A DNA stretch of 64,000 bases. Source: an uncultured Methylophilaceae bacterium. Its GTDB lineage: Bacteria > Pseudomonadota > Gammaproteobacteria > Burkholderiales > Methylophilaceae. The stretch's first letter is position 1. Every line of letters begins with the position of its first letter. This document shows positions 1-64,000 of this stretch, one piece after another. Position numbers and translations under genes: made by a program. The stretch lies in the NCBI GenBank assembly GCA_903870995.1, contig CAIQFD010000021.1, positions 8,461-72,460 of the forward strand. The letters run 5' to 3'. The notes under the pieces are model-generated. The model was not told the DNA's origin, searched no databases, and saw only the letters and a list, made by a program, of their open reading frames with translations.

Positions 1-25
1 AATTAGCTTGTTGAATGCTCAGCGC

Positions 26-54
26 TTGACAATTATCAGGCGTTTTTTTAATTT
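26..54 (+). promoter_or_regulatory. candidate sigma70 promoter upstream of the ABC/GldG-like operon
   Basis: TTGACA at 26-31, a 17-nt spacer, then TAATTT at 49-54. It lies about 70 nt upstream of the ATG at 125. Confidence 0.3.
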
Positions 55-124
55 AGCATGCCTTAGAAATCGGCTTGTAATTTTGATTTGGTCCTGCCAA
101 ATAATGTGGAGTCTTTAATTTTTT

Positions 125-1057
125 ATGACTACTTTAACTGTTGAAGCGAATAACCTGACCCGTATTTACGGCGGCCGTGAGGCTGTTAGCGATGTGAGTT
201 TTACATTAAGTAAAGGTGAAGTGCTGGGTTTCCTCGGCCCAAATGGCGCAGGTAAATCAACCACCATGAAGATGTTGACGGGTAACTTAGCGCCTAGCAA
301 AGGTAGCGTTAAAATTTGTGGCGTGGATATGATTGAAAATCCAAAAGAAGCCAAAGCTTTAATTGGGTATCTCCCAGAAACGCCTCCTTTGTATCGTGAA
401 TTTACAGTGGATGAGTTTTTAGCGATTGCGGCACGTTTGCATGGTGTAAGTAGTAAACATATTAAGGTTGCAGTTCAACGTGCCAAAGAGCGTTGCGGCT
501 TGACTGAAATGAGCAAGCGCCTCATTGAGAATCTATCTAAAGGTTATCAACAGCGTGTAGGTATTGCTCAAGCGATTATTCACAACCCGATGGTGGTGAT
601 TTTGGACGAGCCAACTGTTGGTTTAGATCCAATTCAAATTCGTGACATTCGTGCCTTAATTAAAGAGTTGGGTGGTGAGCACAGCGTGATTCTTTCCACA
701 CATATTCTTCCTGAAGTCGAGATGGTCTGTGACCATGTTCAAATTATCGATAAAGGAAAACTCGTTTTTAACGGCTCAATTGATATCCTCAAACAACAAC
801 GTCACGGCAATAAACTAGTCATTGGTTTAAATAATCCGCCAGCGCATGATGTATTGCTTAAGGTTGCTGGCGTTGAGTCCGTTGAAACGTTGCCTAATGG
901 CTTGTTGCGCGTACGTTATGCTGCTGGCCAAGCGCCAGCTGAGGCTTTAGTTCAAGCAGCTGTGAAGCAAGGTTGGGGTTTGCATCAAATCAATCCAGAT
1001 CAAACTAGCCTTGAAGATGTATTCGTACAATTAACCTACCAAGACGCGGCTGCATAA
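125..1057 (+). CDS. ABC transporter ATP-binding protein (ABC-2/GldA-like subfamily)
   Basis: Walker A GPNGAGKST, ABC signature LSKGYQQRV and Walker B VVILDEPT. It is followed by an ABC-2 type permease gene. Confidence 0.9.
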   Translation: MTTLTVEANNLTRIYGGREAVSDVSFTLSKGEVLGFLGPNGAGKSTTMKMLTGNLAPSKGSVKICGVDMIENPKEAKALIGYLPETPPLYREFTVDEFLAIAARLHGVSSKHIKVAVQRAKERCGLTEMSKRLIENLSKGYQQRVGIAQAIIHNPMVVILDEPTVGLDPIQIRDIRALIKELGGEHSVILSTHILPEVEMVCDHVQIIDKGKLVFNGSIDILKQQRHGNKLVIGLNNPPAHDVLLKVAGVESVETLPNGLLRVRYAAGQAPAEALVQAAVKQGWGLHQINPDQTSLEDVFVQLTYQDAAA

Positions 1058-1106
1058 ACGCTTCTGCTTGAATGATTAGTAAGTTGAACTTTAGAAAGTA
1101 AAACTC

Positions 1107-1853
1107 ATGATTTTAAAAGTCGCAAGAAAAGAACTTAATAGTGTCTTTGCCTCGCCGATGGGCTGGGTGATTTTGGCCTTGTTGCAATTTGCATTCGGTA
1201 CTTATTTTTTAAATGGGGTGAATGAGTACTTTGAGGTGATGTCTGGCGCGATTCGCCCAGCAGAGCGGACTGGCGTCACGATGTTTGTTGGTCAAAGTGT
1301 ATTTGGCTTAGCTTCATTCGTGATGTTGTTCTCGGTACCTTTGCTTTCGATGCGTTTAATTAGCGAAGAGCGCCGCAGTAATACTTTGACATTCTTATTT
1401 AGTGCGCCACTTTCATTGACAGAAATTGTGCTTGGTAAATTTATTGGCCTTGTTTCTTTCTTAAGTATCCTAGTCGCGATGATTGCAGTAATGCTTTGTA
1501 CATTAAATGCTTGGGCTGATGTCGACTTTGGTTATCTGTTTTCAAATGTCCTTGGCTTATGGCTTTTGGTTGCAAGCTTCTCAGCGATGGGGCTTTACTT
1601 TTCAAGTTTAACTGCCCAGCCAGTCGTTGCCGCAATCATTACCTTTGTCGCTTTGTTCGGCCTTTTGATTGTTGACCGCTTCTTAACTGGTGATGAAGCG
1701 AGTGTCGCCAATTATTTATCTCTGATGCATCATTTTCAACCATTTGCTCGTGGCTTGATTGATACGGCTGATGTTGCTTACTTTTTATTATTTATCATTA
1801 CATTCTTAACACTTACGGTGCGTCGTCTTGATGCCGACCGTCTTCGTGGCTAA
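1107..1853 (+). CDS. ABC-2 family transporter permease (GldF-like)
   Basis: 248-aa polytopic hydrophobic protein (about 6 TM) directly after the ATPase. The gap to the next gene is 15 nt. Confidence 0.75.
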   Translation: MILKVARKELNSVFASPMGWVILALLQFAFGTYFLNGVNEYFEVMSGAIRPAERTGVTMFVGQSVFGLASFVMLFSVPLLSMRLISEERRSNTLTFLFSAPLSLTEIVLGKFIGLVSFLSILVAMIAVMLCTLNAWADVDFGYLFSNVLGLWLLVASFSAMGLYFSSLTAQPVVAAIITFVALFGLLIVDRFLTGDEASVANYLSLMHHFQPFARGLIDTADVAYFLLFIITFLTLTVRRLDADRLRG

Positions 1854-1867
1854 TCGGGTATTACATT

Positions 1868-3286
1868 ATGAAAATTAATCACAAGCTACGTTTGCAACTG
1901 CTCATGCAAAACAGTTTTTTCGTCATCTTATTTTTGGTTTTAGTATCTTTGGTTGGGTATCTCACCCATGAGTACCATGTGTCACGTGACATTACCCAAA
2001 GCAACCGTAATATTCTGACTGAAGGAAGTATTAATGTGCTTAAGCAAATGAAGGGTGACGTTAACGTTACTGTGTTTGCTTCTGAAGATAATACCGCGCA
2101 CGGTGAAAACTATCGTAAAGGTGTACGTGATTTCATTTCCCGCTTTCAACGCACTAAACCAGATATCCATGTGACATTTGTGAGTCCTGCAGAAAAACCT
2201 AAATTGGCCCAAGAGGCTGGCATTAAAGCTGAGGGTGAGTTGGTCGTTGAGTATCAAAAGCGCAGTGAGCATTTATTGCCGCCTTACGCTGAACAAGAAA
2301 TGACTAATTTGTTGGTGCGCTTGTCACGAAGCCATGAAAAGCCAGTGATGTATTTAGATGGTCATAGTGAGCGCAATCTGATTGGTCTAAAAAATAATGA
2401 CCTGGGTGCTTTTGGCGAGCAACTTCAAAAGAAAGGATTTAAGTTATTTAATCCTGATTTGACGATTGCCCAAGATGTGCCGATGAACGGCTCTATGCTT
2501 GTGATTGCAAGCCCGCAAGTGAATATAGGTGCAGTTGAAGTACAAAAAATTAAAAGGTACTTGGATAACGGTGGCAATCTGCTTTGGTTGTTGGATGACA
2601 ACAACTTGCATGGTCTAGATGAGATTGCTAAGTATGTTGGTCTAGATGTCTCTAAAGGCATGGTGATTGATGGTTCAGCTGCGCAATATGGTGTTGATCC
2701 AAAATTCGCATTTGCTAGTCAATACGGTGATCATGCAATTACAAAGAATTTTATGTTGCGCACCATGTTCCCAGAGGCTAGAAAAATTAGCGCGCAGGGA
2801 ACAGATGATAATGGCTGGAAAGTCACTAACTTGGTGGATGTTGCACCAAACGGCTGGCTTGAAAACAATCCAAAAGAGTTAGACTCAAAAGCGTCTAAAG
2901 CTGTGTTTGATGAAAAAGAAGATGTTAAGGGTCCAATTAATATTGCTGTTGCCTTGGAACGCATCTATGGTAAAAAAGGCCAACGCGTTGTGGTTGTAGG
3001 CAATGCTAACTTTTTATCAAATACGCATGTCACAAGTGAATCAAACCTAGATTTGGGTGTGAATATGGTGAATTGGTTGGCGGGAGATGACAGCTTGATC
3101 ACCATACAGCCTAAACCATTGAAAGACATGAATGTGGCCATTCCTCAATCAGGTTGGGGACACATTTGGGCGCTTATCGTCTTTATGCCAATATTCGGCA
3201 TCTCATTCGGCTTATTCCAAGTCATCATTCCTGTTTCCTTATTGGTTGCTGGTGTGATGTTGTGGTGGAAACGTCGTAAAGCTTAA
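1868..3286 (+). CDS. GldG-like ABC-transporter auxiliary protein
   Basis: 472 aa with an N-terminal TM (FFVILFLVLVSLVGYL), a large soluble domain and a C-terminal TM pair ending in WWKRRKA. The architecture and gene order match GldA/GldF/GldG-type clusters. Family recalled from memory, not searched. Confidence 0.6.
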   Translation: MKINHKLRLQLLMQNSFFVILFLVLVSLVGYLTHEYHVSRDITQSNRNILTEGSINVLKQMKGDVNVTVFASEDNTAHGENYRKGVRDFISRFQRTKPDIHVTFVSPAEKPKLAQEAGIKAEGELVVEYQKRSEHLLPPYAEQEMTNLLVRLSRSHEKPVMYLDGHSERNLIGLKNNDLGAFGEQLQKKGFKLFNPDLTIAQDVPMNGSMLVIASPQVNIGAVEVQKIKRYLDNGGNLLWLLDDNNLHGLDEIAKYVGLDVSKGMVIDGSAAQYGVDPKFAFASQYGDHAITKNFMLRTMFPEARKISAQGTDDNGWKVTNLVDVAPNGWLENNPKELDSKASKAVFDEKEDVKGPINIAVALERIYGKKGQRVVVVGNANFLSNTHVTSESNLDLGVNMVNWLAGDDSLITIQPKPLKDMNVAIPQSGWGHIWALIVFMPIFGISFGLFQVIIPVSLLVAGVMLWWKRRKA

Positions 3287-3304
3287 TCGGTAAAGGATAG
3301 AAGC

Positions 3305-4189
3305 ATGAAATCCCGTTGGATAGTCAATATATTACTTTTAGCCTTGGTTTTGGCGATTGTGGTTTTTATTAAACTACGCCCTCAGCAAGAGATTGTTAAG
3401 GAAGTGGCTTATGAGGTTTCAGCATTAAAGTTGGCGACTTTTACTAAAGTGAGCATTGAGTTTCCTACAAAAGCGCCGGTGGCTTTTGAAAAGGTGTATG
3501 GCTATTGGTACATTGCTAAGCCTTATAAAGCGCGTGCCGACCAAATGTTAGTGATGCGCATTTTGTCTTTGGTCGCAGCTAAAAGTGCACAAAAATTTGA
3601 AGCGACCGATTTAACGCAATTTGGCTTAGATCAGCCAAAGCTCAAACTTAAATTTGATAATGAAGAGTTTATTTTTGGCACTTTTAATCCCGTGACATCA
3701 GAGCAATATGTGGCTTACAACAACCATGTGTATTTGTTGCCAGTCAGTTACGCCGAGAATGCTCAGTCTCCAGTGGAAGAGTATTTAGACAAGTCCCCGT
3801 TCAAGCCTGATGAACAAAAGAAAATCGCTGGTTTTGACTTCTCTCATTTAGAGCAATGGGAGGAAGTGCGCTTAAATGTTGATTTGGTAGATGGTAAATG
3901 GAAAGCCTCTCCTGAAAAGGCGAAGCCAACTCAGAATGAAATGAATGAATGGTTTGATTCTTATTGGCGCAATATGAGCGTGCAACGTGTAGAGCCATAT
4001 ACGCCAGATCGTAAGACGACATACCCATCGTTTGAAGTGAAGTTGAATGATGGCCGCAAAGTGCATATTGATAAAATACAAGAATCACCAGAACTGTTGT
4101 TGGGTCGTCCAGATGAAGGGATGATGTATCACGTGCCGCCAGATATTGGCTTCACTTTGTTAAATCCACCGATTAATCTTGGTAAGTAA
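3305..4189 (+). CDS. membrane-anchored periplasmic protein, DUF4340-like, fourth member of the GldG-type cluster
   Basis: N-terminal TM IVNILLLALVLAIVVFI followed by a soluble domain. Its position after the GldG-like gene is typical for DUF4340 proteins. No catalytic motif recognised. Confidence 0.45.
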   Translation: MKSRWIVNILLLALVLAIVVFIKLRPQQEIVKEVAYEVSALKLATFTKVSIEFPTKAPVAFEKVYGYWYIAKPYKARADQMLVMRILSLVAAKSAQKFEATDLTQFGLDQPKLKLKFDNEEFIFGTFNPVTSEQYVAYNNHVYLLPVSYAENAQSPVEEYLDKSPFKPDEQKKIAGFDFSHLEQWEEVRLNVDLVDGKWKASPEKAKPTQNEMNEWFDSYWRNMSVQRVEPYTPDRKTTYPSFEVKLNDGRKVHIDKIQESPELLLGRPDEGMMYHVPPDIGFTLLNPPINLGK

Positions 4190-4192
4190 TTT

Positions 4193-5029
4193 TTGCCTGA
4201 ATTACCAGAAGTCGAGACGACGATGCGGGGCATTGCCCCGCTAGTTGGACAGGTTGTTAGCCGGGTTGTTATTCGGCATCCTACCCTAAGATGGCCCATC
4301 CCTAGCCATCTCGTTACAACACTCCCTCACGCTAAATTAATAAAATTAACGCGCCGCGCTAAGTATATTTTGGCGGACTTTAACGATGCCAACGACAGTC
4401 ACCTCGGCACCTTGATTTTGCATCTTGGTATGTCTGGTCGTATTTGTTTATTAGCGCAAGATGAAGTCGCGGCCAAGCACGATCATTTTGATATTCACTT
4501 CGTAGCTGGGCAGGTATTGCGCTTGCGTGATCCGAGGCGATTTGGTGCAGTCTTATGGGCAGATTCCCGTGAAGGGGTGGCTGACCATCCTTTAATCAAG
4601 TCGCTAGGTCCTGAGCCGCTTGAAATGGGTTTTACAGGTGAATATTTGTACCAGCAACTTCGAAATAAAAGCGCGGCCATTAAGATTGCGATTATGGATA
4701 GTCATTTAGTGGTGGGCGTTGGGAATATTTACGCGAGTGAGTCTTTGTTTCGTGCCAGAATTAATCCTAAAACACCTGCCAATAAAGTCAGTAAGGTTAA
4801 ATGCGAACGTTTGGTTGCTGAAATCAAGGCGACGCTTGCTGCAGCCATTGAAGCAGGGGGAAGTAGTTTGCGTGATTTCTTTGGTGCTGATGGCAATCCA
4901 GGTTATTTTCAGCAAACCTATTTTGTTTATGGACGAACGGATGCCCCTTGTCGTGAATGTGGTGCGCCAATCTGTCAGATTAAACAAGGTCAGCGCTCGA
5001 CTTTTTATTGCGCTGAGTGTCAATCTTAA
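4193..5029 (+). CDS. mutM: formamidopyrimidine-DNA glycosylase (Fpg/MutM)
   Basis: N-terminus (M)PELPEVETT with the catalytic Pro2, and a C-terminal zinc finger CRECGAPIC...CAEC. TTG start only 3 nt after the previous stop codon. Confidence 0.92.
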   Translation: MPELPEVETTMRGIAPLVGQVVSRVVIRHPTLRWPIPSHLVTTLPHAKLIKLTRRAKYILADFNDANDSHLGTLILHLGMSGRICLLAQDEVAAKHDHFDIHFVAGQVLRLRDPRRFGAVLWADSREGVADHPLIKSLGPEPLEMGFTGEYLYQQLRNKSAAIKIAIMDSHLVVGVGNIYASESLFRARINPKTPANKVSKVKCERLVAEIKATLAAAIEAGGSSLRDFFGADGNPGYFQQTYFVYGRTDAPCRECGAPICQIKQGQRSTFYCAECQS

Positions 5030-5032
5030 CGC

Positions 5033-6568
5033 TTAGTGTTGATGAGGATGCGCTGCATGCTCATGCAAGAAGCTTTGGGAATGTTCAGGTATTGGATCTT
5101 GAATAATCTTAGGTAGTAATGAGCCAATCAGCATCCCGAATCCACTTGCAATGACCCCAGCTAATTGGGCTGGAATAAAAGGATCCTCTGGTCCAGCAAT
5201 CAATATCGCAAGCCAAGTTGTTAAGCCCAAAAATATCGACAACAGCGCACCTTGATTAGTCGCTCGTTTCCAATAAACCCCGCACGCCAAAGGTACAAAC
5301 GCCATTACTAGGGTGATTTGATAAGCATTTTCAACCATGCTAAAAATACTTGCATCTGAATGAACAGCATACAGCGTGACCAGTAATGTAAACGTTAAGG
5401 TCACGATGCGCATGTAGGTCAATAATGCATGGTCGGGGAGGCGCTCTCCCGCTAAGCGTTTGATGAGAATAGGTTTGATAATGTTTTCTGTGAAAGTGAC
5501 GGACGGTGCTAATAGTGTGGCGGAGGCACAGCTTTTAATGGCGGATAAAAGTGCCCCAAAAAACATTACCTGCGCAATCAAGGGTGCGTGTTCTAGCACA
5601 AGTGTTGGCAATATCATTTGAGGGTCTTCATCAATCAGTTCACTGACCATTTTTGGGTCGATAAGCGTTGCTGAGTAAGCCAAGAACATCGGTACAAAAG
5701 CAAATAGAAAGTACATGACGCCGCCGAGGACTGTTCCCCATACCGCAATTTTAATTGTTTTGGCTGATTGCACCCGTTGAAAAACGTCTTGCTGAGGCAT
5801 AGATCCTAGCATCATGGTAATCCACGCTGCGAAGAATCCTATCATTTCTTTTGCATCTAAGTTTGGCCAAAATTCAAACTTGCCCGCTTGCTGAGCGTGT
5901 TCGATGACCACGCCAACGCCGCCAAGCTGACCGCTGATTTCATGACCAATAAATAACATACCGATGACAATGACAATCATTTGAATAAAGTCAGTAATCG
6001 CCACAGCCCACATGCCGCCAAATAAAGTGTAAATGAGGATGGTGCCTGAGCCTATCCACATCCCTGTGATTTTGCTGATTTCGCCAGCAGACAGCACATT
6101 AAACACTAAACCTAATGCGGTGATTTGCGCGCCGACCCAGCCTAGATAAGAAATGACGATGGCAATTGAGGTGAGCGTTTCAGCTGTGTGTCCAAAGCGC
6201 TTGCGATAAAAGTCCCCAATGGTAAGTAGATTCATTCTGTATAAAGGAGCGGCGAACAAGAGACCAACTAGAATTAAGCATAACGAGGCGCCGAAAGGAT
6301 CGGCGATTACGCCGTGTAACCCTTCTTTTAGAAAAACGGCTGGAATGCCAAGAACTGTTTCTGAGCCAAACCATGTGGCAAACACCGTTGCGATGACCAC
6401 CTGCATGGGAAGGTGCCGGCCTGCGATGGCAAAATCTTTCGATGTATGAACCTTAGTCCCTGCGTATAAGCCAATCCCGACAGAAATAACCCAGTAAGCA
6501 ATCACAAACCAAAGTAGCAAAGTAATCCACCTTTTATTAAGAATCAGTTTATTTTTAATGAATAGCAT
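5033..6568 (-). CDS. sodium:solute symporter (SSS) family transporter
   Basis: About 13 TM segments and an SSS-like motif DFAIAGRHLP...ATWFGSETVLG. I place the start at the internal ATG (MLFIKNK, 6568). The longer ORF prefix is non-protein-like and overlaps the cysG start. C-terminal His-rich tail EHSQSFLHEHAAHPHQH. Confidence 0.75.
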   Translation of the reverse strand: MLFIKNKLILNKRWITLLLWFVIAYWVISVGIGLYAGTKVHTSKDFAIAGRHLPMQVVIATVFATWFGSETVLGIPAVFLKEGLHGVIADPFGASLCLILVGLLFAAPLYRMNLLTIGDFYRKRFGHTAETLTSIAIVISYLGWVGAQITALGLVFNVLSAGEISKITGMWIGSGTILIYTLFGGMWAVAITDFIQMIVIVIGMLFIGHEISGQLGGVGVVIEHAQQAGKFEFWPNLDAKEMIGFFAAWITMMLGSMPQQDVFQRVQSAKTIKIAVWGTVLGGVMYFLFAFVPMFLAYSATLIDPKMVSELIDEDPQMILPTLVLEHAPLIAQVMFFGALLSAIKSCASATLLAPSVTFTENIIKPILIKRLAGERLPDHALLTYMRIVTLTFTLLVTLYAVHSDASIFSMVENAYQITLVMAFVPLACGVYWKRATNQGALLSIFLGLTTWLAILIAGPEDPFIPAQLAGVIASGFGMLIGSLLPKIIQDPIPEHSQSFLHEHAAHPHQH

Positions 6569-6688
6569 TGCGCGTTCGGCGCTAGGTGAAAGAATTTTAG
6601 CAAAAAGTAGGGTGCTGTAATAGCAAGTCGCATGTTTTATGCCACTATTTTTAGGTGAGCATGATGAGTTCGAGGGTAAAATGTGCAC

Positions 6689-8095
6689 ATGGAATCTTTA
6701 CCAATTTTTATGAGAATTAAAAGCGCTCGCTGCGTTGTGGTGGGTGGCGGGGAAGTGGCAACTCGTAAAGTGAGTATGTTGCTTAAGGCTGATGCGGCTG
6801 TTGAGGTGATTGCGCCTGAGCTTTGTGAACCCCTGAAAGTACAATTTTTGGCGGGAGAAATTGATTATCTCCAGTCGACTTTTGAAGCAGCTCAATTAAA
6901 TGGGGCTGTTTTAGTGATCGCTGCGACTGATGATGAAGGCGTAAACACAGCAGTTTCAAACGCTGCAAAAGCACAAAATATTCCTGTGAACGTCGTTGAC
7001 TCGCCAGCACTTTGTACTTTTACGATGCCTTCTATTGTCGACCGATCTCCGGTGGTGATTGCAATCTCTAGTAATGGTGCTGCGCCAGTATTGGCCAGAC
7101 TGATTCGTGCAAAGCTTGAGACCATGATTCCCGCCTCCTATGGCAGGCTTGCATATCTTGCTAGGGAATTTAGGGATGCAGTAAAAGCGAAGTTTTCTGA
7201 CACACAATCACGCCGTATTTTTTGGGAAAAAACTTTTCAAGGCCCGATTGCTGAGTTGATGTTCTCAGGTCAGGAGGGTGCGGCAAAAATCGCGCTGGCT
7301 GATGCGATTAAAGCGGATGATAGCCATGCTCAACATGGTGAGGTTTATTTAGTGGGCGGCGGACCAGGCGATCCTGATTTGTTAACTTTTCGAGCGTTAA
7401 GATTAATGCAGCAATGCGATGTCTGCGTTTACGATAAGCTGGTGAGTAAAGAGGTGATGGAGCTAGTTCGTCGTGACGCCGAGCTAATTAATGTTGGCAA
7501 GGCGCGTGACAAACACACCTTGCCACAGGAAGAAATTAATTTATTGTTGGTGAACCTTGCTAAAGAGGGTAAGCGAGTGTTGCGCCTAAAAGGTGGTGAC
7601 CCGTTTATTTTTGGCCGCGGTGGTGAGGAAATTGAGACGCTCATGGAAAATGGCGTACCGTTTCAAGTAGTGCCCGGCATTACGGCCGCAAACGGCGTTT
7701 CTAGTTATGCGGGCATTCCGCTGACGCATCGTGATTACGCCCAGTCATGCATTTTTACGACAGGCCACCTCAAGCTTAAAGAAGGTCAGCAAGAACATAC
7801 TGTTGAATTAGATTGGCCGGCTTTGACAAGACCTAATCAAACCGTGGTGATTTATATGGGCTTGGTTGGATTGGCCCAGATATGCGTTCAATTGATTGCA
7901 CATGGTTTAGATGCAGGCACTCCTGCAGCGGTTGTTCAGCAAGGAACGACATCCAAGCAGAAAGTAGTGGTTGGAGACTTAAGTGATTTAGCGATTAAAG
8001 TAGCGACCGCAGAGCTGAAACCGCCATGTTTGATTATTGTTGGGCACGTGGTTAAATTGCGCGAGAAGCTTGCTTGGTTTGAACCCAACCTTTAA
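6689..8095 (+). CDS. cysG: siroheme synthase (precorrin-2 dehydrogenase/sirohydrochlorin ferrochelatase + uroporphyrinogen-III C-methyltransferase)
   Basis: N-terminal Rossmann motif VVGGGEVA and C-terminal SUMT motifs LVGGGPGDPDLLT and GGDPFIFGRGGEE. Length about 468 aa. Start is the ATG at 6689 or the GTG at 6683. Confidence 0.9.
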   Translation: MESLPIFMRIKSARCVVVGGGEVATRKVSMLLKADAAVEVIAPELCEPLKVQFLAGEIDYLQSTFEAAQLNGAVLVIAATDDEGVNTAVSNAAKAQNIPVNVVDSPALCTFTMPSIVDRSPVVIAISSNGAAPVLARLIRAKLETMIPASYGRLAYLAREFRDAVKAKFSDTQSRRIFWEKTFQGPIAELMFSGQEGAAKIALADAIKADDSHAQHGEVYLVGGGPGDPDLLTFRALRLMQQCDVCVYDKLVSKEVMELVRRDAELINVGKARDKHTLPQEEINLLLVNLAKEGKRVLRLKGGDPFIFGRGGEEIETLMENGVPFQVVPGITAANGVSSYAGIPLTHRDYAQSCIFTTGHLKLKEGQQEHTVELDWPALTRPNQTVVIYMGLVGLAQICVQLIAHGLDAGTPAAVVQQGTTSKQKVVVGDLSDLAIKVATAELKPPCLIIVGHVVKLREKLAWFEPNL

Positions 8096-8106
8096 TCAAA
8101 AAATTC

Positions 8107-9411
8107 TTAATTAAGCGGCAGCGTTAGTCTGACTTCTAAGCCACCTTCTGGGCGGTTAATTAAATCTAATTTGCCACGGTGTAACTTGGTGATGCGGTCG
8201 CAAATCGCCAAGCCCAGCCCGCTTCCTTTGGTGTTGCCACGCGCTGTATCTAGGCGCTCAAAAGGGCGAAGTAGTCTGGATTTATGAGCATCAGGAATCC
8301 CCGGGCCATTATCTAAAACGCTGACCAGAATATTTTCGGCTTCGATTTTAGTGCTAATCATCACCTCGCCTTTGCCATAAGCGAAAGCGTTATCAATTAA
8401 ATTACCCAATAAACGTTGCATGGCGAGTGGTCTCAATGCGATTAGGTGAGTCGGTGCAAGGTTTAAGGTCAGCTTTCTACCTAAACGGACGTGTCTGTCG
8501 TAAAGCGATTGCAGTAATGCATTTAAATCTAGCATCTGTGTGGGCTCGCCTTCTACCCCGCGCACAAAATCTAAGAACTGATTGATGATGCCATCCATGT
8601 CTGTAATGTCTTGAATCATGCCCTCTTTGTAAGTGGCGCATTGCTCGTCTGGCAGTAATTCAATGGCAAGACGCAGGCGTGCTAGTGGCGTTCGTAAATC
8701 ATGCGAAACGCCTGCGAGTAAGAGCGTTCTTTCGGAGTCAAGTAAGGCGAGCGACTCTGTCATTTGGTTAAATGTATGACTTACCGCGCGTAGTTCATCA
8801 ACCCCTTCTTCAGGGAGTTGCATTGGGGTTTGGCCGTTGCGAATGCGGTCTGCGGCATTGACCAGTAATTTTAGTGGCTTGTTAATTCTAATGGCCGTCA
8901 TATAAGCACCAATAAGCGACAGTAAGATGACCAAAGCGCCCCAGTTGAGCCATTGCCAAGGGAAGTGGCGTTCTGCTTGTAGGCGAGGGATGACAACCCA
9001 GTAATCATCTTGGTCTATATTGAAGCTAATCCAAAGTCCTGGCACGCCAAAGTGATTGATGGCGACCATGGTGTCGCTACCTAAAGTGTTACGAATTTTT
9101 TTAGCTAAAATTTGAATGAATGGGTCTTTAGGTAGGGGCTCAATTTCTTCCAATATGTCAGCTGCATAAATGCGTACACCCTCTCTGCCAGAGAGTTCGG
9201 ACAGTAGCGCAATCCGCCTATTTTCGTGGGCGGCTAATAATGAAGCTTTAGTGTAGTTGACAATGGTAATCGCTTGAAGGGCTGCGGCGTTCGCGCGTGG
9301 CTCACGTTCGAAATAATCAAATAGTTGTAGCGCAGCAAATTGCCCTATCGTCAGTAAAATGGCGATAAGCAACATCAGGCGAGCAAGGAGTGTGCGTGGT
9401 AGAAATCTCAA
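8107..9411 (-). CDS. EnvZ-like two-component sensor histidine kinase
   Basis: Two TM segments flank a periplasmic loop, followed by a HAMP-like linker. H-box SHDLRTPL, N-box NLIDNAF, G-box GSGLGLAI. Confidence 0.88.
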   Translation of the reverse strand: MRFLPRTLLARLMLLIAILLTIGQFAALQLFDYFEREPRANAAALQAITIVNYTKASLLAAHENRRIALLSELSGREGVRIYAADILEEIEPLPKDPFIQILAKKIRNTLGSDTMVAINHFGVPGLWISFNIDQDDYWVVIPRLQAERHFPWQWLNWGALVILLSLIGAYMTAIRINKPLKLLVNAADRIRNGQTPMQLPEEGVDELRAVSHTFNQMTESLALLDSERTLLLAGVSHDLRTPLARLRLAIELLPDEQCATYKEGMIQDITDMDGIINQFLDFVRGVEGEPTQMLDLNALLQSLYDRHVRLGRKLTLNLAPTHLIALRPLAMQRLLGNLIDNAFAYGKGEVMISTKIEAENILVSVLDNGPGIPDAHKSRLLRPFERLDTARGNTKGSGLGLAICDRITKLHRGKLDLINRPEGGLEVRLTLPLN

Positions 9412-9442
9412 GATGCGAAATTAGTTTCTGGTCTTTGAAGAT

Positions 9443-10186
9443 TTAATGCTTACCAGCTTGACCGTCTGGTACAAAGACGTAACCAAATCCCCACATTGTT
9501 TGTAGGTAGCGCGGATGTGCTGGATCAGTCTCAATTAAACGACGTAAGCGTGACACTTGAACATCAATACTACGATCGAACACATCGAGTTCTCGGCCGC
9601 GAGCCAATTGCATCAGCCTGTCACGTGAAAGAGGTTGTCGTGGATGATCAATAAACACTTTAAGCAGTGCGTATTCGCCGCTGGTGATGGTGATGTTTTC
9701 ACCATTTCGGCTAAGGCTACGGGTTGATGGGTCAAATAAGAAGTCACCAAATGCAAGACTACCAGCCACAAGGCCTGGCGCGCTTGGCTCAGCTCGAACT
9801 TGTCTCCGCATGATCGCATTGATACGCGCAAGTAATTCACGCGGATTAAATGGTTTCGGCAAGTAGTCATCAGCACCCATCTCTAAACCAATGATGCGAT
9901 CCACTTCGTCCCCGCGCGCTGTGAGCATGATGATAGGCATCGCGTTACCTGCGGAGCGAAGGCGGCGGCAAATGGCCAATCCATCTTCGCCTGGCAACAT
10001 AAGATCAAGCACCAGTAAGTCGATGTGCTCTTGAGAGAGCACACTATCCATTTCTGTAGAATCTGCTACAGTTTTGATGTTAAAGCCTTGTTCTGATAGG
10101 TAGCGTTGTAACAATTCGCGCATGCGAACGTCATCGTCGACCATCAATATTTTTTTGATGTTGGCTTGTTGTGATGATGTGCTCAT
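9443..10186 (-). CDS. ompR: OmpR-family response regulator
   Basis: Receiver motifs MVDDD and LDLMLPGEDG, plus the winged-helix C-terminus YLQTMWGFGYVF. Lies 31 nt upstream of the kinase gene. Confidence 0.88.
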   Translation of the reverse strand: MSTSSQQANIKKILMVDDDVRMRELLQRYLSEQGFNIKTVADSTEMDSVLSQEHIDLLVLDLMLPGEDGLAICRRLRSAGNAMPIIMLTARGDEVDRIIGLEMGADDYLPKPFNPRELLARINAIMRRQVRAEPSAPGLVAGSLAFGDFLFDPSTRSLSRNGENITITSGEYALLKVFIDHPRQPLSRDRLMQLARGRELDVFDRSIDVQVSRLRRLIETDPAHPRYLQTMWGFGYVFVPDGQAGKH

Positions 10187-10266
10187 TTAAGATTCGCTCC
10201 ATTGGCTTGCGGATTGTTTTATGCGTATTATACGGTTTGCTTGCCGCTATTTTATATATTTAATAC

Positions 10267-10282
10267 GTTACATTTTTTTACA
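10267..10282. promoter_or_regulatory. tandem (G/T)TTACA hexamers at 10-bp phasing, candidate OmpR-type operator
   Basis: GTTACA at 10267-10272 and TTTACA at 10277-10282, with a third TTTACA at 10308-10313. They sit in the divergent ompR / EF-hand intergenic region and resemble E. coli OmpR half-sites (GTTACA-type). Confidence 0.3.
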
Positions 10283-10494
10283 AAACGTTTTTATGTGAAA
10301 TATTAGATTTACATTCATATAGCATGATGACGTTCTGGAATGGTTTGAACTAGTGGTCGTCTATTAGGTCAGACTCACGTTGTTAATGTTAATACGGTTA
10401 AGGATGCATGTTAATTAAACAAAACTTTAATGCTTGCTGTAAGGCCTTGCAATTGAATGTGGTTGATTTTGCCAAATTAAACCGCATCGTTTTA

Positions 10495-11031
10495 ATGTCT
10501 CGTCTTGCCCTCGGCTTGGCTTTGATTTTTTCAAGTGCTGAAGTAATGATGGCTGCGCCTCGTGATAATCAATCGGGTAACGATGAAGCTTCTAAGTCCT
10601 CACAAGCAGACGCTTCAAATTCAAAATCCTCTAATGATCCAGTTGGCGTCAATATGGACGACAACATTCGCTTGCGCCGCGCATTAGATGAGTATTCCCG
10701 TACCGTTGATCCAGCACATGTTCAAATCGAAGAGCGTCGGCGTGTGATGCATCAGCGTTTACAAGAACGTTTCTCACAAACTGATAGAGATAACGACGGA
10801 ACAATTTCTCTCGAAGAAGCTTACGATACGATGCCTCAGTTGGCACGTCATTTTGGCGCTGTAGATTTGAATGGGGACCGTCTGATTACGATGGATGAGT
10901 TAGAGGCCTTGCAAGCGAAAATTGCTGAGCGTCAGCGCGTTGCTTCGGTAAAGGCAGATCCTTCTGAAAGTGAAATCGCCAAGAGCAAGAGTAAACAAAA
11001 CGCTGCAAATAGTCGTAAAAACGCACTTTAA
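10495..11031 (+). CDS. secreted EF-hand calcium-binding protein
   Basis: Signal peptide MSRLALGLALIFSSAEVMMA/AP. Two canonical 12-residue EF loops: DRDNDGTISLEE (nt 10783-10818) and DLNGDRLITMDE (nt 10864-10899). Start moved to the ATG at 10495 because the longer ORF prefix is not signal-like. Confidence 0.75.
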   Translation: MSRLALGLALIFSSAEVMMAAPRDNQSGNDEASKSSQADASNSKSSNDPVGVNMDDNIRLRRALDEYSRTVDPAHVQIEERRRVMHQRLQERFSQTDRDNDGTISLEEAYDTMPQLARHFGAVDLNGDRLITMDELEALQAKIAERQRVASVKADPSESEIAKSKSKQNAANSRKNAL

Positions 11032-11236
11032 TTCATTTTTTATTCTGTTATACCTCAAGCTAATTCGTTGTCTTTTAATTAATTTCTCTATCCCTCCATC
11101 TGCCTTACGATAAAGCAACCTTGCTGAGGTGGCAAAGTTTCTAGCTTGCATATATAGTCTCGTTCAAGAAGCGAAAAAGCTTCAGCTCAAATTGATCTAT
11201 CAGTATTGAGTAAAATTAATAACGAGAGGTAATCAA

Positions 11237-12901
11237 ATGGCAAGTTTCTTTTCAAAAGAGCGCATCATTGCGCCTTCTTCTTACAATCGTTGGTTGATCC
11301 CGCCTGCTGCTTTAGCTGTGCATTTATGTATCGGCATGGCTTATGGTTTTTCAGTATTTTGGAAGCCACTAGGCAACGCTTTGATGGGGACTGATGGTAA
11401 ACCTTTGGCTGCTTGTGCGGCAGGTGCGACCACCTTTGCGGAAAAATTAAGTGGTACAGGTCGTGCATTATTTGCGACTGACTGTAATTGGACCCAATTT
11501 GATTTGGGTTGGATGTATACCTTATTTTTTGTGTTGCTCGGCTGTTCTGCGGCGCTTTGGGGTGGCTGGCTAGAGCGTTCAGGTCCTCGTAAAGCGGGCT
11601 CTGTTGCAACACTTTGCTGGACGGGTGGCTTGCTGATTTCTGCACTTGGTGTTTATACCCATCAACTTTGGATGATGTGGCTAGGCTCAGGGGTGATTGG
11701 TGGAGTGGGCTTGGGCTTGGGTTATATTTCTCCAGTGTCTACCCTTATTAAATGGTTCCCAGATCGTCGAGGTATGGCAACTGGTTTAGCCATTATGGGC
11801 TTCGGTGGCGGTGCACTGGTTGGCTCACCAATTGCGACTAAATTAATGACTTACTTTGCAACGCCAACAGAAGTAGGCGTGTGGCAAACATTTGTCGTGT
11901 TAGCTTTGGTATATGCAGTATTTATGCTTTGTGGCTCACTAGGTTACCGCGTGCCACCCACAGGTTGGCAACCAGAAGGTTGGACCCCTCCAGCTGCAAA
12001 AGCAGGTAATGGCATGATTGCCACGCGCCATGTGCATCTCAAAAATGCGCACAAAACGCCACAGTTTTGGTTGCTTTGGCTGGTTCTCTGTATGAATGTG
12101 TCAGCCAGTATCGGTATTATTGGCGCTGCAGCTCCTATGCTCCAAGAGACATTTGGCGGTATTTTGATTCATCAACCTGATATTGGCTTTGCAGATATTA
12201 AAGCGGATGACGCATTAACCGCGGCTGCGGCTGCGATTGCTGCAGGTTTTGTTGGATTGATTTCCTTGTTTAATATTTTTGGTCGTATCGCTTGGGCAAC
12301 GTCATCTGACAAATTAGGTCGCAAACAAACCTACTTCATCTTTTTTGTATTGGGCGCATTGCTTTACTCACTTGCAAGCTACGGTGCGGATGTGAAATCA
12401 CTGGCGATATTTGGTGCTGCTTTATGCGTCATTGTTTCGATGTATGGTGGTGGGTTCGCAACGATTCCAGCCTATCTTGCCGATATGTTTGGCACACAGT
12501 TTGTTGGTGCAATTCATGGTCGACTTCTCACAGCGTGGTCAACCGCAGGTATTTTAGGGCCTGTGATCGTGAACTATATGCATGATATGCGTGTGGAAGC
12601 CAAAGTACCGTTTGACCAAATATACGCGCCTATTTTTTACGTTTTGGCGGGTATGTTAGTGATTGGTTTTGTGGCTAACTTATTGGTGCGCCCAGTCGCA
12701 GATAAATACTTCATGACTGATGCAGAGTTGGCGGTAGAAAAGAAATTAGCCCATGAGCAAGCTGCGCCAGCACTTAAAGCGGGTGCTACGCAAGCAAGTG
12801 GTGGCTCAGCCATTGCAGTCGTTGCTTGGATTGCCGTGCTAATTCCGATCACTTATGGTGTTTGGAGTACGTTACAAAAAGCTTGGGCATTATTTAGTTG
12901 A
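11237..12901 (+). CDS. MFS transporter, oxalate/formate antiporter (OFA) family
   Basis: 554 aa with about 12 TM segments. N-terminus NRWLIPPAALAVHLCIGMAYGFSVFWKPL is typical of OFA-family proteins. Substrate unknown. Confidence 0.7.
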   Translation: MASFFSKERIIAPSSYNRWLIPPAALAVHLCIGMAYGFSVFWKPLGNALMGTDGKPLAACAAGATTFAEKLSGTGRALFATDCNWTQFDLGWMYTLFFVLLGCSAALWGGWLERSGPRKAGSVATLCWTGGLLISALGVYTHQLWMMWLGSGVIGGVGLGLGYISPVSTLIKWFPDRRGMATGLAIMGFGGGALVGSPIATKLMTYFATPTEVGVWQTFVVLALVYAVFMLCGSLGYRVPPTGWQPEGWTPPAAKAGNGMIATRHVHLKNAHKTPQFWLLWLVLCMNVSASIGIIGAAAPMLQETFGGILIHQPDIGFADIKADDALTAAAAAIAAGFVGLISLFNIFGRIAWATSSDKLGRKQTYFIFFVLGALLYSLASYGADVKSLAIFGAALCVIVSMYGGGFATIPAYLADMFGTQFVGAIHGRLLTAWSTAGILGPVIVNYMHDMRVEAKVPFDQIYAPIFYVLAGMLVIGFVANLLVRPVADKYFMTDAELAVEKKLAHEQAAPALKAGATQASGGSAIAVVAWIAVLIPITYGVWSTLQKAWALFS

Positions 12902-12920
12902 TGCTGATTTAGGAAGCTTT

Positions 12921-12949
12921 AAAGGGGCGATATCTTCGCCCCTTTTTAT
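12921..12949 (+). terminator. rho-independent terminator after the OFA transporter gene
   Basis: Stem AAAGGGGCGA / TCGCCCCTTT with loop TATCT, followed by a T-run. Confidence 0.75.
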
Positions 12950-12973
12950 TTGCGTAAACGAAATGCTTGACGT

Positions 12974-12989
12974 GTGTACGTTCGTACAG
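12974..12989. promoter_or_regulatory. SOS (LexA) box upstream of lexA
   Basis: GTGT-N8-ACAG, one mismatch to CTGT-N8-ACAG. It contains the perfect palindrome TGTACG-TT-CGTACA (12975-12988) and ends 14 nt upstream of the lexA ATG. Confidence 0.6.
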
Positions 12990-13002
12990 TATTGTTGAGG
13001 TT

Positions 13003-13578
13003 ATGGCAAATGACATCGACTATTTAGGCAAGCTTCAAGATTATTATGCAGATCAGAAAATCTTGCCGTCTTATGCTGCAATCGCCCAACTATTAGGCTT
13101 TAAGTCTAAAAATGCGGTGACTGCTTTGGTTGCTAGACTTAAGCTTCAAAACTTCATTGAATCAGCCTCAGATGGCAGACTTAAGCCTGGCCGTCGTTTC
13201 TTTGATCGCGTCCTTGCTGAAAGTACCGTGCAAGCAGGCTTTGCAACCGCTGCATTAAGTGACAGAAGCGACAGTTTAAGTATTGATGACTACTTGATTG
13301 AGCGTCCATCCGACACGGTGCTTATTACCGTTAAAGGCGACTCTATGATTGATGCGGGTATTTTTCAAGACGATGTTGTCATTGTCGAGAAAAAGCAAAG
13401 TGCAAATATTGGGGATGTTGTCGTGGCGATTGTTGATAATGAGTTCACCCTTAAAACCTTAGGGCGCGAAGGCAAAGAGTTTGTGCTTTACCCTGCCAAC
13501 AAAGCTTACCCAACCATTCGTCCGCATGGCCAATTAGAGATTTTTGGCGTGGTGGTCGGACAATTCAGAAAATACTAA
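13003..13578 (+). CDS. lexA: LexA-family SOS repressor (S24 peptidase)
   Basis: Ala-Gly cleavage site in VQAGFA. Catalytic Ser in GDSM and Lys in FTLKTL. SD GAGG lies 3 nt before the ATG at 13003. The N-terminal DNA-binding domain is divergent. Confidence 0.8.
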   Translation: MANDIDYLGKLQDYYADQKILPSYAAIAQLLGFKSKNAVTALVARLKLQNFIESASDGRLKPGRRFFDRVLAESTVQAGFATAALSDRSDSLSIDDYLIERPSDTVLITVKGDSMIDAGIFQDDVVIVEKKQSANIGDVVVAIVDNEFTLKTLGREGKEFVLYPANKAYPTIRPHGQLEIFGVVVGQFRKY

Positions 13579-15110
13579 CTCTGCCCTGATTGATACATCA
13601 GCTCTTTTGATGTGTCTTTATAGCCTGCCTGTACCAACAAGGCCGCTTCAATATATCGACTTACTTTATTTCTAAGTGCTGGTAACTCGAGTAGTTGATA
13701 AAAGTGCTTTGGAAACTTATGCGCCAGCCAAGCGTATAGACTAATGTCTTTGCTTAAGTCTTCAGCTTCTTCTAAATGCTTGGGGCTACTTGAACTTAAC
13801 CAAGCGATGTTTGTGGGCAGCCCTTTCATTTGGTTATTCGCGACACAGTTTAAACAGCTTAAAAAATAATCACGTTCACGTGACTTATCCCAGCCAATTG
13901 GGGCGCAAGTAAAAATAAACTTATCTTTTAAATTGAGCTTTGGGGCGTATTCATCTACCAATAAAGCCAGCTGCGATTGTGTTTGTAAGGGGGCAATTTC
14001 AAACAAGTCACTATCGATGCGAATGCGCTCAGCAAAGTAGGCAAGGGCTTCACTAATTTTATGTGTATGAAGCGTACCAGCGATTTCAGATAGATGCGGG
14101 AAGCTTGGTGAGATTGGTAGTTTGTCTAAGTCTGTCACATCAGATGTGGTGAGCATGTGTTCAAGATGTATCAGCTCGTCGTTTTCAAATGCACTAACAT
14201 AGCCGGTGTCGTAAATGCCAAACCGACCAGCACGCCCCCCAATTTGCCGTACCTCAGTAGCGTTAATTGGGCGGCTAGCGATGCCATCGAACTTATCAAT
14301 GCTTGAAAAAATCACTCGCCGAATAGGTAAATTTAGTCCCATGCCGATAGCGTCGGTAGCGACCAAAATGTCAGCATCACCTTCACAAAAACGCTTAGAT
14401 TCAGTACGCCTTACTTCAGGCGACAGCGCCCCGTAAATAGAAGCAACGCCGTGTCCCCATTGGCGAAATCTTGCGCTTAAAGTAAGTACATCCCTCCGCG
14501 TAAAGGCAATCACAGCATCACCTTTTTGTAATTTTCCTTTGAGATTGGCACGATTATATTTCCTGCCGCTGAGGCCCTCATGTTCAAGCAATAAGGGTGT
14601 TTTGCGTTCTAAATGCGTAATGTCGTATTTTTCGCCCAATGCTTCGATGGCCCTTATGCATGGCGTAGTGACGCTATTGGCTCCGCATACAAACACCTCT
14701 TTTGCTGGTGCACCGATGAGTGCTGCCGTCCAAGCATAGCCTCGTGCTTCGTCTTGTAGCATTTGAATTTCATCAATAATCGCGACATCGACTTCTTGGT
14801 TCGGATTCATCATCTCCACCGTGCAAGCCGTATGTTTGGCGCCAGGAATTAACAGTCGCTCTTCTCCCGTAATTAAGTTGCACGCAACGCCAGCTTCCAT
14901 CAGTCTGTCGCGTATTTCCATGGCTAATAGACGAAGCGGCGCAAGATAAACGCCTGATTCGGCGGCTTGCAGTTTGAGTAACGCTTGGTAAGTTTTACCA
15001 GAGTTGGTTGGGCCTAAATGGAAATGAATTTTACGATTTAAGTTGCGAGCGACTTGAAAGCTGTTTGGAAAATCATGCAATGCTAGCTTGATTGCGAGTT
15101 GCCTATGCAT
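13575..15110 (-). CDS. SUV3-like superfamily-2 ATP-dependent RNA/DNA helicase
   Basis: Motif I GPTNSGKT, APLRLLAMEI, motif II DEIQ, VATDAIGMGLNLPIRRVIF and motif VI GGRAGR. This motif order is typical of Suv3-type helicases. Confidence 0.8.
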   Translation of the reverse strand: MHRQLAIKLALHDFPNSFQVARNLNRKIHFHLGPTNSGKTYQALLKLQAAESGVYLAPLRLLAMEIRDRLMEAGVACNLITGEERLLIPGAKHTACTVEMMNPNQEVDVAIIDEIQMLQDEARGYAWTAALIGAPAKEVFVCGANSVTTPCIRAIEALGEKYDITHLERKTPLLLEHEGLSGRKYNRANLKGKLQKGDAVIAFTRRDVLTLSARFRQWGHGVASIYGALSPEVRRTESKRFCEGDADILVATDAIGMGLNLPIRRVIFSSIDKFDGIASRPINATEVRQIGGRAGRFGIYDTGYVSAFENDELIHLEHMLTTSDVTDLDKLPISPSFPHLSEIAGTLHTHKISEALAYFAERIRIDSDLFEIAPLQTQSQLALLVDEYAPKLNLKDKFIFTCAPIGWDKSRERDYFLSCLNCVANNQMKGLPTNIAWLSSSSPKHLEEAEDLSKDISLYAWLAHKFPKHFYQLLELPALRNKVSRYIEAALLVQAGYKDTSKELMYQSGQS

Positions 15111-15897
15111 TCTCTAGCCAAGCAAGTTCTTGTTCCGTAAACCCTGCGGCAAGACGCGCTGCATGATTGAAAGGTTTACGGGGGGTTGGTGCTTCATATT
15201 GCTTTGCAAGTGACGCATAAGTGTCAATAGGCTCTAAGCCGCGCGATTCGCATAACCAATTAAACCAATGATTGCCTATGGCAACATGACCAATTTCATC
15301 ACGCAAAATAATATCTAGTATCGCTGCCGCTTCCATGTCGCCTACTTGTGCAACTTTTGAGCGCAGCGCAGGCGACGCATCAAGTCCTCTTGCTTCCATC
15401 GTGCGAGGGACTAGAGCGATGCGCGCTAGGATATCATCTGTGGTTCTAGTCGCCATTTCCCATAAGCTGTTATGAGCAGGAAAATCCCCATAAATAAAGC
15501 CAAGTTTAACCAGGTGCTCATTGAGAAGTGTGAAATGGTAGGCCTCTTCAGCAGCTACTTTTAGCCAGTCACCGTAGTATTGCTCGGGCATGTCAGAAAA
15601 TCGCCAGATGGCATCAAGTGCTAAATTAATGGCATTGAATTCAATATGTGCCAGCGCGTGAATCATTACTGCGCGGCCTTCGGTGGTGCGCATGTTGCGA
15701 CGAGCGACATCTTTTGGTGAAACTAAATCAGGTTTACTTGGATAGCCAGGAATATTATCTGGAAGGGTAAATGATAGGCTGGTATCAAGGTCACAACTGC
15801 AAGATGCCCAAACAGATGCTAGCTCAGAAACTTTTTTAGTCTTCTTTAAGAAATCAGTTTCAGCGAGGCAATCAAGCGCCTGTGCGCGTAGTTCCAT
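15103..15897 (-). CDS. DUF455-like ferritin-like di-iron protein
   Basis: Ferritin-like carboxylate/His motifs HALAHIEFNA, EEAYHF, MEARGLD and RDEIGHV. Overlaps the downstream helicase gene by 8 nt. Confidence 0.6.
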   Translation of the reverse strand: MELRAQALDCLAETDFLKKTKKVSELASVWASCSCDLDTSLSFTLPDNIPGYPSKPDLVSPKDVARRNMRTTEGRAVMIHALAHIEFNAINLALDAIWRFSDMPEQYYGDWLKVAAEEAYHFTLLNEHLVKLGFIYGDFPAHNSLWEMATRTTDDILARIALVPRTMEARGLDASPALRSKVAQVGDMEAAAILDIILRDEIGHVAIGNHWFNWLCESRGLEPIDTYASLAKQYEAPTPRKPFNHAARLAAGFTEQELAWLENA

Positions 15898-15909
15898 CTT
15901 GCAAGCTTT

Positions 15910-16902
15910 CTAAATCAACTTGGCCAGCAACAGCTCAGATTTGATATATGCGTAAAGAATAGGCGCAATTAATAAACCCGTAATTCCGAACAAGGACTCC
16001 ATGATCAGGAGTGCAAGCAAAAGCTCCCAAGCCGCGGCATTAATTTTAGTCCCGATGATTTTTGCATTAATGAAATACTCAAGTTTATGCACCGCCACTA
16101 AAAACACGAGTGCCGCAATCGCCACTTTGAATGACACGCCTATGCTAATGACCGTGATGATGGTGTTGGAAATAAGATTGCCGATGACAGGTAGCAAGCC
16201 TGCAAAGAAAGTCACAAGCACTAAAGTTTTGTTATAGGGTAACTCGATACCGAAGTGTGGCAAGACAATCAATAAAAATATACCTGTCAGTAGGGTATTG
16301 ATGGCTGAAATTTTGATTTGTGCAAACACGATGTTTTCAAAAGCTTTGCCAAATAATTGGATGCGTTCCCGCATAGCTTTTGCAAATGGCTGCGCTTTTG
16401 CGAGAGGTGAGAATTTGCCGATAGAAAGCAATAATGCAATCACTACAGCAAGTAAAATATGCGCAAAAGTATGCAGCCCCTCTTTTCCTGCAACGCCAAG
16501 TTCACGGGTGTGCTCTTTAATTAAATCGCTCACAGAGCTGTTCAACGAAAGCATGTTCTCTGGCAAGTAAGCAAGCAGGGTAGGTGGCAAATCATTTTTA
16601 ATATCGTTAACGCTCTCGCCGAGTTTTGCGGCTAAGCCAGCAAGATTTTGCTCGTTGCCCAAGGTTTTTGATATAAATATCCCAGCGCTAGTGAGCATGC
16701 TAATAATAGCAGCGGTAATAAGAACGGCAGCAAGAATGCGCGCTAGCTTTTCTGGCATCTTGAGGGTGAGTTTGTCGCCTAGTCTTTTCGCGAGCAAGTA
16801 AATAAGCATGGCAATGAGGAGCGTAGGCGCCATGTGCAATATTAATACCATGCTAACTATGGCGGTCATGGCAATAAAGCTACTGAGTTTAATGGTGTTC
16901 AT
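15910..16902 (-). CDS. AI-2E family (PerM/UPF0118) membrane transporter
   Basis: 330 aa with about 8 TM segments. Length and hydrophobic pattern fit the AI-2E/PerM family. No experimentally defined motif checked. Confidence 0.55.
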   Translation of the reverse strand: MNTIKLSSFIAMTAIVSMVLILHMAPTLLIAMLIYLLAKRLGDKLTLKMPEKLARILAAVLITAAIISMLTSAGIFISKTLGNEQNLAGLAAKLGESVNDIKNDLPPTLLAYLPENMLSLNSSVSDLIKEHTRELGVAGKEGLHTFAHILLAVVIALLLSIGKFSPLAKAQPFAKAMRERIQLFGKAFENIVFAQIKISAINTLLTGIFLLIVLPHFGIELPYNKTLVLVTFFAGLLPVIGNLISNTIITVISIGVSFKVAIAALVFLVAVHKLEYFINAKIIGTKINAAAWELLLALLIMESLFGITGLLIAPILYAYIKSELLLAKLI

Positions 16903-16933
16903 AGCGTTAAATATTAATACCTTGTGTGTGAAT

Positions 16934-18181
16934 TTACATCAGTAAAAAAATAATAGTGATGACTGTCGGAAGCGAAGCGCCTGCTAGTAAGCCAAGGGCG
17001 CCAATCGATTCGTTATTAAAACCATTTTTAAGCAAGGCTGCGCCAGCTGGATTCGGTGCATTAGCGATAATCGTCAAGCCGCCGCCCGCTACTGCGCCAG
17101 CAACTAGCATATATTGAGATGCGCTCGAGATGTCAGTAATCAGTGAGCCTAGGTAAGTGAGTGCCGCATTGTCTGTTACAGCCGTCAGCGCAACGGCCCC
17201 AAAAAACAGTTCGGTTGGTTTCAAAGTCGATACAATAGGTTGTAGCCACCATTGCTGCATGCCCCCTAACACAACCAGTCCCGCCAGGAAAAAACCGACA
17301 AGTAGGCCTTCTTTTAGTATTAAAGGGCTTTGGTAACCTTTATAGGCTTGGGTGTAGCCCAAGAAGAACATAAACACTGCAAGGAAAATAACTGCATGAT
17401 GCGCGAAAACGACAACAGCGCTTAAAAATAACAAATGAATTGCACTAACGGTATAAGCAAAACTTTCAGTGCTAGCTACTTTTTGAATGCTTGAATTACC
17501 AAGTTGTTTTCTTAAAAAATAGCTAAATAGTGAAGCATTGATCAATACCGCGAGCATAGACTTCCATCCGAACTGGGTAGCCATGAATAGCGTATCCCAA
17601 TGCCAAGTGCCAGCGACCATCAGCACTGGCGGTGCGGCGTATGAAGTGAGCGTCCCACCGATTGAAATGTTAACGAATAACGTGCCTAGCGCGGCATATT
17701 TAAAATGCTCAGGCATCTGTTTGGTGAAAACTAACGGCGCCAAGATAAGTGCTGCTAATGTCATGGCCGCAGGCTCTGTAATGAGTGAGCCTAATAACGG
17801 AACCATAGATAAACTCAGCCAGACTTGTGCTAAACGGCTATCTATTGGTAGGGCGCTCGCCATCACTAAAATCAGTTTTTTAACTATGTCTAAAATTGGC
17901 TTGGATGCTGCAACTACCATTACAACAAACACGAATAATGGCTCGGTGTAAGTGCGCGATTCTAAATATTCAATGGCTTGTTCACCGCTTGTGAAAACCG
18001 CCATTAATGTAATGAGCACCAATGCCCAAAAGCCAAATACAACTTCAACTTCACCCAATAAATGGAGTAAGCCTTGATGCTTGGGAACGCGGTGCACCAG
18101 CGCTTCAAATGACTTGGCGCTAAATGTGTGCAGTAAGGCTAAGCCAAAAATAATTGCGGATAGCGTATTGATAGAAAGCAT
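16934..18181 (-). CDS. polytopic inner-membrane protein, possible Na+/H+ antiporter-like transporter (family uncertain)
   Basis: 415 aa with about 11-12 TM segments and no soluble domain. The family assignment is a recollection only. Confidence 0.4.
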   Translation of the reverse strand: MLSINTLSAIIFGLALLHTFSAKSFEALVHRVPKHQGLLHLLGEVEVVFGFWALVLITLMAVFTSGEQAIEYLESRTYTEPLFVFVVMVVAASKPILDIVKKLILVMASALPIDSRLAQVWLSLSMVPLLGSLITEPAAMTLAALILAPLVFTKQMPEHFKYAALGTLFVNISIGGTLTSYAAPPVLMVAGTWHWDTLFMATQFGWKSMLAVLINASLFSYFLRKQLGNSSIQKVASTESFAYTVSAIHLLFLSAVVVFAHHAVIFLAVFMFFLGYTQAYKGYQSPLILKEGLLVGFFLAGLVVLGGMQQWWLQPIVSTLKPTELFFGAVALTAVTDNAALTYLGSLITDISSASQYMLVAGAVAGGGLTIIANAPNPAGAALLKNGFNNESIGALGLLAGASLPTVITIIFLLM

Positions 18182-18234
18182 GCGCTCTAAAGACTAAGGT
18201 TAAAAACTCATTATACTGAATTTGTGGTGCATAA

Positions 18235-18269
18235 ATTGGGATGCGTTCCTATAAACATGTCATCCCAAT
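18235..18269 (-). terminator. possible terminator hairpin downstream of the RND pump gene
   Basis: 9-bp stem ATTGGGATG / CATCCCAAT with a 17-nt loop. The T-tract on the minus strand is weak. Confidence 0.3.
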
Positions 18270-18293
18270 CTGCTTTTCTGATTTTAATTTGTT

Positions 18294-21200
18294 TTACTCA
18301 TTGCGTTGCCCAAAGCGCTGATAAAGCATAGGTAACAAAATAAGCGTGAGTAATGTGGAGCTGACTAGACCGCCAATCACTACAATCGCTAAAGGTCGCT
18401 GAATCTCAGAGCCAGGTCCTGATGCGAACAGTAGCGGCACTAAGCCAAAAGCGGCAATACTTGCTGTCATGAGCACGGGTCTTAATCTACGTTTTGCACC
18501 TTCAACGACAACTTGGGCAATTGCCATACCCTCGCTTGCGAGTTGATTAAAGTAACTGACCATCACCACCCCGTTGAGCACAGCAATACCTAGTAAAGCA
18601 ATAAAGCCAACGGAAGCGGGCACAGATAAATATTCACCTGAAATCCACAATGCAAAAACGCCACCTATCATGGCAAACGGAATGTTAGAGAGAATAAGCG
18701 CCGCTTGGCGAATAGAATTGAAAGTGGTGTAAAGCAATAAGAAAATTAAACCCAAAGCAATCGGCACCACAATCGCTAAACGTTGTGCAGCGCGTTGCTG
18801 ATTTTCAAACTGACCGCCCCATAGGAGGTGATAGCCTTCACCTAATTTCACTTCAGTGGAGACTCGTTTTTTAGCTTCTTCAACGAAGCCCACTAAGTCG
18901 CGGTCACGCACGTTCACAGTTACTACCACCATACGGTTTGCGCGTTCACGGTCAATTTTGACAGGCCCGTCGGTACGCACTAGTTTCGCAATGGTTGAAA
19001 GTGGAACGCTGACGCCCGATGGAAGGGTGAGACGAATGTTCGCGAACTCGGCTGGAGAGAAGCGTAAAGATTCCTCACCCCTTAAAAGCAAAGGTGTGCG
19101 GCGTTGGCCCTCTTGTACAATGCCTAATACCTTACCTTCCACATGTGCACGCAAAATATCTTCTATTTGCGTAATGTCAAATCCTAGACGCCCAGCGGCC
19201 ATACGGTCTATTTCAACACGCAAATATTGCACACCGCTATTTTGTGGCGTGTAAGCATCTTGGCTACCTTTAATGGATTCAAGGATTTTTTTGATATGCT
19301 GTGCGTGTTGATTGAGCACGTCTAAATCACTACCGAAAATCTTAATCGCTAGGTCCCCCCGCACGCCTAAAATCATTTCATTGACGCGCATATCAATCGG
19401 CTGGGTAAAGCTGTAAGCCATGCCAGGCAGATCTTGCATTACTTCGCGCAGATGATCGATAAGGACGTTTTTGTCAGGTGAGCGCCAAGTGTCACGTGGA
19501 TTAAGAATTAAAAACTGGTCGGTTTGGTTTAAGCCCATCGGGTCTAGACCTAGCTCATCAGAGCCTACACGCGATACCACTTGTTGCACTTCGGGTACGC
19601 GACTCAAAATCGCTTGTTGTAGTTTGCCATCAATCAATAAGCTTTGATTCAAGTTGATGGAGGGTAGTTTCTCAGTGCCAATAATGATGTCGCCTTCATC
19701 CATCGTTGGCATAAATATTTTGCCAATTTGGGTGTAAACGATGCCCGTGGCTAATAGTCCAATGAGTGCGCTAACGACAACTTTACGGCTATTTTTTAGC
19801 GCCCAAGCAAGCGCGGGCTCGTAGATTTTGAGTGCTTTGCGAACGAGCCAAGGCTCTTCATGTTTCATTTTTCCAAGTAATAAAGAAGCAAGTACTGGAA
19901 TCACCGTGAGTGATAAGACTAATGAGCCTGCAAGTGCAAACACAATCGTTAGCGCGACAGGGCTAAATAACTTGCCCTCCAAGCCTTGTAAAGTAAGCAA
20001 TGGCAAAAAGACCGTGATGATAATTAGAATGCCTGCCGTAACTGGCACAGCGACTTCTTGCACTGCAAACGTAATAAGTTCTAGGCGTGTTTTTTTCTCT
20101 GTACTTGGCGCTTCTTGATCTTTAATTAAAGCGGACTCTTCAGCTTGATACTCGTGCTGAGCAAGATGAGCTGCGATGTTTTCAACCACAACCACGGCAG
20201 CATCCACCAACATCCCGATGGCGATAGAAAGGCCACCTAAGCTCATTAAATTAGCCGATAAGTCAAAGCTACGCATGAGGATGAAAGTGACTAAAGCTGC
20301 GAGTGGCAGCGCTAGTGCTACAGTCAGTGCAGCGCGTAGATTGCCTAGGAATAAAATCAGTAAAATCACCACGAGTACAATTGCTTCAAGGAGTGCTTTT
20401 GAAACGCCATGAATGGCACGATCGACTAAACTACCACGGTCATAAAACACTTCGGTTTTAACGCCTTTGGGTAATGTGGGGGCAATTTCTGCCAATCGCT
20501 CGCGCACGCCCTCAACGACTTGTCTTGCATTCGCGCCTCGCAAGCCCAGCACTAACCCTTCAACTGCTTCGCCTTTGCCATTGTGGCTCACAGCGCCATA
20601 TCGCGTGAGTGCGCCAATATTGACACTAGCGATGTCGCTGATGCGAATGGGTGTTCCAGCAGAGGCCTTAATGACGGTATTTCGAACGTCTTCTAGGCTG
20701 TTGAAGCGACCTTCAGCACGGACAATTAGTGACTCTTCACCTTCATTTAATCGTCCTGCGCCATCATTACGATTGTTGCGGTCTAGCGCTTGTTGCAAAT
20801 CATCAAGCGTTATACCACGTGCTGACATGCGGGCTAGGTCGGGCGTGATTTCAAAGCTACGTACTAAGCCACCAAGTGAATTTACATCGGCTACGCCAGC
20901 TACGCTTCGTAACTGTGGACGGATAACCCAGTCCAGTAAGCTGCGTCGCTCCTCTAACGATAGATTGCCGCCCTCGATGGTGAACATAAACATTTCGCCT
21001 AGCGGCGTCGTCATTGGCGCGATTCCGCCAGTAATGTCTTTGGGTAGATTGCCCCATACATTATTGAGACGCTCTGATACTTGTTGCCGAGCCCAATAAA
21101 TATCTGTGCCATCCGCAAAGTCAATGGTGATATCAGTGAGGCCGTACTTCGCAACAGCGCGCAACATGGTTTGCTTCGGCAAGCCGAGCATTTCGACTTC

Positions 21201-21407
21201 TACTGGTGCGGTAATGCGTGCTTCAATCTCTTCAGGTGTTAGGCCTGGGGATTTGATAATAATTTTGACTTGCGTACTAGAAACGTCAGGAAAAGCATCA
21301 ATCGGCAGATTTTGTGCGGCGTAGATACCACCACCAATTAAGCCTGCAACGAAAAGCATAACCAGCAGTCGGCCACGCATAGAAGCTTGAATGATTGCGT
21401 TTAACAT
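18294..21407 (-). CDS. heavy-metal efflux RND pump, CusA/CzcA family
   Basis: 1037 aa with 12 TM segments and two large periplasmic loops. The TM4 motif is AIGMLVDAAVVVVEN. Flanked by adaptor and OMF genes with overlapping junctions. Confidence 0.88.
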   Translation of the reverse strand: MLNAIIQASMRGRLLVMLFVAGLIGGGIYAAQNLPIDAFPDVSSTQVKIIIKSPGLTPEEIEARITAPVEVEMLGLPKQTMLRAVAKYGLTDITIDFADGTDIYWARQQVSERLNNVWGNLPKDITGGIAPMTTPLGEMFMFTIEGGNLSLEERRSLLDWVIRPQLRSVAGVADVNSLGGLVRSFEITPDLARMSARGITLDDLQQALDRNNRNDGAGRLNEGEESLIVRAEGRFNSLEDVRNTVIKASAGTPIRISDIASVNIGALTRYGAVSHNGKGEAVEGLVLGLRGANARQVVEGVRERLAEIAPTLPKGVKTEVFYDRGSLVDRAIHGVSKALLEAIVLVVILLILFLGNLRAALTVALALPLAALVTFILMRSFDLSANLMSLGGLSIAIGMLVDAAVVVVENIAAHLAQHEYQAEESALIKDQEAPSTEKKTRLELITFAVQEVAVPVTAGILIIITVFLPLLTLQGLEGKLFSPVALTIVFALAGSLVLSLTVIPVLASLLLGKMKHEEPWLVRKALKIYEPALAWALKNSRKVVVSALIGLLATGIVYTQIGKIFMPTMDEGDIIIGTEKLPSINLNQSLLIDGKLQQAILSRVPEVQQVVSRVGSDELGLDPMGLNQTDQFLILNPRDTWRSPDKNVLIDHLREVMQDLPGMAYSFTQPIDMRVNEMILGVRGDLAIKIFGSDLDVLNQHAQHIKKILESIKGSQDAYTPQNSGVQYLRVEIDRMAAGRLGFDITQIEDILRAHVEGKVLGIVQEGQRRTPLLLRGEESLRFSPAEFANIRLTLPSGVSVPLSTIAKLVRTDGPVKIDRERANRMVVVTVNVRDRDLVGFVEEAKKRVSTEVKLGEGYHLLWGGQFENQQRAAQRLAIVVPIALGLIFLLLYTTFNSIRQAALILSNIPFAMIGGVFALWISGEYLSVPASVGFIALLGIAVLNGVVMVSYFNQLASEGMAIAQVVVEGAKRRLRPVLMTASIAAFGLVPLLFASGPGSEIQRPLAIVVIGGLVSSTLLTLILLPMLYQRFGQRNE

Positions 21408-22564
21408 TACTCGCCCCCGCCGATGCCTTGCATCTTAGCTTTGAGCGCTGCAGTACCTGATGTAACCAAGCGCTCATTGCCTAAAAAATCACCAGTAACA
21501 AAAGCTTGAGTGCCCGCATTATTAAGCACATTGATCTTGCGCGCCTCAAATCCATCTTTCGTTTGAATAAAGACTAAGGTTTGATTGGCATTTTTACCGT
21601 CGTTAATTTGAACAATCGCGCTTTTTGCAACGCTAAAGCTATTGGATTCCTGTGTAATTGGCTGCGCGATTTCTGCTTCCACTAATTGTCCAGGTGCTAA
21701 CGAAGCTGTGCCTGAACTAATCAACACTCGGACTAAAGCTGTTTGGTCTAGTTTATTGATATTAGGCACAATCGCAATTACCTTGCCTGAAGCTTCAGAA
21801 TGTAAAACACGTACTTTCATGCCCAATTTAATATTGCTCAAGGCTTGCGTTGGTGCATGAATCTCTAGCCAAAGTGGTGAAAGTTTAGCGATACGATAAA
21901 TTGGCATCGCGCTATCCACGCGCTGGCCCGCAGTGATCATTTGCTCAAGTACGATGCCATCAATTGGCGCACTCAGTGTGATGCCATTGGTATAGCTTCC
22001 GTTAGTCTCCAAGCTTTTAATCGCTTGTTGACTCATGCCTGATAGTTTCAAAGCTTGGCGGCGCTCGGCAAGTAGGGCGCTGACTTCAGCATGATTACTC
22101 TCTGATGTGAGGTAACGGCGTTCTGCGATGATGCCATCTTTATAAAGCTCAGCATCACGGTTGAGTGAGTTTTGTGAGAGTCGTTGTTGTGACAAAGCTT
22201 GTAAATGGTCACGCTGCAATGCGACCAAATCAGGGCTGCTCAAATGCGCAAGCGCTTGGCCTTGTTTAACGCGTTGCCCTGTTGCTACCAGCATTTGGTC
22301 TATCAAGCCAGATTGCGGGGCACTAATGATGCGGGCTTGGTCAACAGGCAATACGATTTCACCTGGTAAATGCTGGCTGATGGCATTTTGATTGGTTTTA
22401 ATCTCAGATGTTTCGATACCTAATGCTTTAATTTGCGCTGGGGTAATGCGAATAGTTTCGGCTGCATTGGCAATGCCGAAGCTAATAGATAGCAAACACA
22501 CTAAAAGAAGAAGGTATTTTGAAGGTGTTCGCATATGAATTCCTAAATCTTGAAATTGGCTCAT
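21407..22564 (-). CDS. RND efflux periplasmic adaptor (CusB/CzcB-like membrane fusion protein)
   Basis: Signal/anchor sequence KYLLLLVCLLSISFGIANA followed by MFP-type barrel/lipoyl-like segments. TAATG overlap with the pump gene. The ATG at 22564 overlaps the OMF stop (ATGA); an alternative start is at 22534. Confidence 0.8.
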   Translation of the reverse strand: MSQFQDLGIHMRTPSKYLLLLVCLLSISFGIANAAETIRITPAQIKALGIETSEIKTNQNAISQHLPGEIVLPVDQARIISAPQSGLIDQMLVATGQRVKQGQALAHLSSPDLVALQRDHLQALSQQRLSQNSLNRDAELYKDGIIAERRYLTSESNHAEVSALLAERRQALKLSGMSQQAIKSLETNGSYTNGITLSAPIDGIVLEQMITAGQRVDSAMPIYRIAKLSPLWLEIHAPTQALSNIKLGMKVRVLHSEASGKVIAIVPNINKLDQTALVRVLISSGTASLAPGQLVEAEIAQPITQESNSFSVAKSAIVQINDGKNANQTLVFIQTKDGFEARKINVLNNAGTQAFVTGDFLGNERLVTSGTAALKAKMQGIGGGE

Positions 22565-23823
22565 GGCATTGCTCCTGCAGCTTGGTTGTAATGGGCTGTA
22601 TCCCATTGCAATTGAATTTGGCGTTGTTTCATTGCGCGCTCTGCCTCATAAGCCGAGGCTTGCACACGTAAAAGACTTACTAAATCAGTTTCGCCCAAGG
22701 TGAACGCTTTTTTAGCAAGGCGTAAGCTCTCTTGCGCGTTGGCATGCTGTTTAGTGGTAATGGCAAGCTCGGCCGTTGTGACTTCTAAATTATGCTCAGC
22801 CTCGTGAAAGGCTGCTTCCAAGGTGTAGCGCAAATGCTGTGCTTCGGTTTGGTTCTTTGCGTAGTTCACTTCAGCATTCGCTACTAAAGGCGCACTATGG
22901 GATTCCGTTTCAAACGGTATGCGTAATTTCAAACCTAAGCTTTCATTTGATTGATTATCAAAAGGCCCTCGCTGGGTTCGCGCACTCAGTGATACGGTTG
23001 GATTTTCACGACGTTCGATTTTGATTAAACTACGCTCATCATCTGCCAACAATATTTTCTTAGAGGCATCGCGCAGTGCGGGATGATTGTCATCTAGGGA
23101 TGATTTGACTTGTTGCTCAATGAAACTTTCAGGAATCGCGTTTAAGCCAGTGAGTAACTTATATCTGAACTGCGCGTGCTTCACTTCAGCTTCAGCGCGA
23201 AGTAAAAACGTTTCCGCTTGATAAGCTTCGTTTTGCGCCAGCATGATATCGGTTTTTGGTAAATCGCCTGCTTTTACACGTTTTTCTACATCACTCAGTA
23301 AGGCTAAAGACGTTTGGTGACGGCTTTTTGCTAGCGTTGCTTGGTGCATCATCATGGCGATATCCCAAAGCGCATCACGCACCATGCCAGCTACCTGCAA
23401 ACTGAGTGTTGCGCGGGTATCAACCAAGCCTAGAGCTGCATCGCGTGCAATCGCTTCACGTGCCGCTCTTTGGCCTGGTAACCAAACGGGCAACTCAAGT
23501 TCCGCTTCCCACTCCCGCTCACCGCGATTGCTGGTGATTGCGTCATTTCGGTTCAACAGGCCAATGGCAGGGGCGGCAGGCAATATGCCGTTCGCACGTT
23601 TGTTTTTCGCATCAATTTCGATTTGTTTGGCCGCTAGCAAACCGCTGTCAGGATAACGAACGATGGTTTTTTCAACCAAGTCGTGCAGGCTAAGCTGAGG
23701 GCTTATTTGCAAATCATGGTCGTGATCATCTTGCTCAGCAAAAGCTGGGCTATTCGCAAGCAAAGCCAATAACATCCATGTGAAAAACGTTGGTGGATTA
23801 AATAATCTAAATTTTTGAAACAT
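22561..23823 (-). CDS. outer membrane efflux protein (CusC/CzcC/TolC family)
   Basis: Signal peptide MFQKFRLFNPPTFFTWMLLALLANSPAFA, then two repeated OEP-type helical halves. First gene of the C-B-A operon. Confidence 0.8.
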   Translation of the reverse strand: MFQKFRLFNPPTFFTWMLLALLANSPAFAEQDDHDHDLQISPQLSLHDLVEKTIVRYPDSGLLAAKQIEIDAKNKRANGILPAAPAIGLLNRNDAITSNRGEREWEAELELPVWLPGQRAAREAIARDAALGLVDTRATLSLQVAGMVRDALWDIAMMMHQATLAKSRHQTSLALLSDVEKRVKAGDLPKTDIMLAQNEAYQAETFLLRAEAEVKHAQFRYKLLTGLNAIPESFIEQQVKSSLDDNHPALRDASKKILLADDERSLIKIERRENPTVSLSARTQRGPFDNQSNESLGLKLRIPFETESHSAPLVANAEVNYAKNQTEAQHLRYTLEAAFHEAEHNLEVTTAELAITTKQHANAQESLRLAKKAFTLGETDLVSLLRVQASAYEAERAMKQRQIQLQWDTAHYNQAAGAMP

Positions 23824-23894
23824 CACATCACTCCAATTAATACCAAGACTAAGCATTTAAGTGCTTAGTGAAAACGGCAATTGCCGTCTAAGAA

Positions 23895-24290
23895 TTAATA
23901 GCGTGAGGGCGGAGCGCGCGGCGGGGAGGTGCGATTAAAGTGTGGTTTTACAATAGGGGATGAAGCTAAGTTGTAAAACCGTCTAACGTAAACCAAGTAT
24001 AGGCTGAGTGTCGCGAATACGAATAAAACGGGAAGCAAGAATTTGAATTCAAATTTCTCAGAAACGCCGGTGAACATACCGATGCTGTGTTCGGAAAGCA
24101 CTTCATTATGGATGGTTGGTTTCTGAAAGCCAGGCGTTGCAGCTGACTCAATTTCGTCTATGTGAATATGAATACCAGGCGTTTTGTCGACAGCACCAAT
24201 CCCAAAGGCATGGGCGTGCAAAAATGGCGAGATCAGCTGTAAAGCCACTAGCCAAAAGATGAAAAACTGAATGTGCCGTTTTTTGTTCAA
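23895..24290 (-). CDS. small His-rich two-TM protein upstream of the HME-RND operon (function unknown)
   Basis: 131 aa with N-terminal TM FFIFWLVALQLI followed by SPFLHAHAFG...GIHIHID, a second TM near the C-terminus and a Pro/Arg-rich tail. Co-directional with the OMF gene, 38 nt upstream of its longest ORF. Confidence 0.5.
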   Translation of the reverse strand: MNKKRHIQFFIFWLVALQLISPFLHAHAFGIGAVDKTPGIHIHIDEIESAATPGFQKPTIHNEVLSEHSIGMFTGVSEKFEFKFLLPVLFVFATLSLYLVYVRRFYNLASSPIVKPHFNRTSPPRAPPSRY

Positions 24291-24397
24291 GTTGCTCGCT
24301 AATTAAATGGGCGTTTCAATATACCTGTAAGCCATTATAGGGCGAGATGCTAGATAAAAGAAAGTGAACGTTTTTTGAAGCGGTTACTTATGGAGGA

Positions 24398-26068
24398 TTA
24401 ATTCACGCGGACGAGTTTTTCTCTATCGCCATCGGCGATGATTTTGCCGCCATCTAAAGCGATGACACGCTTGGCGGCTGCAAGCATCACGGCGCTGTGC
24501 GTAGTCATGATCAGCACGTCATTTTCACCGAGTAGCTGTGGCAAACGTTCAGCCAGTAGGCGTTCGCCATCGGGGTCTAAGCCTAGTGTTGGTTCATCTA
24601 ACAGCAAAATACGGCAAGGCTGAGCAAAGGTGCGGGCAAGGGCAACTTTTTGACGTTGTCCGCCAGATAAGTTGCGGCCGCCTTCTTCTAACTGCATGCC
24701 CAGTGTCATGCGGCCAGATTTAATCTCATCCGCCAAGCCAGAAGCCCAAAGCGCTTTTACAAAGCGTTCGTCATTCGCAATGACGCCAGCAACGAGTAAG
24801 TTTTCTTCTAATGTACCAGCAAATAAATTCGGGTCTTGTGACTTCCAAGCCAGCCATTTAGCACGATCTTGTGCTGAAATATCTTTAATCTCTAAGCCAT
24901 CAAATAAGATTTGGCCAGAACTAGCGGAGCTTAATCCGGCCAAGCAACGCATCAGCGTTGTTTTGCCTGCGCCAGGTTTGCCAAGTAGAGCAATGCGCTC
25001 GCCCGCTTTGATAGAAATTGAAACGCTTTCTAAAGCTACAGGGCGATCTGGATATTGTTTGCTCAGGTTAATAATGTCGATATTGCCTGCTACCATGTCG
25101 CGCGGAGTAAGTGCGCGGTCATCAACCGGCTTAAGGCTATCCTCCATCCGTTTTGCTGCGCGGCCAAAATCTTGCCATTTTCCAAGCACCATAAATAATG
25201 AAGTGACTAGAGACATGGCGCGTGAGGTGAGTAAGTTGCAAGCAATTAGACCACCCACTGAAAGTTCGCGCGCATCAATTAAGTAAGCGCCTGAAATAAG
25301 CATCACCACTGTGCTAAATGTAATCATCGAGGCGGAAAGGTTGTTGCTATGGGTAGTCGCTAAGCGACGTTCGCCATCTGCAATCGCGGTAGTTTCTGAA
25401 TGCTGAGCCCAGCGATTTAAAAATCGTGCTGAGTTTGGCACGGTACGTACGACATCTAAGGAGCCCAACACCTCGCCCATAAAGCTGAGTTTGAGCGTGT
25501 TTTCTTTTTCGGCGATTTTACTTTTCTCAGTGCTGCGGTTTTGCAATACATAACCAATTGCGGTGTAACTCAGCACCAACAGGATAGAAACAATCACCAA
25601 CTGCCAAGCGATTAAAGCCACTGCGAATAAGTAAAGTAGCAAGAAGGGCAGGTCTGCTAGGGCTAATAGATAAGTGGATGAAACAAAGTCGCGAGAGGCT
25701 GATAAATCCCGGTAGTTAGATAAAAACTTCGCAAAACCGCCTGTGATATCAGTTTGTCCGATGAGCCTGCGCCACAAATTTTCATCTGCACTTTTGGTCA
25801 GCTTTTCTGCTAAATGCTCGGTTGACCAAGCGCGCACAAAACGCATCCCTGCATCGGTTGCAAGGTAAATCAACATCCCAAAGGTGAGTGCCCAAAGCGT
25901 TTCAAAAATGCCGTTGTTAACAACCTTGTCGTAAATCAGCATAGAGAATAGCGGTAAAAGCAACTGCCCAGCGTTAACAAATAGGCTCGCTAATCCAACT
26001 TCCACCCAAGCGCCTCGGAGGGCATGCCAGAGGGGCTTTAGGGTATGTGTGGCTGGTTGGCTTATCAT
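24398..26068 (-). CDS. type I secretion ABC exporter (fused TMD-NBD, no N-terminal C39/CLD domain)
   Basis: 556 aa. The TMD begins near residue 20. Walker A GKPGAGKTT, signature LSGGQRQKV, Walker B ILLLDEPT, H-loop TTHS. Starts 7 nt after the RTX gene stop. Confidence 0.88.
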   Translation of the reverse strand: MISQPATHTLKPLWHALRGAWVEVGLASLFVNAGQLLLPLFSMLIYDKVVNNGIFETLWALTFGMLIYLATDAGMRFVRAWSTEHLAEKLTKSADENLWRRLIGQTDITGGFAKFLSNYRDLSASRDFVSSTYLLALADLPFLLLYLFAVALIAWQLVIVSILLVLSYTAIGYVLQNRSTEKSKIAEKENTLKLSFMGEVLGSLDVVRTVPNSARFLNRWAQHSETTAIADGERRLATTHSNNLSASMITFSTVVMLISGAYLIDARELSVGGLIACNLLTSRAMSLVTSLFMVLGKWQDFGRAAKRMEDSLKPVDDRALTPRDMVAGNIDIINLSKQYPDRPVALESVSISIKAGERIALLGKPGAGKTTLMRCLAGLSSASSGQILFDGLEIKDISAQDRAKWLAWKSQDPNLFAGTLEENLLVAGVIANDERFVKALWASGLADEIKSGRMTLGMQLEEGGRNLSGGQRQKVALARTFAQPCRILLLDEPTLGLDPDGERLLAERLPQLLGENDVLIMTTHSAVMLAAAKRVIALDGGKIIADGDREKLVRVN

Positions 26069-26075
26069 TAGGAGA

Positions 26076-29000
26076 TTATGCTGCTGCCCAGTTTATTGTG
26101 GCGATAACTGCACCACCATTGTATACAGTATGCGTGCCCGCTGTTGCCGAGCCTAATAATGTTGCAGAGCCTGTTGCGCTGTCAAATGTGCTGCCACCTG
26201 AAAGGATGAGCGAGTCTCCGGTGTCGTGGATGATTTTCAATGTTGGATTGGTGGTGTCAACGAAATTGATAATATCAGCAGCACTCAAAGTCACAGCTGT
26301 GTTTGCACTGTCTCCTTTGATGTTTAGAACTTCATTCGATGTACTAATTGCTGATATGGTGCTTAGGGAATAGGTGGTGCTTAATCCCTTTAGCTGGATT
26401 GTGTCGGTTCCTGTGTTGCCGTTAATATCAATTGGCAATGTGGAGTTAACATTGAGAATAAATGTGTCGTTTGCAGTAGACCCAATAAACTTTTCTATTG
26501 AGTTGAATGTATCGCCTGTGGCGTGCCCAGTTTCTAAGTTTGAAATGGACGATGTCGTAGAGTTTATATCTACCGTGACACTACCAGAGTTAGCATAAGT
26601 AACGGTATCAGTCCCTGCCCCACCGTTGAAAGCATCGGCCCCGTTACCCCCATCCATAGTATCATCTCCATTTCCTCCGTTAAGGGTGTCATCGCCATCA
26701 CCGCCTCTTAACGTGTCATTTCCATCACCACCGTTTAAGGTGTCATTTCCTCCAGCACCTTGCAGGATGTTGTCTCGGCTATTGCCTGTAATCACGTCGT
26801 TGTAATCGCTACCGTTGACGTTGTCGAAATTGCTGATGGTGTCGTTTCCACTACCACCAGTAACGTTATAGCCACTCGTTACTGTTAAGTTAACTGTAAC
26901 ACCTTGCCCAGCTTCACTTCCAATCGCACTTTTCCCAGCCCATTTATAGTCGATGGTGTTTGAGTACGCCATGTTATTTGCAATAATGACATTGTCTACA
27001 TTGGAAGCAAATATGGTGCCATTGTAATTGGTGTTTAGTATGGTGATATTTTCGATGCTCTTTAGTGTTAGATATCCGCCCAATCCACTTTGCGTTCCAC
27101 CTGTTGAATAATCGATGATGTTATTCGGTGAGAATGTACCAGTTGTCGTATCATCTTTCCCCATGTCAAGCGTATAGACAGTTGGAGTCGCAGCAAAAAC
27201 AAAAGTATCAGTGCCTGCGCCACCGTCAATTATATCTTGTTTATTATCAAGATATTTTGTAACGGTGATTATGTCATTGCCATCGCCACCATAAATAGTG
27301 GTGTTGCCTACTAAGCCTGTAAATATCTGGTCGTTACCAGCGCCGCCATAAATAGTATTTGAGTCTTTGAGCAAGTCACCTGTCTTCGTATAGCTCCCTG
27401 TTAATATATCGTCACCACTTGTGCCCACAAGCACTTGAATATTCGTATAAGTATCTTTTATAGCATCGCCAGTATTGTTTGCGGTTAAAGAGCCGTATGT
27501 AATACCATTAATGACGATTGCTGCACCATTATTAAGTGAGGCAGTTATTGCGCTTGCGCTGTTTGCATAAGTGACCGTGTTAATGCCACCACCACCATCA
27601 AATTTGTTGCCCAGTACATTACTGTTGCCAGTGAAGGTGTCGTCAAATGCTGAGCCTGTGATGTTTTGAATATTGATTAGAATATCACCGCTTGCATCAC
27701 CAGCACTCACTTGCTGGTCAGTATTGCTGAGGTCAACGGTTACGCCTGCACTGGAGTGAGTGTAAGTCACGGTGTCGGTTACGCCAGTATTGTTAGCTCC
27801 TCCATCAATAACGTTGGCATTGCTATCGCCTTCTAAAGTATCTGCAAATTTACCACCAGTAAGGTTTTCTATTCCATCGTAGGTGTCGTATTTTGCATCG
27901 CCTGCTAAGCCCTGTTTTAGCGATAAGCTAGCACTAATTGAGCCAGTCGCATATTTGTAACTGACGGTGTCACCTTGAAGGTTTGTCGTTTGATTGTAAG
28001 TTCCATCAATCGGGGTGTTGTTTCCACCAATAAAAGTGTCTCCCCCTGCAATTCCCATTAGCGTATCGTTACCATCACCACCGTCTAATATGTTTTTGTT
28101 GTTATCGCCAATTAGGATGTCGTTGTAACTAGAGCCAGTTAAATTTTCTATCGTTCCAGTAATAAATACATCACCAACAGCTTGAGCGCCACTATTGACC
28201 TCGGTGATGGAGCCATCATTTGATAGCTTTGCGACAATTCCTTCACTTGAGAATGTATAGGTAACGGTATCGCTTCCATAGCCACCGTTCATAATGTCTG
28301 CGCCAAGCCCGCCATAGATAATGTCGTTACCGGAGCCAGCATTTATCGTGTCATTGCCATCGCCTGCGTTAATGATTGTGCCAACACCTCTTTGCGGAAG
28401 CACCATCATTTGTGTGCCGTATGTATTGGCCACATTAAAATCCGACTCGGACACTGCATCACGCCAGGTCATATTTAGGTTGTTAATCACTTGAAAGTTA
28501 AATGCACCGATTTTGCCGTCTACTGTCACATCGCCGATAAAATCGACTATTTTTGAAGTGTCTAGTGAGGCAGATGTAATATTTTTCGCTTCGTAAACAA
28601 TTCCAACATTTACGCCATCCTTAAGCATGGCTGTGGTTGGTGTAATGTGCCAAGTGTAAGGAATGGTGGCATCGCGTGTGATTTCAGCACCATCAATGCT
28701 GACAAGATCAAAGCCTGGAATATCACCAATATTGTTAGAAAAGTTAATGGTAATAGCACTAATGCTCCCAAAGTTATCAATGCCGATGTGAAGGTTTTTA
28801 CTCCACTCTGCTGGTGCGCTACTAAAATTGGAGTTGTGGTTTATTACGTCATTACCAGCGCTTCCAGTGATTGTTTCTACATAAGACTGGTTTTGTGGAC
28901 TGGCATTGATGGCAAGCTGCGTCGCGCTTGCGGTAGCACTATATTCGCCACGCGGGTCAGCGTGAGACATTCCATCGTAAGTGACCTTTAATTCAGATGA

Positions 29001-29636
29001 GGTATAAAGTGCAGAAGTTACTTTAGGTGAACCAAAGCTTTCTCCAGATGCTGTATTTGTTTGAGATTTCCCCACACGATAAACCGCAGGCTGCGCTGTG
29101 ACTAATGGCGTGTATGTTTCTGGTACTTCACCGAGCCCTGTGCCTAAGCTTTTGCCAGCACCGTTACCTGTGCCAACCTTAAGCATTGGTGCTGGTGGAG
29201 GAGGTGTATCCGGGATGTGTTCGTCGTGGCTGACATTTTCATCCGTTGGTGGATTAGCATCAATATTCTCGCTCACTAAACGCAAGCTGCCTGCTTTGGC
29301 AGGGTTAGTAACGCCGACTAATTTGAATAGTTCAGGCAAGCTGATTTTGCTATCGCTAAATAGGGCATCTGGCGGATTTTTGCCTACGGCATCAATCGCG
29401 CCGTGTGGAATCACTACGTGCTCGCCGTTAGCAAAGGTGAGGAGCAAGTCAACGTCTGCTACGTCAACAAGCTTAAGTGCGCCCATGCTTTGCTTGATGG
29501 TGATGGCGCCATCAGCACTTTTTGTTGCTTGCTCTAGGTGTTGCGATGCAGGAATCGTCAGCGTGGCTTTTTCAGCGGCTTTTAATTGAATAGGCGCTTT
29601 GGTGTTTGCTGCTGCGCTATGGTTCTGTTTTGCCAT
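26076..29636 (-). CDS. large RTX (hemolysin-type Ca2+-binding repeat) secreted protein, presumed T1SS substrate
   Basis: 1186 aa with a hydrophilic N-terminus (no Sec signal). Several GGxGxD nonapeptide blocks, e.g. [42 protein letters not shown]. Recurrent DTVTY...V(D/S)L modules. The C-terminal region [25 protein letters not shown] resembles T1SS C-terminal target domains. Confidence 0.88.
   Translation of the reverse strand: [1186 protein letters not shown]
26607..26792 (-). repeat. tandem 27-nt (9-codon) RTX nonapeptide-coding repeats
   Basis: Five consecutive units encode [45 protein letters not shown]. Frame checked against the DNA (TDTVTYA at 26592-26612). Confidence 0.85.
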
Positions 29637-29687
29637 GATGTCGATTCCTTAGTGTTCTTACTCTATTTATTCGTGTTTTTTTACAGC

Positions 29688-31037
29688 TTACTTTTGGTTT
29701 TTAATGGCTTCAATTAATTCGCCTTGCATTTGAATCATCGTGCTAAGTAGACGTTGTCTTTCTGAGGCATCGTCTTTGGCTAGAATTTTAAGTTCAATCA
29801 AATGATTTGGAATTTCAACACTGTTTCTATCGGCAATGCTGAGCAAGTCACCCATTTGGCGTCCTACACGTTGTAGCTCGACTCTAAACTCTTGAGCGGC
29901 ACTTGTTTGCTCTGCAATCACGCGTAACATATCCGCACGTTGTTTTTGAAAGTCGTCAATTTCCATGCTGAGCGCGCGCTCTTGAATACGTAAGGATTCA
30001 GCAAGGCGCTCTTCAATACGGTTAAGGGTTCTAGCCGTTTCAGAGCTACCTTCCATGCTCGAGCTTGATGTTGAGTCGTTGCTATAACTAAGTGGGGTAT
30101 TATTTTGTTGAGCGCGGGCGATGTTGATGCGTTCATTCTCATCAGCCAGTAAAGCCTGCATTTCAAGGTCGCTCAAGTTGTTGGCACGCTGGTAAGCAAG
30201 CAAATCACTTGCAGTAAGCGGCTCAGCAATGCCTTCAGAAAGCTTGAATACGCTATTGTCTAAGGTTTTTTCTAGGTCGGTTTTGCTTTGACGGACGAAT
30301 GAATATTCAATATGTTGTGCCACTTCTGACCCAAGTAGCGAAGTTACTTCCCCCATGCAACGGCGAACAGAAACCATCATAAAACTCAAAATGATTGAGC
30401 CTAGTAAACCGTACATAGAGGCTGAGAATGCGATACCCATGGAATGCATAGGAGCTTCCATTTTGGTGACCATTTGCCCAAAAATAGCGATAGGGTCTGC
30501 TGTTTTGATGTCTAGATTTGAGAAGCTAGAAATCAGCGCGGCGATATCATCAAGTGTGGCTAAAAGACCAATAAATGTTCCAAGCAAGCCCATGCCGACT
30601 AGCAAGCCACTAAAGAATTGTGGAAGGGCATTGCGTGCAGTGAGGCGCTCACGTAGCTTTTTAACTTCATTTTCAATCGCCACTTGCTCTTGGTGCATGA
30701 TGGCGTGACCAGTTGATGAGGCAATCATGCGAAGCACGTGCGCCATTTCGGCATTGGAATTGAGGGCAATCTCTCTTAGTTCATCGGCGCTGGCGCCATC
30801 CTTTTGCGCTTCTGTGAAAATACTTAACTGCTCGGCTTCTTCCATCAGGCGATGGATGATACGCATAATTAAAATGCCGCCAATGAAGATAATCGCAAAA
30901 ATAATGTAGTTGATTTGCGGATGTGGATTGCTCGCAATCGTTTTGATAATCGCAGTGCGATAGAGAATTGCTGCCAACAGCAACAATGCAAATGGCAGCG
31001 CTGTATAGAGGTAGTAAATTCTTAAATTTTTATACAT
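29688..31037 (-). CDS. MotA/TolQ/ExbB-family proton-channel protein with a roughly 220-aa C-terminal coiled-coil tail
   Basis: 4 predicted TM segments. Family motifs GMGLLGTFIGLLATL (TM3) and GIAFSASMYGLLGSIILS (TM4). Residues about 230-449 are heptad-rich and charged (LNRIEERLAESLRIQERALSMEIDDFQKQRADMLRVIAEQ...). AGGA SD lies 8 nt before the ATG. Confidence 0.75.
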   Translation of the reverse strand: MYKNLRIYYLYTALPFALLLLAAILYRTAIIKTIASNPHPQINYIIFAIIFIGGILIMRIIHRLMEEAEQLSIFTEAQKDGASADELREIALNSNAEMAHVLRMIASSTGHAIMHQEQVAIENEVKKLRERLTARNALPQFFSGLLVGMGLLGTFIGLLATLDDIAALISSFSNLDIKTADPIAIFGQMVTKMEAPMHSMGIAFSASMYGLLGSIILSFMMVSVRRCMGEVTSLLGSEVAQHIEYSFVRQSKTDLEKTLDNSVFKLSEGIAEPLTASDLLAYQRANNLSDLEMQALLADENERINIARAQQNNTPLSYSNDSTSSSSMEGSSETARTLNRIEERLAESLRIQERALSMEIDDFQKQRADMLRVIAEQTSAAQEFRVELQRVGRQMGDLLSIADRNSVEIPNHLIELKILAKDDASERQRLLSTMIQMQGELIEAIKNQK

Positions 31038-31103
31038 GAATTATTCCTGTTGGTTCTTTAACATTTAAATAGTGAGTGTGTTGTTGTTTGAATTGATCTT
31101 GGG

Positions 31104-32372
31104 CTACCTAGGATCTCTAAGTGCGCGGTCAGAGAACCTTAATAATGGCGATAGCAAATACGAGATAACCGTACGTTTACCTACAACGATATCGGCAATC
31201 GCTGTCATCCCCGGCAAGATTTCCATTTCTTGGTTGTTGTCTTTTGCTTCGAGCATGATGCGGTAGTACCTGCCTTCACGTTCATCTAGCAAGGTGTCGG
31301 CACTGACGTCACTAACTTTGCCATTGAGCGTGCCGAAGGTGGCGTAGTCATATGCACCAAGGCGGATATGAGCAGGCAAGCCGTGCCTTAAATTCGCCCT
31401 ATCATTTGGTTTGGCGCGTGCTTCGATCAGGACGCTTTGGTTCGCAGGGGTGATTTCCATCAAGGCTTCCCCAGGCTTAATGACACCACCTACTGTGGTC
31501 ACTGACATGCGATTGATAATCCCAGAAACTGGGGCTTTGACTTGGTTGCGATCCAGTTTGTCTTTGTTCGTGTCGATCTCAAAACCAGACTTCTCGATTT
31601 CGCCGCGAAGTTGAGTGAGCTCAGAAGATGCTTCTGAGCGATATCGTGCCCATACTTCGCCGACTTTTGACTCGGTCTCTGCCATTGCTGCTTTGAGTCT
31701 TGGAATGGCGGCTTCTGCTTCTGAAATTTGAGAGGTGAGTCTTTGGACGCGTGATTGGCTATCAAGTAGCTCAAGGTTAGAGGCTGCGCCGTTACGTTTC
31801 AAACCCTCAATGACTTTGTATTGCTGTTGAGCCACTTCTAGCTCAGACGATAGGTTTCTGCGGCGGCTTTCTGCTTCGCTAATCTCGCCACGCTTTTGAG
31901 CATTTTGGTCTCGAAGCACGCGCACTTCATCCGACACTCTTGCACGCCTCGCTTCAAATGCGAGTGTTTCTGCTCTGCGCACATCCGGGTCTTGAATGTC
32001 TTTTGGGAAATTAATCGCGCCAGCTCCACTCGATTCAGCGATCAATCTCGCTTCGCGGCCTCGGAGGGTAGTCGATTTAGATTGTTCTTGATCTAAGTTT
32101 GATTTTACTTGCACATCAGACAGCTCTAGTAATGCTTGGCCCGCAGTTACTTTTTGGCCTTCATGGACCAAAATGTTACGCACAATTCCACCCTCTAAAT
32201 GTTGGATGATTTGTGATTTTCCAGCAGGAACAATCCGACCCTCAGTGCGCACGATGACGTCAACTTTGGCAATGCTCGCCCATAGCAAAAACAAAACACA
32301 AGCGATCGCCGTGACTGCCACAAATGCGGTGCGAGGATGAGTGCGTTGCATGATTTTGAAAAATTTATTCAT
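31104..32372 (-). CDS. HlyD-family type I secretion membrane fusion protein
   Basis: N-terminal TM AFVAVTAIACVLFLLWASI, lipoyl-like segment VHEGQKVTAGQALLEL, a long coiled-coil and a C-terminal beta-barrel region. The ATG lies 2 nt after the upstream MotB-like stop. Confidence 0.88.
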   Translation of the reverse strand: MNKFFKIMQRTHPRTAFVAVTAIACVLFLLWASIAKVDVIVRTEGRIVPAGKSQIIQHLEGGIVRNILVHEGQKVTAGQALLELSDVQVKSNLDQEQSKSTTLRGREARLIAESSGAGAINFPKDIQDPDVRRAETLAFEARRARVSDEVRVLRDQNAQKRGEISEAESRRRNLSSELEVAQQQYKVIEGLKRNGAASNLELLDSQSRVQRLTSQISEAEAAIPRLKAAMAETESKVGEVWARYRSEASSELTQLRGEIEKSGFEIDTNKDKLDRNQVKAPVSGIINRMSVTTVGGVIKPGEALMEITPANQSVLIEARAKPNDRANLRHGLPAHIRLGAYDYATFGTLNGKVSDVSADTLLDEREGRYYRIMLEAKDNNQEMEILPGMTAIADIVVGKRTVISYLLSPLLRFSDRALRDPR

Positions 32373-32374
32373 GA

Positions 32375-33058
32375 CTATTTTGGTGAAACCATGACTTTTG
32401 AGTTGTCTGCGTTATTGCTACCTTCACGCACTAAAACTTCAATATTTTCAGCGGGTACTTTTAGCGCAATGAGCTGATTTCTGACAGACATAGCACGGTA
32501 AAAGGCTAAACGTTTTGCTTCAGAAAAGTCTTTTGGTGTGGTTACTTCAATATGTGCACTGCCAGTTTTTGCAATGGTGCTTAATGCACTCCGAACAGTT
32601 TCAGTTTCGCTTGGGTTAAGGCTGACAGCATCTTGTGTAAAACTCACCACGACTTGTCCGCCAGCATCGGTAGCGTTTTGTAAGCTTTTTTCAGGGGTTT
32701 TGTTTGGCGTTTTGGCGACCACCACTTTTTGCGGTGTTGTCGCGTTGTTCTTGATTTGCGCTTCCTGTTTGAGTGCAGCTAAGCTTTGTTGAAGCGATTG
32801 GATTTGTTCGTCTTTGGCCTTAATCGCCTCATTTGTGCTACTTGTTGGGTCAATAGATTCAGGGTTCTCGACAGTTTGCTGTTGTGCTGAAGGTGCTGGG
32901 TTCTCATTAGTGTGGCGGCTTAAGGCGAGCGCAAACATGAAAACCGCGATAATCATAATGGTCAACACAAACAGCAAATTTAATACTAAGTTGGTAACGG
33001 CATCGACGTACCCTGGCCAGAAAATATCTGACCCGTCACCACTTCCTTCATGTTCCAT
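32375..33058 (-). CDS. MotB-like protein: MotB-type TM with conserved Asp plus a divergent OmpA-like C-terminal domain
   Basis: N-terminus FWPGYVDAVTNLVLNLLFVL aligns with E. coli MotB WKIAYADFMTAMMAFF (Y-x-D-x-x-T; Asp19 codon at 33002-33004). A low-complexity/coiled linker follows. C-terminus VSFTQDAVSL...AHIEVTT...AKRLAFYRAMSVRNQLI resembles the OmpA_C fold motif. Confidence 0.7.
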   Translation of the reverse strand: MEHEGSGDGSDIFWPGYVDAVTNLVLNLLFVLTIMIIAVFMFALALSRHTNENPAPSAQQQTVENPESIDPTSSTNEAIKAKDEQIQSLQQSLAALKQEAQIKNNATTPQKVVVAKTPNKTPEKSLQNATDAGGQVVVSFTQDAVSLNPSETETVRSALSTIAKTGSAHIEVTTPKDFSEAKRLAFYRAMSVRNQLIALKVPAENIEVLVREGSNNADNSKVMVSPK

Positions 33059-33093
33059 TTAACGTTGCTCCTAGTTAATCTTTTGGCCGTGAA

Positions 33094-34938
33094 TTAATTG
33101 CCACCGAGGTTCTGTGCGCTAGCAACAACTGTGCTTGGATTGCCTTGCACTAAACGGGCGATTTGTGAAATGGCCGTCATCTCTTGAATATGCAAAGTCA
33201 CTAAACGGGTGCGTGCTTGGTAGTAGCGGTCGTAAACGTCAAGCATGTCGAGCAGGGACTGATTGCCTGATACCATGCGCGCTGACATTGATTTTGCTGC
33301 GCTAGAAATTGAATCTAGCTCGTTGTACCCGCCCGCGAGTCTTTCTCTGGTTGCTTCTAGCGTTGCGTATTGAGCTGAGAGTGATTGAATGACGCGGCGT
33401 TGCTGGTCATCTAAGCGATAGGTAAGCTCCATGTAGCGGGCTTGCTTTTCATCGTTCAACTTCCAATCACTGCCGCCATTTAAAACTGACCAATTCATGA
33501 CCATCATTAAACGTTGGTCATGTTGGCTGCCTGCTTGGCCGCCTGCATGAGCGCTGTCTGTATCAGAATATTCAAGATTCAAGGTCGGTAAAAAGCGCGC
33601 TTTTGCCGCATTTTTATCTAAACTTGCCGCATTAATTTCAGCGCGTAATGATGAAATATCAGGGTTAGCTTCCAAAGAGCGAGGCATGGCTTCATCGAGA
33701 GTTTTCGGTACGATGGATAAACCAACATCATCAAGCTCTGGCAAACGGAGTGAGCTTGGCGATAAATTAATTAAACGCACCAACTCAATTCCTGCGGCAG
33801 CTTGGGCAGCCTCTTGTTCAACTCGTGCTGATTTCGCACTCAGCATTCTTGCACGCACGCGTTCTTTATCTGAATTGCTTGCTGCTCCAGCTTTTGCGCG
33901 TTTGTCGATGTATTGGAATAACTCTTTCAATTGATTTTCGTAATCAATCGCCATGTTGGCTTGAATGCGGGTTGAGGTAAGTGCTAAATAGGCATTCACT
34001 GTGGCAACATAAGTATCGCCTTGGCTTGCGCGCACGCCTTCTTGGCGTGACTCTTCAATCACTTTTCTGCGCTTCCAATCATACAGGCCGGCGACATCTA
34101 AGATTGGTTGACGCAACGTGACGCTAGTATCTTGTCTGTTGTGGATGCTACGTGCGACCTCTTTTCCTGTCGTAGTATCAATCTGTGCGCCCGGCGTTGA
34201 AGTTTCGCGGCCTGCTTTTACGTTCACTAACAGTGATGGCAACATAAACGCGCGCGCTTGACCTGTTTGTGCTTCCGCTTGATTTAAGCGTGAGCTAGCA
34301 ACTAACACATCCCGGCTAAACCCCATCGATGCCTTAATTGCTTGGCTTAAATCAATGCCGCTGATGCTTTCAACTGGGCTTGCCTCGTTTGAGCGAAAGC
34401 TTTTTACTCCGGCCGTGAATTGCTTTCTTGCATCAGCATCAACGGTGATTTCTAGTGTGCCAATTAGGCTGGAGAGTGAGTGATCGGATGGAGAGTCAAA
34501 CCTTGGTGCGACTTCTGAATGCTTTGTATTATCTGTACTGCTTCCAACAAACTCAGCAATTTCATTCGAATTGCTATCCAATGGCTTTTGTATTGTTGAT
34601 GAAGTGCCCACATCTTTCGTGGAAGTGATTAAGGGGGTTGATTGTCGTCCAACAATACGTTCTGAGGCTGGTAAGATAGCATTCATGGCTTGTACAGCGG
34701 CAGCTGCTGCAGCTGCCGCTGCATTCGCCGCCACTGCAGCAGAGTTTGCTGCATCAACGGCAGCATTGGCAGCTTTCGCCGCCGCGGAAAGCGTTGTATT
34801 AGGTTTTGAATTGTTGGCCTGCAAGTCTGCAGCAAGTACGCCATTGCTTAAGGCACATATGCCGAATGAGAGCATGATGTAAGCGCTGATGCTTGCGGGC
34901 TTTAAAAGAGGCTCTTTTGGTTGCTTGGTATGGTTCAT
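33094..34938 (-). CDS. TolC-family outer membrane protein with a roughly 150-aa N-terminal extension
   Basis: 614 aa with signal peptide ...ALSNGVLA/AD. The TolC-type core starts near residue 190 (IDLSQAIKASMGFSRDVLVASSRLNQAEAQ...) with two repeated halves. The preceding Ala-rich and Ser-rich segments are not part of canonical TolC. Confidence 0.8.
   Translation of the reverse strand: MNHTKQPKEPLLKPASISAYIMLSFGICALSNGVLAADLQANNSKPNTTLSAAAKAANAAVDAANSAAVAANAAAAAAAAAVQAMNAILPASERIVGRQSTPLITSTKDVGTSSTIQKPLDSNSNEIAEFVGSSTDNTKHSEVAPRFDSPSDHSLSSLIGTLEITVDADARKQFTAGVKSFRSNEASPVESISGIDLSQAIKASMGFSRDVLVASSRLNQAEAQTGQARAFMLPSLLVNVKAGRETSTPGAQIDTTTGKEVARSIHNRQDTSVTLRQPILDVAGLYDWKRRKVIEESRQEGVRASQGDTYVATVNAYLALTSTRIQANMAIDYENQLKELFQYIDKRAKAGAASNSDKERVRARMLSAKSARVEQEAAQAAAGIELVRLINLSPSSLRLPELDDVGLSIVPKTLDEAMPRSLEANPDISSLRAEINAASLDKNAAKARFLPTLNLEYSDTDSAHAGGQAGSQHDQRLMMVMNWSVLNGGSDWKLNDEKQARYMELTYRLDDQQRRVIQSLSAQYATLEATRERLAGGYNELDSISSAAKSMSARMVSGNQSLLDMLDVYDRYYQARTRLVTLHIQEMTAISQIARLVQGNPSTVVASAQNLGGN
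34675..34788 (-). repeat. GCN-rich low-complexity coding tract (poly-Ala/Asn helix) inside the TolC-like gene
   Basis: Encodes SAAAKAANAAVDAANSAAVAANAAAAAAAAAVQAMNAI. The DNA shows runs of gcagctgctgcagctgccgctgc. Confidence 0.8.
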
Positions 34939-35455
34939 TCTCTTTGGGTTCTGATTTTTTCTAATGAGTTAAAATTAAACACATTTTATTAATGGTATGT
35001 ATTAGATAAAAATAAAAATCACATATTTTGTTTAAAGATAACTTAATTTATTTTGTTGTTTGATTTTATATATTTTGTTGGTTTTATTGAATTTTATCAT
35101 GTTAAAAATCAAAATAAAAACATTGATTTAGTATGTATTGCAGGTAAATATTAAATAAAAAAACAAATGTTAAATTCAACATTTATATCTTCATGTTTTT
35201 AATGAAATTGATTTCTTAAATGAGCTTTAAATATTTATTAATATAATACATACCATATTTTATTTTTTTGCCTAAAAATGGTGCTTTTAGTCTGAAACGC
35301 GCGTTGAAACATCATGAAGTTTGCATTGAATTTGACGATTTTGTATTAAATCTGCTTTTGAACGCGCTTTAGATTCAAATCCGATTTATAATTTCGGCTC
35401 TGTTGATTTGGTCAAGCCAAGTCACATCCATTAAACAACTCCAAAAGAGAAGAAA
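34939..35455. promoter_or_regulatory. 517-bp extremely AT-rich divergent control region (T1SS operon / gnd)
   Basis: Hand counts on lines 35041 and 35161 give 15-17% GC. Contains a 13-nt inverted repeat (34992-35004 / 35244-35256), phased A-tracts and short direct repeats. Confidence 0.6.
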
Positions 35456-36967
35456 ATGACCACCAAAAATGCTGATATTGGCCTCGTTGGCCTTGCTGTG
35501 ATGGGGCAAAATCTTGCCCTCAATATTGCCGATCATGGCTACACCATTGCGGTTTACAACCGTGACCCTAAAAAAATGGTGAATTTTATTGAAGAGTGTA
35601 AGAAAAATGAGCCATCACATGAAAATGTGGTTGGTCATGCAGATTTAGCTTCTTTCGTGTTGAGCATTAAGCGTCCACGTAAGATTGTATTGTTGGTTAA
35701 AGCAGGTAGCGCGACTGACGTGACTATTAATGCTTTGCTTCCTTTCTTAGAGCAAGGTGACATCATTATTGATGGCGGTAACGCTTTATGGACAGACACG
35801 ATTCGTCGTGAAAAAGAATTAGCCGCTAAGGGCATCGAATTTATCGGCTCTGGCGTTTCAGGTGGTGAAACGGGTGCGCGTTTCGGCCCAAGCTTGATGC
35901 CTTCTGGCACACGCAAGGCATGGGCGAGCTTAGAGCCAATTTGGCGTGATATTGCAGCTAAAGTAGATCCAAAAACGGGTGTGCCTCTAGAAGGCGGTAA
36001 ACCAGGCAAGCCAGTTGAAGGTGGTTTTTCCTGTGCTGAATACATCGGCCCAGATGGTGCTGGTCACTATGTGAAAATGGTGCACAACGGTATTGAATAT
36101 ATCGATATGCAATTGATTTGCGAAGCTTACTGGTTGATGAAAAACTTGCTTGGTATGGAAGCTGGCGAAATCGGTAAGATTTTTGAAGAGTGGAATAAGG
36201 GTGAATTATCAAGCTTCTTGATTGAAATTACTGGCGATATTCTTCAACAAAAAGACCCTGCAGGTAAGGGTTATTTGGTTGATATGGTGATGGACGCTGC
36301 GGGTCAAAAAGGCACTGGCCAATGGACTGCAGCAAATGCGCTTGAACTAGGCGCGCCAGCAAATGCGATTGCAGCGGCTGTTTACGCGCGTGCGCTTTCA
36401 AGCTTGAAAGAGGAACGTGTTGAAGCGAGCAAGATTCTTAAAGGGCCAGTGATTAAAACTGAGTCAGATAAGAAAGAGATTATTGAGGCGATTAAGAACG
36501 CACTTTATTGCTCAAAAATCTGTGCTTACGCGCAAGGCTTCCAACTGATTGATAAAGCACAAGTAGCTTACAACTGGAAATTGAACTTCGGTGAAATCGC
36601 TCAGATCTGGCGCGGTGGTTGTATCATCCGTGCTCGCTTCCTGCAAAAAATCACGGATGCTTATGCACTTGACTCACGTTTGAAAAACTTGATGTTGGAT
36701 CCATATTTCACACAAGCGATGAACGATGGCCAGGCTGGCTGGCGTAAAGTGATTGCCTTGGCAGTGACGAACGGTATTCCTGCGCAAGGTTTCTGCGCAG
36801 CGCTTTCATACTATGATGGCTACCGCAGTGCCGTGCTTCCAGCTAACTTGTTGCAAGCGCAACGTGATTACTTCGGTGCGCACACTTATGAGCGTGTTGA
36901 CCAACCGCGTGGTCAGTTCTACCACTTGGATTGGCCAGAAGCAGGTCGTCCACAGTACGAAATTTAA
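35456..36967 (+). CDS. gnd: 6-phosphogluconate dehydrogenase (decarboxylating)
   Basis: [12 protein letters not shown] Rossmann motif, [15 protein letters not shown] and [14 protein letters not shown]. 503 aa, longer than E. coli Gnd (see finding on the insertion). Confidence 0.93.
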
Positions 36968-36990
36968 GCTAAGCGTTTAGTTTAAAAACC

Positions 36991-37021
36991 AAAAGGCACA
37001 GATTTTTCTGTGCCTTTTTTA
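36991..37021. terminator. bidirectional rho-independent terminator between gnd and the radical SAM gene
   Basis: Stem GGCACAGA / TCTGTGCC with loop TTTT, flanked by an A-run (36991-94) and a T-run (37015-21). Confidence 0.8.
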
Positions 37022-37045
37022 TTGCCGCAAGATTTGATTTGTTGC

Positions 37046-37909
37046 TTATGGGCTGACGTAAGCTTTGAGGCCAATTGCTCTAATCTTTTCAGCAACGCCT
37101 TCAAGCCACTCTGGGGAAAGGCGACTTAAACGAGGCGCTTCTGCTTGCATGGATGGTCTTGCAAGACCATACAAATGCACGCCTTGAATCACATCTTTTA
37201 CTTCGGTGAGCAGCGTTATATAAGATGCAACTTCAGTGACTGTTGGGGCGGTGCCATCAATTGCGACCATGCAGGTTTGCACGAAAGTTGGGCAAGCTTT
37301 GGCACAAGCTTTAATTCGCTTAATGACGCTCGGAATGTTGATGTTCACATCATTGATTTTTGCGACACCTTCAGAGGTCCCCGCATCCGCCTTAAACCAA
37401 ACCTCACCGTTGATTTTTGCAAGATGACGCATACTTTCTAAAACATGCGGTTTATCCAATAAGCTGCCATTGGTAATCAAACGCACTTTAATAGGATGGT
37501 CCAATTCAGGATTGAGTAAATCAAACTCATTCAAAAGCTTTTCAACAATCTTAAGTACTTCTGGAAATTCTTTTGCGCTGGTTGGTTCGCCATTGCCTGA
37601 GAAGGCAATGTCTTGAAGCTTGCGATCGCCTTCAGCAACGTAATCTTGCATAAAATCGCCATGCACGATGTATTCTAAAAAGTCGCGCAACTCTTTTTCA
37701 AGCAGCGCTAAATTAATGGGTGGTGGGGTGCCTCGCGTGAGATTAGGTACTTGGCAATACAAACAGCGCCAATTGCATGCATTGTTGATGTTGAGGTTGA
37801 TACCGATTGAAACACCGCCAGCGCGGCGTGAAACTACAGGGTATATGTAAGTTAAGCCACTAACATCACGGTTATGATCTTCGACAGTAAGAAATTGGTC
37901 GTCTGTCAT
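37046..37909 (-). CDS. radical SAM domain protein (function unknown)
   Basis: CX3CX2C motif CNWRCLYCQ near the N-terminus and a GNGEP glycine-rich SAM motif. Starts 4 nt after the fnr stop. Confidence 0.75.
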   Translation of the reverse strand: MTDDQFLTVEDHNRDVSGLTYIYPVVSRRAGGVSIGINLNINNACNWRCLYCQVPNLTRGTPPPINLALLEKELRDFLEYIVHGDFMQDYVAEGDRKLQDIAFSGNGEPTSAKEFPEVLKIVEKLLNEFDLLNPELDHPIKVRLITNGSLLDKPHVLESMRHLAKINGEVWFKADAGTSEGVAKINDVNINIPSVIKRIKACAKACPTFVQTCMVAIDGTAPTVTEVASYITLLTEVKDVIQGVHLYGLARPSMQAEAPRLSRLSPEWLEGVAEKIRAIGLKAYVSP

Positions 37910-37913
37910 TGCT

Positions 37914-38642
37914 TTAGATGCAGGTTTGGCAAGATTGTGGATTGAAAATCTTTTTCAATTCGTCAGGCGCTAGGATTTTTACATAGCGCTGTTTGACTTC
38001 AATAATCCCATCGTCACTGAGTTTTGAGAATGTGCGACTAATGGTTTCTAATTTGAGGCCGAGGTAACTGCCGATTTCTTCACGGGTCATCCGCAAAATC
38101 ATTTCAGATTGCGAAAAGCCGCGCGCATGTAAGCGTTGGACTAAGTTAAGTAAAAATGCAGCAAGGCGTTCCTCAGCACGCATATTACCAAGCATCATCA
38201 TCATCCCATTCTCACGAACGATTTCACGGCTCATGACCTTGTGGACATGGCGCTGCAAAACGGGGAACTCTCTCGACAACTCTTCGACATTAGAAAAGGG
38301 CATGACGCATACTTCGGCGTCTTCAAGTGCAACTGCATTGCAACTGTGTTGATCGGTAACAATGCCATCAAGACCAATGATTTCGCCAGCCATTTGAAAG
38401 CCAGTAACTTGTTCACGGCCGTCTTCGTTAGAAATGCAGGTTTTGAAAAAGCCTGTGCGAATGGCGTAAAGCGAGGTGAATGCGTCACCATTGCCAAAAA
38501 GCCTTTGGCCCTGTTTCACTTGTCGGCGAGTTGCGACCACTTCATCAAGCTTTTTCATGTCCGCGATTTCGAGGCCAATCGGCATACAAAGTTCACGAAG
38601 ATTACAGTTAGAACAAGCTACTTTGAAAGTGTTATCGGTCAT
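37914..38642 (-). CDS. fnr: FNR-type oxygen-sensing Crp/Fnr family regulator
   Basis: N-terminal Cys cluster CSNCNLRELC (C-X2-C-X5-C) plus internal Cys residues. Contains a cNMP-binding fold. The HTH REEIGSYLGLKLETISRTFSKL carries the FNR-type E--SR recognition motif. Confidence 0.88.
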   Translation of the reverse strand: MTDNTFKVACSNCNLRELCMPIGLEIADMKKLDEVVATRRQVKQGQRLFGNGDAFTSLYAIRTGFFKTCISNEDGREQVTGFQMAGEIIGLDGIVTDQHSCNAVALEDAEVCVMPFSNVEELSREFPVLQRHVHKVMSREIVRENGMMMMLGNMRAEERLAAFLLNLVQRLHARGFSQSEMILRMTREEIGSYLGLKLETISRTFSKLSDDGIIEVKQRYVKILAPDELKKIFNPQSCQTCI

Positions 38643-38775
38643 ATCTCTTGAGGTGAGTTGATTACCCTATAAGCATACCGCGATAAGCCATTCACGGGTA
38701 GATGTTAAAGATGTTAATTTTTTGTTTTAATGACGTTTTTTTGGCTTGCCAGCCATATTTTGCGTTGCTAATCGT

Positions 38776-38789
38776 TTGATTTATATCAA
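38776..38789. promoter_or_regulatory. consensus FNR box in the fnr-hemN divergent region
   Basis: TTGAT-TTAT-ATCAA, a perfect match to TTGAT-N4-ATCAA. Its centre lies about 88 nt upstream of the hemN ATG. Confidence 0.75.
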
Positions 38790-38870
38790 GGACTTTTGCA
38801 TGACGAAGTGGCAAAGTGGCGATAAGTAAAAAATTGTAAAAATTCAGATTTAAAAATTAGGAATTTATAA

Positions 38871-40310
38871 ATGGCAGTGATCTCAATGGCCGAGTATGCA
38901 GACCAAAAAACAGCGCAAGCGGAAGCTGATGCGTTAAGCGAAATTACGCTTGAAATGCTTGAAAAGTATGACGTGGCGGGCCCTCGTTACACCTCTTATC
39001 CCACAGCAGATCGTTTTGTCGATGCTTTTGGTGTTGAAGACTATCAACAAGCCCTAGAAAAAAGACGCGTGGGTGGCATGGCTTTGCCGCTATCTATTTA
39101 TGTTCACGTACCCTTTTGTGAGTCACTTTGTTTTTATTGCGCATGTAACAAAATTATTACGAAGCGTCATGAGCGGGGTGCGGAGTATTTAGAATATCTA
39201 CGTCGCGAAATTGATTTACATGTAGCGCATTTAGGCACAGGTCAAACCATTAGTCAGCTCCACTTAGGCGGCGGTTCGCCGACCTTCTTTAATGATGAAG
39301 AGCTTAGCCAGTTGATGGACATGATTAAGCGCAACTTTGTTATGGCGCCTAACGGGGAGTACTCTATTGAGATTGACCCTCGTACTGTGGATGCAAAGCG
39401 TTTGGCGCATTTGGCTAGCCTGGGTTTTAACCGTTTAAGTTTTGGTGTCCAGGATTTTGACCATGAAGTGCAAAAAGCTGTGCATCGGATTCAGCCAGCA
39501 GAACAAGTGTTCGACTTGGTTGGTACGGCAAGGCGATTAGGCTTTGACTCAGTGAATGTTGATTTAATTTACGGACTACCCAAACAAAACCCAGCTTCAT
39601 TTGCGCGTACCTTGCAACAAGTGGCGACTCTCAGACCTGAGCGGATTGCGCTTTACGCTTATGCTCACTTGCCACAACGCTTCAAACCACAACGAAAAAT
39701 TCATGCGGAAGATTTACCAGTTGCGGCGGATAAGATTGAAATGCTTTCAATTGCTATTTCAACTTTCTTAAGCGCGGGTTATGTTTATGTCGGCATGGAT
39801 CACTTTGCTTTGCCGACGGATTCGCTTGCAATTGCTAAGCGTCAAGGTCGCTTACATCGTAATTTCCAAGGGTATAGTACTCAGCCAGATTGCGATTTGA
39901 TCGCGCTCGGTGTTTCATCTATTGGCCGTGTTGGCAGTACTTATAGCCAAAATGCTAAAACTCTAGATGAGTATTACGATCATATTAACCAAGGCAAGCT
40001 GCCTGTCGTTCGTGGTTTGGCGTTGACTAGCGATGACTTAGTGCGTCGTGCTGTGATTATGGCGCTCATGTGCCAAGGGGAGCTGCAGTTTGAGGCGGTT
40101 GAGCTCGCTTATATGATCAATTTTAAGCAGTACTTTGCGAATGAGCTTACTAGTTTAAAAGCGCTAGAAAAAGAAGGCTTAGTTGTGGTTGATGACACAA
40201 GCATTCAAGTGACTAACCAAGGCTGGTTTTTTGTAAGAGGTGTTGCTATGCATTTTGATCGTTACTTGCAAACGGATCAAAATAGAGCCAAATTTTCGAA
40301 GATTATTTAA
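38871..40310 (+). CDS. hemN: oxygen-independent coproporphyrinogen III oxidase (radical SAM)
   Basis: HVPFCESLCFYCACN (CX3CX2C), GGGSPTF and HemN C-terminal domain length (479 aa). Confidence 0.92.
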   Translation: MAVISMAEYADQKTAQAEADALSEITLEMLEKYDVAGPRYTSYPTADRFVDAFGVEDYQQALEKRRVGGMALPLSIYVHVPFCESLCFYCACNKIITKRHERGAEYLEYLRREIDLHVAHLGTGQTISQLHLGGGSPTFFNDEELSQLMDMIKRNFVMAPNGEYSIEIDPRTVDAKRLAHLASLGFNRLSFGVQDFDHEVQKAVHRIQPAEQVFDLVGTARRLGFDSVNVDLIYGLPKQNPASFARTLQQVATLRPERIALYAYAHLPQRFKPQRKIHAEDLPVAADKIEMLSIAISTFLSAGYVYVGMDHFALPTDSLAIAKRQGRLHRNFQGYSTQPDCDLIALGVSSIGRVGSTYSQNAKTLDEYYDHINQGKLPVVRGLALTSDDLVRRAVIMALMCQGELQFEAVELAYMINFKQYFANELTSLKALEKEGLVVVDDTSIQVTNQGWFFVRGVAMHFDRYLQTDQNRAKFSKII

Positions 40311-40327
40311 GACTGGACGATGTGAAA

Positions 40328-40358
40328 GAAGCCGAGCGATGCTCGGCTTCTTTGTTTT
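40328..40358 (+). terminator. rho-independent terminator after hemN
   Basis: Stem GAAGCCGAGC / GCTCGGCTTC with loop GAT, followed by TTTGTTTT. Confidence 0.8.
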
Positions 40359-40443
40359 AACGCTAAGCCAGTAAACTGGCAAGAAAAAGAGCGCAAGGGT
40401 CTTGTCCGTGGAATATATCCGCTAAAGCAGATTATTCACACGC

Positions 40444-40474
40444 AAAAAAAGCCCCTGCTGGTGACAACAGGGGC
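40444..40474 (-). terminator. rho-independent terminator after ompW
   Basis: Stem GCCCCTGCTG / C(A)ACAGGGGC at 40451-40474. The A-run at 40444-40450 gives a T-run on the minus strand. Confidence 0.7.
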
Positions 40475-40534
40475 GAGGGTGGATCTAACAACATGTGGGT
40501 GTTAATTCACGGGAGGTTTACTGGTGTTATTCAA

Positions 40535-41185
40535 TTAGAATTTTTTACCGAAGCCTACTGAAACAACCCATGGGTCGATGTCAAGTTGGTCGATCTTTGT
40601 ATAACCACTTCCCAAGTCAGCCTTTACTGTTGTGTCAAACCACATCTTTTTAACGTCAACGTTTAGCAACCATTTGTTCTCTAAGTTGTAGTCCATACCG
40701 GCTTGAAGTGCTACCCCCCAATTGTTGCGTTCAATTGTAATTGGGATCGGGCCAAGATTTAGGTTGTTGTCCATAGCGCGAACGTATGAAATGCCTGCGC
40801 CAACATATGGATCAAATGTTTGGTCAGGATTAAAGTGCCATTGAGCTAGCAGTGTTGGCGGTAATAGATTTACTTTGCCTAAGTCTGTTGCAGTGCCAGC
40901 TACATTAGCTGTTACGGTGTGGCGTGTTCCAGTTGCCAAAATCAACTCAGCTGCGATGTTTTTTGTGAAGTAGTAAGAGAAATCAATTTCAGGAATTGTA
41001 TTAGAGTCCACAGACAGATGTGCGTTTGGATCGTGAAATGTATTAGTTGTAGTACCTAATTTGCTGCTTTCATCTGGTGCAATATGCGTTGCACGTAAAC
41101 GTACAACGATGTCGCCAGCCTCAGCCATAGCTAAAGAAGGGACTAGTGCAACTGCAACTGCTAACGCTACTAATGTTTTTTTCAT
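40535..41185 (-). CDS. ompW: OmpW-family outer membrane protein
   Basis: Signal peptide MKKTLVALAVAVALVPSLAMA. About 195-aa mature beta-barrel with alternating pattern and a C-terminal ...VSVGFGKKF. Confidence 0.78.
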   Translation of the reverse strand: MKKTLVALAVAVALVPSLAMAEAGDIVVRLRATHIAPDESSKLGTTTNTFHDPNAHLSVDSNTIPEIDFSYYFTKNIAAELILATGTRHTVTANVAGTATDLGKVNLLPPTLLAQWHFNPDQTFDPYVGAGISYVRAMDNNLNLGPIPITIERNNWGVALQAGMDYNLENKWLLNVDVKKMWFDTTVKADLGSGYTKIDQLDIDPWVVSVGFGKKF

Positions 41186-41260
41186 GATTCCATCCTCGTT
41201 AAAATTGATTTAAAGCCAAATCTGATGGATGAATTTTAGGTGCTTTAGGCTGGCGCTTCT

Positions 41261-41274
41261 TTGATGTAGGTCAA
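41261..41274. promoter_or_regulatory. FNR-like box upstream of ompW
   Basis: TTGAT-GTAG-GTCAA, one mismatch to consensus. Its centre lies about 82 nt upstream of the ompW ATG. Confidence 0.5.
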
Positions 41275-41313
41275 ATGCAACACAAGCAAAGAATTTTTGT
41301 TGCTTTTATGCAA

Positions 41314-41345
41314 CAAAAAAGCCCGAGAGCTTTAAGCGTCGGGCT
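41314..41345 (-). terminator. rho-independent terminator after the tRNA
   Basis: Stem AGCCCGA / TCGGGCT. The A-run at 41314-41320 reads as a T-run on the minus strand, 10 nt downstream of the tRNA 3' end. Confidence 0.65.
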
Positions 41346-41354
41346 TTATGTAAG

Positions 41355-41431
41355 TGGTGGTGATGGGGGGACTCGAACCCTCGACCTATGGATTATGAAT
41401 CCATCGCTCTAACCAGCTGAGCTACATCACC
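41355..41431 (-). tRNA. tRNA-Met (anticodon CAT), elongator type
   Basis: The 77-nt reverse complement is GGTGATGTAGCTCAGCTGGTTAGAGCGATGGATTCATAATCCATAGGTCGAGGGTTCGAGTCCCCCCATCACCACCA. It folds by hand into a cloverleaf: 7-bp acceptor stem with G1-C72 (so not an initiator), anticodon loop TTCATAA, T-loop TTCGAGT and an encoded CCA. tRNA-Ile2 (lysidine) cannot be excluded from sequence alone. Confidence 0.9.
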
Positions 41432-41463
41432 ATCCTGTTAACTTGCAATTAAGCAAGCCCGCC

Positions 41464-41492
41464 ATTTTATGGGTTTGGCGAGCCCTTGTCAA
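41464..41492 (-). promoter_or_regulatory. near-consensus sigma70 promoter for the tRNA
   Basis: On the minus strand: TTGACA (41492-41487), a 17-nt spacer, then TAAAAT (41469-41464). It lies about 30 nt upstream of the tRNA 5' end. Confidence 0.5.
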
Positions 41493-41522
41493 AAACTACT
41501 CTGCTTTTTTAGATAATTAAGT

Positions 41523-43001
<1,479 letters not shown>

Positions 43002-43005
<4 letters not shown>

Positions 43006-44009
43006 GAGGATTGATTGTTTTTTGTGTGAGCCAACTCAATGGCAAGGTTGATGGCGGCAAGGATGCTACCAATTTCAATGTTGCCTTTACCAGCCAAATC
43101 TAAAGCTGTGCCGTGGTCAACCGAGGTGCGAATGATAGGCAAACCTAGTGTGACATTAACGCCCTCACCAAAGCTTGCGTGTTTCAGTACAGCCAGACCT
43201 TGGTCGTGATACATGGCCAAAAAGGCATCGGTATATGCGATATTTTTTTGTGAAAACATCGTATCAGCTGGCATTGGGCCGACTAAGTTCATGCCTTCAG
43301 CGCGAAGCTTTTCAAGCACAGGGGTAATTGTTTTGATTTCCTCATCACCCAAGTAGCCGCCTTCGCCTGCGTGAGGATTGAGTCCTGCCACCATCATGCG
43401 AGGGTTGTTAATGCCAAATTTCTGAACGAGATCGGCATATAAAATGCGAATGGTCTTGGTTAAACTCTCTGCCGTAATAGCTGTGCTGACTTGAGTTAAC
43501 GGCAAATGCGTTGTGGCAAGTGCTACACGCATACCTCCACCAACAAGCATCATCACGACTTGTGGTGTATTGGATTCTTCGGCTAAGAATTCAGTATGGC
43601 CTGTAAAGGCAATGCCCGCCTCGTTGATAATGCCTTTGTGAACTGGCGCAGTGACCATTGCATCAAAAACATTTTCAAGGCAGCCTTGAAGTGCACTAGA
43701 GAGCGTTTGAAGTACATAAGCACTGTTGGCTTTGTTTAGTGTGCCTGCGATAACAGGATGGGCTGTAGCTTGATGCATGACTGTTAGGTGGCCATTTCCA
43801 GCATGAACAGTTGGTGATTGGTCTTGTTGGTAGGCATCAACTTTCAGCTTGATATTGAGTGCATGGGCTCTTGCAAGTAAAGCATTCTGGTCTGTGATGA
43901 CAACAATGTTGGCGTTGATAGCTTGATGGGCAAGCATGGCGCACAGGTCTAAACCTATGCCTGCTGGTTCCCCGGCCGTAATCGCGATGCGAGGTAAGGT
44001 GTATGCCAC
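43002..44009 (-). CDS. pdxA: 4-hydroxythreonine-4-phosphate dehydrogenase
   Basis: ITAGEPAGIGLDL near the N-terminus and HAGEGG. I place the start at the GTG at 44009 (336 aa). The 399-aa ORF would overlap surA by 179 nt. Confidence 0.85.
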
Positions 44010-44022
44010 GGTGCGTTTAGGC

Positions 44023-45330
44023 TTAGAATTTATCTTCGAGCCTGATCTCAACAAAGGCGCGGTCGCGAAGCTCACGCACCCAGTCTTGATAGGCCTCGTC
44101 AGATTTCCTAGCGCGAATTTCTTGTCTTGCTTTGATGCGCGCTGCTTCTTTAGACATATCTTGGTTACGGCGCTCAAGTACTTGTATGACGTGTAAGCCA
44201 AACTGCGTTTTAATCACATTACTAATTTCACCTAGCGCTAATACGTTCATGGTTTTTTCAAACTCTGGTACTGTGTCTCCAGGGTTTACCCAGCCTAAAT
44301 CGCCACCACTTTTTGCTGAGCCATCATCTGAATATTGGCGTGCTAAATCTTCAAACTTATCGCCATGATCAAGGCGTTCTTTAATATCGGCTATACGTGT
44401 CATTGCATCTTTTTCGGATACAACTTCGCTAAACTTAATCAGAATATGGCGCACATGCGTTTGCCCAACGACCAATGGGGATGAGCCACCGCGACGGTTG
44501 GTAACCTTTAGGATATGAAAGCCATTTGGGCTACGCAGTATTTGGCTAGTCTCGCCAGCTTTAAGCGGTTTGAGTGCTTCAAGAAATAATGCTGGAATTT
44601 GAGAGCCATTTTTCCAGCCTAAGCTACCGCCTTCAAGTGCATTAGGTGCGTCAGAAAAGCTTGCGGAAATCTTCGCAAAGTCTTTGCCTGCTTGTAGTTG
44701 GCTTAATGCATCTTCAGCTTTTGCGCGAAGCTTCTTTAAGTCATCAGGGGCAGTGTCTTCACCGGCGCGAATTAAAATATGTGAAATCTCAAACTCATCG
44801 GAGCTGTTCGATGCTGCTTGCATAGCAATAAAACTATCAATCTCTGACTCGGTAATGTTGATGCGGTTGTCTACCTCACGTTCGCGTAAGCGTGCCAAGG
44901 TAATTTCGTTGCGGATATCTTCTCTAAACTTTCTGTATTGAATGCCATCTTCCAACAAAGCTTTCTTGAAAGTTGGGATATCCATTTTATTTTGGGCTGC
45001 AATTCGCTCGATAGTTTTATCCAATTGGTTATCATCAACGCGTAAGCCAGTTTGGCTGGCAAATTGGAGCTGTAAACTGTCAGTAATCATGCGCTCAAGG
45101 ATTTGTTTTTCAAGAATGGCCGGCGGAGGTAATTCGGTACCTTGCTTTTCTAGTTGAGCGGTTACGCTTTTGATGCGGTCTGCCAACTCTTTTTCTGTAA
45201 TCACAACTTGGTCAACAATTGCAACAATGCGATCTATTTTGATGATTTCAGCTTGTTCTAAAGGTGCAGGGTTTACTGTTGAGCAGAATAAAAGCAAACC
45301 AAAAATTAATACAAATTTCAAATTGAACAT
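44023..45330 (-). CDS. surA: periplasmic chaperone / peptidyl-prolyl isomerase SurA
   Basis: Signal peptide MFNLKFVLIFGLLLFCSTVNPA and two parvulin domains (NGFHILKV, FGLHVIQV). Synteny lptD-surA-pdxA-rsmA. Confidence 0.9.
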   Translation of the reverse strand: MFNLKFVLIFGLLLFCSTVNPAPLEQAEIIKIDRIVAIVDQVVITEKELADRIKSVTAQLEKQGTELPPPAILEKQILERMITDSLQLQFASQTGLRVDDNQLDKTIERIAAQNKMDIPTFKKALLEDGIQYRKFREDIRNEITLARLREREVDNRINITESEIDSFIAMQAASNSSDEFEISHILIRAGEDTAPDDLKKLRAKAEDALSQLQAGKDFAKISASFSDAPNALEGGSLGWKNGSQIPALFLEALKPLKAGETSQILRSPNGFHILKVTNRRGGSSPLVVGQTHVRHILIKFSEVVSEKDAMTRIADIKERLDHGDKFEDLARQYSDDGSAKSGGDLGWVNPGDTVPEFEKTMNVLALGEISNVIKTQFGLHVIQVLERRNQDMSKEAARIKARQEIRARKSDEAYQDWVRELRDRAFVEIRLEDKF

Positions 45331-45346
45331 TCGTGCCCCGTATATT

Positions 45347-47914
45347 TTATTCATTGTATTCTTGTCTGTAATTATCAGGAATCATAGAGCTGTTTTTATA
45401 TCCAGTAATGGTTCTATGAAGAATATCAAGTGGACTTGTGCCAATAGAAGTCATTCCTCCAAGAACAAGCTGGTAGAAGAACGCATAGTTTGCTTGAGAG
45501 GCTGCCGTTTGTACCCTTTGAACTACAAGTCGTGATTGCCAGCAGCCTGCATCATACTCAATACCTGTGATCATTTCGACAGTTTTCCCGTCTAAAATTG
45601 AATAGTTAAGATTTGCAAGAGCATAATATCCATGACCAATTGCCCATTGGGTAGAGCCAACTACTTGATTTAAGATGTCTTTCGTATATCGATAGCTTAA
45701 ATTTAAGCTTTTTCCTGGGGTTGGATTGTAACGTAAGCCAATATTCCCCTTCACTAATTGTCCAGAATCAGTATCGTAATCTAAAGCAGAATTAACTTTT
45801 AAGGCATTTGTGATGTTTGCAGACGCTGTTCCTATTAAATCAGATCGATCTCCACTTCGAACTGTTTCGCCAGGCAAGTATACGCGTTGGTTTGTAAAAT
45901 AAACCCGCTCTCCTAAAGAAACCCCGAATAATTGCTTCCCGTTTGAGTCAATTATATGTGAGCTGATTGCTATGCTTAATTGATTTGCATTGTTAACTCT
46001 ATCCCCACCAACATATTGATTCTCTGAGAAAAGTGTGCCCATATTAAGATCGGCCAGTCCACTATCGAATACTGGCATTTTTGATTGGTCTTGATATGGG
46101 ATGTAAACATAGAATAGGCGCGGCTCCAAAGTTTGTGTATAGGATTCATTCCCGTATGTTGCTTCCCTGTCAAAGAAAAGACCACTATCTAAACTGAAAA
46201 TAGGAATATTTCTTGTTGATGATTGGTCAAGCGTTGTGCCGTATTGCGTGGTTGCAATATTTTGATTTACATCTGTCAAATTATAGCCTGCATAATTAAA
46301 TCCAATTTTTGGAGTTATGAATCCATATGCACTATTCATTGGGAAACTTGCACTTGCTTGAGTGAGGAATCGGGAGCCTGACTTTACTGCTTGAGATGTG
46401 GCAAGCGGATCAATTTGAAATTCAGTATATTGGTTTTGTAGTGAGGTTTTTCCCCAGTCGAAATTATCATTCCGGTTGAGTGAGATTTGGGGTAAGCGCT
46501 CGTAAGCATACGAGGAAAGATCTAGGTTTTGAAACTTTTCAATTGTTGTTCCAAATTGCCAACCATATTTGTTGTAATTCAATGTAAATTGTTGAGGTAG
46601 ATTGACCTGGCTAGTTATTAATATCTGTGTTGATAGGTCTGAGAAATATTGATTGTCTGATACCCGGTTATAGTTGATCCCCATACTCAAGCCGTTACCA
46701 AAATCTTGTTTGTTAAATGAGCCAATGAAGTATCTGTCTTTGTGTGTTAAGTTGTCATTAGCTAAGTACTGAACTTGTTCAATACCGTAAGATTTATTTA
46801 CATCCAGTAAATATCTAAACTCACCATTTAATTGTAGACCACGTTTACTTAAGTAACGATTTGTCTCAGTTGCATCCATATCTGGTGATATGTTCCAATA
46901 TATAGGCAGGTCTAGCTCAAATCCGCTGCTAGTAGTGCTCCCCATTGTAGGATTAATAAAGCCTGATTGTCTTTGGTTGGCATATGGGAAGCTCATCCAT
47001 GGCGTGTAGATGATGGGGATTTTTTTAAACTCAATTGTGGCGTTTTCAGCAACTGCTTTATTAGATTCTGTGTTTAGAGTAATTTCTTTTGAGTTGATGT
47101 ACCAATCATCTGAGTTGGTCGAACACGTGGTGTATCTAGCATTAATAAGACGCTTTTTTGTTTCTCCATCAAAATAAAGCATGTCAGCATCGCCTCTGCC
47201 TTGGGGGGTCTTATTCTGATTATCTTTGCTCGTGTTTTGTTTGTACTCGCTAAACGTTAAAGGAGATTGTCCGGGGCTTATTGATCCTCCTAAAATCGTT
47301 CTGTCAGGGGCTACCGTGAAAATGCTTTTGTAAAGTGTAAAAACAGGAGCTACCATTTCACCAGTTGAATTATCAATGTTCTGATAAAGCTGAGGCCCTT
47401 TTGCAAGTAAATCTTTGTTGTCAAATATGGCGTTTCCTGATGACGTTAGTGAGTGATTGATGAGGTCGAACTCAATGCGATCGCCACTAATTGATGAGCT
47501 TTTGTTTTTCAACAGGCCCTTTCCAAGAACTGTCAGGTTTCGGTCCAGAAGCTCCTCAATGCGGTCTCCTTCAATGATCACACCACCATTAGCAATGATA
47601 GTTTTTTCATTATCCAATTCTTTTTTAATGCTTAACTCGTCGAGCGGTTGACTGTCTTCTAGATTGTTAAGACTGTCAAAATTATTAATACTTTTGCTCA
47701 TTCGTAGCTTTATACGAATATCCGTTTTTGGAATGGGAGACTGATCGTTCGCTTCAAAGGAGGCTGCTGTTTGCAGTAGTTCGTGGTCGAGTGTAAGCCC
47801 CACAGTTGTGTTGCTCTCAGCCATGCTTTCAGATGACTTGATGTCATCTGCCCAAGCAATTTGCGTCCTTAAAACAACAAGGATTGCACTAAAAATAAAT
47901 GAGGTAAATTTCAA
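45347..47914 (-). CDS. lptD: LPS-assembly outer membrane protein LptD
   Basis: 855 aa with signal peptide (M)KFTSFIFSAILVVLRTQIAWA, an N-terminal OstA-like domain and a large Tyr/Asn-rich beta-barrel. TTG start codon. Position upstream of surA. Confidence 0.88.
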   Translation of the reverse strand: MKFTSFIFSAILVVLRTQIAWADDIKSSESMAESNTTVGLTLDHELLQTAASFEANDQSPIPKTDIRIKLRMSKSINNFDSLNNLEDSQPLDELSIKKELDNEKTIIANGGVIIEGDRIEELLDRNLTVLGKGLLKNKSSSISGDRIEFDLINHSLTSSGNAIFDNKDLLAKGPQLYQNIDNSTGEMVAPVFTLYKSIFTVAPDRTILGGSISPGQSPLTFSEYKQNTSKDNQNKTPQGRGDADMLYFDGETKKRLINARYTTCSTNSDDWYINSKEITLNTESNKAVAENATIEFKKIPIIYTPWMSFPYANQRQSGFINPTMGSTTSSGFELDLPIYWNISPDMDATETNRYLSKRGLQLNGEFRYLLDVNKSYGIEQVQYLANDNLTHKDRYFIGSFNKQDFGNGLSMGINYNRVSDNQYFSDLSTQILITSQVNLPQQFTLNYNKYGWQFGTTIEKFQNLDLSSYAYERLPQISLNRNDNFDWGKTSLQNQYTEFQIDPLATSQAVKSGSRFLTQASASFPMNSAYGFITPKIGFNYAGYNLTDVNQNIATTQYGTTLDQSSTRNIPIFSLDSGLFFDREATYGNESYTQTLEPRLFYVYIPYQDQSKMPVFDSGLADLNMGTLFSENQYVGGDRVNNANQLSIAISSHIIDSNGKQLFGVSLGERVYFTNQRVYLPGETVRSGDRSDLIGTASANITNALKVNSALDYDTDSGQLVKGNIGLRYNPTPGKSLNLSYRYTKDILNQVVGSTQWAIGHGYYALANLNYSILDGKTVEMITGIEYDAGCWQSRLVVQRVQTAASQANYAFFYQLVLGGMTSIGTSPLDILHRTITGYKNSSMIPDNYRQEYNE

Positions 47915-48113
47915 TATCAGTATTCGCGAATATTAAATTAAGCGCGTGTTTCTTTTTGGGTGATAAAATCGCACAGTAAATAGTCTCTCACGCAGCTTTT
48001 TTGTTATCCCCGTATGATAGCCTAAAGATGTGTTTTTTTAGCTTTTTTGAACAATAAAAATGGCAGTTTTAGCGTTTTTAGCCTCAAATAATTTTTGTTG
48101 ATGGATAGATAAA

Positions 48114-49789
<1,676 letters not shown>

Positions 49790-49798
49790 GAAAATTTT

Positions 49799-51109
49799 AT
49801 GGCAATTAATCTCAATGAATTTAGCGCAAGACGTCATCGCTTGATGCAGAAAATGGGCGAGGGCGTGGCGGTTATCCCTACATCCCCAGAGCTCATTCGC
49901 AATCGTGATAGCCATTATCCCTTCCGTTTTGATAGCTATTTTTACTACCTCACAGCCTTTAAAGAGCCTGAGTCTGTTTTAATTATTATTGCTGGCGCAA
50001 AGCCTAAAACCGTCTTGTTTTGTCGCGATAAAGACATGGAACGCGAGATTTGGGATGGCTTTCGCTATGGACCTGCAGCGGTGGTGACAGAGTTCGGGAT
50101 TGATGAGGCTTACTCGATTAATCAATTGGATGAAGTTGCCCCCAAATTATTAGCGAATCAAGCTAAGCTATTTTATAGCTTAGGCGCTGATTCCGCTTGG
50201 GATGTGCGTGTTACAACTTGGCTTAATCAACTCCGTTCGCAAGCAAGATTAGGGGTGAGCGTGCCTGATGAGATTGTCGATGTTCGTAAGCTTCTTGATG
50301 CAATGCGTTTATATAAGTCGGCGTATGAAATTGAAACCATGCGCCAGTCCGCCAATATCGCCGCTGTGGCGCATCAGCGTGCTATGCAATTCACTAAGCC
50401 GGGCATGATGGAGTACGAGATTGAAGCGGAATTTTTGCATGAGTTTTATCGTCGTGGTGCTCAAGCGCCAGCGTACACAAGCATCGTTGCTGGTGGAGCG
50501 AATGCTTGTACTTTGCATTACAACGCCAATAACGCTAAATTGCGTGATGGGGATTTACTTTTGATTGACGCGGGTTGCGAGTTGGATGGTTATGCTTCCG
50601 ACATTACCCGTACATTTCCTGTGAATGGTAAATTCAGTGCGCCGCAAAAAGATCTATACGAGTTGGTGTTAGCCTCACAAGCCGCAGCGATTGCTAAAGT
50701 GTCACCAAGCCATCATTGGAATGCACCGCATGAGGCCGCTTTGGATGTGCTTGTTCGTGGCTTTATTGATTTTGGTTTGTGCAAAGGTAGTCCAGAAGAG
50801 GTTCTGGAAACGGGAAGTTATCGCCAGTTTTACATGCATCGCACAGGTCATTGGTTAGGCTTGGATGTGCATGATGCTGGTGAATATAAAGATAAACAAG
50901 GTGATTGGTGCATGCTTGAAAAGGGCATGGCATTAACGGTTGAGCCGGGTTGTTATGTCCGTCCAGCAGAAAATGTTCCTGAGCATTTTTGGAATATCGG
51001 TATCCGTATTGAAGATGATGTCATTGTGACTGAAAGTGGTTGTGAAGTGATTACCAAAGCCGCACCTAAAACGGTTTCTGAGATAGAGGCATTGATGCAC
51101 GATGACTGA
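49799..51109 (+). CDS. pepP: Xaa-Pro aminopeptidase
   Basis: M24B metal ligand motifs DAGCELDGYASDITRT, HRTGHWLGLDVHD and IRIEDD. Confidence 0.9.
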   Translation: MAINLNEFSARRHRLMQKMGEGVAVIPTSPELIRNRDSHYPFRFDSYFYYLTAFKEPESVLIIIAGAKPKTVLFCRDKDMEREIWDGFRYGPAAVVTEFGIDEAYSINQLDEVAPKLLANQAKLFYSLGADSAWDVRVTTWLNQLRSQARLGVSVPDEIVDVRKLLDAMRLYKSAYEIETMRQSANIAAVAHQRAMQFTKPGMMEYEIEAEFLHEFYRRGAQAPAYTSIVAGGANACTLHYNANNAKLRDGDLLLIDAGCELDGYASDITRTFPVNGKFSAPQKDLYELVLASQAAAIAKVSPSHHWNAPHEAALDVLVRGFIDFGLCKGSPEEVLETGSYRQFYMHRTGHWLGLDVHDAGEYKDKQGDWCMLEKGMALTVEPGCYVRPAENVPEHFWNIGIRIEDDVIVTESGCEVITKAAPKTVSEIEALMHDD

Positions 51110-52265
51110 GTCCGTCATTATCGTTGGCGGAGGGCCAGTGGGTGCCACTTTGGCGTTAACGCTTCAACATAAAGGCATCGCAGTGACTATGCTGGAAGCG
51201 CGTGCTAAAGGTTCAGCCTATCAAGATCAACGTGCTTTGGCGCTTTCTTATGGTAGCCGTGCCATTTTGGAAAAATTAGGCGTTTGGCAAAAGTTAGAGA
51301 GTCAAGCGACAGCGATTAATACCATTCATATTTCTCAGCGGGGTAGTTTTGGGCGCAGCTTGCTAAAAGCACAAGATCATGATTTGCCTGCTTTGGGTTA
51401 TGTGCTTTCTTATGGCGCACTCACGCAAGCTTTAGATGAGGCGTTGAATGCTTTTGATGGTGTGAATGTCATCTATGAGGCAGAGGCAACGCATATTGAA
51501 CCGGCCCCTGATGCTGCGACAGTCAAATTTAATCATGAATCAAGATCACAACAATTAAGCAGCTCGTTACTCGTGTTGGCTGATGGGGGTCGTAGCTTGG
51601 GTGATATTCCCGGTATAGCCCGTGAAACTAAAATGTACGGACATGATGCTTTAGTCACCAAGGTGACATGTGAGTTGCCACACAACAATGTTGCTTATGA
51701 GCGCTTCACGCCGATGGGGCCTGTGGCTTTACTTCCTAATGGTAAAGACTTCTCATTGGTGTGGACGGGCAAAGAAGACGAAGTCGCCGCCGTCATGGCT
51801 TTAGAGGACGCTGATTTTTTAAGCCAATTACATCAACATTTTGGCGACCGTGTAGGGCGGTTTTTAAGTGTTGGCAAACGACTAACTTTTCCACTTAAAC
51901 TTTCATATCTCAATCCAGTCACCGCGCCGCACTTAGTGGTGATTGGTAATGCTGCACAAACTATGCACCCTGTGGCTGGACAAGGGTTTAATGTCGGCTT
52001 GAGAGATGCTTATGAGTTAGCACATCAGATCGCACAAACTTCACCAGAGGCTTGGGGGCAAGACGCCATGATGCGCGCTTATCAAAAAGGCCGAAAGACG
52101 GATACTAAGCGAGGCTTAATGTTCACTGATTTTTTAGTTAACTTATTCTCCAATGATATTGTCGGCGTTTCTAGTTTGCGAGGCATGAGCTTGGGGTTGC
52201 TCGATTTACTCAAGCCAGTTAAGTCTCGCTTAGTCAGAAAAATGAGCTTTGGGAGTCGCGGTTAA
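51102..52265 (+). CDS. ubiH: UbiH-family FAD-dependent ubiquinone-biosynthesis hydroxylase
   Basis: IVGGGPVGA dinucleotide fold and GNAAQTMHPVAGQGFN. The pepP-ubiH-ubiI order matches E. coli. Overlaps pepP by 8 nt. Confidence 0.8.
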   Translation: MTESVIIVGGGPVGATLALTLQHKGIAVTMLEARAKGSAYQDQRALALSYGSRAILEKLGVWQKLESQATAINTIHISQRGSFGRSLLKAQDHDLPALGYVLSYGALTQALDEALNAFDGVNVIYEAEATHIEPAPDAATVKFNHESRSQQLSSSLLVLADGGRSLGDIPGIARETKMYGHDALVTKVTCELPHNNVAYERFTPMGPVALLPNGKDFSLVWTGKEDEVAAVMALEDADFLSQLHQHFGDRVGRFLSVGKRLTFPLKLSYLNPVTAPHLVVIGNAAQTMHPVAGQGFNVGLRDAYELAHQIAQTSPEAWGQDAMMRAYQKGRKTDTKRGLMFTDFLVNLFSNDIVGVSSLRGMSLGLLDLLKPVKSRLVRKMSFGSRG

Positions 52266-53438
52266 ATGCATCAAATGGTCAAGCAATACGATATCGTGAT
52301 TGTCGGTGCTGCATTGGTGGGTGCTTCTGCGGCAGTGGCGTTGGCTAAACAAGGATTTAATGTTGCCTTGGTTGATAGAAAATCTCCACTTTTACCAACA
52401 AGAAATGATGAAATTTGGGATAGTCGTATTTATGCGATTAGCCCTGGAAATGCAGATTGGCTAAAAGATTTAGGTGTTTGGCAACGCATGAATGTTGATA
52501 GAGTCACACCAATTGCAGCCATGCAAATTTGGAGTGATACCAATCTTGAGCCCTTAGCCTTTGATGCTGAAGATGCCTTTGCAAATAATCTTGGATATAT
52601 TCTTGAGAGTAGCGCTTTGCAACAAGCATTATTGGATGAATTGCAAACCTTAGATGTTGATGTGCTGATAGGCGAGGGTGCTTCAATCGATTTGAATGAA
52701 CAAGATGCGGGCTTAACGCTTTTAGATGGCACGCGGATAAGTGCAAAGTTAATGATTGCTGCCGATGGTGGAAGCTCTTGGGTGCGAGAAAACGCAGGCT
52801 TGAGCCAACAAAAAACTAGTTATGAGCATGTCGGCGTAGTCGCTAATTTTGAGGTTGAATTGCCACATCAACATATTGCAAGACAATGGTTTCTAGAAGA
52901 GGGCATTTTGGCTTGGCTGCCTCTAGCAGGTAACAGAATTTCGATGGTATTTTCTACCAAGCAATCAGAGAATCTCATGGCGTTAAGCTCAGTCGAATTG
53001 GCTGAGTATGTTGCGCAATCTGGTGGAAATACGTTAGGGAAAATGCGCTTGATTACCCCTGCGGTAGGTTTTCCATTGGTCAAGCAAAACGCGAGTGCTT
53101 TGATTGCCAATCGACTAGTTTTGGTAGGTGATGCAGCGCATCAAGTCCATCCAATGGCAGGGCAGGGCGTGAATCTTGGTTTCCGCGATGTGGTTGAGTT
53201 GGTGCAGGTGCTTGCTGAGCGTAACCCTCTTGCTGATATCGGCGATCGATTTGTATTGCGTCGATATGAACGTGCGAGAAAAGCGGATGTATTATCTATG
53301 CAAGGCTTAACGCATGGATTGTATGGTGCTTTCGATAGTAAACAAGCCTTGGTAAGAGCTGTGCGTAATTGGGGCATGAGCTTACCGAATCGCCACCCAA
53401 TACTCAAACGCGCTTTAATGAAGCAAGCGCTGATCTAA
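52266..53438 (+). CDS. ubiI: UbiI/VisC/UbiF-family FAD-dependent hydroxylase
   Basis: IVGAALVGA and GDAAHQVHPMAGQGVN. The ATG immediately follows the ubiH stop. The exact hydroxylation step is not assignable from sequence. Confidence 0.7.
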   Translation: MHQMVKQYDIVIVGAALVGASAAVALAKQGFNVALVDRKSPLLPTRNDEIWDSRIYAISPGNADWLKDLGVWQRMNVDRVTPIAAMQIWSDTNLEPLAFDAEDAFANNLGYILESSALQQALLDELQTLDVDVLIGEGASIDLNEQDAGLTLLDGTRISAKLMIAADGGSSWVRENAGLSQQKTSYEHVGVVANFEVELPHQHIARQWFLEEGILAWLPLAGNRISMVFSTKQSENLMALSSVELAEYVAQSGGNTLGKMRLITPAVGFPLVKQNASALIANRLVLVGDAAHQVHPMAGQGVNLGFRDVVELVQVLAERNPLADIGDRFVLRRYERARKADVLSMQGLTHGLYGAFDSKQALVRAVRNWGMSLPNRHPILKRALMKQALI

Positions 53439-53491
53439 ATCTTTTAAGCAGTAAATTTAAAAATTATTAGGAAGGCGACTTAGGAATCCCC

Positions 53492-54211
53492 ATGTTAAAA
53501 AAATCACTTATTGCAGCACTTATCTCAATTTACGCTACAAGCGTATGGGCGGATGAAGCCTCATTAAAAAAAGCGGTTGAAGCTGCTTATCCAAAAATGA
53601 CAGTGGAGAGTGTTGTTAAAACCCCTTACGCTGGGCTTTATGAAGTCTATATGAATGGTCAAATCGTTTACACAGATGAGAAATTTACTTTCTTGATTGC
53701 AGAAGGGCATTTGGTTGATTCAAAAACTAAAAAAGACGTGACTGGTGAACGTGTCGCTGATTTGTCTAAAATCGATTTTGCAGCATTGCCGTTAGACCAA
53801 GCGATTAAAGTGGTCAAAGGCAATGGTAGTCGAAAAATGGCCGTATTTTCAGATCCTGATTGTCCATTTTGTAAGCGCTTAGAGCAAAATGAATTAAGCA
53901 ATATTACTGATGTGACAATTTATACATTTTTAATGCCTTTGGAGCAGTTGCATCCTGATGCGGCTAATAAAGCCAAAGCTATTTGGTGTTCGGGCGATAA
54001 GGCAAAAGCTTGGCAAGATTGGGCGCTTAATAATCAGCTACCTAAAAAAACGGCTAATTGTGATGCGCCTCTTGAAAAGGTTGCAAATTTAGCACGTAAG
54101 CTTGGCGTAACCAGCACACCAACTATCTTCTTCGCAGATGGTAAGCGTATGTTGGGCGCATATCCTGCTGCGGAAATTGAAAAAGCATTGGTCGCTTCAC
54201 CTAAGAAATAA
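53492..54211 (+). CDS. dsbC: thiol:disulfide interchange protein DsbC
   Basis: Signal peptide, an N-terminal dimerisation domain and a thioredoxin fold with CPFC. Confidence 0.85.
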   Translation: MLKKSLIAALISIYATSVWADEASLKKAVEAAYPKMTVESVVKTPYAGLYEVYMNGQIVYTDEKFTFLIAEGHLVDSKTKKDVTGERVADLSKIDFAALPLDQAIKVVKGNGSRKMAVFSDPDCPFCKRLEQNELSNITDVTIYTFLMPLEQLHPDAANKAKAIWCSGDKAKAWQDWALNNQLPKKTANCDAPLEKVANLARKLGVTSTPTIFFADGKRMLGAYPAAEIEKALVASPKK

Positions 54212-54232
54212 GTTAGCGAGTAAGCGTTTTGG

Positions 54233-54264
54233 ATAAGGGGTGAAGAGATCTCTTCACCCCTTAT
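54233..54264. terminator. perfect 32-nt palindromic hairpin between convergent dsbC and pilC
   Basis: ATAAGGGGTGAAGAGA / TCTCTTCACCCCTTAT. The flanking T-tracts are weak, so function as an intrinsic terminator is plausible but not certain. Confidence 0.5.
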
Positions 54265-54286
54265 TGCGTCTTTAGTGTGGATCTTT

Positions 54287-55501
54287 TTAACCGACCACTT
54301 CGCCCATCTTAAAGATAGGTAAGTACATCGCAATCACTAAGCCACCAATCAGAACACCTAATACCACCATGATGACTGGCTCCATGAGGCTTGAGATGGC
54401 GGCCACCGCATCATCCACTTCCGCTTCATAAAAATCAGCGACTTTTGCAAGCATTTCATCAAGCGCCCCTGACTCTTCTCCAATCGCGACCATTTGTATC
54501 ACCATGTTGGGGAATACATTGGTATTGTCCATCGCTACAGTTAGGCTAGTGCCCGTACTGATTTCTTTTTGAATGTTTTGGGTTGCAAGGAAATACACAC
54601 GGTTGCCAGAAGCGCCTGCCACGGATTCTAGCGCTTCAACTAAAGGCACGCCGGCGGCAAACATGGTGGATAATGTGCGCGAAAATCGGGCGATGGTGGC
54701 TTTTTTGATGAGTTCGCCAAAAATAGGTAATTTAAGTAATAACCTATCCATGGTGTTTTGCATGTTAACTGAGCGTTTCCATGTGTAAAAGAAAAACCAA
54801 AGACCGCCACCTATGGTACTGAAAATCAGCCACCAATAAGCGACAAAAGCATCAGAAATTGCCATCACCAGTAAGGTTGGGGCTGGCAACTGAGCCCCAA
54901 AGCTTGAGAACAAATCTTTAAAAGCAGGCACCACAAAAATCATAATCACAGCAGTAATCACAAATGCCACCACGATGATGGAAATGGGGTAAATTAATGC
55001 CGATTTAATTTTGCTTTTAATGGCTAGAATTTTTTCTTTGTAGCTAGCTAAGCGATCTAACAAGCTATCTAAAATACCAGCTTGTTCACCTGCACCGATG
55101 AGGTTGCAAAATAAGCTATCAAAATACAACGGGTGTTTTCTAAATGCTTGACTAAGGCTACTCCCAGTTTCCACATCGCTTTTGATATCCGCCAATAATT
55201 TGGTGACAGAAGGGTTGTTATTGCCTTTGCCTACGATATCGAAAACTTGCAACAGCGGGACGCCAGCTTTGAGCATCGTCGCTAGTTGGCGGGTAAATAA
55301 AGTGACATCTTTTTCTGTAATTTTTTTAGGGCGTTTAAATCCACTTTGTTTCTTAACGGTGATGTTACTGATGCCCTGACGACGAATGGTGGCACTGACG
55401 AAAATCTCACTTGCGGCTTTCATTTCCCCCTTAATACGTTTGCCCTTTTTATCAAGGCCTTCCCATTGGAAGATAAATTCTTTTTTTGCGATGACAGCCA
55501 T
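54287..55501 (-). CDS. pilC: type IV pilus inner-membrane platform protein PilC (GspF family)
   Basis: 404 aa with two GspF-type repeats and 3 TM segments. Lies directly downstream of pilB. Confidence 0.88.
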   Translation of the reverse strand: MAVIAKKEFIFQWEGLDKKGKRIKGEMKAASEIFVSATIRRQGISNITVKKQSGFKRPKKITEKDVTLFTRQLATMLKAGVPLLQVFDIVGKGNNNPSVTKLLADIKSDVETGSSLSQAFRKHPLYFDSLFCNLIGAGEQAGILDSLLDRLASYKEKILAIKSKIKSALIYPISIIVVAFVITAVIMIFVVPAFKDLFSSFGAQLPAPTLLVMAISDAFVAYWWLIFSTIGGGLWFFFYTWKRSVNMQNTMDRLLLKLPIFGELIKKATIARFSRTLSTMFAAGVPLVEALESVAGASGNRVYFLATQNIQKEISTGTSLTVAMDNTNVFPNMVIQMVAIGEESGALDEMLAKVADFYEAEVDDAVAAISSLMEPVIMVVLGVLIGGLVIAMYLPIFKMGEVVG

Positions 55502-55515
55502 TGATTTGTGTCCTG

Positions 55516-57219
55516 TTAAATATTGGTAACTGATTCAATCTCGGAAAGTGACGTGAGGCCTTGCTTTACTTTGAGCAACCCAGACTGTCTTAAATCTTTT
55601 ACGCCTTCCCGTTTTGCTTGGTCAGCAATGTCGTGTGAGGTGCCGTTTTTCATGATGATGCGGCTGATTGCTTCGGTGACAGGCATGACTTGATAAATGC
55701 CGACGCGACCTTTATAGCCCGCTGTGCAATGCTCACAACCTTCTTCGTTTGCGGCATAAGGTTGCCAACTGCCGTCAATTTCTGAGTCGGCGAATCCCAT
55801 GCTAATAAGCATTTCTTTTGGTACTTGAATTGGTTTTCGGCAATGTGGACACAGGCGTCTTGCTAAGCGCTGCGCTGTGATAAGTGAGACGGCTGATGCA
55901 ATATTAAAGGGCGCTACGCCCATATTCATTAAACGCGTCAGGGTGGATGGTGCATCGTTGGTATGGAGCGTCGATAGCACCATGTGGCCAGTCGAGGCGG
56001 CTTTAATCGCCATGTCCGCAGTTTCTAAATCCCGAATCTCACCAATCATGATGATGTCAGGATCTTGTCGTAAAAAAGCGCGCAATGCCGCCGCAAAAGT
56101 GAGGCCTTGTTTCTCGTTGACGTTGACTTGATTAATGCCAGGCAAGGGTATTTCCGCAGGGTCTTCAGCGGTTGAAATATTCACATCTGGTCGATTAAGA
56201 ATATTAAGACAGGTGTAGAGAGAAACCGTCTTGCCTGAGCCAGTAGGCCCTGTGACTAACACCAAACCATAAGGGCGGCTGACTGCATTAAGTAATGCTT
56301 CTTTTTGTTCGGGCTCATAGCCAAGCGCCTCGATCCCCAGTGTGGCACTACTTGGATCCAAAATCCGCATCACGATTTTTTCGCCGTTAATCATGGGTAA
56401 AGTACTCACCCGAAAATCAATATGGCGGGTTTTTGATAGCGTTAATTTCATGCGACCATCTTGAGGAATGCGCTTTTCAGAAATGTCTAAATTGGAGATC
56501 ACTTTAATGCGTGAAGCCATTTTTTCTTTGATGGTGAGTGGTGGTTGGCTCACTTCGCGCAAAACGCCATCAACACGATAACGAATCCGATAAAATTTCT
56601 CATAGGGCTCGAAGTGAATATCGGATGCCCCAAGATTAATGGCATCTAATAGGATTTTTTGGATATATTTAACGACAGGGTCATCATCAACTTCGATTGG
56701 TTGCGCATCATCTTTTTTATGTGCGGCATCTTCGCTTTCATCATTCTCATCTAAAAGCGATTGCATACTCGCTTCACTAGACTCACCAATGCGGTCTATC
56801 CTTTTTCCTAACTTATCATCCTCCACGATGATGATGGAGATTGTCATGCTCGCTTGGAATTGAATTTCGTCTAAAGTTTGAGTCGCTTGAGTGGGGTCTG
56901 AAACCGCAAAAAAGAGCATATTGCCTCTTGCTAATAGAGGCATAAGCCGCTTGGACTGCATTAACTCGGCATCAATCATTTTGGCTGGCACAAAGTCAGC
57001 AGGAAGCGCATTCAAATCAAACACTGGAAATCCAAGCGTGCGTGCAAGGGATTCTGCAATTTCAATGGCTTTGAGTTGTTTGTTTTGGATGACTTGAGAG
57101 ATAAACGCAATGCCGCTACTAGTTGCTTGTGCACTCGCTGCAATCGCCTGAGCCTCTGTGAGCAGTTGGTTTTGCACTAAGATGCGCGCCAGTCCGACGA
57201 GTTTTTGAGATGTGTTCAT
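55516..57219 (-). CDS. pilB: type IV pilus assembly ATPase PilB (GspE family)
   Basis: Walker A GPTGSGKT, Asp/His boxes and the tetracysteine motif CPHC...CEHC. 567 aa. Confidence 0.92.
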   Translation of the reverse strand: MNTSQKLVGLARILVQNQLLTEAQAIAASAQATSSGIAFISQVIQNKQLKAIEIAESLARTLGFPVFDLNALPADFVPAKMIDAELMQSKRLMPLLARGNMLFFAVSDPTQATQTLDEIQFQASMTISIIIVEDDKLGKRIDRIGESSEASMQSLLDENDESEDAAHKKDDAQPIEVDDDPVVKYIQKILLDAINLGASDIHFEPYEKFYRIRYRVDGVLREVSQPPLTIKEKMASRIKVISNLDISEKRIPQDGRMKLTLSKTRHIDFRVSTLPMINGEKIVMRILDPSSATLGIEALGYEPEQKEALLNAVSRPYGLVLVTGPTGSGKTVSLYTCLNILNRPDVNISTAEDPAEIPLPGINQVNVNEKQGLTFAAALRAFLRQDPDIIMIGEIRDLETADMAIKAASTGHMVLSTLHTNDAPSTLTRLMNMGVAPFNIASAVSLITAQRLARRLCPHCRKPIQVPKEMLISMGFADSEIDGSWQPYAANEEGCEHCTAGYKGRVGIYQVMPVTEAISRIIMKNGTSHDIADQAKREGVKDLRQSGLLKVKQGLTSLSEIESVTNI

Positions 57220-57340
57220 GGGCGTTTGTCAGGACAAATGAAACTGAATTTGCCTTTGTGTTTCCTGTCGTATTTAGACAGATAATGCCCTCGCCATTTT
57301 TATTTGTAAATAGGGTTAACCTATTAATTTATTTATATAA

Positions 57341-57360
57341 AATGTTAAAAAATTAACATT
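57341..57360. promoter_or_regulatory. palindrome upstream of pilB (candidate operator)
   Basis: AATGTTAA-AAAA-TTAACATT, about 120 nt upstream of the pilB ATG. A second 10-bp palindrome AATTGCAATT lies at 57376-57385. The AT-rich context raises the chance expectation. Confidence 0.25.
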
Positions 57361-57448
57361 AAATTAAACAATCTTAATTGCAATTGGAATGAAGCGTTTA
57401 GGTCATTAATTGATGGTTTTTTGAGTTACTGGCAATCACTCTTAAATG

Positions 57449-57486
57449 AAAAAAGGCTTGAAGCAAATGCTCCAAGCCTTTTTTAT
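57449..57486 (-). terminator. rho-independent terminator after icd
   Basis: Stem GGCTTGAAGC / GCTCCAAGCC (1 mismatch), flanked by A- and T-runs. Confidence 0.7.
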
Positions 57487-57509
57487 TTTTAAGCAATTAA
57501 ACCGATTTA

Positions 57510-58754
57510 CTACATTTGGCTGATAATTTCTTCACCAAATTGTGCGCTACCCACTTGGGTTGCACCATCCATTTGGGATGAAAAATCATGTGTGACACGT
57601 TTTGCACTAATCGCTTTTGCCACACCTTTTAGCACCAAGTCAGCCGCTTCTACCCAGCCTAAATGGCGTAACATCATTTCAGCTGAAAGGATAATAGAAC
57701 TTGGATTCGCAATGTCTTTGCCTGCAATCTTAGGCGCTGTGCCGTGCGTCGCCTCAAACATCGCAACCGTGTCAGATAAGTTTGCGCCTGGAGCGATCCC
57801 AATCCCGCCCACTTGTGCAGCAAGCGCGTCCGACATGTAGTCACCGTTTAAGTTAAGTGCGGCGACAACATCATAATCGCTAGGATGTAACAAGATTTCT
57901 TGCAAAAATGCATCAGCGATACAGTCTTTAATAATGATGCCATTCGGAAGTTTGCACCAAGGGCCGCCATCAATCTCTACTGCACCAAACTCTTGCTTAG
58001 CTAATTCATAACCCCAGTCTCTAAAGCCACCTTCGGTGAACTTCATGATGTTGCCTTTGTGGGTAATTGTCACAGACTTACGGTTGTTATCAATTGCGTA
58101 TTGAATTGCTTTGCGGATTAGACGTTTGCTACCATCCATCGAAACTGGTTTGATGCCAATGGCAGAAGATTCTGGGAAGCGAATTTTTTTACGCATGCCC
58201 ATATCGCTCAAAAAGCTAATGACTTTCTCAGCCTCTGGTGTGCCAGCAGCCCATTCAATGCCCGCATAAATATCTTCTGTGTTTTCACGGAAAATCACCA
58301 TGTCGGTTTTTTCAGGATGTTTCACAGGGCTAGGTACGCCTGTGAAATATTGAATTGGACGTAAGCAAACGTATAAATCTAACTCTTGGCGCAATGTCAC
58401 ATTGAGTGAACGAATGCCGCCACCCACTGGCGTTGTAAGCGGGCCTTTGATAGAGATCACATATTCACGAACGGCCTTCATTGTTTCTTCAGGTAACCAA
58501 GTGTCTTTGTCATAAACTTTAGTCGCTTTTTCGCCAGCGAATACTTCCATCCATGCGATTTTCTTCTTGCCACCGTAGGCTTTTTCCACCGCAGCATCCA
58601 CTACCTTTTGCATCGGCGGCGTAATATCGACACCGATGCCATCGCCTTCAATAAATGGGATAATGGGCTGATTAGGCACATTCAACGTGTTGTCTTTGTT
58701 AACGGTGATTTTTTCACCAAAGTTTGGAACTGTGATTTTGGATGACATGCTCAA
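57510..58754 (-). CDS. icd: NADP-dependent isocitrate dehydrogenase
   Basis: The N-terminus ...[24 protein letters not shown] closely parallels E. coli Icd. 414 aa. Confidence 0.93.
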
Positions 58755-58798
58755 TAAACCCTATGTATTAAAACTTAAAAAATAAAAAACGAATACTT

Positions 58799-59329
58799 AT
58801 GTTAATTCTGTTCAATAAGCCCCACGGTGTTGTGTGCCAATTTAGTGCACACGAAAATCACGAAACATTGGCTGATTATATTGCTATCCCAAATGTCTAT
58901 GCCGCTGGCAGGCTCGATACGGATAGTGAAGGTCTGCTTATTTTAACCGATGATGGCGCACTGCAACACCGTGTTTCGCACCCAAAGTATAAAGAAATCA
59001 AAACTTATTGGGCTCAAGTCGAAGGTGATCCTACACAAGCAGATTTAATGCCACTTTTGAAAGGTGTGGATTTGGGTGACTTTGTGACAGCGCCAGCGCA
59101 AGTGAAAGTCATTCCAGAACCCGCTAATTTATGGGCACGAAATCCGCCAATTCGCGAGCGTAAAGCCATACCAACCACATGGTTGGAGATTAAAATTTCA
59201 GAAGGAAAAAATCGCCAAGTGCGCCGTATGACTGCCAAAGTTGGGTTTCCAACTTTAAGATTGATTCGATATGCGATTGGGCAACACACTTTGGATGATT
59301 TGCCATTGGGCACTTGGCGTCAAGTCTAG
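58799..59329 (+). CDS. rluE: RsuA/RluE-family rRNA pseudouridine synthase (no S4 domain)
   Basis: Catalytic motif [14 protein letters not shown]. 176 aa and divergent from icd, as rluE is in E. coli. Confidence 0.8.
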
Positions 59330-59393
59330 CCTTTAGGTAAATCGCTTATGGTAAACTTATACCTATTTACTGCGCTCATTAAAGAGAAACTTC

Positions 59394-60485
59394 ATGTCTG
59401 GTAATACCATTGGTACTTTATTCACGCTTACGTCATTTGGTGAATCTCACGGCGCTGCTATTGGCGGCGTAGTAGATGGCTGCCCTCCGGGTTTGGAGTT
59501 GTCGGCAGAAGATTTACAGGTGGACTTGGATAGACGTAAACCAGGCACTTCTCGTCATGTTACGCAACGCAGCGAAGCTGACAGCGTCGAGATTCTCTCA
59601 GGTGTATTTGAAGGCAAAACCACAGGTGCGCCGATTGGTTTGTTGATTCGCAACACAGATCAACGCAGTCAAGATTACAGCAAAATTATGGACACTTTCC
59701 GTCCAGGTCATGCAGATTACACTTACACGCAAAAATACGGTATCCGCGATTATCGTGGCGGTGGTCGTTCAAGTGCGCGCGAAACCGCCGTCCGCGTTGC
59801 CGCTGGTGCGATTGCTAAAAAATGGTTGAAGCAGCGTTATGGCGTGACGATTCGTGCTTACTTGAGTCAACTTGGTGAGCTCAATATTCCTTTCGCAAGT
59901 TGGGATGACTTGCAGCATCCAGACAATAAAATTTTCACGCCCAATATGGCGATGATGCCTGAACTAGAAGCTTACTTGGATAATGTCCGTGCTGAGCGTG
60001 ATTCAGTTGGCGCAAAGATTACCGTCATTGCTGAAGGTGTGCCAGTAGGTTGGGGTGAGCCTATCTTTGATCGTTTAGATGCAGAAATTGCTTATGCCAT
60101 GATGGGCATTAATGCGGTGAAAGGTATCGAGATTGGGGCTGGTTTCGAATCTATTGCACAGCGTGGCAGTGTGCATAGTGATGAACTCACACCGAATGGC
60201 TTTGCAACTAACCATGCTGGCGGCATTTTGGGTGGCATTTCTAGCGGCCAAGAGATTCACGTGAATGTTGCTTTCAAGCCAACTTCAAGCATTCCACAAG
60301 AGCGCAACTCCATTGATAAAAATGGTCAGCCAGTTATGATGCAAACGACTGGTCGTCATGATCCATGTGTTGGTATCCGTGCTACGCCTATCGTTGAAGC
60401 GATGTTAGCTTTAGTGCTCATTGATCATGCACTCCGCAATCGTGCACAAAATGCTGATGTACACTCAGGCCTAAAAACCATCTAA
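59394..60485 (+). CDS. aroC: chorismate synthase
   Basis: [16 protein letters not shown] and RHDPCV motifs. Confidence 0.94.
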
Positions 60486-60505
60486 TTCATTTTTATAGGC
60501 CTGAT

Positions 60506-61651
60506 ATGCAACTCCCTTATTGGCGCCTTTCCGCTTTTTATTTCGCGTACTTTGCATTTGTAGGCTCCTTTTCACCGTATTGGGGCCTATATCTCAAGTC
60601 ACTCTCTTTTGCACCATTTCAAATCGCTGTATTGATGTCACTGTTTCAAGTGGCGCGTATCTTTGCACCTAGTTTGTGGGGTTGGCTGGCGGATCATCTT
60701 GGGCAACGTGTTTCCATTATTCAATGGTTAGCCGCGCTTAGCTTACTCTCCTATGTTGGGGTATTTATTGACACGAGCTACGCATGGCTTTTTGCAGTTA
60801 TGTTGTTGCTCAGTTTCTTTTGGAGCGCATCTTTACCCTTAATTGAAACGGTTACGCTAGGTCATCTTGGCGATCGATTTGATAAGTATGGCCATATCCG
60901 CATGTGGGGTTCGATTGGCTTTATTGTTGCGGTGATTGGGCTTGGATACTTGCTCGATATATTTAATATCCGTTTGTTGCTATGGGCAGTGCTTGGCATG
61001 ATGGTCGCCGTTTTGGTGTTTTCACGGAATATCCCAGAGCCAAGAATAGAGCCGCATCACACAGACGATAGCTCCATTTGGGACATCATGCGTCAACGCG
61101 AAGTGCTCGCTTTGCTTGCGGCTTGTTTTATGATGTCGGCCGCGCATGGCGTCTATTACACCTTTTATTCAATCTATTTAGTTGACCATGGCTACAATAA
61201 GACCAATGTAGGCTTACTTTGGGCGCTAGGGGTCATTGCTGAAATTCTTATTTTCTTGTGGATGCCAAAACTCACCAAGCGCTTTGGCCTAAAAAATATC
61301 TTATTGGTGAGCTTGTTCATTGCTTTTGTGCGCTTTAATTTAATTGGCTGGGCAGTTGATTGGTGGTGGATTGTGATTTTTGCGCAAATATTACATGCGG
61401 CTACTTTCGGCTCTTATCATGCTTCGGCTGTTGCTTTGACGCACCAGCACTTTAAAGGACGTCATCAATCCAAAGGGCAGGGACTTTATACCAGCGTTTC
61501 TTATGGTATGGGCGGTACGTTTGGTGGCCTGATTAGTGGCTATACTTGGGAGGCGCTCGGGTCTAGTTGGACGTTTACTATTTCAGGGATCTTTGGCTTG
61601 CTTGGCTGTTTATTCTTTCTTTGGATGATGCCGAAAAAAGCTAAGCTTTAA
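60506..61651 (+). CDS. MFS transporter (MFS_1_like / HcaT-like group), substrate unknown
   Basis: 381 aa with 12 TM segments. N-terminus YWRLSAFYFAYFAFVGSFSPYWGLYL. Confidence 0.6.
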   Translation: MQLPYWRLSAFYFAYFAFVGSFSPYWGLYLKSLSFAPFQIAVLMSLFQVARIFAPSLWGWLADHLGQRVSIIQWLAALSLLSYVGVFIDTSYAWLFAVMLLLSFFWSASLPLIETVTLGHLGDRFDKYGHIRMWGSIGFIVAVIGLGYLLDIFNIRLLLWAVLGMMVAVLVFSRNIPEPRIEPHHTDDSSIWDIMRQREVLALLAACFMMSAAHGVYYTFYSIYLVDHGYNKTNVGLLWALGVIAEILIFLWMPKLTKRFGLKNILLVSLFIAFVRFNLIGWAVDWWWIVIFAQILHAATFGSYHASAVALTHQHFKGRHQSKGQGLYTSVSYGMGGTFGGLISGYTWEALGSSWTFTISGIFGLLGCLFFLWMMPKKAKL

Positions 61652-61655
61652 AAGC

Positions 61656-61687
61656 AAAAAAGCCACTTCAGCTGAAGTGGCTTTTTT
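61656..61687. terminator. bidirectional rho-independent terminator between the MFS gene and folE2
   Basis: Perfect palindrome AAAAAAGCCACTTCAGC / GCTGAAGTGGCTTTTTT. Confidence 0.8.
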
Positions 61688-61702
61688 CATGCTAAGACTT
61701 AA

Positions 61703-62503
61703 TTAAATACGTTTATCTTTTTCGATTAATGCATACGCTGAGTGATTGTGAATAGACTCAAAGTTTTCTGACTCAACGATGAATTTATCAATGCGTTTTT
61801 CATCATTCAATACCGCAGCAACGTCACGTACCATATCTTCTACAAATTTAGGATTGTCATAAGCGCGCTCGGTTACAAATTTTTCATCAGGACGTTTGAG
61901 TAGGCCATAAAGCTCGCAAGAAGCTTGCTCTTCTACCATACGAATAATATCTTCAACCCAAATGAAGTCGTTAATGAGTGCAGTGACAGTGACGTGTGAG
62001 CGTTGATTGTGCGCGCCGTAATCTGAAATCTTTTTAGAGCAAGGGCAAAGACTAGTCACTGGTACGAGCACCTTAACTGTGATATCAAACTTACCTTGTT
62101 TAATTTCACCGATGAATGTGACTTCATAATCAAGTAAGCTTTGCACGCCAGAAACAGGCGCTGCCTTGTTAACGAAGTAAGGGAAAGTCATTTGCACATA
62201 GCCAGATTCCGCTTCTAAACGCTTCACCATTTCATGCAAGATGGTCTCGAAAGACTCAATTGAAATCTCACGTTCGTTCATATTGAGAATTTCAACAAAG
62301 CGCGACATGTGTGTGCCTTTGAAGTTGTGCGGTAAATGCACGTACATATCGAACATGGCAACTGTGTGCTGAACGCCGCCGGTTTTATCCTTAACCTTTA
62401 CAGGGTGGCGTATAGATTTAATGCCTACTTTATCAATCGCCAAGTGACGGACGTCAGGCGTATTTTGTACATCTTCGATTGGTAGGTTGTTATCTTGGCT
62501 CAT
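61703..62503 (-). CDS. folE2: GTP cyclohydrolase FolE2 (type IB)
   Basis: SLCPCSKK and GAHNQRS motifs. 266 aa. Confidence 0.85.
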
Positions 62504-62548
62504 GGGATTCCTGAATTTATCAATGTCTAGCGCTAATACTTGAGTATA

Positions 62549-64000
62549 TCACTCGGTTAATTTTTTCTCAATTGAGGTCACGATGCCCTTAGCATCAAGA
62601 CCACAATCGGCCAACATGGTTTCATGCACGCCATGCTCAATAAAGCTGTCTGGCAAGCCTAAGCACAGCGTAGACGTTTCTATGTTGAATGCTTGCATTG
62701 CTTCCATCACTGCAGCGCCTGCGCCGCCCATGATGGCATTTTCTTCAACGGTAACGATTAGGTCGTGGCTAGTTGCCAAGCTTTTGACTAATTCAACGTC
62801 TAAAGGCTTAACAAAGCGCATATTTGCGACCGTCGCATTGAGCTTTTCAGCCGCTTCAAGCGCAGGTGACAGCATGCTGCCAAAAGCCAAAATAGCAATT
62901 TTTTTGCCTTGACGACGGACTTCGCCTTTGCCAATTGGTAAAGCGCTAAGCTCGCTTTGAATGGAAGCACCTGGGCCCCCGCCGCGTGGGTAACGCACCG
63001 CGCTTGGACCCTGGTAATGAAATGCTGTTGTCAGCATTTGACGGCACTCTTGCTCATCGCTAGGCGTCATCACGACCATATTCGGGATGCAGCGTAAGAA
63101 GCTTAAGTCAAAGCTACCCGCGTGGGTTGGGCCATCAGCACCAACTAAACCAGCGCGGTCAATTGCGAATACGACAGGCAAATTCTGGAGCGCAATGTCG
63201 TGTATTAACTGGTCGTATGCCCGTTGTAAAAATGTGGAGTAAATCGCAACAACTGGTTTTAAGCCATCGCAAGCCATACCAGCGGCAAAGGTCAGTGCAT
63301 GTTGCTCAGCAATACCTACATCGTAAAATCGTTTTGGATAGGCGGCGGCAAAGTCATTCATGCCTGACCCGTCGCACATAGCGGGCGTAATGCCGATTAA
63401 GCGCTCATCGCTTGCCGCCATGTCAACAAGCCAATCGCTAAATACTTGGGTATAAGTTTTTTTGCTTGAAGTGCTAATCGCACAGCCATCTTCAGGGTTA
63501 AATTTCCCCACGCCATGAAACTTGCCAGGCTCGTTTTCAGCAGGCGCGTAACCACGGCCTTTTTCAGTCACGATATGCAAGAATTGCGGGCCTTGTAGAT
63601 GCTTGATATTGCTTAGCGTGCTGACCAAAGTGTCAAGATTATGACCGTCAATTGGCCCAATGTAATTGAAGCCAAACTCTTCAAATAGCGTGCTTGGTGT
63701 CACCATGCCTTTAACATGCTCTTCTGCACGTTTGGCAAACTCTAATACTGGCGGCATTACGCCAAGTACGCGCTCTCCAGACTTGCGGACTTTTGTATAA
63801 AGGCTTCCTGAAAGTAGCTTGGCTAAGTAGTTTTGTAACGCGCCAACATTCGGTGAAATCGACATGTCGTTATCGTTCAAAATCACGAGTAAGTTTGCGT
63901 CCATTGCGCCCGCATTGTTCAGTGCTTCAAATGCCATGCCAGCTGTCATCGCGCCGTCACCAATGATTGCGACTGCGCGGCGGTCTGAACCGATTTGTTG
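62549..64000 (-). CDS. dxs: 1-deoxy-D-xylulose-5-phosphate synthase (partial; 5' end outside the window)
   Basis: The reading frame stays open to the window edge (...[23 protein letters not shown]). It contains the transketolase-like pyrimidine-binding and C-terminal domains. Confidence 0.92.

What the first reader, a model, noticed from the sequence alone, without database searches (positions are those of the whole stretch)
24398..34938. Type I secretion operon with an interleaved MotA/MotB-like proton-channel pair (candidate PMF-stator-coupled T1SS)
Six co-directional minus-strand genes form one tight unit. In transcription order they are the TolC-like OMP (34938-33094), MotB-like protein (33058-32375), HlyD MFP (32372-31104), MotA/ExbB-like protein (31037-29688), 1186-aa RTX substrate (29636-26076) and ABC exporter (26068-24398). 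The gaps are 35, 2, 66, 51 and 7 nt. The MFP gene is physically sandwiched between the two stator-like genes, and the MotB-like stop and HlyD start are only 2 nt apart (TAG-tc-ATG), so this is not a chance neighbour. A canonical T1SS needs only ABC, MFP and OMP. 5:2-type PMF motors are established for flagella (MotAB), TonB (ExbBD), Tol-Pal (TolQR), gliding/T9SS (GldLM) and Zorya defence (ZorAB). To my knowledge they are not established as dedicated T1SS subunits. One hypothesis is that the pair couples proton flow to a step of RTX-protein export, release or surface anchoring. Another is that it tethers and energises the MFP/OMP through peptidoglycan. From memory, OmpA-family genes have been noted in some Bap/RTX adhesin T1SS operons (e.g. 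the Shewanella bpfA locus), so the MotB-like gene alone may have precedent. The MotA-type partner with a coiled-coil tail is the novel part.
Basis: partly seen in the sequence, partly recalled or inferred. Interest (0 to 1): 0.88.

Follow-up and report, generated by a model that had tools for sequence, protein, structure and literature searches.

The report
Proton-channel pair built into secretion operon
This is a real, widely conserved six-gene type I secretion operon that carries its own MotA/MotB-like proton-channel pair, but the idea is not new: the pair is a distant relative of Salmonella SiiAB, the known proton channel of the SPI-4 type I secretion system.

Summary
Six co-directional minus-strand genes sit at exactly the stated coordinates: TolC-like OMP, MotB-like, HlyD MFP, MotA-like, RTX protein, ABC exporter. 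MotB-like and MFP are separated by TAG-tc-ATG. The order is not chance. In GTDB species representatives, MFP lies directly upstream of the MotA-like gene in 76/76 loci with room. MotB-like lies upstream of MFP in 72/72, and TolC upstream of that in 68/68. These loci span Beta-, Gamma- and Deltaproteobacteria-type lineages.

The claim that such stators are not established T1SS subunits is wrong. Salmonella SPI-4 SiiA/SiiB form a proton channel attached to the SiiCDF T1SS and control surface retention of the adhesin SiiE. I recovered SPI-4 DNA and compared directly:
- SiiB matches this MotA-like family (hhalign 94.6%, E 6.6e-8; 33% identity over 113 aa; the same four hydrophobic segments).
- SiiA shares the WP-x-[FY]-VD aspartate motif and the RLxxxR arginines needed for peptidoglycan binding.
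- SiiA's crystal structure is among the best fold matches.

New here are the interleaved gene order, an RTX substrate with a family-specific N-terminal domain, an OMP with an Ala/Asn-rich N-terminal extension, a modular repeated tail, and a broad environmental distribution with no curated family model.

Verdict: new variant of a known kind, moderate interest.

The parts
34939..35455 (-). AT-rich 517-nt intergenic region upstream of the operon (divergent from the 6-phosphogluconate dehydrogenase gene); presumed promoter/regulatory region
   Evidence: Sequence read. One sigma-70-like match at 35415-35388, not above shuffle expectation. No Rfam family such as a c-di-GMP riboswitch.
33094..34938 (-). 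TolC-family outer membrane protein, 614 aa. The TolC core is about residues 196-590.
   Evidence: PF02321 95 bits; TIGR01844 154 bits (below the 225 cutoff). Upstream of MotB-like in 68/68 loci with room. Median ORF length 604 aa across loci.
34354..34938 (-). Family-specific N-terminal extension of the OMP (residues 1-195): signal peptide, a conserved Ala/Asn-rich helix (TLSAAAKAANAAVDAANSAAVAANAAAAAAAAAVQAMNAILPA), a variable linker, then a conserved VP-ER-SL-GL-G-FE-PV block
   Evidence: The extension and its Ala/Asn-rich motif recur in the homologous OMPs of Methylotenera, Rhodoferax, Dechloromonas and Geobacter-type loci. SiiC (439 aa) has no such extension.
32375..33058 (-). MotB/SiiA-like subunit, 227 aa. 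N-terminal FWPGYVD19 motif plus one TM helix (about 20-46), a helical/disordered linker, and a compact OmpA-like domain (about 134-227) with R183 and R188.
   Evidence: Invariant W14 P15 G16 Y17 V18 D19, R183, Y187, R188 in 45 homologues. AF2 C-domain pLDDT about 90. Foldseek: OmpA-like folds; SiiA-PD 6QVP E 7.6e-6, TM 0.68-0.71, rmsd 2.5-3.2 A. SiiA motif matches. PRK09039 N-terminus E 5e-7.
33002..33004 (-). Codon of Asp19, the predicted proton-binding aspartate (counterpart of SiiA Asp13 and MotB Asp32/33)
   Evidence: Invariant in alignment A3. It lies in the WP-x-[FY]-VD motif shared with SiiA. SiiA D13N impairs proton flux.
31104..32372 (-). HlyD-family T1SS membrane fusion protein, 422 aa, lying between the two stator-like genes. 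About 14 cytoplasmic residues, then one TM helix.
   Evidence: TIGR01843 357 bits, above cutoff. Adjacent to the MotA-like gene in 76/76 loci. N-terminus and conservation. 22% identical to SiiD, E 2e-28.
30357..31037 (-). MotA/ExbB/SiiB-like subunit, membrane core (residues 1-227). Four hydrophobic segments (7-31, 44-62, 144-169, 202-224), an invariant NPHPQINY loop, the GLLVGMGLLGTFIGLLATL channel helix, and a long loop between segments 3 and 4 (inferred periplasmic).
   Evidence: PF01618 23.6 bits. Invariant columns. Foldseek ExbB/TolQ probability 1.0. hhalign to SiiB 94.6%, E 6.6e-8 over residues 11-227. BLASTP 33%/113 aa, E 2e-10. Same four segments in SiiB.
29688..30356 (-). Tail of the MotA-like subunit (residues 228-449), inferred cytoplasmic: a variable low-confidence linker, then a conserved helical unit of about 110 aa (RIEERLAES..IDDFQKQRADMLR..ELQRVGRQ)
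   Evidence: AF2 helix 332-448. The unit is repeated 1-4 times in homologues of 600-700 aa. Cytoplasmic location is inferred from the positive-inside rule and from the topology of solved ExbB/TolQ/ZorA.
26076..29636 (-). RTX (GGxGxD nonapeptide repeat) protein, 1186 aa, the presumed T1SS substrate
   Evidence: PF00353 110 bits in 4+ stretches. Homologous ORFs in other loci reach more than 3300 aa.
29067..29549 (-). Family-specific N-terminal domain of the substrate (about residues 30-190; core motif VDVADVDLLL.F..G....IP.GA.DA ... LFK.VG....AKAGSLR.VSEN), followed by a Pro-rich linker. Candidate retention or anchoring module.
   Evidence: Query residues 51-125 are covered in all 73 loci with a hit, the flanks of the 30-190 stretch in 56-70, while the rest of the protein is covered in only about 40-46. 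The hit is always the first one downstream of the MotA-like gene. No Pfam family matches.
24398..26068 (-). T1SS ABC exporter, 556 aa (TMD + NBD). It lacks the N-terminal domain of about 145 aa that most homologues in this cassette carry.
   Evidence: TIGR03375 435 bits, aligned to model positions 147-690 only. Only 7 nt separate it from the RTX stop. 17 of the full-length homologous ORFs listed carry a conserved N-terminal domain of about 145 aa; the Methylobacillus loci L020-L028 also lack it.

Best explanation
The six genes encode one type I secretion machine of the SPI-4 (SiiABCDF) kind. It comprises an ABC exporter, a HlyD-type adaptor and a TolC-like channel, plus a dedicated inner-membrane proton channel or motor. 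That motor is built from a MotA/ExbB-like subunit (SiiB-like, probably a pentamer) and a MotB-like subunit (SiiA-like, probably a dimer).

Shown:
- The pair belongs to the MotA/ExbB and MotB/OmpA-like folds.
- It keeps the critical aspartate and the peptidoglycan-binding arginines.
- It is homologous to SiiAB.
- It is inherited as one block with the T1SS and a large RTX protein.

Inferred, by analogy with SiiAB:
- The MotB-like dimer anchors to peptidoglycan.
- Protons pass via Asp19.
- The resulting conformational work or rotation of the MotA-like ring is passed to the T1SS. The route would be the adaptor's membrane helix and/or the ABC protein, the latter via the cytoplasmic tail.
- This work holds the conserved N-terminal domain of the RTX protein in the channel. 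The protein then stays displayed on the cell surface while the cell is energised, and is released when PMF or the anchoring signal is lost.

On this reading the pair controls surface retention versus release, not export as such.
For: Identity of the parts.

Invariant residues: Asp19 and R183/R188; channel-helix T154, T161, S205, S207.

Co-inheritance:
- Synteny of 76/76, 72/72 and 68/68 across at least three proteobacterial classes.
- A 2-nt junction suggesting translational coupling.
- No other conserved co-directional gene in the neighbourhood.

Homology to SiiAB:
- hhalign A2 vs SiiB 94.6%, E 6.6e-8.
- BLASTP 33%/113 aa, E 2e-10.
- 0/1000 shuffles reach the profile scores.
- Identical four-segment hydropathy layout.
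- Shared WP-x-[FY]-VD and RLxxxR motifs.
- SiiA-PD among the best fold matches.
- Same database fingerprint: PF01618 plus ZorA, and PRK09039.

Function of SiiAB from the literature:
- Proton flux depends on Asp13, and PG binding on R162/R167.
- siiAB deletion leaves SiiE secretion intact but abolishes adhesion and invasion.
- CCCP lowers and acidification raises SiiE retention.
- SiiB binds the ABC protein SiiF.

A family-specific N-terminal substrate domain and an OMP N-terminal extension fit a plug-in-channel retention device.
Against: - No experiment exists for this family. The retention role is carried over from a relative whose channel core is only about 25-33% identical.
- The tails of SiiB and this protein cannot be aligned with confidence.
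- The substrates are unrelated: RTX here, BIg-repeat SiiE there.
- The SiiA to MotB-like similarity is weak at profile level (hhalign probability 15%).
- The 5:2 stoichiometry, ion flow and any contact with MFP, ABC or OMP were not tested.
- One distant relative is a stand-alone pair with no T1SS nearby, and two others lie on contigs too short to show their context. The family is therefore not exclusively secretion-linked.
- The window's ABC lacks the N-terminal domain that most cassettes have, so details may differ between lineages.
Confidence: 0.6

Rival explanations
1. The pair energises export itself. PMF-driven work by the MotA/MotB-like unit is needed to start or complete translocation of very large RTX substrates (1,000 to more than 3,300 aa), for example by acting on the adaptor as ExbBD acts on TonB. 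Loss of the pair would then block secretion.
For: - The MFP gene lies between the two stator genes in every locus. This suits an MFP that docks on the MotA-like ring as TonB and TolA dock on ExbB and TolQ (structures 9ddo and 9ddm appear among the fold matches).
- The substrates are very long.
- From my own knowledge, an early PMF-dependent step has been reported for HlyA export.
Against: - In the only studied relative, deleting siiAB does not stop SiiE secretion.
- The MFP membrane helix has no conserved polar SHLS-like motif of the TonB/TolA type.
- Canonical T1SS export equally large RTX adhesins without such a unit.
Confidence: 0.2
2. The unit is a ZorAB-like sensor or signal transducer. 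Peptidoglycan or envelope status gates proton flow, and the rotating modular cytoplasmic tail regulates the ABC ATPase or recruits the substrate. It would act as a switch for when to secrete, not as a mechanical clamp.
For: - The best defence-library matches are ZorA/ZorB.
- The tail is built from a unit of about 110 aa present in 1-4 copies. Tail integrity and length are essential for Zorya signalling.
- SiiB binds SiiF, and SiiAB binds the chemoreceptor CheM, which switches SiiE between secreted and retained states.
- Most ABC proteins in the cassette carry an extra cytoplasmic N-terminal domain that could be the tail's partner.
Against: - ZorA matches are weak (E 2e-7 at best) and limited to the channel core.
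- No effector genes are conserved nearby.
- The window's own ABC lacks the N-terminal domain.
- Pentameric bundling of the tail was not tested.
Confidence: 0.15
3. The pair is a passive scaffold. It only tethers the T1SS to peptidoglycan through the OmpA-like domain, with no functional ion flow.
For: - OmpA-like genes without a MotA partner occur in other adhesin T1SS operons and affect biofilm formation (Shewanella SO4321).
- The OmpA-like domain is compact, and its Pfam score is below threshold.
Against: - Asp19 and the flanking WPGYVD motif are invariant in all 45 aligned homologues.
- The polar channel-helix residues of the MotA-like subunit are invariant.
- SiiAB does conduct protons in an Asp13-dependent way.
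Confidence: 0.04
4. The two genes serve an unrelated function (a Tol/Ton-like envelope system or an anti-phage Zorya) and merely sit inside a T1SS operon.
For: One distant relative of the pair is a two-gene module next to restriction-modification genes. PADLOC gives ZorA/ZorB names.
Against: - Perfect synteny with T1SS genes across classes.
- No TonB/TolA/Pal or ZorC/D/E-type partners.
- Homology to SiiAB, which is T1SS-bound.
Confidence: 0.01

Closest known systems
SiiA/SiiB of the Salmonella SPI-4 type I secretion system (siiABCDEF)
   Same: - A MotB-like subunit of about 210-227 aa with Asp at the start of its single TM inside a WP-x-[FY]-VD motif, a flexible linker, and a compact OmpA-like domain with an RLxxxR arginine pair.
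- A MotA/ExbB-like subunit of about 450-462 aa with four hydrophobic segments at matching positions, a long loop between the last two, and more than 220 residues of C-terminal tail.
- Both are encoded in the same operon as OMP, MFP, giant substrate and ABC, and those four genes are in the same relative order.
- Sequence homology was shown here, as was fold similarity to 6QVP.
   Different: - Gene order: SPI-4 has siiA-siiB adjacent and upstream of siiC. Here the order is OMP, B, MFP, A.
- The substrate is an RTX protein with its own conserved N-terminal domain, not a BIg-repeat adhesin.
- The OMP carries a conserved N-terminal extension of about 190 aa, absent from SiiC.
- The tail is a repeatable unit of about 110 aa that cannot be aligned to the SiiB tail.
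- Identity is low (25-33% in the core).
- Hosts are environmental methylotrophs, Rhodocyclales, Burkholderiales, Geobacter/Desulfuromonas-type bacteria and an uncultured gammaproteobacterium, not an enteric pathogen.
ZorA/ZorB (Zorya anti-phage defence)
   Same: A 5:2-type MotAB relative whose A subunit has a long helical cytoplasmic tail of variable length and whose B subunit binds peptidoglycan. These are the best hits in the defence library. Tail function is described.
   Different: There are no ZorC/D/E/F/G effector genes, and the partner genes are a T1SS. The matches are weak and limited to the core. The tail is much shorter here (about 220 aa against about 500).
ExbB-ExbD-TonB and TolQ-TolR-TolA
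   Same: These are the best solved-structure matches for the MotA-like membrane core (Foldseek probability 1.0, TM 0.5-0.64 on the target). A single-pass periplasm-spanning partner is encoded alongside: here that would be the MFP.
   Different: - The B subunit has an OmpA-like domain rather than the ExbD/TolR fold.
- There is an extra N-terminal hydrophobic segment and a long tail.
- There is no TonB/TolA-like protein, and the MFP helix has no SHLS-type motif.
Lap/Bpf-type RTX adhesin T1SS (LapA-LapBCE-LapG-LapD; Shewanella BpfA with OmpA-like SO4321)
   Same: A T1SS dedicated to a large RTX surface protein whose N-terminus is thought to stay in the OMP. An OmpA-family gene in the operon influences biofilm formation.
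   Different: No LapG protease or LapD c-di-GMP receptor is present here. The Shewanella operon has no MotA-like gene. Retention there is controlled by proteolysis, not PMF.
Flagellar stator MotA/MotB
   Same: A four-TM A subunit, a B subunit with Asp in the TM and an OmpA-like PG-binding domain, and PMF use.
   Different: There are no flagellar partners. The sequence match is only at superfamily level. The long tail replaces the FliG-binding cytoplasmic loop logic.

Membership tests
Type I secretion system (ABC-MFP-OMP with C-terminally targeted substrate) | ABC exporter with transmembrane and nucleotide-binding domains | tested here: met
   PF00664, PF00005; TIGR03375 435 bits over model positions 147-690
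Type I secretion system (ABC-MFP-OMP with C-terminally targeted substrate) | HlyD-family periplasmic adaptor | tested here: met
   TIGR01843 357 bits, above the 208.65 cutoff
Type I secretion system (ABC-MFP-OMP with C-terminally targeted substrate) | TolC-family outer membrane channel | tested here: met
   PF02321 95 bits (cutoff 22). TIGR01844 154 bits is below its 225 cutoff, so this is a divergent member.
Type I secretion system (ABC-MFP-OMP with C-terminally targeted substrate) | Substrate with RTX repeats and an uncleaved C-terminal secretion signal | tested here: inconclusive
   RTX repeats: PF00353 110 bits. The C-terminal signal has no usable model and TIGR03661 did not hit. Actual secretion cannot be tested here.
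MotA/ExbB/TolQ proton-channel superfamily (A subunit) | Profile match to PF01618 and the ExbB/TolQ/MotA fold of the last two TM helices | tested here: met
   PF01618 23.6 vs cutoff 22.9. Foldseek ExbB 5sv0 E 1.6e-4, probability 1.0; TolQ 8vlw TM 0.64. Invariant GLLGTFIGL motif.
MotA/ExbB/TolQ proton-channel superfamily (A subunit) | Assembly as a pentamer around a B-subunit dimer (5:2) | not testable with these tools
   No multimer prediction was available. Needs AF-Multimer or cryo-EM.
MotB-type B subunit | Single N-terminal TM helix with a conserved acidic residue | tested here: met
   One hydrophobic segment at 28-46. D19 invariant in 45 sequences.
MotB-type B subunit | C-terminal OmpA-like peptidoglycan-binding domain | tested here: met
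   The sequence profile is below threshold (PF00691 18.3 vs 27.2), but the fold is clear: 70 PDB matches at E <= 1e-3, and all 50 listed are OmpA-like domains or proteins that contain one. Actual PG binding was not tested.
SiiAB (SPI-4 T1SS proton channel) | A subunit homologous to SiiB | tested here: met
   hhalign 94.6%, E 6.6e-8, 187 columns. BLASTP 33%/113 aa, E 2e-10. SiiB vs family members up to 54.7 bits. Same four hydrophobic segments. The tails are not alignable.
SiiAB (SPI-4 T1SS proton channel) | B subunit homologous to SiiA, with Asp13-equivalent and R162/R167-equivalent residues | tested here: met
   WPSFVD13 vs WPGYVD19; SLR162LGYER167 vs AKR183LAFYR188. Profile score 18.7 bits, 0/1000 shuffles. 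phmmer 14-20 bits against 142 family members. Foldseek 6QVP TM 0.68-0.71. hhalign alone is weak (15%).
SiiAB (SPI-4 T1SS proton channel) | Encoded within a T1SS operon with a giant surface protein | tested here: met
SiiAB (SPI-4 T1SS proton channel) | siiA-siiB adjacent at the head of the operon; BIg-repeat non-RTX substrate | tested here: not met
   The order here is OMP-B-MFP-A-substrate-ABC, against A(B-type)-B(A-type)-OMP-MFP in L090. The substrate is RTX.
SiiAB (SPI-4 T1SS proton channel) | Proton conduction and control of substrate retention | not testable with these tools
   Needs pHluorin, CCCP and surface-display assays as.
Zorya (ZorAB plus effectors) | ZorA/ZorB with adjacent ZorC/D, ZorE or ZorF/G effector genes | tested here: not met
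   Only weak core matches. No conserved extra genes in 80 loci.
Lap-type adhesin T1SS | LapG-type periplasmic protease and LapD-type c-di-GMP receptor linked to the T1SS | tested here: not met
   None in the window flanks and none among conserved neighbours.

The most novel reading that the evidence does not exclude
SiiAB is only the enteric tip of a large, ancient class of 'motorised' type I secretion systems. In this class a 5:2 rotary unit is an integral subunit. The adaptor (MFP), always encoded between the two stator genes, would act as the TonB/TolA-like force transducer. The modular cytoplasmic tail would couple the motor to the ABC ATPase. PMF would then mechanically gate a plug formed by the substrate's conserved N-terminal domain and the OMP's Ala/Asn-rich extension. 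That would add a new mechanical output for 5:2 motors, alongside flagellar rotation, Ton/Tol, gliding/T9SS and Zorya.
Probability: 0.25. Interest if true: 0.75.

Novelty: new variant of a known kind. Interest (0 to 1): 0.5.

Why it matters
How SiiAB uses the proton-motive force to help a T1SS is stated as an open question in the SiiA structure paper and in a 2025 review. Until now the system has been treated as a Salmonella peculiarity.

This window shows that SiiAB-like pairs are part of a widespread, strongly conserved T1SS cassette in environmental Proteobacteria:
- 154 relatives were found among GTDB species representatives.
- 708 clusters at 50% identity reach E <= 1e-10 in 1.84 billion proteins.

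The cassette also brings extra conserved parts:
- the MFP gene between the stator genes;
- a modular tail;
- an OMP N-terminal extension;
- a family-specific N-terminal domain on the substrate.

These point to where the motor might act. They also give many natural variants, and culturable non-pathogenic hosts, in which to test it. Neither Pfam nor NCBIfam has a model specific to these subunits, so they are currently annotated as hypothetical or generic MotA/TolQ/ExbB proteins.

Tried and rejected
1. Sequence searches of both proteins and their family profiles against PDB sequences gave nothing useful: ZorA E 0.15, Pal E 0.32. Fold search was needed.
2. The NCBIfam and Pfam copies have no specific model. 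PF27720, precomputed on long homologues, is not in the Pfam copy used.
3. The 131-aa ORF downstream of the ABC gene (23895-24290) was tested as a split-off copy of the missing ABC N-terminal domain. It is unrelated, E 4.7.
4. A search with the substrate's first 200 residues in the 5.8-billion-protein index returned only 7 fragments. The domain's distribution was taken from tblastn on the loci instead.
5. A c-di-GMP riboswitch or other Rfam element upstream of the operon was looked for; none was found. Promoter and terminator scans are at background.
6. A TonB/TolA-like SHLS motif in the MFP membrane helix is absent.
7. Wille et al. 2014, the primary SiiAB paper, is not held. Its content is cited through later papers.
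8. SiiB was not among named members of the distant representative clusters. SPI-4 DNA was finally obtained by scanning metagenome contigs with a siiA primer taken from a paper's supplement.
9. Zorya, Lap-type and chance-neighbour readings were rejected on synteny and missing partners.

Full report
OBSERVATION

The gaps are 35, 2, 66, 51 and 7 nt. The MotB-like stop and the MFP start read TAG-tc-ATG.

Profile searches gave these assignments:
- 614 aa: a TolC-family OMP (PF02321, 95 bits).
- 422 aa: a T1SS adaptor (TIGR01843, 357 bits, above cutoff).
- 1186 aa: an RTX protein (PF00353, 110 bits).
- 556 aa: an LssB-type T1SS ABC exporter (TIGR03375, 435 bits).

The two unusual genes score weakly by sequence. 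The 449-aa protein just passes PF01618 MotA_ExbB (23.6 vs 22.9 bits) and hits ZorA models (E 2e-7). The 227-aa protein hits OmpA below threshold (E 3e-3), the N-terminus of PRK09039 'peptidoglycan-binding protein' (E 5e-7) and ZorB (E 1.5e-4).

STRUCTURE

An AF2 model of the 449-aa protein (54-sequence alignment, pLDDT 78) has an all-helical membrane core. Its best solved matches are ExbB and TolQ (Foldseek probability 1.0, TM 0.5-0.64 on the target), with ZorA lower down.

It has four hydrophobic segments (7-31, 44-62, 144-169, 202-224). Positive charges flank them in a way that puts both termini, and the 220-residue tail, in the cytoplasm (this topology is an inference).

The 227-aa protein (pLDDT 71, C-domain about 90) has three parts: one TM helix, a helical/disordered linker, and a compact OmpA-like domain. 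Among 70 PDB matches at E <= 1e-3, the crystal structure of the SiiA periplasmic domain (6QVP) ranks second. It also has the best target-normalised TM-scores (0.68-0.71) and the lowest rmsd (2.5-3.2 A).

Alignments show these invariant residues:
- W14 P15 G16 Y17 V18 D19, R183, Y187 and R188 in the B subunit.
- An NPHPQINY loop, the channel helix GLLVGMGLLGTFIGLLATL, and AFSASMYGLLGS in the A subunit.

CONSERVATION OF THE LINKAGE

The A subunit has more than 519 close homologues in the 5.8-billion-protein index. Sources label them 'hypothetical' or generic 'MotA/TolQ/ExbB'. A scan of GTDB species representatives found 154 relatives, of which 80 loci were kept.

tblastn with the six window proteins shows the same order in essentially every locus: TolC, MotB-like, MFP, MotA-like, RTX, ABC. 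Counted strictly:
- MFP is immediately upstream of the MotA-like gene in 76/76 loci with room.
- MotB-like is immediately upstream of MFP in 72/72.
- TolC is upstream of that in 68/68.

The hosts include Methylophilaceae, Rhodocyclales, Burkholderiales (Rhodoferax, Limnohabitans), Geobacterales/Desulfuromonadales, Desulfobulbales and Chromatiales. The window itself comes from an uncultured organism with about 45% GC. Its 96%-identical relatives are MAG contigs.

All-against-all clustering of ORFs found no further conserved co-directional gene. The six genes are therefore the unit.

A full HMMER scan of 1.84 billion representatives gave 1252 hits at E <= 1e-3, 708 at <= 1e-10 and 160 at <= 1e-30. 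Contexts of more distant relatives vary:
- Two have OMP, B, MFP, A, RTX preceded by a second ABC-MFP pair.
- One has OMP, ABC, MFP, B', B, A.
- One is a stand-alone B-A pair beside restriction-modification genes.
- Two are on short contigs where the B-like gene lies directly upstream of A.

OTHER FAMILY-SPECIFIC PARTS

1. The substrate. It ranges from about 1,000 to more than 3,300 aa. Only its first 190 residues or so are conserved everywhere (residues 51-125 are covered in all 73 loci with a hit). The motif is VDVADVDLLL.F..G....IP.GA.DA ... AKAGSLR.VSEN, followed by a Pro-rich linker. No Pfam family matches.
2. The OMP. It is about 600 aa because of a conserved N-terminal extension. This contains an Ala/Asn-rich helix (TLSAAANAANSAV.AANAAAAAA...AVEAINA.LPPSQR) and a conserved block just before the TolC core.
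3. The A-subunit tail. It ends in a helical unit of about 110 aa that is present once here and up to four times in 600-700-aa homologues.
4. The ABC protein. Most copies in the cassette have a conserved N-terminal domain of about 145 aa. The window and the Methylobacillus loci lack it.
5. The MFP. It has only about 14 cytoplasmic residues and no polar TonB/TolA-like motif in its helix.

WHAT IS KNOWN

It said that 5:2-type PMF units are not established as T1SS subunits.

SiiA (MotB-like) and SiiB (MotA/ExbB-like) are inner-membrane subunits of the SiiCDF T1SS. The literature reports the following:
- They form a complex and conduct protons in an Asp13-dependent way.
- SiiA binds peptidoglycan through R162/R167.
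- Deleting siiAB leaves SiiE secretion intact but abolishes adhesion and invasion.
- CCCP lowers and acidification raises SiiE surface retention.
- SiiB binds the ABC protein SiiF.
- SiiAB binds the chemoreceptor CheM, which switches SiiE between released and retained states.

A 2025 evolutionary paper lists 'type I secretion (SiiAB)' among the pentamer:dimer motors.

Its neighbour is LapG-like, not MotA-like.

I found no paper describing the family in this window.

DIRECT COMPARISON WITH SiiAB

No tool holds Salmonella genomes. I took the siiA forward primer from the supplement of the SiiA paper and scanned metagenome contigs with it. This recovered siiA-siiB-siiC-siiD (L090).

SiiB compared with the A-subunit family:
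- hhalign probability 94.6%, E 6.6e-8, over 187 columns (residues 11-227 here, 16-211 in SiiB).
- BLASTP 33% identity over 113 aa, E 2e-10.
- Profile score 33.2 bits, with 0/1000 shuffles above 7.2.
- SiiB has the same four hydrophobic segments at matching positions, the same long loop between the last two (shared motif MV..[ML].[EA]P[LM]..M..AF..S.YG), and about 250 residues after the last segment.

SiiA compared with the B-subunit family:
- The aspartate motif is shared: WPSFVD13 in SiiA, WPGYVD19 here.
- The arginine pair is shared: SLR162LGYER167 in SiiA, AKR183LAFYR188 here.
- Profile score 18.7 bits, 0/1000 shuffles.
- hhalign on its own is weak (15%).

The database fingerprints of SiiA and SiiB are the same as those of the window's pair. 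I conclude that the pair is a distant homologue of SiiAB.

The differences are:
- the interleaved gene order, against siiA-siiB at the operon head;
- the RTX substrate with its own N-terminal domain;
- the OMP extension (SiiC is 439 aa);
- the repeatable tail unit, which cannot be aligned to SiiB's tail;
- the host range.

MECHANISM

Shown:
- fold and family of each part;
- conservation of the proton-binding Asp and the PG-binding Arg pair;
- co-inheritance with the T1SS;
- homology to SiiAB.

Inferred: 5:2 assembly, PG anchoring, proton flow, and transmission of work to the T1SS so that the substrate's N-terminal domain is held in the channel, giving PMF-dependent surface retention. I put about 0.6 on this overall. 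The 'SiiAB-type T1SS accessory' part is near certain; the retention role is roughly even odds.

Rivals:
- energising export itself (0.2);
- ZorAB-like tail signalling to the ABC protein (0.15);
- a passive PG tether (0.04);
- an unrelated function (0.01).

VERDICT

The concept is already known, but this is an uncharacterised, widespread and architecturally distinct variant. It could make the open question of how SiiAB-type channels act on a T1SS much easier to study. Novelty: new variant of a known kind. Interest: 0.5.

Noticed in passing
window 18294-24290 (minus strand): A CusA/CzcA-type heavy-metal RND efflux operon lies directly downstream of the T1SS ABC gene. It comprises an OEP of 431 aa, a CzcB-like adaptor of 399 aa and a CusA/CzcA of 1037 aa (TIGR00914, 1087 bits), plus a 131-aa membrane ORF with no family match. 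The 96%-identical relatives go straight from the ABC gene to the Na+/H+ antiporter gene, so this looks like a lineage-specific insertion.
   Followed up: partly
window 24398-26068; loci L002, L007, L027 etc. versus L020-L028: Most ABC exporters of this cassette carry a conserved N-terminal domain of about 145 aa (motif LCG..R.....L......W..Q..R....G..AR......L.LPGDLALL......LL.R..QRWQ). The window's lineage and the Methylobacillus species have lost it. It occupies the position of a C39-like domain, but its family was not tested.
   Followed up: partly
window 34354-34938; same region in L001, L002, L007-L009, L011, L013, L015, L018, L019, L061: The TolC-like OMP has a conserved Ala/Asn-rich helix (AANAA-type repeats, about 45 aa) right after the signal peptide. 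Three copies in a TolC trimer could form a coiled coil. Its location and role are unknown.
   Followed up: partly
L087 5645-6990: A distant T1SS-linked relative encodes two tandem MotB-like paralogues upstream of the MotA-like gene. One has the WPGYVD motif. The other has WQGYVS, i.e. no aspartate. This hints at a heterodimeric B subunit with a single proton-binding site.
   Followed up: no
L085 7200-9392: A stand-alone MotB-like (254 aa, FWPGYVD) plus MotA-like (463 aa) pair has no T1SS genes nearby. It sits beside a type II restriction-modification system and an AAA_15 ATPase, a possible defence-island context. This suggests the family also has non-secretion uses.
   Followed up: no
L078-L080 (Limnohabitans, Burkholderiaceae) and the contigs of P0260 and P0413: A sub-variant of the cassette carries a second ABC-MFP pair upstream of the OMP gene: ABC, MFP, OMP, B, MFP, A, RTX, with a further ABC gene downstream where the contig extends far enough. 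That makes two adaptors, and up to two exporters, around one OMP and one stator pair.
   Followed up: no
alignment A1 columns 400-800 (P0027, P0057, P0111, P0118, P0120): The tail of the MotA-like subunit grows by tandem duplication of one helical unit of about 110 aa, from 1 copy up to 4. This is reminiscent of the length variation of ZorA tails.
   Followed up: partly
L035 (MAG labelled Gemmatales): One locus, assigned to a planctomycete MAG, has the MFP and MotA-like genes but no RTX or ABC hit in the 10 kb downstream. It is either a different substrate type or a mis-binned contig.
   Followed up: no

What the first reader, a model, noticed from the sequence alone, without database searches (positions are those of the whole stretch)
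29688..31037. MotA/ExbB-like channel protein with a long cytoplasmic coiled-coil tail (ZorA-like architecture, non-Zorya context)
The 449-aa protein has four predicted TM helices at about residues 11-26, 42-60, 141-163 and 199-222. It carries the two hallmark MotA/ExbB motifs GLLGTFIGL (TM3) and AFSASMYGLLGSI (TM4). The positive-inside rule (K3/R6, RIIHR after TM2, KKLRERLTAR before TM3, VRRC after TM4) predicts MotA topology. That places the C-terminal roughly 220 residues in the cytoplasm. This tail starts with a Ser-rich linker (SNDSTSSSSMEGSSE) and continues as heptad-rich charged sequence, consistent with a long coiled coil. A stator subunit with a long cytoplasmic coiled-coil tail is the defining feature of ZorA of Zorya anti-phage systems. 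Here there are no ZorC/D/E-type effector genes, and the nearest neighbours are HlyD and an RTX gene. The tail could contact the ABC exporter NBDs or the unfolded substrate.
Basis: partly seen in the sequence, partly recalled or inferred. Interest (0 to 1): 0.72.

Follow-up and report, generated by a model that had tools for sequence, protein, structure and literature searches.

The report
Proton-motor subunit built into secretion system
This gene encodes the membrane subunit, with a long helical cytoplasmic tail, of a MotA/MotB-like proton-channel pair embedded in a type I secretion operon for a giant calcium-binding surface protein; Salmonella already has a distant version (SiiAB), so this is a widespread, unstudied variant of a known arrangement, not a new kind of system.

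Summary
A 449-aa ORF lies on the minus strand at 29688-31037. It has four hydrophobic helices, the GLLGTFIGL and AFSASMYGLLGSI motifs, a marginal Pfam MotA_ExbB hit, and an AlphaFold model whose first ~250 residues match ExbB/TolQ structures.

The closest characterised relative is not ZorA but SiiB, the MotA-like accessory subunit of the Salmonella SPI-4 type I secretion system:
- SiiB family: hhalign 96.9%, E 1e-10, 183 columns.
- ZorA1: 86%, 72 columns.
- ExbB, TolQ, MotA: below 2%.

ORF 32375-33058 is a MotB/SiiA-like protein with an invariant FWPGYVD motif and a degenerate OmpA-like domain.

The order TolC, MotB-like, HlyD, MotA-like, giant substrate, ABC holds in 65 of 67 informative loci (Methylophilaceae, Rhodocyclales, Geobacterales, Desulfuromonadales). 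The substrates share a family-specific N-terminal domain.

The tail is not a continuous coiled coil. About 90 variable, low-confidence residues precede one conserved ~115-aa helical module, which occurs in roughly 1 to 6 tandem copies in relatives.

Most likely function: a proton-driven SiiAB-like unit that couples membrane energy to late secretion or surface retention of the giant RTX protein. Verdict: new variant of a known kind, moderate interest.

The parts
33094..34938 (-). TolC-family outer-membrane channel (614 aa) with a signal peptide and a ~190-aa Ala/Ser-rich N-terminal extension. First gene of the cassette.
   Evidence: Pfam OEP E 5.9e-27. TIGR01844 aligns to residues 196-590. Sequence read. 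Lies directly upstream of the MotB-like gene in 65 of 67 informative loci.
32375..33058 (-). MotB/SiiA-like B subunit (227 aa). Invariant FWPGYVD19A..N23L..N27LLF in and before a single TM helix, a variable linker with a short heptad stretch, and a C-terminal degenerate OmpA-like domain (P.GFSEAKR183.GFYRAMAVRN).
   Evidence: PADLOC ZorB1 E 1.5e-4. NCBIfam PRK09039 peptidoglycan-binding protein N-terminus E 4.6e-7. Pfam OmpA E 0.003 and Pilus_CpaD E 3e-4, both below cut-off; CpaD matched in 15 of 20 members. Conservation. BLASTP against SiiA aligns WPxxVD plus the TM, E 4e-4. hhalign places SiiA's FSDSLRLGYERG next to the family's FSEAKRLGFYRAM, E 1.2e-3, probability 19%.
31104..32372 (-). HlyD-family type I secretion periplasmic adaptor (422 aa), lying between the B and A subunit genes.
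   Evidence: TIGR01843 357 bits against a cut-off of 209. Pfam HlyD_3. One TM helix at 16-34.
30288..31037 (-). Target, residues 1-250: four-helix membrane domain of the MotA/ExbB/SiiB-like A subunit. Conserved motifs NPHPQINY (periplasmic loop 1), HQEQ, GLLVGMGLLGTFIGLLATLDDI (TM3) and MEAPMHSMGIAFSASMYGLLGSI (loop plus TM4).
   Evidence: AF2 pLDDT for this region is mostly 80-89. Foldseek: ExbB 5sv0 E 7e-5, TolQ 8vlw, target-normalised TM-score 0.56-0.65. hhalign to the SiiB family 96.9%, 183 columns.
30039..30287 (-). Target, residues 251-333: variable, partly Ser-rich, low-complexity linker. Not conserved in sequence or length across the family and absent in the Desulfuromonadales-type homologues.
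   Evidence: Alignment A1. AF2 pLDDT below 50 at 260-275 and 313-331. No heptad signal.
29688..30038 (-). Target, residues 334-449 plus stop codon: conserved helical tail module (RIEERLAE..QER.LS.EIDDFQKQRADMLR..AEQT....F..ELQR.GRQ.G...). One copy here; multiple tandem copies in relatives.
   Evidence: Invariant residues. Module copy counts. AF2 helices 330-404 and 410-448. Moderate heptad register. The 3-module homologue is predicted almost entirely helical.
26076..29636 (-). RTX-repeat substrate (1186 aa). Its N-terminal domain (about residues 25-158, DNA 29163-29564) is family-specific and conserved in the gene downstream of the A subunit in 74 of 75 loci.
   Evidence: Pfam HemolysinCabind E 4e-32. 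Sequence. N-domain conservation. No Pfam family for the N-domain. Weak similarity to the SiiE N-terminus.
24398..26068 (-). LssB-type type I secretion ABC permease/ATPase (556 aa), lacking the N-terminal C39-like domain that the ~700-aa orthologues carry.
   Evidence: TIGR03375 435 bits, aligned to model positions 147-690 of 696. Pfam ABC_membrane plus ABC_tran. Orthologue lengths.

Best explanation
The ORF encodes the A (MotA/ExbB-like) subunit of a SiiAB-type proton-channel or stator unit that is an integral, co-inherited component of a six-gene type I secretion cassette: TolC-like channel, MotB/SiiA-like B subunit, HlyD adaptor, this A subunit, a giant RTX substrate, and an LssB-type ABC exporter.

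Shown here:
- Homology of the membrane domain to SiiB and, more distantly, to ZorA and ExbB/TolQ.
- A partner B subunit with an invariant TM aspartate and a degenerate OmpA-like domain.
- Near-invariant synteny with the T1SS genes.
- A substrate N-terminal domain that is conserved together with the cassette.
- A cytoplasmic, helical, modular tail.

Inferred by analogy with MotAB, ExbBD, ZorAB and SiiAB:
- Five A subunits surround two B subunits.
- Protons pass via Asp19 of the B subunit and the Thr/Ser-lined TM3/TM4 of the A subunit.
- The B subunit anchors to the cell wall.
- The resulting conformational or rotary work is delivered through the A-subunit tail to the cytoplasmic face of the secretion machine (the ABC nucleotide-binding domains and/or the last-to-exit N-terminal domain of the substrate).

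The most likely physiological output, as reported for SiiAB and SiiE, is PMF-dependent control of the final step: holding the giant RTX protein at the cell surface or releasing it, rather than bulk export.
For: Superfamily membership:
- Pfam PF01618 just above its cut-off.
- AF2 model with pLDDT about 80-89 in the membrane domain.
- Foldseek top hits are ExbB and TolQ, E 7e-5 to 1e-3, over about 240 columns.

Specific relation to SiiB:
- BLASTP 33% identity over 113 aa, E 6e-11.
- hhalign against SiiB alone gives 95.6% probability over 188 columns spanning all four hydrophobic segments. Against a 20-sequence SiiB-family profile it gives 96.9%, E 1.4e-10.
- The same profile gives 0.4-1.6% against E. 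coli TolQ, ExbB and MotA and 86% over 72 columns against ZorA1.
- Membrane-domain HMM scores: SiiB 37.5 bits; ZorA1 7.8; ExbB 3.4; MotA 2.9; TolQ 1.2.
- SiiB has the same four-segment hydropathy pattern and a similar size, 462 aa.

Partner B subunit: invariant FWPGYVD plus a TM helix, with weak OmpA, CpaD, ZorB and PRK09039 hits and weak SiiA alignments.

Synteny: TolC, MotB-like and HlyD lie directly upstream in 65 of 67 informative loci. A large protein with the conserved N-domain lies directly downstream in 74 of 75. The same holds for a more distant relative.

Cytoplasmic tail: positive-inside pattern and the TM5 plus LysM variants.

Published SiiAB properties:
- SiiA Asp13-dependent proton flux and peptidoglycan binding by SiiA (10.1101/641415).
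- SiiE is still secreted without SiiAB, but invasion and retention are lost, and SiiF forms complexes with SiiB depending on its Walker A motif (PMC12607715).
- SiiE retention depends on PMF (PMC6272769).
Against: - The cytoplasmic tails of this family and of SiiB do not align at all. The part most likely to carry the output function is therefore not demonstrably shared.
- The similarity between the B subunit and SiiA is weak (E about 1e-3 to 4e-4 in pairwise tests; hhalign probability 19%).
- The OmpA-like domain falls below Pfam cut-offs, so cell-wall binding is unproven.
- Gene order differs from siiABCDEF.
- Stoichiometry, proton conduction, rotation and every protein contact are inferred. 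Only monomer models were made, and the tail has low confidence in the multi-module homologue.
- The substrates are RTX proteins of unknown function. Calling them adhesins is an assumption.
- The similarity of the substrate N-domain to the SiiE N-terminus is only suggestive (13 bits; hhalign 28%).
Confidence: 0.7

Rival explanations
1. Export energiser. The MotAB-like unit is needed for translocation itself. It feeds proton-motive force into the T1SS, for example to start or sustain threading of very long substrates or to drive assembly of the HlyD-TolC conduit, rather than to control surface retention after export.
For: - The A and B genes are interleaved with the TolC, HlyD and ABC genes in virtually every locus. 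This suggests a structural or stoichiometric role rather than an optional regulator.
- The substrates are very large, 1000-3300 aa.
- In this window the ABC lacks the C39-like accessory domain, so another component might take over substrate handling.
Against: In the only studied homologous system, SiiE is still secreted when siiA and siiB are deleted (PMC12607715). Canonical T1SS export giant RTX adhesins without such a unit (established knowledge of LapA-type systems). No direct data exist for this family.
Confidence: 0.2
2. Envelope-state sensor. The pair works as a gated channel that signals through the tail to the ABC ATPase or to other cytoplasmic partners, as SiiAB does with the chemoreceptor CheM. 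No mechanical work is done on the substrate.
For: - SiiA and SiiB interact with the chemoreceptor CheM, and aspartate sensing changes SiiE retention (10.1101/2021.05.14.443827).
- SiiA binds peptidoglycan only at acidic pH.
- The tail module carries many invariant charged or polar residues (R340, E342, R344, R354, Q366, R367, R372, E376, Q389, R393, Q394). This is more typical of a specific binding surface than of a generic coiled coil.
Against: No signalling partner is conserved in the neighbourhood; only the six cassette genes are conserved. The invariant TM aspartate and channel motifs argue for real ion flux.
Confidence: 0.07
3. A Zorya-type anti-phage ZorA/ZorB pair that happens to lie in a secretion operon.
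For: PADLOC ZorA3 E 2e-7 and ZorB1 E 1.5e-4. hhalign to ZorA1 86%. Long helical tails in relatives, up to about 480 residues.
Against: - The hits cover only the TM3-TM4 region or the B-subunit N-terminus.
- SiiB gives the same kind of weak ZorA hits.
- The only neighbours conserved across the 80 loci are T1SS genes, and no ZorC/ZorD/ZorE gene was noted next to the cassette. The neighbours themselves were not scanned with PADLOC.
- ZorA chains are not among the 50 best fold matches.
- The hhalign comparison with ZorB is negative.
Confidence: 0.02
4. An ordinary ExbB/TolQ paralogue serving a TonB- or TolA-like transducer, adjacent to the T1SS genes by coincidence.
For: The best fold matches are ExbB and TolQ.
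Against: No ExbD/TolR-type or TonB/TolA-type gene is adjacent. The partner is MotB-like. Profile comparison with ExbB and TolQ gives probabilities below 2%. Synteny with the T1SS is conserved across orders and phyla.
Confidence: 0.01

Closest known systems
SiiB (with SiiA) of the Salmonella enterica SPI-4 type I secretion system
   Same: - MotA/ExbB-superfamily inner-membrane protein of similar size (462 vs 449 aa) with the same four hydrophobic segments and a cytoplasmic tail of roughly 225-250 aa.
- Homologous membrane domain.
- Paired with a ~210-230-aa MotB-like protein carrying WPxxVD plus a TM helix and an OmpA-like C-terminal domain.
- Encoded in one operon with TolC-, HlyD- and ABC-type T1SS genes and a giant secreted substrate.
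   Different: - Only about 33% identity over the TM3-TM4 region, and the tails do not align.
- The tail here is a conserved module that is tandemly repeated in relatives.
- Gene order is TolC-B-HlyD-A-substrate-ABC rather than A-B-C-D-E-F.
- The substrate is an RTX-repeat protein rather than a BIg-repeat adhesin.
- The SiiB clade was found only in Enterobacterales (37 hits). This family occurs in Methylophilaceae, Rhodocyclales, Burkholderiales, Geobacterales, Desulfuromonadales and Desulfobulbales.
ZorA of Zorya anti-phage systems
   Same: MotA/ExbB-superfamily A subunit with a long alpha-helical cytoplasmic tail of variable length and a MotB-like partner. Second-closest characterised family by profile comparison and PADLOC.
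   Different: - ZorA has three TM helices and a ~500-residue continuous pentameric coiled-coil tail of about 70 nm, and it works with ZorC/ZorD effectors (PMC11946911).
- This protein has four hydrophobic helices and a ~90-residue non-conserved linker before a single 115-aa module.
- No Zor effectors are present, and the context is a T1SS.
ExbB / TolQ (Ton and Tol-Pal motors)
   Same: Best structural matches to the first ~240 residues. Compact cytoplasmic domain between the N-terminal and C-terminal TM helices. GxxGT motif in the penultimate TM helix.
   Different: - Sequence-profile similarity is negligible.
- This protein has an extra N-terminal hydrophobic helix and a long C-terminal tail.
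- The partner is MotB-like with an OmpA-like domain, not ExbD/TolR.
- There is no TonB or TolA.
MotA / PomA flagellar stator subunit
   Same: Four TM helices with an N-in/C-in topology and a MotB-like partner with a TM aspartate and an OmpA-like domain.
   Different: The cytoplasmic loop is only about 78 residues. hhalign is negative. PomA appears only at rank 49 in the fold search. There are no flagellar genes nearby.

Membership tests
MotA/ExbB/TolQ superfamily (A subunit of 5:2 ion-driven motors) | Match to Pfam PF01618 above the gathering threshold | tested here: met
   23.6 bits against a cut-off of 22.9, E 4.8e-5, residues 114-224. The margin is small.
MotA/ExbB/TolQ superfamily (A subunit of 5:2 ion-driven motors) | Fold of the membrane plus membrane-proximal domain | tested here: met
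   The AF2 model (pLDDT 80-89 in this region) matches ExbB 5sv0 (E 7e-5) and TolQ 8vlw, target-normalised TM-score 0.56-0.65 over about 240 columns.
MotA/ExbB/TolQ superfamily (A subunit of 5:2 ion-driven motors) | Partner B subunit with a single TM helix carrying a conserved aspartate | tested here: met
   ORF 32375-33058. D19 in FWPGYVD is invariant in 20 of 20 aligned sequences and conserved in at least 90% of a 77-sequence alignment.
MotA/ExbB/TolQ superfamily (A subunit of 5:2 ion-driven motors) | A5B2 stoichiometry and ion conduction | not testable with these tools
   Only monomer prediction was available. Needs multimer modelling, cryo-EM and pH-reporter assays.
SiiB-type T1SS accessory subunit | Sequence homology to SiiB stronger than to other stator families | tested here: met
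   hhalign 96.9%, E 1.4e-10, 183 columns against the SiiB family. SiiB scores 37.5 bits against the membrane-domain HMM; ZorA1, ExbB, MotA and TolQ score 8 bits or less.
SiiB-type T1SS accessory subunit | Encoded within a T1SS operon (TolC, HlyD, ABC) together with a giant substrate | tested here: met
   for the window. Conserved in 65 of 67 (upstream) and 74 of 75 (downstream) loci.
SiiB-type T1SS accessory subunit | SiiA-like partner (MotB-like, TM aspartate, peptidoglycan-binding domain with the critical Arg) | tested here: inconclusive
   The WPxxVD plus TM region aligns with E 4e-4. The C-terminal domain aligns with E 1.2e-3 but only 19% probability, placing SiiA's SLRLGYERG next to the family's EAKRLGFYRAM. 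A PDB profile search did not recover SiiA-PD.
SiiB-type T1SS accessory subunit | Homologous cytoplasmic C-terminal domain | tested here: not met
   No alignment beyond residue ~227 in single-sequence or profile-profile comparison.
SiiB-type T1SS accessory subunit | Interaction with the ABC exporter; PMF-dependent control of substrate retention | not testable with these tools
   Reported for SiiB and SiiF and for SiiE retention. Needs two-hybrid, pull-down and mutant phenotypes.
ZorA (Zorya) | Match to ZorA profiles over the whole motor domain | tested here: inconclusive
   PADLOC ZorA3 E 2e-7 and hhalign 86%, but only over TM3-TM4 (72-110 residues). The PDB profile hit to ZorA 8qyh has E 0.18. 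SiiB gives comparable weak hits.
ZorA (Zorya) | Continuous long coiled-coil tail starting at the last TM helix | tested here: not met
   Residues ~251-333 are variable, with pLDDT below 50 in two stretches and no heptad signal. Only 334-449 is a conserved helical module. ZorA's tail is about 500 residues and 70 nm.
ZorA (Zorya) | Adjacent ZorC/ZorD (or ZorE / ZorF-G) effector genes | tested here: not met
   In the window and in 80 related loci the conserved neighbours are T1SS genes, identified with Pfam/NCBIfam and with searches using the cassette proteins. This is indirect evidence: only three cassette proteins were scanned with PADLOC.
MotA flagellar stator | Large cytoplasmic torque-generating loop between TM2 and TM3; flagellar gene context | tested here: not met
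   The loop is 78 residues. hhalign to E. coli MotA gives 1.6% on an irrelevant segment. PomA ranks 49 in the fold search. No flagellar genes were seen among the cassette genes and immediate neighbours that were annotated.

The most novel reading that the evidence does not exclude
The tail modules of five A subunits assemble into a ZorA-like helical bundle whose length is set by the number of ~110-aa modules (one in this organism, several in Desulfuromonadales). This bundle is a rotating or ratcheting shaft. It acts on the ABC exporter's nucleotide-binding domains or on the conserved N-terminal domain of the substrate, which leaves the cytoplasm last. Proton flow would then mechanically decide whether a giant RTX protein stays plugged in its secretion channel or is released. 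If so, SiiB-like and ZorA-like proteins would form one clade of 'tailed' stators that transmit work into the cytoplasm, and this would be the first case in which such a motor is coupled to protein secretion across many environmental phyla.
Probability: 0.2. Interest if true: 0.8.

Novelty: new variant of a known kind. Interest (0 to 1): 0.5.

Why it matters
How the SiiAB proton channel assists a type I secretion system has remained unresolved since it was described in 2014. It has been studied only in Salmonella, and in the search done here the SiiB clade appeared only in Enterobacterales.

This finding shows that a distantly homologous pair is a fixed, interleaved component of a six-gene T1SS cassette in at least 154 of the species-representative genomes scanned, including free-living methylotrophs, Rhodocyclales and metal-reducing Geobacterales/Desulfuromonadales.

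Two features give handles for experiments:
- A cytoplasmic tail built from a repeatable, highly conserved helical module.
- A substrate N-terminal domain that is conserved along with the cassette.

Several carriers are cultivable, including Methylobacillus and Methylovorus. The finding also places SiiB-like proteins next to ZorA as 'tailed' members of the 5:2 motor superfamily, which bears on how these motors deliver work to cytoplasmic partners.

Tried and rejected
- Single-sequence and profile searches of PDB sequences with the A subunit gave nothing useful. The only hit was ZorA 8qyh at E 0.18; the rest were coiled-coil noise.
- The same searches with the B subunit gave only coiled-coil noise and did not recover SiiA-PD or MotB.
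- NCBIfam has no model for the A subunit.
- The Pfam accession PF27720.1, precomputed on some multi-module homologues, is absent from the local Pfam copy, so its identity is unknown.
- Pfam hits on the tail are sub-threshold coiled-coil noise.
- hhalign of the B subunit against E. coli MotB and ZorB1 was negative.
- Promoter and terminator consensus scans of 23500-35600 found no more sites than shuffled sequence. One promoter-like site at 35415-35388 (minus strand) upstream of the TolC gene is unsupported.
- Base composition gives no sign of recent transfer of the cassette: 46% GC against 44.6% for the window.
- Cluster look-ups gave no source names, so the organism of the window stays unidentified. 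The closest named relatives of this protein are Methylotenera, at 57% identity.
- A LapA/LapD/LapG-type retention system was considered. The Shewanella bpfA operon has an OmpA-like gene but no MotA-like gene. The genes flanking the cassette here are 6-phosphogluconate dehydrogenase, radical-SAM and Crp-family genes and an RND efflux operon, with no LapD- or LapG-like gene among them.
- Literature searches found no paper describing this family or linking SiiB with ZorA beyond lists of 5:2 motors.
Full report
1. What is in the sequence

The finding's coordinates hold a 449-aa ORF on the minus strand, 29688-31037. Hydropathy scanning finds four hydrophobic segments at about 10-30, 44-62, 144-166 and 202-224.

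Pfam MotA_ExbB (PF01618) matches residues 114-224 at 23.6 bits, just above the 22.9-bit cut-off. NCBIfam has no model for the protein. PADLOC gives weak ZorA hits, best ZorA3 at E 2e-7, covering only the TM3-TM4 region.

The gene is real and conserved:
- 520 homologues in the word-indexed search.
- 154 relatives among the species-representative genomes scanned.
- In an exhaustive profile search of 1.84 billion cluster representatives: 1284 hits at E <= 1e-3, 748 at E <= 1e-10 and 159 at E <= 1e-30.

2. Anatomy of the protein

An alignment of 26 diverse homologues (A1) shows three parts.
- Residues 1-250 are very strongly conserved. Motifs include NPHPQINY in the first periplasmic loop, HQEQ, GLLVGMGLLGTFIGLLATLDDI and MEAPMHSMGIAFSASMYGLLGSI.
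- Residues ~251-333 vary in sequence and length. This stretch contains the Ser-rich segment at 319-333.
- Residues 334-449 form a conserved module (RIEERLAE..QER.LS.EIDDFQKQRADMLR..AEQT....F..ELQR.GRQ.G) with many invariant charged and polar residues.

Structure prediction and repeat analysis:
- AlphaFold2 with this alignment gives mean pLDDT 75, and mostly 80-89 across the membrane domain. It predicts one long helix 182-260 running through TM4 into the cytoplasm, low-confidence stretches at 260-275 and 313-331, and tail helices 330-404 and 410-448.
- A simple heptad-register scan finds a constant register at only about 348-410 and 411-449, at the 95th-99th percentile of shuffled tails. It finds nothing in 225-330.
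- A jackhmmer scan of 80 orthologues shows that the tail module is tandemly repeated. Beta-proteobacterial proteins (430-480 aa) have one copy after a linker. Geobacterales/Desulfuromonadales proteins (480-742 aa) have no linker and two to about six or seven full or half copies (the repeats are visible directly).
- A 605-aa three-module homologue is predicted to be almost entirely helical after residue 264, at low monomer confidence (pLDDT 35-60).

The tail is therefore helical, modular and variable in length. In this particular protein it is not one long continuous coiled coil.

3. Topology

The positive-inside pattern (K3/R6, nine K/R in loop 61-140, RR after TM4) predicts N-in/C-in.

There is independent support. 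More distant relatives (P0186, P0236, P0175) have a fifth hydrophobic helix about 150 residues after TM4. It is followed by a long low-complexity region and a C-terminal LysM peptidoglycan-binding domain. LysM must be periplasmic, so the helical segment after TM4 is cytoplasmic.

4. Surroundings

The ORF is the fourth gene of a tight minus-strand cassette with gaps of 2-66 bp:
- TolC-like channel, 33094-34938.
- A 227-aa protein, 32375-33058.
- HlyD adaptor, 31104-32372 (TIGR01843, 357 bits).
- The target.
- A 1186-aa RTX-repeat protein, 26076-29636.
- An LssB-type ABC exporter, 24398-26068.

- It begins with FWPGYVD19AVTNLVLNLLF, followed by a single TM helix. The aspartate and N23/N27 are invariant.
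- Its N-terminus matches ZorB1 (E 1.5e-4) and the PRK09039 MotB-like 'peptidoglycan-binding protein' models (E 4.6e-7).
- Its C-terminal ~90 residues give sub-threshold OmpA and Pilus_CpaD matches, the latter in 15 of 20 family members.

Synteny is essentially invariant.
- In 65 of 67 related loci with enough upstream sequence, TolC, MotB-like and HlyD lie directly upstream of the A subunit. The two exceptions are ORF-calling artefacts.
- In 74 of 75 loci the gene directly downstream is a large protein, up to about 3300 aa. Its first ~130-150 residues are homologous to residues ~25-158 of the window's RTX protein. The rest of that protein varies.
- An ABC exporter follows wherever the contig is long enough.
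- A more distant relative (P0140, 242 bits) sits in the same arrangement.

5. Comparison with known systems

The literature search turned up the direct precedent. Salmonella SPI-4 encodes SiiA (210 aa, MotB-like, Asp13, peptidoglycan-binding domain) and SiiB (462 aa, MotA/ExbB-like). They form a proton-conducting inner-membrane complex attached to the SiiCDF T1SS that secretes the giant adhesin SiiE (10.1101/641415; PMC12204202).

What is reported for SiiAB:
- Deleting siiA and siiB leaves SiiE secretion intact but impairs invasion (PMC12607715).
- SiiF forms complexes with SiiB depending on its Walker A motif (PMC12607715).
- Surface retention of SiiE rises with PMF and collapses with CCCP (PMC6272769).

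To test homology I recovered an SPI-4 contig by searching metagenome contigs for a published siiA primer. On L085, siiA is at 8194-8826 and siiB at 6809-8197, followed by siiC, siiD and the start of siiE.

Results for the A subunit:
- BLASTP against SiiB: 33% identity over 113 residues, E 6e-11.
- hhalign of A1 against SiiB: 95.6%, E 1.2e-8, 188 columns covering all four hydrophobic segments.
- hhalign of A1 against a 20-sequence SiiB-family profile: 96.9%, E 1.4e-10.
- The same profile against E. coli TolQ, ExbB and MotA: 0.4%, 1.6% and 1.6%.
- Against ZorA1 from an E. coli plasmid: 86%, E 5e-6, but only 72 columns.
- Membrane-domain HMM scores: SiiB 37.5 bits; ZorA1 7.8; ExbB 3.4; MotA 2.9; TolQ 1.2.
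- SiiB has the same four-segment hydropathy pattern, whereas TolQ, ExbB and ZorA have fewer segments.

By fold, the first ~240 residues match ExbB (5sv0, E 7e-5) and TolQ best. PomA is at rank 49, and no ZorA chain is among the 50 best.

The tails of SiiB and of this family do not align.

The B subunit's relation to SiiA is weak but consistent. WPxxVD plus the TM helix aligns with E 4e-4. The C-terminal domain aligns with E 1.2e-3 at 19% probability, putting SiiA's SLRLGYERG next to the family's EAKRLGFYRAM. SiiA's peptidoglycan-binding Arg162 appears to lie in that segment and the family's invariant Arg183 in the matching one.

The substrate N-domain resembles the SiiE N-terminus only weakly (13 bits; hhalign 28%, E 6e-4).

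6. Most likely mechanism

Shown:
- An A/B pair of the MotAB, ExbBD, SiiAB and ZorAB superfamily, with the ion-pathway hallmarks.
- Fixed inside a T1SS cassette.
- A cytoplasmic modular helical tail.
- A substrate N-terminal domain conserved together with the cassette.

Inferred:
- An A5B2 proton-driven unit anchored to the wall by the B subunit.
- The tail delivers conformational or rotary work to the cytoplasmic face of the exporter: the ABC nucleotide-binding domains, as reported for SiiB and SiiF, and/or the substrate's N-terminal domain.
- T1SS substrates exit C-terminus first, so that N-terminal domain is the last part to leave the cell.

By analogy with SiiAB, the favoured output is PMF-dependent control of whether the giant RTX protein stays at the surface or is released. 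A role as an export energiser is the main rival. A pure sensor role is a lesser one. Zorya defence and an ordinary ExbB/TolQ function are excluded by synteny.

7. Novelty and verdict

The idea of a stator-like proton channel attached to a T1SS is known.

This family is nevertheless only a distant relative of SiiB:
- It has an unrelated, repeat-built tail.
- It has a different gene order.
- Its substrates are RTX proteins.
- It has a broad environmental distribution, whereas the SiiB clade was found only in Enterobacterales.

No paper describing it was found. I rate it a new variant of a known kind, with interest about 0.5. It is not a surprise in principle, but it offers a useful and experimentally tractable route to the unresolved question of what SiiAB-type motors do for secretion.

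Noticed in passing
window 29163-29564 (minus strand; RTX protein residues ~25-158): The N-terminal domain of the RTX substrate (VDVADVDLLL.F.DG..V.IPNGALDA...DLFK.VG...AKAGSLR.VSE) has no Pfam family. It is conserved in the gene immediately downstream of the MotA-like gene in 74 of 75 related loci, while the rest of the substrate varies from about 1000 to 3300 aa. It resembles the SiiE N-terminus weakly.
   Followed up: partly
window 24398-26068 (minus strand): [quoted passage not shown] Only 7 bp separate it from the RTX gene, so this is not a split gene. Methylobacillus orthologues (573-576 aa) are similarly short.
   Followed up: partly
window 18294-24290 (minus strand): An RND efflux operon (OEP 22561-23856, adaptor 21407-22606, AcrB-type pump 18294-21407) plus a 131-aa two-TM ORF (23895-24290) lies between the T1SS cassette and the Na+/H+ antiporter gene. 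In the relatives whose A subunit is 96% identical (L001-L003) the ABC gene is followed directly by the antiporter gene, so this ~6-kb block is an insertion or deletion difference.
   Followed up: partly
window 33094-34938 (minus strand): The TolC-like protein is unusually long (614 aa). After the signal peptide comes ~190 aa of Ala/Ser-rich low-complexity sequence before the TolC core. Orthologues range from about 500 to 1280 aa.
   Followed up: no
P0186, P0236, P0175 (contigs; L094): More distant relatives of the A subunit (about 140-170 bits) carry a fifth TM helix ~150 residues after TM4, a long acidic low-complexity region and a C-terminal LysM domain. This fuses a wall-binding module to the A subunit. 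Their neighbours include a 1860-aa Big_13 protein and an OEP gene.
   Followed up: partly
L081-L083 (Limnohabitans, Burkholderiaceae) and L092/L093: These cassettes have a second ABC-HlyD(-TolC) set immediately upstream. In L092 the protein in the B-subunit position is 440 aa and has no Pfam hit.
   Followed up: no
P0027, P0105, P0108, P0110, P0111, P0113: The precomputed annotation lists Pfam accession PF27720.1 on several multi-module homologues. That accession is not in the local Pfam copy, so it could not be identified. It may already describe the tail module.
   Followed up: no
L085 6809-8826; SiiB homologues were found only in Enterobacterales: Salmonella, Yersinia mollaretii and Y. enterocolitica, Candidatus Hamiltonella and Fukatsuia symbionts, Chimaeribacter and Dryocola. 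Most are annotated as hypothetical or generic MotA/TolQ/ExbB proteins. SiiB itself gives weak ZorA1 PADLOC hits (E 2.7e-5).
   Followed up: partly
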